Shown: positions 1-19,980, counted from the stretch's first letter. The stretch is DNA of 19,980 nucleotides from an uncultured archaeon (GCA_964493715.1 CAZBPC010000063.1:1-19980); one strand, 5' to 3'. The notes: generated by a model from the letters alone, not told the origin. Numbers and translations: made by a program.

Positions 1-380
1 ATGTCTTAAAAGAAATGAATAAAAAGGTGGATCTAGAGAAACTTGCAGATGATTTATTGTCAATTTCTGCGAGAGGGGGAACAAGAATACAAAGCGCTCT
101 TGAATGGGCTAGAAAACAGTTTAACGAAAATTCGAGTTCGCGCGAAAAGTTAAACGTGTTATTTACTGACGCAGAAATTTATGACATTCAACAAGCATTG
201 GAAGAATTGCGAAAATATCGCTCTCTTGGGATAGATTTCATATTGGTTTGCCCTGAAACTTCTTTTGACTTGAAAGAAGCGGAAAAGATAATAAAAGTAG
301 CGGGAGGGCAATTAATTACAATTAAAGATTGGAATGAATTTCCTAAATTAATTTCTGATATAATTAAATCGAGATTTTGA
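1..380 (+). CDS. von Willebrand factor type A (vWA) domain protein, C-terminal part (5' truncated by the window edge)
   Basis: The frame is open from the window edge (VLKE precedes the Met at 15). It contains the vWA/MIDAS-type motifs GGTxIxxAL and VLFTDAE, followed by the final beta-alpha units of a Rossmann-like fold. Confidence 0.8.
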   Translation, partial: VLKEMNKKVDLEKLADDLLSISARGGTRIQSALEWARKQFNENSSSREKLNVLFTDAEIYDIQQALEELRKYRSLGIDFILVCPETSFDLKEAEKIIKVAGGQLITIKDWNEFPKLISDIIKSRF

Positions 381-384
381 GGAA

Positions 385-2742
385 TTGACGAAAAATACAC
401 TATCTGAAATAATTGTAGAATTGTTTGATAAAGAAAAGGTCACAATAGCGTCAGAATTTCCAAATAATAAAATTAATATAATTTCTTGTAAAGAAGATCC
501 CATTCAAATTAGGAGTCTTGTCTTGGATAATGATCGAGAGTTTCATATCATTATCAATGAAAAAAAAAAGGAAATTTTTCATGATTGCCCAACATTTTTA
601 TTTGAAGGTGAAAGAAATGAAAAAATTTGCATTCATATAATTAAATTATTTCTATTGCTTAAAGATAATATTTCTATAAAGATTCTTAGAGAATTGAGTG
701 AGTATGAACTTAGCTATGAGGATTTTGGTTCCAAAAAAAAAAGTAAAAATTTTCTAGAATTAGCAAAACGATGTCTCGATTCCAACAATTGTATTGAGAG
801 CTTAAGTTATCTTAATAAAGCTATTCTAAACCAGAGTGATTGTGAGCCTATTATTGAAAAATATTTGGAAACTTCAATTAGTAATAATCTCTTCATCGAG
901 TTTTTTGAATTTCTTAAAAATGGATATGAGAATGAATTAGACGAGTTTTTCATAAAATACAGTAACTTAATTGAAAATGGTTTTTCCAAGTTTATGAAAT
1001 CCGTTTCCTTGTATTCATTTTTCGATATACTACGCATAGTAGAGTCCATAGATAGCTTTTTAGGAAGATATAAATTCCAAAACTCAACTTATCTTTTTTC
1101 ATTAACGAAAATTTTACTAGAACAGATAAAATCAGATAATTTTAACGAAGTTTATTTTTCTACTTTTTTTGTAAAGAAAAATCTAACGAAGTTGATGGAA
1201 ATAAATCCCAAGATCAATGAATTTGTATTACATGAAAATTTTGAAAATTTTAAGGAAAAAATTTTAGCTTATTTTTTTGAACAAATTGATAATTTCTGTG
1301 TTATCGACAAATTAGAATTAATGAAAAGGCAATTTGATGTATTTGAAATTCCAAAGGAAGCATATCTGTTAAAATATGATAATTACAGAAAAGAAATAGA
1401 TGCTTTAAAGAGAAAACTATATTTGAAAAAATTTGCTTTTATAAAACTACTAATTGATAAATATAGAATTAAAGTCACTAAAGTTGATTTAAGAAAACAA
1501 AGAAATACTTATATAATCAATCACGATAAAGAAAATTTAAAAAATTCTGCTTATAATTACATTATAAACCATATCGGGTTCACTGGAATAAATAATTCTA
1601 AAATCAAATCTTCAGAAATTGGTATTAATTATTTAATCATAAAAGAATTGTTTACTGATGATTTAAAGCCTTTTGCCGATATTTTTTACTATTATAAACA
1701 ATTTTGGGGAGAAGATGAGGATTACAATATAAACTTGATAGATGGATATTCTCTCTTGAGTAAACCCATCGAATATAATTATGATATTGATATGTCTAAA
1801 AATACAGAAGATATAACGATAATAGAATGGGATTTAGCCAGTAAGCCGAAACAAGGAAGTATAGTTAATGCATACGGCTCTCAAATAATAATTCCTGATA
1901 AAAACAATTCCCTTTTTCATGACTTAAAACCTTTTGATTTGTGTTATTGTTTAAAAAACCCCGTTAAAATTGAAGGAAGCGTTATAAAAACAGTTAATGT
2001 TTTGATGAAATGTTCCTTTGAAGATGCTATTAATAGCATCGCAAAAGGGATGACGTATATAGAGGGGTATTACCCTCTTTCACTTGTAAAGAAAGTAATA
2101 CAAAAACAACTTAACATTTTTGAAGCATATGAACTTGTAGCTAATGATCGAAATAAATCTTTTGTACCCAATTATCAAAATTTCTTAGAAGCATTTAAAC
2201 AATTTCTTTTTTCCTATATTGATAAAAACAAGGATTCAGTATTTAGCCAATTAAGATTAAATGAGGAAGAAAACCACACAAAGTTCTTGCTTTTATTAGA
2301 TTTAACTAACGAGTTAGCAGGAATGAATCTTCCTTATAAAGAAATAATTAGTAAATTACTTAAGACTGAAACCCATTTAAGTAGCTTTAGAGCAAGATTT
2401 CTTGAAGAAGTTCACTTATATATGAAAAATTTACTTGAAAATAATGGAATTGGGAGTACAAGGATCTTTAATTTAAAAAAGATGCACAACACGCCTTTTG
2501 TAAGATACATCGATGAAATTTCTAAGATTAGAAAAATAGAATTTGAAACTTCACTAATTAATATAAAAATTTTAGATGATAATATTGAATACAATCTTTC
2601 AGAAATCTGCAAAACCTATTATGGAGAAAAATTTTTGCATATCTTAAAATTAGAGAATCGTTCTTCATTAAATCGAAAAGATTTTAAGAAATTTGAAGCT
2701 CTTTCCAAAAAATTAAACCTTAAATTAAAAATTAATGATTAA
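385..2742 (+). CDS. SWIM-like zinc-finger protein with a long helical (partly TPR-like) body, 785 aa
   Basis: The N-terminal HDCPTF...KICIH matches a SWIM variant (HxC...CxH) preceded by beta strands. TTG start lies 4 nt after the vWA stop with GAGGA upstream, suggesting coupling. The rest is not recognised. Confidence 0.6.
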   Translation: MTKNTLSEIIVELFDKEKVTIASEFPNNKINIISCKEDPIQIRSLVLDNDREFHIIINEKKKEIFHDCPTFLFEGERNEKICIHIIKLFLLLKDNISIKILRELSEYELSYEDFGSKKKSKNFLELAKRCLDSNNCIESLSYLNKAILNQSDCEPIIEKYLETSISNNLFIEFFEFLKNGYENELDEFFIKYSNLIENGFSKFMKSVSLYSFFDILRIVESIDSFLGRYKFQNSTYLFSLTKILLEQIKSDNFNEVYFSTFFVKKNLTKLMEINPKINEFVLHENFENFKEKILAYFFEQIDNFCVIDKLELMKRQFDVFEIPKEAYLLKYDNYRKEIDALKRKLYLKKFAFIKLLIDKYRIKVTKVDLRKQRNTYIINHDKENLKNSAYNYIINHIGFTGINNSKIKSSEIGINYLIIKELFTDDLKPFADIFYYYKQFWGEDEDYNINLIDGYSLLSKPIEYNYDIDMSKNTEDITIIEWDLASKPKQGSIVNAYGSQIIIPDKNNSLFHDLKPFDLCYCLKNPVKIEGSVIKTVNVLMKCSFEDAINSIAKGMTYIEGYYPLSLVKKVIQKQLNIFEAYELVANDRNKSFVPNYQNFLEAFKQFLFSYIDKNKDSVFSQLRLNEEENHTKFLLLLDLTNELAGMNLPYKEIISKLLKTETHLSSFRARFLEEVHLYMKNLLENNGIGSTRIFNLKKMHNTPFVRYIDEISKIRKIEFETSLINIKILDDNIEYNLSEICKTYYGEKFLHILKLENRSSLNRKDFKKFEALSKKLNLKLKIND

Positions 2743-2749
2743 AAATCTA

Positions 2750-2899
2750 TTATAAATCTTCAAAACATAATTTTCCATAAAAATTATCATGTCCTGGGAT
2801 GTAGTAATATTTACCGTCTCGTATTTTATTGATTGCATCAATTATATTTGAAGGAACACCATCAAAATTGCTAGATCCTTCCCAAACATTATATCCTCC
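2750..2899 (-). pseudogene. Orphan 3' fragment of the EndoQ-like gene (about 49 codons, with its own stop)
   Basis: The reverse strand reads GGYNVWEGSSNFDGVPSNIIDAINKIRDGKYYYIPGHDNFYGKLCFEDL*, versus GEYNIWEGSSNFNSIPSNIIDAINKIRNGKYYYIPGHDNFYGRLCFENGE* at the end of 7013..8212. The upstream part of the gene is absent. Confidence 0.9.
2759..2899. repeat. Imperfect direct repeat, copy 1 (141 bp; partner at 7025-7165)
   Basis: Manual ungapped alignment at offset 4266 gives 13 mismatches in 141 bp (~91% identity). Confidence 0.95.
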
Positions 2900-2900
2900 A

Positions 2901-2916
2901 TAAAAAAAATTAAAAA
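2901..2916 (-). terminator. Possible oligo-T terminator of the 37-aa ORF
   Basis: The minus strand reads TTTTTAATTTTTTTTA about 30 nt after the stop at 2945. T-runs are common in this AT-rich DNA. Confidence 0.3.
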
Positions 2917-2944
2917 TAGTTTATTTGATTAATAAGCTTTTATA

Positions 2945-3058
2945 TTATGGTCCTCCACCACTTCCATTATAACCTAATACAACGCTAACCATAGGTAAAA
3001 AGGAAGTAATGCTAATTAATACAAATAAAAGAACGCTATATACTTTAAATAAATTCAA
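2945..3058 (-). CDS. Unannotated 37-aa protein, signal-peptide-like with a short Gly-rich tail (MNLFKVYSVLLFVLISITSFLPMVSVVLGYNGSGGGP)
   Basis: Translated by hand. TTG start lies 7 nt after an AAGGT SD-like motif (3066-3070). It has a Lys-containing n-region, hydrophobic core, Pro turn and V-L-G (-3/-1) site, and a TTTAAATA box upstream (3115-3122, minus strand). Confidence 0.6.
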   Translation of the reverse strand: MNLFKVYSVLLFVLISITSFLPMVSVVLGYNGSGGGP

Positions 3059-3209
3059 ATTAATTACCTTTTTATTAAATGAAATGAATTGATGTCATTT
3101 TTTCTATATTATTCTATTTAAACAGAAAGAATTTTCTAAATTAACAAAATTATTAATTCAATTTTTCTTTAAAAAGAAACAATTTATTCTATTCAAAAGG
3201 AGTTCTGAT

Positions 3210-3224
3210 GAAAAAGTTTAAAAA
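3210..3224 (+). promoter_or_regulatory. Putative archaeal BRE-TATA promoter of the 1215-aa gene
   Basis: GAAAAAG-TTTAAAAA about 45 nt upstream of the TTG at 3270. Confidence 0.45.
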
Positions 3225-3269
3225 GTAAATTACAGCATATTAAATTCAGGACAAAAATTAAATAACAAA

Positions 3270-6200
3270 TTGATAAATTTGGTTAACTCTCCTAATTTAG
3301 ATAGTTTGAAAAAATCTGTTATTGATGACCCTATTAAGATAAAACAGATATTCCTTTCTCTAATAAATGAGTTAAAAGCTTATCTAAATTTAGAAGTAAT
3401 CAATAAGAAAGTAAGAATAGATATTGTCGATGAAATTATAAAAATTATAGATTTTGATACAAGATTAACTAATTATGGAGTAAATAGATTTATTAAAGAG
3501 GGAGTATATCATATTAAACTCTTTAAGGATTATAAAGAGTTCTTCCCCTTTTTAATACTTCAAAGTGCTTATCTTATTTTTATTCCAAATAATTTAAAAG
3601 AAACCAATCTCATTGATTTTGTTATTAACCAATTTGTTGAAATAGATTTACAAGAATTCACATCAGCTAACGAATGGAAGTCGTTTATACGAGAAAAATA
3701 TGTAAATTACAATTTTCTAGCTAATCAATCTGATAAATTTCGCTTTGATAAATTCCTTGAATTAGAAGACAGTCACTCTACCGAAAGACCAAAACGGTAC
3801 TTTTTTGAATATGTTAGACGAAATCCCAACTTAAATTATGTTGATAATTTACATTTTACTCTTGGAAAAATATATGAAGATTTTATGTTCAAATCTTCAA
3901 AAAATTTACAGAGTAATGAGATTACAGAAACTCTTAGAATTTTAACTAAAATTTTCTACAAAATAAAAAACTGTGATACTTTGGAAGGATTTTATAACTA
4001 TTTTAAGTCTTTTAAAAATCAAGGAATCATCCATACCGATTTAAGTTTGCGGAGATTCAGTAAAAACTTACGGTGGATAAATACATATAGTTACATAACC
4101 CCCACATATTATTTCGATTGGAAAGCACTTAATATAGCTCTTTTAGTATGCTATCTTAAATTTAATCCCCTTTTAGAAAAAGCTCAAATTGATAAGATAA
4201 TTAACCAAATGCCATTTATAATTATGCCAAAGCTTTCGGTAACTAATTTTTCTGTAGAATTATCAGCATTTTTTGTCATTCCAGAGATATATGTAGAAGA
4301 TTTGAAATTTATGTTAGAAAAAATGGAACAAAATGGATATATAATAAAAAAATTTTGTTCTTTAGCAAAAAAATATGTTTTTTCCTTGAATTTAAATTAT
4401 TTTAGAGAATCTTATAAAAGTGGTCAAATAATTAACCATAATAATAAAAAACACTCAAAAGACTACGAACTCGAATTTATTCAGAATTATAGTAAAAAAT
4501 TTAGTAAAGCAAATCTTACACTCTTAGATTTTTTAATTTTGGAGAGAATAAGATTCTTTTCCTATGTTGGAATAAACTTTTCAAGAAGAAAGGAAATTTC
4601 TAATATAATAAAATCCGATTATTATAATTTTTTCTTAAGTGAAAATGGTTTAACTAAAGAATTAGAAAAAAGTTTACAAGCATTAATTGATTCTCCTATA
4701 CTCCGAAAAGATTTCCTTAATTTTTTAGTTAGAAATGAAAACTTTGGGTTTTTCTATATTAAGGATGAGTTAGAAAAATGGGTGAATTACTCTCAAATAA
4801 TTGAAAAAGAATCGAAAGATACTATGAATGATTTTATTCAATTTAAAGAATTTTATGAGAAAGAGCACACCTTACAATTAATTGAAGAATATGGTATTTT
4901 TGACATTGTAGATCTAAATTCCTATACTTTTAAAAATCTCTTCTTAGATTATTTAAATTCTAGAGAAAAATATGTAAAAGAACTTGAAAAATTCCGATTT
5001 TTTTACCAATTTTTAAAATTATGCTCTAATTTAAAAATATTTAATATCAAATCAATTAAAAGTATAATTTCTAATCTAGAATTATTAAAGGAAATTACTC
5101 AAATAAAAAAAGAACGCCTTAGAGATTTAAAAAAAAATAATAAAATTTATGAAATATCGAATAAAACAATCAATCTTAGGATCAATGAATTTATTAATAA
5201 TAATCCAAAGATAATCAAACCTTATTTAATTGATAGTATTTGGACAAACTCAATCTCAAGCTATTTTCCTCAATTAATTTTAAAGAATTCACCAGAAGTT
5301 AAAGTCATAATTGATAAAATTAAAAAGTGGCTTCCAAAAATTTATTTCTACGAAACAACAGATTTATTCGATAAGCAAGAATATATCTTCTTACAACTTT
5401 TTATCCCATATTTGAAGCATAACGAAAAAATTATGTTTGTATCAATTTTATCTAATATTTTTAAAAAAAACATTATTTCTTTTAAAAGATTTTCTTGGAA
5501 CGGATTATTACAGACTTTTTCAAGAAAAGATTTTTATGATTTCAATAAGAGAGCATTTTTCTATACTAAAGATCTTTTTGACCAATATTTTCTTTATATT
5601 AAAGGAGTTTTGGGTGTAGAATTAAAACCATTAAAAAAAAAATCAGTTAGTACGATTAATCATTGGTCTAAAAAAGAAAATATGGCAAATCTTATTAAGA
5701 AAATCAACAGAAGAATTAGATCTGAATGTATCAGTTTTAATCCAAATGATATTCAAAAATTAATACATTTTCACTTAAATCTTGAAAAATATTTTATGAA
5801 TAAAGAAGAATTTCAAATAATAAAAAAAGAAAATTTCTTTAGACAATATATAAAATCAATAAAACTACTTCCTGCTTTCCAAAATTTTGGATTAGGGCAA
5901 TATTTTTTATATATTACTCCTTTTGATGTAGAAGATGTAGATTTCAAAATATTATTTACTAATACCTTTCAAAAAATTAAGCATATTGCATCAATTAGTA
6001 GTTCTAATTCCTTGTTTATTAAATATCTATTTCCTTATAATAAGCCCAATACTTCATACATTAACTGGTTGAGAAGCAAAAACAAAATTAGAGAATATTG
6101 CCTATTTACTATTAATTCTATGTCTCAGATTTTCCATTTCAGCTATAATTTAAGTTCAAATGGATGGTATTTAGATCCTAATAATTTTAAAACTTATATA

Positions 6201-6917
6201 CAAAACATTCTTTTCAATCCAAATTATAAAACTCCAACCTCAGAAGTGAAAAATTTTGATATTGGTGATTTATTAATTCCAGATTATTATAAACCAGATT
6301 CTCCCTATTTTAAAGCTTTATTACAGATATATAATTGGCATTCTATTGATATTAAGGAAAAATATAATATTATTAACCAATCTATCTTCGATGACATTCA
6401 AGCTTTAATTAAAAAAAAAATCATCTTTCCCTTTATTACTCCAAAAAATTTAGGATTGAATGAAATTATCCAAATTATTTTGTTAAATCTAAAAAAAGAT
6501 ACAATTGATATACTTAAATGCATGTTTCAGTATTTCAATTTAGGTTTTGTTTACGAAATTGAAGGAGAGTATTATATACACGGATTTAATGAGAAGAAAA
6601 AGATTTATAGTGGACTAATGATCAAATTATATCTTCCAGATTGCGAACTTGGTGAATTTTTAAGAATTTTTGAATACATATTTCAATACTTAAAGGTTGA
6701 GAAATATTTGATATTAACTGATTTGGTTAAAGCTGACTCTATTATCAAATCGGTCTATGGAAATAACAATTTTCTTGAAAAATATAATCCCATACAGAAT
6801 TTAATTTGGGATAAAAAAACTAAAAAGTGGGTGAACCATAAATTGTTTAGTAAGAATTTTGAATATTTGTATCCTGAATTAATTTTAAAAGGAGGATCTC
6901 ATACGAGTTTAAACTGA
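3270..6917 (+). CDS. Large 1215-aa protein with about four tandem Lrp/AsnC-like (HTH plus ferredoxin-like RAM) modules; putative regulator or sensor
   Basis: Long intact ORF with no obvious TM segment. Recurring helix-linker-beta/alpha units: ITPTYYFDWKALNI (~aa 275), IIKPYLI (~aa 650), LLPAFQNFGLGQY (~aa 866), LIKKKIIFPFITPKNLGLNEI (~aa 1045). These resemble the Lrp linker. The fold assignment is by eye only. Confidence 0.5.
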   Translation: MINLVNSPNLDSLKKSVIDDPIKIKQIFLSLINELKAYLNLEVINKKVRIDIVDEIIKIIDFDTRLTNYGVNRFIKEGVYHIKLFKDYKEFFPFLILQSAYLIFIPNNLKETNLIDFVINQFVEIDLQEFTSANEWKSFIREKYVNYNFLANQSDKFRFDKFLELEDSHSTERPKRYFFEYVRRNPNLNYVDNLHFTLGKIYEDFMFKSSKNLQSNEITETLRILTKIFYKIKNCDTLEGFYNYFKSFKNQGIIHTDLSLRRFSKNLRWINTYSYITPTYYFDWKALNIALLVCYLKFNPLLEKAQIDKIINQMPFIIMPKLSVTNFSVELSAFFVIPEIYVEDLKFMLEKMEQNGYIIKKFCSLAKKYVFSLNLNYFRESYKSGQIINHNNKKHSKDYELEFIQNYSKKFSKANLTLLDFLILERIRFFSYVGINFSRRKEISNIIKSDYYNFFLSENGLTKELEKSLQALIDSPILRKDFLNFLVRNENFGFFYIKDELEKWVNYSQIIEKESKDTMNDFIQFKEFYEKEHTLQLIEEYGIFDIVDLNSYTFKNLFLDYLNSREKYVKELEKFRFFYQFLKLCSNLKIFNIKSIKSIISNLELLKEITQIKKERLRDLKKNNKIYEISNKTINLRINEFINNNPKIIKPYLIDSIWTNSISSYFPQLILKNSPEVKVIIDKIKKWLPKIYFYETTDLFDKQEYIFLQLFIPYLKHNEKIMFVSILSNIFKKNIISFKRFSWNGLLQTFSRKDFYDFNKRAFFYTKDLFDQYFLYIKGVLGVELKPLKKKSVSTINHWSKKENMANLIKKINRRIRSECISFNPNDIQKLIHFHLNLEKYFMNKEEFQIIKKENFFRQYIKSIKLLPAFQNFGLGQYFLYITPFDVEDVDFKILFTNTFQKIKHIASISSSNSLFIKYLFPYNKPNTSYINWLRSKNKIREYCLFTINSMSQIFHFSYNLSSNGWYLDPNNFKTYIQNILFNPNYKTPTSEVKNFDIGDLLIPDYYKPDSPYFKALLQIYNWHSIDIKEKYNIINQSIFDDIQALIKKKIIFPFITPKNLGLNEIIQIILLNLKKDTIDILKCMFQYFNLGFVYEIEGEYYIHGFNEKKKIYSGLMIKLYLPDCELGEFLRIFEYIFQYLKVEKYLILTDLVKADSIIKSVYGNNNFLEKYNPIQNLIWDKKTKKWVNHKLFSKNFEYLYPELILKGGSHTSLN

Positions 6918-7012
6918 AATATGAGATGAAATTTTTAGAAATTAAATTTGAAGAAAATTACTTCCTGATAGTTTAATTTGTTAGGATATAGTAAATTTTA
7001 ATAACAAATAAT

Positions 7013-8212
7013 TTATTCTCCATTTTCAAAACATAATCTTCCATAAAAATTATCATGTCCTGGGATATAGTAATATTTACCGTTTCGTATTTTATTGATT
7101 GCATCAATTATATTTGAAGGAATACTATTAAAGTTGCTTGATCCTTCCCATATGTTATACTCTCCTTGATTTTTTTCCACAATTTTATGATATATTTCTA
7201 AGTTTTTCCTGTTATATTCTGAATTCTTATTTATAATAGCAATCAATTGAAGGAGAGGAATGATATATTGAAATTTATCGCTATTTACACCCTCTTGGTC
7301 TTTTAATTCATAAATTCGAGATAACACCCCTTTGGTAAGTCTCTTTCCACAATAAGGGCAATCAATATTATTTCGCTTGGGGCTACAAAAATAGTCAATT
7401 CCATCATCATGCCTTTCTCCTCTATGTCCATCATAATAATATTTACCTCCAGAAGGTTTAAATTCATAGGTCTTAACTATCTTATTCATTCTTATAGATT
7501 TAATAATTTCCCGGTATTTTAATCTATTAGGCACATATAATTTTGTTGCTTCTCTGCCAAGTCTATGAAAATTCACTGAATGAGCATCAGAATTAGATAA
7601 AATAGTTAAATCATCTAATTCTGATAGATTTCTAATTAATATTGGATCAGCACTTAATCCAGATTCAATAGCATTAACGTGTTTCCTTCCCTCTCCTAAT
7701 GCTTCTTTAAGAGATTTAAATTTACATTGAGCGCCTAAGATACCAAAATATGGCGTAAAAATATGAGCCGGTATTATTTCAATTAAAGAATCGATTTTTT
7801 TTAACCCTATTATAAAATTTTCAGCCGATAAGTAAACTTTAGGTCTCCCATCCTCTGCTAATGCTCCATGAGCTGAAAGAAATTGATAGACTTCATTCAA
7901 AACATTAAAATTAGGAATTAAGATTATGAAATGTACTTTTTTAAGTTCTCCCTCTATTTTCCAGATGAGTTCTATTTCGGTTTGTAAGATAAATTTAATT
8001 TCAGGAATTTTAGGATGATAATAAATACCATTATCAGATTCTTCAAGTTCAAACTGTAATTGCTTAAACCAAGATGGATGTAAACAATCTCCTGTACCAA
8101 CAATTTCTAATCCTTTTACCTTACTATTTAAAGCGATGTTGAAAATCGTTATTCGTTCGCTAGTTCCCCCAGAAAATTTGCTATGGATGTGTAAATCAAC
8201 AAGGATCTCCAT
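7013..8212 (-). CDS. endoQ: Endonuclease Q family (PHP domain plus Zn-finger; TIGR00375-like) DNA repair nuclease
   Basis: Motifs DLHIHSKFS, KGLxxVGTGD, HFIIL, DGRP, IPAHIFTP, ESGLSAD, SNSDAHS, LGREAT, GKYYYDGH, CPYCG..LTKGV..R and a C-terminal PGxDxxYG. Confidence 0.85.
   Translation of the reverse strand: MEILVDLHIHSKFSGGTSERITIFNIALNSKVKGLEIVGTGDCLHPSWFKQLQFELEESDNGIYYHPKIPEIKFILQTEIELIWKIEGELKKVHFIILIPNFNVLNEVYQFLSAHGALAEDGRPKVYLSAENFIIGLKKIDSLIEIIPAHIFTPYFGILGAQCKFKSLKEALGEGRKHVNAIESGLSADPILIRNLSELDDLTILSNSDAHSVNFHRLGREATKLYVPNRLKYREIIKSIRMNKIVKTYEFKPSGGKYYYDGHRGERHDDGIDYFCSPKRNNIDCPYCGKRLTKGVLSRIYELKDQEGVNSDKFQYIIPLLQLIAIINKNSEYNRKNLEIYHKIVEKNQGEYNIWEGSSNFNSIPSNIIDAINKIRNGKYYYIPGHDNFYGRLCFENGE
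7025..7165. repeat. Imperfect direct repeat, copy 2 (inside the 3' end of the EndoQ-like gene)
   Basis: Partner of 2759-2899; 13 mismatches and no indels. Confidence 0.95.
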
Positions 8213-8288
8213 GGTATATCTAAAAATCTAGTTTACATATATCTTTTATTTAGAATTTTTAAAATCCACTAAGATCTTCATAACGTAG

Positions 8289-8308
8289 GGAAAAATTGTT
8301 TATAAAAA
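8289..8308 (+). promoter_or_regulatory. Putative BRE/TATA in the divergent endoQ-coaBC intergenic region
   Basis: GGAAAAATTG-TTTATAAAAA. The TTTATAAA core is palindromic and could serve either direction. Confidence 0.4.
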
Positions 8309-8395
8309 GTTAGAAATTATAGGGATGTGTTTCCATTATTTTTATATTCCAAATGAAATTTAATTACATATAAATATATGATATAATGATAAATT

Positions 8396-9676
8396 ATGGT
8401 TCGAGAGAACGCGCACCACCCATCAAAAGATATCGTTGAGAGCAAGGGTACAATTCTTAGAGGAAAAACAATATGCATGTGTTTAACTGGGTCGGTAGCT
8501 GTAATAAACGCTCCAATTATCGCGAGAGAATTGATGCGATTAGGTGCTGAAGTTTTCGCAGTAATGTCAAAGGCAGCTACAGAATTAATTAACCCTTCTT
8601 TAATGCATTGGGCTACAGGTAATCCCGCTATAACTAATTTAACGGGGGAAGTAGAACATGTTTTTTTTGCGGGAAATAGACCTAAAGTTTTTGGAAAAGC
8701 AGATCTAATCTTAGTATGTCCAGCTACGGCAAATACGATATCAAAAATTGCTAATGGAATAGACGATACTCCTGTTACTACATTTGTTTCTACAGCGTTT
8801 GGATCAAATATTCCGATTGTAATCGTCCCTGCGATGCATGAGAGCATGTATCATCCTATTCTTGAACATAACATTTCATTATTAAAAAAATATGGTATGG
8901 ATATTTTAGGACCAAGAATTTCTGAAGGGAAAGCTAAGATTGCAAAAGTGGATGACATAATTGACCGAGTTATCGATTTAATAATTGCCAAGAGAGATTT
9001 AGAAGGACTTAAGATATTAATAACAGCAGGACCCACAAGAGAATACATTGACGAGATTAGGTTCGTTTCAAATAAATCATCGGGGCGGATGGGTGTTGAA
9101 CTTGCTAAGGATGCATCAGCAAGGGGAGCGGATGTAGTATTGGTTGCAGGGAAATGTATGGTAAAAATTCCCGATTATGTAAATACGATCAATGTGGTCT
9201 CCTCAGATGATTTCATAAATGCGGTTAAAAATGAATTATCCTATAAAGATTTTGATATTTTCATATGTGCTGCGGCTATTTCTGATTATAAACCAATAGA
9301 TTGTGTTGAAGGTAAGATCTCTTCTGATGATGTTAAGGAGCTCCAAATTAATATGAGATTAACTCCTAAAGTTATCAACGTAGCTCGTAAGAAAAACTAT
9401 AAAGTATTTATCGTTGCTTTTAAAGCAGAAACTAATGTTTCAAGAACTGAACTTATCGATAGAGCTTATGAGAGGTTATTAAGTTCCCAAACAGATTTAA
9501 TTGTGGCTAATGATGTAGGTAGGGAAGATGTGGGCTTTGGAAGCAAGGAAAATGAGGTATATATCATCAATAAAGCAAAACAAATCTCACATATTGAAAA
9601 AGCTTCTAAAAGATATATAGCTTCTAGGATATTAGATATAACATTGGAAAACTTCCGAATAAGAAACATCAAATAA
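8396..9676 (+). CDS. coaBC: Bifunctional phosphopantothenoylcysteine decarboxylase/phosphopantothenate-cysteine ligase (archaeal type)
   Basis: CoaC motifs TGSVA, VEHV, PATANTISKIANGIDD, PAMHESMY, EGKAK. CoaB motifs ITAGPTREYIDEIRFVSNKSSGRMG, AAAISDY, AFKAET, DLIVANDV. Confidence 0.96.
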   Translation: MVRENAHHPSKDIVESKGTILRGKTICMCLTGSVAVINAPIIARELMRLGAEVFAVMSKAATELINPSLMHWATGNPAITNLTGEVEHVFFAGNRPKVFGKADLILVCPATANTISKIANGIDDTPVTTFVSTAFGSNIPIVIVPAMHESMYHPILEHNISLLKKYGMDILGPRISEGKAKIAKVDDIIDRVIDLIIAKRDLEGLKILITAGPTREYIDEIRFVSNKSSGRMGVELAKDASARGADVVLVAGKCMVKIPDYVNTINVVSSDDFINAVKNELSYKDFDIFICAAAISDYKPIDCVEGKISSDDVKELQINMRLTPKVINVARKKNYKVFIVAFKAETNVSRTELIDRAYERLLSSQTDLIVANDVGREDVGFGSKENEVYIINKAKQISHIEKASKRYIASRILDITLENFRIRNIK

Positions 9677-9711
9677 AATTCATGCTATTTCACTTTTTAG
9701 TTTTGATTATA

Positions 9712-9727
9712 GGAAAAGATTTAAATA
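9712..9727 (+). promoter_or_regulatory. Putative BRE-TATA promoter of the top6B-top6A-hyp-pyrE operon
   Basis: GGAAAAGA-TTTAAATA, located just after a T-rich tract that follows the coaBC stop. Confidence 0.5.
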
Positions 9728-9900
9728 ATAAATCGATTTCTTTTCAAAATGAATCAAAATTTGGAAGCACAGCCTTCAAGATTTTTACTAATTTTATTAG
9801 AATTATGTTATTAGTAATGATCTAGAAGTTAGTTATGTGTTTATAAATTAAATTTAAAACGCTATTAAAACTGATAACATAGGTTTGGAGTGAGATTAAA

Positions 9901-12900
9901 ATTTCATCTGATGAGGAAGGTACAATCAAGCAAGGTACAATAGCACAATTTATGCGTAAAAGAACACAATTAGTGGGTTTTGAATTCGGATACTGGAAAC
10001 ATTCTCAATATATAACAGAGTTCTTAGATAATTGTTTAGATGCTATTGAAACGTTTCATTGGAATGAAATCGAAAAATCTGATTCAAGAAATAAATTTTC
10101 TTTGGATCAAGAAACAGCCTTAGAAAATTTATCACTAATTCAAGATTTCTTAGAAGAAGGAGAAGCAGATAATAATGGTAAAGAGGAATTATCAATAGAT
10201 AAAGAAGAAGAGGCAGGAGAAATAATTGACAAAGCTGAAATTGAAGTAGAAGAAGAAGTCCAGCGAATTTTAGAGGACATTGATGAACTTTTAAAACCTG
10301 TTATTGCTTTAGTCGATATAGAGCCAATCGTAGTCGTTAGATTAAGAGAATCTGAGCCTCCGTCTTTTTTAACATCGGAATTGTCACAAAAAAATGTAAT
10401 GAATTATACTTTAGAGATATTTGATAATGGAATCGGAATGAGTAAGGGAGATCTTCGTAAATTTGGAAAATACTTAGCAAGTTCAAAAAGTGTTGAATTA
10501 AAACAGACTCGAGGTAGTCAAGGTTTTGGAGCTCCAAGTGCTTTTTCAGATGCCCAAAATACAACTGGAAAACCTATCATTGTAGCCTCTAAGACTATCG
10601 ATATGGTGTATGCCAATGCATCTGAGTTTTTCACTACTTCAAAGAATGAAAAACGTTATTTAATACATCCTGTTGATGTTGATAGCCCTTTTGGTCATGG
10701 GACATACATTAAATTAAATTATTTAAATGTGAAATATGTGAGGGGTTATGTAGATACTTATATAAATGAGACTGCGTTGATGAATCCTCATGTCACAATT
10801 CTTTTCATTGATCCTTATGGGGAACATATAACATATCCAAGATTAGTATCATCATTTCCAAAACAACCTAAATATGCTAAACCACACCCTTCATCAACCA
10901 ATATAGGTGATCTGCAGGATCTTATAGCAAAATCAGAAAACTTAACTGTATCTGCATTTTTACAAGAAAATTTTGTGCGAATTAGCCCTAAAACCGCGAA
11001 AGAGATCATAAATATTGCTGAAAAAGAATTACAAGATAAAAATAATCTACTTATCCTTGAAGAGGGATTCATTACAAAATCAAAGAATAAAGAGGATCCA
11101 ATTTACTTTATAAAGAATGAAAAAAGGGTGTATGGACGCTCAGAAAAACCAAGAGATAAGCTCATTTTTTATCTATTAGATTCTGAAGACTTAAAGAACG
11201 ATTACTGGAATCTAATTAATGAGATTAATAAGTGCGATAAAAACCTTATAAATATAGATAAAACTATAAGAAAACATAATCGTCGAAAAGAAACAATTGA
11301 TACAAAAAAAGAACAAAAAAAAATCGAGAAAGATGTGGATAATCTAGTAAAAGAAATTGAAAATATCGATAAACAAAAAGAAGAAATAAAAAATCAAATA
11401 TATAATTTAATTAAACGGAATGAATCAGGATTAATTGAACAAAAAAAATTTATTTCTCGGGCTGAATATGAAGATGTAATTCGAGAAGTTCAAATTTCTA
11501 AAGCTAAACCTGTTGAATTGACTAATGAACAATTCAATTCTCTTTTTCATGCGTTTAAATCAATAAAATATATGGCCCCACCAACTGATACCGCTATACC
11601 CGTTGGGGATATAGTATTAGAAAATACTTTAGTAAAAGAAATCGGTCTAAAAATATCAGAAAATATCGAAGATTTTGATGATCCTGTTTCAAACCTTGTG
11701 TCTGTTAAGGAAAATTTATTGAAAGAGAAGAAAAAGCAAAATGCTTTATCAAGTGAAGATACTCCTTTAGATCACAGCGTAATTGATAGTGAAATAGAAA
11801 TAACGGTCTCAAGAATTCTCGCAAGTTATGATATTTTAGATAATAATGGAGATCCAAATGAATTCAATATTTTTTTTAATAAGATACTTAAAAACTTAAA
11901 TGATGACTTAAGAAGTAGTTATCGTGAACTATTAAATTATTTTACCGATGTCCATTCAAAAGATGATGATTTTGTTTCTGCAGAAACAAGACCTCCAACA
12001 AGTGGTAAAGGTTTAGCATATGTGGTTGAAGCAGCTTTGGCATATTGTAATGATCCTAAAAAATTAGATACTCCTAAACGTTCAAGGGATGTTTTATCTA
12101 GATTTGTAAATCGTACGCCCAAATTGAGAGATAGTGCGGAATGTGCTATAACTAAAGCAGTTCAATCTGTTAATTGGAAAAATTACAAACTAGACACCTT
12201 TGATAACAACTTACCGAAAGGTCCTATTAAACTTTTAGTTAACGTTTCAGGTCCTTATGTACATTTAATGTTTAAATCTCAATCTAAAAATGCGTTAGCA
12301 GATGATGAGGAATTAATTAAGGAGATTAAATATTGTTTAGAAGCAATTGCAAGACGTTTAAGAGCATATTTGAATAAAAAAGATACATTTAGAAAGACAG
12401 AAAAACGATCAAGTGTCATTGAAAAATATATTCCCAAATTTGTAGAGAGTCTATTTAATATTGTGAAAACTACAGAAAGTGAGTATAAAAATAAAACCTC
12501 TCCAGAAGAATTAGAACTGTTAATGAAAGAAGCAATTGGTAAAAAAGTTATGCCTAAATTAGCTACAGAACCAAAAATAGAGAAAAATGTTATACCAGAA
12601 CAAGAAGAGAGAAAAGAAATCCCTAAAGAAATTGAAATTGAATGGGAAAAAGAACCTGTTGATAAAGAAAGTAGAGATGAAGATCAAAAACCTAAGAAAG
12701 AGATTTTTTCTGAAAAAACTCTATTAAAATGGACAATTAGAGAATTAATAGAGTACAGTAAAGAATTCGGGATTTCCATTTCACCAAATTCAAGAAAAAT
12801 TGATATAATTAAAGAAATACAAGCTCGCTATAAAACTGAAGCTATCATTGAAAAACCAACGATAGAAGTAGAGGACGAGCTTGTCAAACTTGTTTCGAAA

Positions 12901-13209
12901 AGACCTGAATCTATTGAAAATCTAATTACTATTGAAGAAGGTAAACCTATAAAAAAACCTTCACAAAAACCAAAACTTAAGAAAACAATTCCCCAGACCG
13001 TTCAAACAACCTTACCCGTTATTACAACAGATAAAATTTTAGCAACACTTAACAATGAATGGCAAAACATAACACATCTTATCTTCAATTTAAAAATTAA
13101 AGATATGATGGATGCAAGGTATCTCCAGAATCGTTTAAAAGAATTGGTAAGGAGAGATAAAGTGGAAATGTTAATTATTAAAAATAAGAAACATTGGAAA
13201 TTAAAATGA
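9901..13209 (+). CDS. top6B: DNA topoisomerase VI subunit B, enlarged (~1100 aa); probable ATT start at 9901 (first ATG at 9952)
   Basis: GHKL motifs EFLDNCLDA, DNGIG, QTRGSQGFG and GT; NPH and KPHP; H2TH region; transducer motifs RFVNRTP and FKSQSK. It lies directly upstream of top6A. Confidence 0.93.
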   Translation: MSSDEEGTIKQGTIAQFMRKRTQLVGFEFGYWKHSQYITEFLDNCLDAIETFHWNEIEKSDSRNKFSLDQETALENLSLIQDFLEEGEADNNGKEELSIDKEEEAGEIIDKAEIEVEEEVQRILEDIDELLKPVIALVDIEPIVVVRLRESEPPSFLTSELSQKNVMNYTLEIFDNGIGMSKGDLRKFGKYLASSKSVELKQTRGSQGFGAPSAFSDAQNTTGKPIIVASKTIDMVYANASEFFTTSKNEKRYLIHPVDVDSPFGHGTYIKLNYLNVKYVRGYVDTYINETALMNPHVTILFIDPYGEHITYPRLVSSFPKQPKYAKPHPSSTNIGDLQDLIAKSENLTVSAFLQENFVRISPKTAKEIINIAEKELQDKNNLLILEEGFITKSKNKEDPIYFIKNEKRVYGRSEKPRDKLIFYLLDSEDLKNDYWNLINEINKCDKNLINIDKTIRKHNRRKETIDTKKEQKKIEKDVDNLVKEIENIDKQKEEIKNQIYNLIKRNESGLIEQKKFISRAEYEDVIREVQISKAKPVELTNEQFNSLFHAFKSIKYMAPPTDTAIPVGDIVLENTLVKEIGLKISENIEDFDDPVSNLVSVKENLLKEKKKQNALSSEDTPLDHSVIDSEIEITVSRILASYDILDNNGDPNEFNIFFNKILKNLNDDLRSSYRELLNYFTDVHSKDDDFVSAETRPPTSGKGLAYVVEAALAYCNDPKKLDTPKRSRDVLSRFVNRTPKLRDSAECAITKAVQSVNWKNYKLDTFDNNLPKGPIKLLVNVSGPYVHLMFKSQSKNALADDEELIKEIKYCLEAIARRLRAYLNKKDTFRKTEKRSSVIEKYIPKFVESLFNIVKTTESEYKNKTSPEELELLMKEAIGKKVMPKLATEPKIEKNVIPEQEERKEIPKEIEIEWEKEPVDKESRDEDQKPKKEIFSEKTLLKWTIRELIEYSKEFGISISPNSRKIDIIKEIQARYKTEAIIEKPTIEVEDELVKLVSKRPESIENLITIEEGKPIKKPSQKPKLKKTIPQTVQTTLPVITTDKILATLNNEWQNITHLIFNLKIKDMMDARYLQNRLKELVRRDKVEMLIIKNKKHWKLK

Positions 13210-13220
13210 GGTAAACAATA

Positions 13221-14408
13221 ATGGCAACTAAAAGTGAAAGTTGGGATTTAAAAGCGACAAAACAACTATATCAAGAATACCTAAGCAGAAATATGAAAGA
13301 ACAGAAAAAAAAAAAGATTTTACCTGTAGAAACTGTTGAAATCGATGATTTAAATAAAGCTCAAGCTCTTAAAAGAATACGTGAATTTACAGATTCTATT
13401 ATAGAAAAAATTTATAAAAATGGAAGACCGTCAATTTTTCTTCCTTCAAGAACCACTGGAAATATAATATGGGATGAAGAAAATGATTTACTTCTTTTAG
13501 GTAAACAAATGATGGAAAAACAATTCCATTCGCTAGCAAGTGTAGCTGATATGACCCGTTTGATGAAAGTATTAGAAAAAGTGAATGAATTGTTACTAAA
13601 AGATCTTCACGCGACTAAAAGAGAAATTTTCTATTCAGCAGTTACACTTTTTGGAGATCAAAAAAATAGTGATAAATGCATCGAAGATGTGGCTAGTATG
13701 CTTTACACTACAAGAAATTCAACACATATCGTCGCTTCTGCTAAAGGATCTTGTGTAGGAAGACTTCGAATAAGAGATAGGAATGATATTATTGATCTTG
13801 AAGGTTTAGGTGGTGGTGGATGGACAATATCTCCAATGCTTGATAATATTGAGATTATTGAGTCTGATGCTGAATTTATATTGGTAATAGAAAAAGATGC
13901 TGCGATGATGCGTTTAGCAGAGGCAAGATTTTGGAAGAAATATCCGTGTATTCTATTAACCGCACAAGGTGTAGGAAATGTAGCAGTACGAATGTTTTTA
14001 AAAAGGTTAAGTAAAGAGTTAAATCTCCCCGTCTTTAGTTTAGTGGATAGTGATCCTTATGGTCATTATATTCATTCGGTTTATCTCAGAGGTTCTAAGA
14101 GATTAAGCTATGAAAGTCCATTTCTAGCGACTCCCAAGATTAAACTTTTGGGTGTTTTGACTCGAGATTTGGATAAATATAAAATTCCAAACTCTGTTCG
14201 CATTCCTATGAATAAACAGGACATAAAAAGAACAACAGATCTCCTCAACGAAGATTTCGTTAAAAAAAATAAAAATTGGGAAGAAGACCTTAAATTAGCA
14301 TTGAAATTGAAAGTTAAAGCTGAAATTCAAGCTTTTTCGTCTCATGGTTTTGAATTTCTAACAGATAGATATTTACCCGAAAAATTGACAACAGGAGACT
14401 GGATTTAA
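13221..14408 (+). CDS. top6A: DNA topoisomerase VI subunit A (Spo11 family)
   Basis: TKREIFY with the catalytic Tyr, LFGDQxxSD, TOPRIM motifs IEKDA and DSDPYG, and KAEIQA. GAGGT SD motif upstream. Confidence 0.97.
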   Translation: MATKSESWDLKATKQLYQEYLSRNMKEQKKKKILPVETVEIDDLNKAQALKRIREFTDSIIEKIYKNGRPSIFLPSRTTGNIIWDEENDLLLLGKQMMEKQFHSLASVADMTRLMKVLEKVNELLLKDLHATKREIFYSAVTLFGDQKNSDKCIEDVASMLYTTRNSTHIVASAKGSCVGRLRIRDRNDIIDLEGLGGGGWTISPMLDNIEIIESDAEFILVIEKDAAMMRLAEARFWKKYPCILLTAQGVGNVAVRMFLKRLSKELNLPVFSLVDSDPYGHYIHSVYLRGSKRLSYESPFLATPKIKLLGVLTRDLDKYKIPNSVRIPMNKQDIKRTTDLLNEDFVKKNKNWEEDLKLALKLKVKAEIQAFSSHGFEFLTDRYLPEKLTTGDWI

Positions 14409-14425
14409 TTTAGAGAGGAGAAGAA

Positions 14426-14947
14426 ATGAGAATATTTCATAAAAAAGATGGAGGAATTGTCCAACTTGTAGACAAGGATGAAATTAAAGAATGGCCAGTT
14501 GAACTCCCTTTAATTTTTATTGAATATATAAGGAAAGATAAGTTAGCTAACTATAACGATAAACAAGTCGAGAAAGAAATAGAAATATATTTAGATGAGA
14601 TTTTAACAGAAATCGCCATTCCAAGAATGATCTCGGTTTTAGATGGCGAGAATGAAACAGAAATTAAAACCGTCCTTGAAAGAATTGATGAATTAGCAAA
14701 AAAAAAAATTGATTTAGTAAAACCAATAAAACCTTACATTGAAAAATTAAATAAAAAATCAAATAAGAATGATATCAGTAAGGCTTGCGAGTCCATTTTA
14801 TCTACATTTATAAAAGAAGAAAATAAAAAAGCACTCGCTGAGAAAAGGAAAATAATGAGGCAGATAGAACAAGAATTTCTTCAAGGTAAAATTAGTGGTG
14901 AAGAATACTCTAAAGCACGAAAAGAATACTTAATTATGAAAGAATAG
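14426..14947 (+). CDS. Hypothetical helical protein, 173 aa, with a C-terminal SHOCT-like motif
   Basis: Strong GAGGAG SD motif. The C-terminal FLQGKISGEEYSKARKEYL fits the SHOCT pattern (G-x-I-S-x-E-E-Y). The middle region looks like a HEAT-like helical pair. Confidence 0.65.
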   Translation: MRIFHKKDGGIVQLVDKDEIKEWPVELPLIFIEYIRKDKLANYNDKQVEKEIEIYLDEILTEIAIPRMISVLDGENETEIKTVLERIDELAKKKIDLVKPIKPYIEKLNKKSNKNDISKACESILSTFIKEENKKALAEKRKIMRQIEQEFLQGKISGEEYSKARKEYLIMKE

Positions 14948-14957
14948 GTTTTTTATA

Positions 14958-15629
14958 TTGGATTGGGTAGATAAATCAAAATTTTTAGAATTTATTATTG
15001 AAAATGAAGTAGTTGGTTTTTTTAATGAACCAATCAAATTAAAATCGGGAAGATTATCGAATTGGTATGTAAATTGGAGGAATATCGCCCAGGATGTTTT
15101 TCTAATGGATCAACTTACTGATTTCATAATCTCTTTTGTTGAATTCTTGAACTTAAAACCTGATTGTTTTTATGGTGTACCAGAAGGTGCAACTAAATTA
15201 GGTATAATTACACAACTGAAATGGGCAAAAAAGCAATCAAATTACAGTAAAGGGACGTACCTATTACCGATGGGGAGAGGCAAGTTAAAAGAACACGGAG
15301 ATCCTAAAGACCGATTTTTTCTTGGTGAACCTAAAGGAAAGGTAATAATACTTGAAGATACTACCACTACAGCTGGTTCTTTAATTGCAGCTATTAAATC
15401 TTTAGAAAAACTTGATGTAGAAATTATTGCTTCAATAGTTATGACAGAAAGGAATGAAATACGTGATGATGGGAAAAATGTCAAAGAAATCCTTTTAAAA
15501 GAGAATGTGAATTTTTTTACAATGAGTAATGCATTAGAAATTATCCCTTTATTAAAACCAAATAAACTCCAATCAAATATTATTAAGGATTATTTTAAAA
15601 AATATGGTACGAGGCAAATAGAACTTTAG
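14958..15629 (+). CDS. pyrE: Orotate phosphoribosyltransferase
   Basis: LKSGRLSNWYVN, GVPEGA, flexible loop RGKLKEHG and PRPP-binding motif VIILEDTTTTAGS. Confidence 0.9.
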   Translation: MDWVDKSKFLEFIIENEVVGFFNEPIKLKSGRLSNWYVNWRNIAQDVFLMDQLTDFIISFVEFLNLKPDCFYGVPEGATKLGIITQLKWAKKQSNYSKGTYLLPMGRGKLKEHGDPKDRFFLGEPKGKVIILEDTTTTAGSLIAAIKSLEKLDVEIIASIVMTERNEIRDDGKNVKEILLKENVNFFTMSNALEIIPLLKPNKLQSNIIKDYFKKYGTRQIEL

Positions 15630-15631
15630 AT

Positions 15632-16192
15632 TCATTCAAATGTTAAAAAAAATGTTCTCCACTTTTTTATTATTTTATAAATCTTATTAAATAGTAAATG
15701 TTCTGATTTTGTCAATCTTTTTTCATCATCCAAAGAAAGTTCAGTTTTTGCTAATTTTAACAATTTTAATAACCTGCTATCAATGATATTAGTGGTATAA
15801 GAATTATATCTATCAAGATCCATTTTTGGTTTTTTCTTATCTTCTACAGCCTTTTCCATTAATGAACGAAACTCCTTAGATTTTATCAAAAAATTATCCT
15901 TATCTTGTTGGATGAGCTTCTGACTATCCCTTTCTCTAATGGCGAACCTTTGGATATCTACATTATCATATTTCTCATTTTGGCTCACAGCTAAAATTCC
16001 ACCTTCAATAAATGGGATGGCTAAAAAATTTTTCATCCTATATTTTTTTCCTTTTTCAAAGGGTCCAAATGAATCTCCCAATAACGAGAAACCCTTATGA
16101 TCATTTATACATTCAGTAGATAAACCTTCATTTTTAAATATAAAATCTAATCTTTTCAAAGCATCGTCTAAAGGAATTTCAATTTTTATCAT
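15632..16192 (-). CDS. gins23: DNA replication GINS complex subunit, Gins23 (Psf2/Psf3-like, B-A domain order)
   Basis: N-terminal beta domain (FGPFEKG...FLAIPFIEGGIL), then a helical domain with RERDSQKL, SRLLKLLKLA and LTKSEHLLF..I..W. The ATG at 16192 follows a GGTGTGA SD motif (the ORF track starts at GTG 16201). It lies near mcm. Confidence 0.8.
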   Translation of the reverse strand: MIKIEIPLDDALKRLDFIFKNEGLSTECINDHKGFSLLGDSFGPFEKGKKYRMKNFLAIPFIEGGILAVSQNEKYDNVDIQRFAIRERDSQKLIQQDKDNFLIKSKEFRSLMEKAVEDKKKPKMDLDRYNSYTTNIIDSRLLKLLKLAKTELSLDDEKRLTKSEHLLFNKIYKIIKKWRTFFLTFE

Positions 16193-16288
16193 ATTTTTCA
16201 CACCATATTTAATAATCTAAAATTCTTTTATCTATTAAATTATTTAGCAACCAGAATTAACACTTATTAACATCTTAATATATTTAGA

Positions 16289-19200
16289 GTGATCCACGTT
16301 TTGTTAGGAGAATTAGCGATAATAATCATATTCATAGTATTCTTTTTTATTGGTTTTTTTATTATTTACAAACAAGTAGCTTTAGTTAAAAAAGGAGAAT
16401 TTAGTTTTATTGACCGGCTGCAATGTTTGTTTTATGGGCTTATATTCAGTATTGCAGTGATGGTTGTTGTAGGAATGGCTTTCATTTTTGCTGATAATGC
16501 ACTCCATCCTCTCATATTAATAATTCCTTTTGCAATATGTCTTGTGTACATTTCAATCTATCCTCTCATTGATTTCTTATTTATTGCTCTTAGTGAAGAA
16601 GCAGATGAAGGTTTAACACCATTTCACAGATACATAAGTAAAAACATCATAAATAAATCAAGTAATAAAATAATCTCAGCTATAGTGGCACTATTATTAT
16701 ATTTCTTTTTAATTATTCCACCAATATTAATATCTTTAATGGGATTTCCTTTTCAAACCTTATGGATCTCTTGGATGCTATTTTACCCCCTCTTGATATT
16801 GACATATTATGGGTCTAAAGGATATATATCCGGAATTTCACATCAATATTATCATATACCCGATATTAAGAGATCTATTTTCTTGAATTTTGAAGATAAT
16901 AAAAGAGGGTTGCGTCAATTTCTAACTGATCCCTCACCATTCATTATGCTAGGATTAATGATGTTTGTTTTTGTATGGGCATGGATCTCACTTTTCCAAA
17001 CTATAGGATTCTTTTTTACTGGATCTTTAGCAATTTCTACGATGTCTTCGTATTTTGTATATGTTACTCTGTTTTTTGGAATTGTAGGATATTTTACTCG
17101 ATTTTGGGGTCGAAAAATTAAGTATCGCGGAATTGATATCTATTTCGCAGCATATTTAATGGCCGCAATTGGTATAAATGTTTTAGTTAATTTTTTAATT
17201 GTAAATATTGATATTCTATCAAGTTCTTTTAATTATTGGTCTTTTACAGCAGGAATCGTACCCGTTTCTAATAGCTTTGCTTGGCCTGCTGTTATTGAGG
17301 AAACAATTTTGATAATTATAACATCCTATTACTTTCTTGTAAAAAAGAACGAGTTCAAATTTAATATTAAATATTCCAAAATAACAGAATGTGGTCAAAC
17401 TTTTGATCCAATTCCACTATTTAATTTTATTAAAAATCCAGATAAAAAACTAAGAGAATATGCTGAAAATACCTTACTATTAATGTATGAACGAATACCT
17501 TTGAAGTCAAAAAAATATTTGAACGATTGGAAATTTAAAAACTCACTGATTGATGGGATATGTGATCCAAATCCTAATTCCAGAAAAATATCAATTAAAA
17601 TTTTGATACAATTAGAGAGTGATGTTCCTGATATTGTGTTGCCCTGGATTGAGGAAGCTCTTGAGTCTCCAAATTATGATAAAAGCATTTCTGTCGCTCG
17701 CACTCTGTTAATAAATGATAACCAATTAGTTGAAAGATTGCCTGAAAATCTTCTTATCAATCTTATCAACGATCCCGAATGGAGGTTAAGATTAATAGGT
17801 ATAAAATTACTGGGAAAAATAAATTTGCAGGAAGATGAATTAATTTCAAAATTTAAATTAATTGAAATTCTTAACGATCCAAGTGTAAATATCCAAGTAG
17901 AAGTACTAAAATTATTATCTGAGTCATCTTATCAGATCCCTCAGAAAATCATTTTTGAAAAACTCTCCTATTCACAACAAAAAATTAAAGCTGCTGCAAT
18001 TCAATGCTTAAATAATATTGATATACAGAAAATTGATTTGAATTTAATATCAAAGATTATTCCTTTTATGAAAGATCCTAGGAAGTCAGTTAGAGCTTCA
18101 ATGTTCGACATTATATCGAAAATCGGTAACTTTAAGAAATTATCGATTCCAATATCACCTATTTTAGATGGATTGACAGATTCAGCAGAGAACGTGAGAA
18201 ATTCAGCTGTAAATGCTTTGGAAAAATACATTAATGAATCCCCAAAAGCCTTAGATTTAGATACGATTATAAATAAAATCGATATTTCAAATATGGGGGT
18301 TGTAACCAGTATCATAACACTTCTGGGAAAATTATGGCATTATAATCCTGAAAAAATATTATCCACATTATTAAAATATATAAAACTCGGAAATAATGAA
18401 GTAAAGCAAAAAATTTCATCAATTTTAACTCAAAAATCAGAGGATGAGACGCTTTTTATCTTAAAAAGACTGTTGCTCTTGGAAGATGATTCTGGATTCA
18501 TATCAAAAGGCGTTGTATCTACAACAGTTTCTAAAATTGCATCTAAATATCCTGTCGAAGTAATACCCACTTTACACGAATGTTTGACATCAGAGGATCC
18601 AAATATTGTCTTAAATGCGATCCTCTCTTTAGAAAGTTTAATAGAAAATAATAGTGAAAGATTAAATTTAGCAGAAATCATTAAGATTTTAAAACCAAGA
18701 TTAGAACCAAAAATTAAAAAGGAAATAGCTCAAATTATTTCTAAAATAGCGAAAAAAAACCCAACTATGTTAAAACCCGTGATGAACGATTTGTTAATGT
18801 CAATTGAAGATTTAGATCCTAATTCAAGGATAATGCTGATGAAATCGTTTCTTGAGATTGTAAAAAATTATCCTGAACTTATTCCAATAGGTTTTGTATT
18901 TTCATTTTTGCAGGATAATGATTCATTTGTCAGGGAAACAAGCACTAAAATTTTAGGATATATCGGTGATATAGATCTAGTAGAATCTACTGATGCTCTT
19001 ATTAATTTTTCATTAAAAGATGATGAATGGATCGTTCGAGATGCTGCCGTGTTAAGTTTAGGAAGACTTATCAACAAATTTAAAGGTAATGAGGAAATTA
19101 TTGGAAAATTGGTCATACTATTAGAAGATAAAAATAGTTGGGTTAAGAGATCAGTAATGAATTTATTATCCTCAATTTCAGGCTTAGATCCAGATAAAAT

Positions 19201-19609
19201 TCCTTTTAATATCGTTGAGAAAAATCTAAAGAATGAAGATCCGAAGATTAGAGAAGGCTTGGCTAATCTTTTGAAAATTTATGGATTTACAAAAATTGAT
19301 ATGATTTTTGATTCTATCCTATTATTATTGGGTGATGAATCAAAAGATGTGCGTAATAATATGATTAACTCAATGGTTAGCATTATCCAAGAAAAAGGAT
19401 TAGCTGAAATCCTATCAAAATTACTAAAAAATCTGAGTGATGAGGGATCAATTACATCACAACAATCTATTGCCATAATCTTAGGTCGAACAGCGAGATA
19501 TGAAGAAGAAAAAATGAAAAAACGCATCATTGCCTTATTAAAAATTAGGTGTGAAGCATCTCAAGATCCAATTATATGTGAAACCTTGAACAAGTTAAAA
19601 GAAGACTAG
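16289..19609 (+). CDS. Polytopic membrane protein (~9 TM helices) fused to a ~750-aa HEAT-repeat alpha-solenoid
   Basis: Residues 1-352 contain about 9 hydrophobic stretches. The remainder has many HEAT signatures: LINDPEWRLR, MKDPRKSVR, LTDSAENVRNSA, LQDNDSFVRE, LKDDEWIVRDAA, LEDKNSWVKR, LGDESKDVR. Confidence 0.85.
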   Translation: MIHVLLGELAIIIIFIVFFFIGFFIIYKQVALVKKGEFSFIDRLQCLFYGLIFSIAVMVVVGMAFIFADNALHPLILIIPFAICLVYISIYPLIDFLFIALSEEADEGLTPFHRYISKNIINKSSNKIISAIVALLLYFFLIIPPILISLMGFPFQTLWISWMLFYPLLILTYYGSKGYISGISHQYYHIPDIKRSIFLNFEDNKRGLRQFLTDPSPFIMLGLMMFVFVWAWISLFQTIGFFFTGSLAISTMSSYFVYVTLFFGIVGYFTRFWGRKIKYRGIDIYFAAYLMAAIGINVLVNFLIVNIDILSSSFNYWSFTAGIVPVSNSFAWPAVIEETILIIITSYYFLVKKNEFKFNIKYSKITECGQTFDPIPLFNFIKNPDKKLREYAENTLLLMYERIPLKSKKYLNDWKFKNSLIDGICDPNPNSRKISIKILIQLESDVPDIVLPWIEEALESPNYDKSISVARTLLINDNQLVERLPENLLINLINDPEWRLRLIGIKLLGKINLQEDELISKFKLIEILNDPSVNIQVEVLKLLSESSYQIPQKIIFEKLSYSQQKIKAAAIQCLNNIDIQKIDLNLISKIIPFMKDPRKSVRASMFDIISKIGNFKKLSIPISPILDGLTDSAENVRNSAVNALEKYINESPKALDLDTIINKIDISNMGVVTSIITLLGKLWHYNPEKILSTLLKYIKLGNNEVKQKISSILTQKSEDETLFILKRLLLLEDDSGFISKGVVSTTVSKIASKYPVEVIPTLHECLTSEDPNIVLNAILSLESLIENNSERLNLAEIIKILKPRLEPKIKKEIAQIISKIAKKNPTMLKPVMNDLLMSIEDLDPNSRIMLMKSFLEIVKNYPELIPIGFVFSFLQDNDSFVRETSTKILGYIGDIDLVESTDALINFSLKDDEWIVRDAAVLSLGRLINKFKGNEEIIGKLVILLEDKNSWVKRSVMNLLSSISGLDPDKIPFNIVEKNLKNEDPKIREGLANLLKIYGFTKIDMIFDSILLLLGDESKDVRNNMINSMVSIIQEKGLAEILSKLLKNLSDEGSITSQQSIAIILGRTARYEEEKMKKRIIALLKIRCEASQDPIICETLNKLKED

Positions 19610-19661
19610 ATAAGGCAAATATTAAATCAATTAAATTTACTAAATTTCATCTCTCTTATTC

Positions 19662-19670
19662 CTTTTTTTT
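19662..19670 (+). terminator. Possible oligo-T terminator after the HEAT gene
   Basis: CTTTTTTTT about 50 nt downstream of the stop at 19609. Confidence 0.3.
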
Positions 19671-19777
19671 GTAAATGATTATTTTTACCTTAATAAGCTT
19701 AAATCATTAATATGTCTGATTAAAATATTATGAAAAATAATTTTGGTATATTAATTAATTCTCGAAGGTGAATTAAG

Positions 19778-19980
19778 ATTACAACCCCCTCATCACAAAC
19801 TGCTATACCTATACCTATTACTCAACGAATTGAAGATTTTTACAGATATTTTGAAGAAAAACCAGGAGTCTACAAGTATCAAGATAAAATCAATGACATC
19901 TTTTCTAAGGGCGGGACGACTCTCATCGTCGAATATGAGGATTTATTAGCATTTGATTCTGAAATAGCAGAAATGTTAAG
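19778..19980 (+). CDS. mcm: MCM replicative helicase, N-terminal fragment (runs off the window); apparent ATT start
   Basis: Hand translation gives ITTPSSQTAIPIPITQRIEDFYRYFEEKPGVYKYQDKINDIFSKGGTTLIVEYEDLLAFDSEIAEML. This matches the MCM N-terminal A subdomain (F..F...Y...I......L.V...DL..FD..LA..L). GAAGGTGA SD motif upstream and gins23 nearby. Confidence 0.82.
   Translation, partial: MTTPSSQTAIPIPITQRIEDFYRYFEEKPGVYKYQDKINDIFSKGGTTLIVEYEDLLAFDSEIAEML

Follow-up and report, generated by a model that had tools for sequence, protein, structure and literature searches.

What might an insertion that carries only a 37-aa ORF and a gene for a 1215-aa protein do in an Asgard archaeon? We analysed a stretch of 19,980 nt from an uncultured archaeon (GCA_964493715.1 CAZBPC010000063.1:1-19980; hereafter the window), in which these two genes lie head to head. 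A first-pass annotation of this DNA had described them as a possible communication module, composed of an exported pre-peptide and a giant multi-Lrp-like protein. The same pairing is seen in many relatives, and it may represent an archaeal peptide-signalling system.

The insertion and its transfer between genera

The two ORFs are the sole genes of a 4,266-bp insertion, separated by 211 bp and bracketed by a direct repeat (179 nt per copy, 85% identity, spacing 4266; Table 1), which bears out the earlier account of an islet with these two genes as its only cargo, divergent across a gap of about 210 bp. The left repeat copy corresponds to the C-terminus of the 7013-8212 gene (83% identity across 48 aa) and runs straight into the native left flank, matching empty sites in the relatives G006 and G022. 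Four of the five relatives examined (G006, G022, G004 and G008) have an empty site, at which the 785-aa and TIGR00375-family genes are convergent neighbours; in the fifth stretch (G005:C188) the 785-aa homologue is absent. Because the repeat brackets the genes and insert-free sites occur in relatives, both of which are hallmarks of integrative elements, we take the islet to be real. Contigs from four DNA runs, compared with positions 1800-8400, bridge both junctions, likewise in a relative ~92-94% identical, and none in this region joins across the insert. The 24 sequencing runs listed for this DNA include no RNA run.

Table 1. Features of the insertion and of its large protein (window positions; residues are those of the 1215-aa protein, P0001).
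Feature	Position	Strand	Remarks
Left direct-repeat copy	2721-2899	minus	Displaced, non-functional duplicate of the TIGR00375-family gene 3' end; coding remnant ~2753-2899
Conserved two-gene cassette	2902-6891		Peptide gene with its T-rich 3' flank, intergenic control region, large gene
Pre-peptide gene, 37 aa	2945-3058	minus	TTG start; signal-peptide-like N-terminus, then glycine-rich tail
Codons of the predicted mature octapeptide YNGSGGGP	2948-2971	minus	Putative cleavage after V-L-G; tail aligned with relatives
Divergent control region	3059-3269		211 bp; conserved blocks in an alignment of 9 related loci
Shine-Dalgarno-like AAAGGTAAT	~3063-3072	minus	Putative role
TATA-like motif, peptide gene	3115-3122	(+ strand coordinates)	Conserved block; putative role
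Palindrome AGAAAGAATTTTCT	3124-3137		Adjoins the peptide gene's TATA-like motif; putative role
TATA-like motif, large gene	3216-3225	plus	Conserved block; putative role
Gene for 1215-aa protein (P0001)	3270-6917	plus	TTG start; predicted cytoplasmic product
Zincin-like head	residues ~16-211		Predicted fold
Lrp/AsnC-like unit	residues ~210-380		Predicted fold; followed by a helical region
RAM-like domain	residues ~650-740		Predicted fold
NirDL-like tandem of Lrp/AsnC-like units	residues ~826-1198		Predicted fold
Right direct-repeat copy	6987-7165	minus	Functional 3' end of the TIGR00375-family gene (7013-8212)

No integrase or transposase was found between the repeats, where there is no third ORF of at least 60 aa except one nested 60-aa frame, and Pfam, NCBIfam and structure comparison gave no recombinase fold or family in the 1215-aa protein; nor does the cassette carry an importer gene. 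Relative to G006 and G022, the left repeat copy is 90-92% identical and the right copy 86-89%, the latter value matching that of the gene's next 300 nt; judged from these values, the original copy could be either the left or the right one. At 21 other large-gene loci no flanking repeats occur within 4.5 kb, and there are no clear terminal repeats or target duplication at the related locus L091, where the left flank is only 113 nt. Two other readings were considered and rejected: a remnant of the MFS gene's 5' end (2.8 bits against a profile of the MFS protein, with the match in an internal region), and a longer gene read past two stops into a downstream in-frame fragment (which proved to be duplicated sequence from the end of the TIGR00375-family gene).

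Closely similar cassettes occur at two other loci. Window positions 2902-6878 are 89.8% identical in nucleotide sequence to L091, and positions 2902-6891 are 87.4% identical to L099 in G114, which belongs to a different genus; the flanks at both loci are unrelated to those in the window. P0001 is 81% identical to a protein of another genus and no more than 54% identical to any within its own. The differing flanks and the cross-genus protein similarity indicate that the cassette moves as a unit, and on sequence comparison it is a horizontally acquired two-gene unit. A metagenome scan yielded one locus only; among the other close homologues, which are 66-81% identical, the genomic context covered here is that of the G114 copy, L099. 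The control region between the genes is 91% identical to that of L091, and the TATA-like boxes noted earlier in both directions lie in putative promoter positions conserved across the nine aligned loci.

The small gene and its family

The 37-mer has a short n-region with one lysine, a long h-region of about 23 hydrophobic residues, a V-L-G site and an 8-residue tail, a shape that fits the earlier description of an ORF that is nearly all signal peptide. By inspection, its relatives have basic n-regions, the canonical n-h-c layout and A-x-A sites. Copies of 37-38 aa stand head to head with P0001 orthologues that are 52-87% identical, and their stop position is shared. The small ORF does not, then, represent the beginning of some longer gene cut short, the outcome that would have spoken against the first-pass reading. 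The tail YNGSGGGP is identical in G114, and the last 21 nt of the peptide gene are identical between the window and L091.

At greater depth, the peptide genes of G114 and G073 differ synonymously at 14 codons and non-synonymously at 9; their DNA identity is 74%, whereas the large genes, compared over the part alignable to the window, reach 66%. Since the small ORF is kept beside orthologues and its substitutions at depth are mostly synonymous, these comparisons indicate that it is a real gene.

The gene belongs to a family of lineage-specific, signal-peptide-like precursors with glycine-rich tails of 8-11 residues. A crude filter for a hydrophobic stretch and a glycine-rich end passed 11 of the 24,273 ORFs of 25-75 aa in all of G000, and 3 of these 11 are family members. 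Scored against a profile of the other 12 first-found members, the window peptide reached 8.7 bits (E 7.2); by sequence alone it is an outlier of the wider family, and its membership follows from its own later-found subfamily. About 20 weak or partial profile matches, either confined to positions 1-28 or 1-34 of the model or with E > ~1e-4, were left aside, and these include every match in genus g12.

The large protein

The database copy of P0001 has 1212 aa, starting three codons later than the window ORF, and members of its family are present in 116 of the 132 genomes of one taxonomic family, at about 170 places; the database comparison gave 90 homologues. P0001 matched no Pfam (E ≤ 0.01) or NCBIfam family. 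Kyte-Doolittle means over 19 residues do not exceed 1.36 along the chain, so that no membrane helix is expected, in agreement with its earlier description as soluble.

The label 'multi-Lrp-like' fits the predicted fold, in which there are several Lrp/AsnC-like units. For residues ~210-380, Foldseek placed about 30 Lrp/AsnC entries on top (E 3e-4 to 2e-2, probability 0.99-1.00, ~150 columns), and residues 210-379 aligned with full-length Lrp/AsnC regulators at VIA Z 8.7 (148 of 156 aligned) and Z 8.2 (138 of 140), all with a predicted model of pLDDT 78. This region is thus predicted to have the winged HTH and RAM (beta-alpha-beta-beta-alpha-beta) fold of these regulators. The best structural match of residues ~826-1198 is the NirDL tandem (Z 12.4, rmsd 5.4, 270 aligned, 10% identity). 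Because the Lrp/AsnC fold is also found in enzymes (NirDL, AhbAB), DNA binding by P0001 is only putative.

The head (residues ~16-211) aligned with several M1-aminopeptidase catalytic domains at middling VIA Z values of 7.4-8.2 (155-169 aligned), and Foldseek gave no significant match for it. The heads of 22 relatives contain 0-4 histidines each, none conserved in position, so there is no HEXXH-type zinc site; as modelled, the head is at most a dead-enzyme fold. Within the clade of the window's protein it is also the most variable structured domain, pairwise identity averaging 0.70 in the head and 0.76 overall. Protein Atlas scores for P0001 were all < 0.9, the leads being archaeal HTH_24/AsnC-type hypothetical proteins, and a co-fold of residues 205-1165 with the 37-aa precursor scored 0.19, under the mark of 0.32, and so speaks neither for nor against binding.

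Linkage of the two gene families

Thirty-five of the 59 fetched peptide genes lie within 1 kb of a large-family gene, at 25 loci in 4 genera; 28 of them are head to head upstream, 5 same-strand downstream and 2 same-strand upstream. The flanks of homologues of P0001 do, then, hold signal-peptide ORFs of under 60 aa with short variable tails, as the first-pass annotation had anticipated for a signalling pair. Peptide tail types track large-protein clades. G114 carries YNGSGGGP and WKGDGGGP copies side by side in tandem, and other loci have 2-3 peptide-gene copies.

This linkage, the intact small ORF and the predicted Lrp-like fold partly support the proposed communication module. The remaining 24 peptide genes, among them an 11-member cysteine-bearing subgroup, are solitary, with no large-family gene within the fetched ~5 kb on either side, and 26 of the 42 intact large-family genes in the window's genus have an MFS transporter gene as neighbour and lack a signal-peptide gene. 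The nearest same-genus relative of P0001 (G052, 54%) also has no signal-peptide gene nearby. In an 8-member MFS-paired subclade (PF07690), a glycine-rich micro-ORF of 8-9 codons, similar in length to the peptide that cleavage is predicted to release, lies head to head with the large gene at all seven loci for which upstream sequence is available. No micro-ORF in the 18-member MFS-linked subclade passed the filter applied (ATG start, 6-16 codons, at least 2 Gly among the last 5 residues).

Comparison with known systems

In the RRNPP cassettes of Bacillota and their phages (Rap/Phr, PlcR/PapR, NprR/NprX, Rgg/SHP and AimR/AimP), the gene for an exported precursor adjoins that for a cytoplasmic receptor-regulator, lying same-strand downstream or head to head. 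The active part of the precursor is its C-terminal few residues, tails diversify, copies duplicate and the cassettes are found on mobile DNA. The Asgard cassette resembles them in that a short precursor gene adjoins a large regulator-like gene at 25 loci, and in its tail diversification, copy duplication and location on mobile DNA. Unlike RRNPP receptors, P0001 has no TPR domain, XRE-type HTH or Pfam match, is about three times larger and is predicted to combine a zincin-like head with Lrp/AsnC-like units; its host, moreover, is an Asgard archaeon.

With Lrp/AsnC regulators (E. coli Lrp and AsnC, B. subtilis LrpC, Pyrococcus FL11 and LrpA), P0001 shares the winged-helix and RAM fold predicted for residues ~210-380, and RAM domains bind small ligands. 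These regulators are proteins of ~150 aa that have one unit and oligomerise, whereas P0001 fuses several units behind a head and a long helical region and lacks any Pfam HTH_AsnC-type, AsnC_trans_reg or NCBIfam signature. Its predicted covalent tandem of two Lrp/AsnC-like units recalls siroheme decarboxylase NirDL/AhbAB, but the identity is 10%, the resemblance is one of fold, not activity, and there is no heme-pathway gene in the cassette or the window. The modelled head may be like M1-family (gluzincin) aminopeptidases in fold but lacks their HEXXH and downstream Glu zinc ligands.

A candidate peptide signal and its alternatives

In our view the cassette is best read as encoding a peptide signal together with its receptor-regulator in the cytoplasm, a reading that we hold with slightly less than even confidence. 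Starting from the observed insertion, small-gene conservation, gene linkage, match between peptide types and clades, and predicted folds, we infer a path of export, cleavage, re-import, binding, DNA binding and feedback. The small gene would give a 37-aa precursor whose Sec-type signal peptide is cut off at export, freeing an 8-residue glycine-rich peptide with proline at its end. The 1215-aa cytoplasmic protein would be the cognate sensor-regulator, binding the re-imported peptide through its RAM-type pockets, through the peptidase-like head, which is variable and catalytically dead, or through both. Its Lrp-type winged helices might then act on the shared 211-bp region, with feedback on both peptide output and its own expression. 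A broader version, which we hold more tentatively, is that this may be the first archaeal peptide-pheromone system, found in Asgard archaea: the signal would be a glycine-rich peptide of 8-11 residues, either exported or, in some clades, leaderless and served by an MFS exporter; the receptor would join an Lrp-type DNA-binding/ligand array to an inactive aminopeptidase-like head, which would hold the peptide by its free N-terminus; dialects would arise by tandem duplication; and the cassettes would cross genera.

We found no description of this peptide/large-protein family in the literature searched, which agrees with the earlier statement that no system of this kind had been described. According to a 2026 review, quorum-sensing-type responses occur in archaea, with signals unknown except for carboxylated AHLs in methanogens. 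If the signalling reading is true, the cassette would offer a concrete handle on archaeal signals in the form of synthetic octapeptides, one protein and one 211-bp control region, and the logic of exporting a peptide and sensing it with a cytoplasmic regulator would have arisen independently from unrelated parts. Even without signalling, the locus reveals a family-wide protein of ~1200 aa without assigned function and an unannotated family of predicted secreted peptides, and it provides a clean example of cassette transfer across genera.

Alternatively, the large protein might simply control the peptide gene, and the exported peptide might be an effector that acts outside the cell (antimicrobial, adhesive, or metal- or surface-binding) without being a ligand that the large protein senses. 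The conserved shared control region with its palindrome beside the peptide gene's TATA-like motif, the 24 peptide genes that lack an adjacent large gene, and the predicted Lrp-type winged-helix units would all suit such an arrangement. We nevertheless consider it unlikely, because the match of peptide types to clades and the diversification of tails in tandem copies are both expected of ligand-receptor pairs, and because simple local regulation would hardly call for a protein as elaborate as this one, with its 1215 aa and variable peptidase-like head.

It is quite improbable that the cassette makes a RiPP-like product, with the small gene encoding the precursor of a modified peptide and the large protein serving as scaffold, chaperone or, via its head, processing factor. 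The predicted peptidase-like fold of the head and the MFS transporter that adjoins the micro-ORFs in one clade would be in keeping with this. Unlike in RiPP clusters, however, no tailoring enzyme stands beside the precursor gene, the insertion of 4 kb consisting of two genes only; a non-systematic look at locus neighbourhoods found no modifying enzymes either. The head, moreover, has no conserved metal ligands, and a Sec-type signal peptide would send the precursor out of the cell, where an enzyme of the cytoplasm could not reach it.

We give equally little credence to an uncleaved, single-pass membrane micro-protein, for example a toxin-like or addiction part of a mobile cassette controlled by the large protein. 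The 37-mer could stay in the membrane, given its h-region of about 23 residues and a V-L-G site weaker than the A-x-A sites of its relatives; its single n-region lysine and the mobility of the cassette also accord with this explanation. Yet the relatives have canonical n-h-c regions and A-x-A sites, the short tail is conserved while the signal region varies, and the leaderless versions of 8-9 codons are too short to span a membrane.

Finally, that the small frame is a chance ORF in AT-rich intergenic DNA is scarcely credible and already contradicted: 8 of the 10 codons changed between the window and L091 are non-synonymous, random substitutions would keep that frame open in 58% of cases, and the window peptide scores only E 7.2 against a profile built without it, but orthologues no more than 52-81% identical still have beside them a frame of 37-38 aa that begins with TTG and ends in G-[SD]-GGG-P, and synonymous changes outnumber non-synonymous ones at depth.

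An inserted two-gene cassette and its probable transfer

The window is an entire 19,980-bp contig from an archaeal genome of 3.68 Mb (~20-36% G+C); CoaBC and both topoisomerase VI subunits, A and B, are among its gene products. The first-pass annotation had described a 37-aa ORF and a 1215-aa ORF (P0001) on a small islet of DNA. We recovered both ORFs as described, with 211 bp between them, and the islet is indeed an insertion, with a direct repeat on both sides and an insert-free site in four of the five relatives examined. In those four (G006, G022, G004 and G008) a 785-aa gene and a TIGR00375-family gene are convergent neighbors, and nothing between them matches the large protein; the fifth stretch examined lacks a 785-aa homolog. 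The repeat, whose copies share 89% identity over 147 nt, stems from duplication of the TIGR00375-family gene's 3' end, and its left copy, when translated, still has 83% identity over 48 aa to that gene's product. No integrase or transposase was found between the repeats. Both junctions are bridged by contigs from four DNA runs, one of which represents a relative ~92-94% identical, and none of the contigs from these runs skips the insert. The 785-aa gene, which matches no Pfam or NCBIfam family, is conserved at 52-85% identity in four relatives, each time adjacent to the TIGR00375-family gene.

Features of the cassette and its surroundings
Feature	Position	Strand	Remarks
Small ORF, 37 aa	2945-3058	-	TTG start
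Large ORF P0001, 1215 aa	3270-6917	+	TTG start
Direct repeat, 179 nt	2721-2899 and 6987-7165		85% identical, spacing 4266; flanks both genes
Control block beside peptide gene			TATA-like motif and palindrome AGAAAGAATTTTCT
Control block before large gene			TATA-like motif
785-aa gene, left of insertion	385-2742		
TIGR00375-family gene	7013-8212		
Topoisomerase VI B subunit	9952-13209		1085 aa
1106-aa ORF	16289-19609		

Matching cassettes occur on a metagenome contig (L091; 89.8% identity to window 2902-6878) and in G114, a genome of another genus (L099; 87.4% identity to 2902-6891), and the flanks of both are unrelated to those in the window. These alignments place the left boundary just beyond a T-rich stretch 3' of the peptide gene's stop and the right boundary where the large gene ends; judged from them, the cassette moves as a unit. 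P0001 is 81% identical to the G114 protein and its closest relatives all come from that genus, while the closest relative within its own genus is 54% identical. Because matching cassettes have unrelated flanks and the nearest relatives of P0001 lie in another genus, the comparison points to horizontal acquisition of the window's cassette.

An 860-aa database protein annotated as 'transposase, partial' (P0037) joins a TnpB/OrfB zinc-ribbon domain (PF07282) to a part that shares 86% identity with 57% of P0001. Probably an IS200/IS605-type element has inserted into, or next to, a gene closely related to the large one. A tRNA-Ile(GAT) gene directly adjoins the peptide/large-gene module in two genomes (L032:5488-5561 and L033:5845-5918) and is a possible integration site. 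Finally, one chromosomal position beside a 475-485-aa gene (family F2; L016-L035) hosts large-family genes of different clades and in either orientation, depending on the genome, which suggests a replacement hotspot.

The peptide gene

Comparison among loci shows the small ORF to be a genuine gene. At L091, L099 (two in tandem), L101, L119, L120, L121 (two), L122 and L123, ORFs of 37-38 aa that begin with TTG and end in G-[SD]-GGG-[PG] are located 211-278 bp upstream of large-protein orthologs, head-to-head with them. G114 has the same predicted tail as the window, YNGSGGGP; the remaining subfamily tails are YAGSGGGP, HKGSGGGP, WKGDGGGP, WEGSGGGP, YIGDGGGP, DHKGSGGGP and NHEGSGGGG. At the shallow depth of the comparison with L091, the substitution pattern (eight non-synonymous and two synonymous codon changes, with a 58% chance that the frame stays open) is uninformative. 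At greater depth, against L101, synonymous changes outnumber non-synonymous ones (14 vs 9 and 13 vs 8). In this comparison the peptide gene retains 74% DNA identity and the large gene 66% over the stretch alignable to the window, where the L101 protein fragment is 52% identical to P0001. The intergenic region keeps two blocks with putative regulatory roles across nine loci of the window's clade.

We rejected the possibility that the 37-aa ORF is a piece of a broken longer gene. The displaced TIGR00375 fragment is in frame with it, with two TAA stops between them, but this shared frame is a coincidence of the junction.

Precursors in other large-protein clades have 37-51 aa, a basic n-region, a hydrophobic core and mostly an A-x-A site, with tails such as EFYPSGQGGP, NWFPPGGGMP and VGSFFPGGGVP. 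A profile of the first 13 members was run on 92,722 frames from the window's genome plus 11,069 from the loci, and it scored members at 45-69 bits and all else at 17.7 bits or less. Against a profile of the other 12 members the window's peptide scored only 8.7 bits, with E 7.2; the remaining members had E 4e-4 or better. We therefore assign it to the family on the basis of its own subfamily and its context.

Among 41 genomes from the genus, 12 contained profile matches, and a larger profile had matches in 43 of the 133 from the taxonomic family. After fetching and rescoring we counted 59 peptide genes, with ~20 weak or partial matches of the larger profile outside this count; since the loci were picked from profile matches, the counts fall short of a full census, and genomes that are related do not count as independent. 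Thirty-five of these genes lie within 1 kb of a large-family gene (25 loci; genera g1, g14, g22 and g23), and 24, including three of the window's own subfamily, have no large-family gene within the fetched stretch. A stand-alone subgroup of 11 (L106, L108-L115, L117 and L118; genera g16 and g21) ends in VS[IFY]PGC.EG.P with a conserved cysteine, and sits among housekeeping genes, never next to a large gene. The window's genome also carries a stand-alone family gene with the tail YMFPGGGVP (G000:C34:289-396; L097), at a locus conserved in three genomes (also L093 and L095) where its neighbors encode two membrane proteins, of 236 and 275 aa, and a protein of 457 aa whose only Pfam matches are weak.

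The large protein

P0001 matches no Pfam or NCBIfam family and is expected from its sequence to lack a membrane helix. Members of its family occur in 116 of the 132 genomes from a single taxonomic family (13 genera) and in none of the 26 genomes searched from other families of the class; database homologs are Promethearchaeota, Lokiarchaeota or Hermodarchaeota MAG proteins, all named 'hypothetical'. Of the three copies in the window's genome, one (G000:C87:10016-13334; L014 and L015) is broken by several stop codons.

In the full predicted structure (pLDDT 75, pTM 0.60), residues ~826-1198 resemble NirDL, a tandem Lrp/AsnC-like enzyme (Foldseek E 4.6e-4; VIA Z 12.4, 270 aligned). When residues 1-415 were modeled separately (pLDDT 78), residues ~210-380 resembled full-length Lrp/AsnC regulators, which top the Foldseek list (E 3e-4 to 2e-2) and align by VIA with Z of 8.7, 8.3 and 8.2 over 138-148 residues. 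The head of P0001 (~16-211) aligns in the model to M1 aminopeptidase catalytic domains with middling scores (VIA Z 7.4-8.2), a likeness that Foldseek did not support. The heads of 22 relatives share no conserved histidine, so the head cannot be an active zincin. It is also the most variable structured domain in the window's clade (mean pairwise identity 0.70 vs 0.76 overall).

In a tree of 42 intact large genes of the genus, 26 adjoin an MFS transporter (PF07690, 48.5 and 37.8 bits; cut-off 33.4) and form one clade without signal-peptide genes, and the nine with peptide neighbors fall into three other clades. With 11 extra loci added, peptide tail types track large-protein clades. An eight-member MFS-linked subclade has a head-to-head micro-ORF 165-336 nt upstream in all seven loci with upstream sequence. 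These encode glycine-rich peptides of 8-9 codons (12 from a farther upstream ATG in two loci), such as MPYGGENGG and MPAQEGDG, at a density of 0.61 per kb upstream vs 0.079 per kb elsewhere in the same loci; no micro-ORF passed the filter in the remaining 18 MFS-linked loci. These directly encoded peptides have roughly the length expected of the predicted cleaved tail.

A putative peptide signal and its alternatives

The best-supported explanation, which we hold tentatively, is that the cassette encodes a peptide signal and a cytoplasmic receptor-regulator, as the first-pass annotation had proposed. It would then work in the same way as RRNPP cassettes, but the large protein has no TPR domain and no family match, which places the cassette outside RRNPP. 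Likewise, despite its predicted Lrp/AsnC-like folds, the large protein falls outside the Lrp/AsnC family in both sequence and size. Such folds might also belong to a regulator paired with an exported effector, without any sensing, which we consider unlikely though the foremost of the alternatives.

A cassette that makes or matures a peptide product seems distinctly improbable, and we give an equally low chance to an uncleaved membrane micro-protein. That the small ORF arose by chance is hardly credible given its copies.

Regarding the signal-receptor reading, a full-text literature search found no paper on the large-protein/peptide family or on Asgard peptide signaling. A 2026 review (PMC13419125) describes archaeal quorum-sensing signals as still unknown apart from carboxylated AHLs.

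Other genes in the window

The B subunit of topoisomerase VI is roughly twice as long as its profile (539), and the profile matches it in two stretches set apart, which together indicate large insertions in the subunit. The 1106-aa ORF matches HEAT-repeat/PBS-lyase-like families weakly, below threshold.
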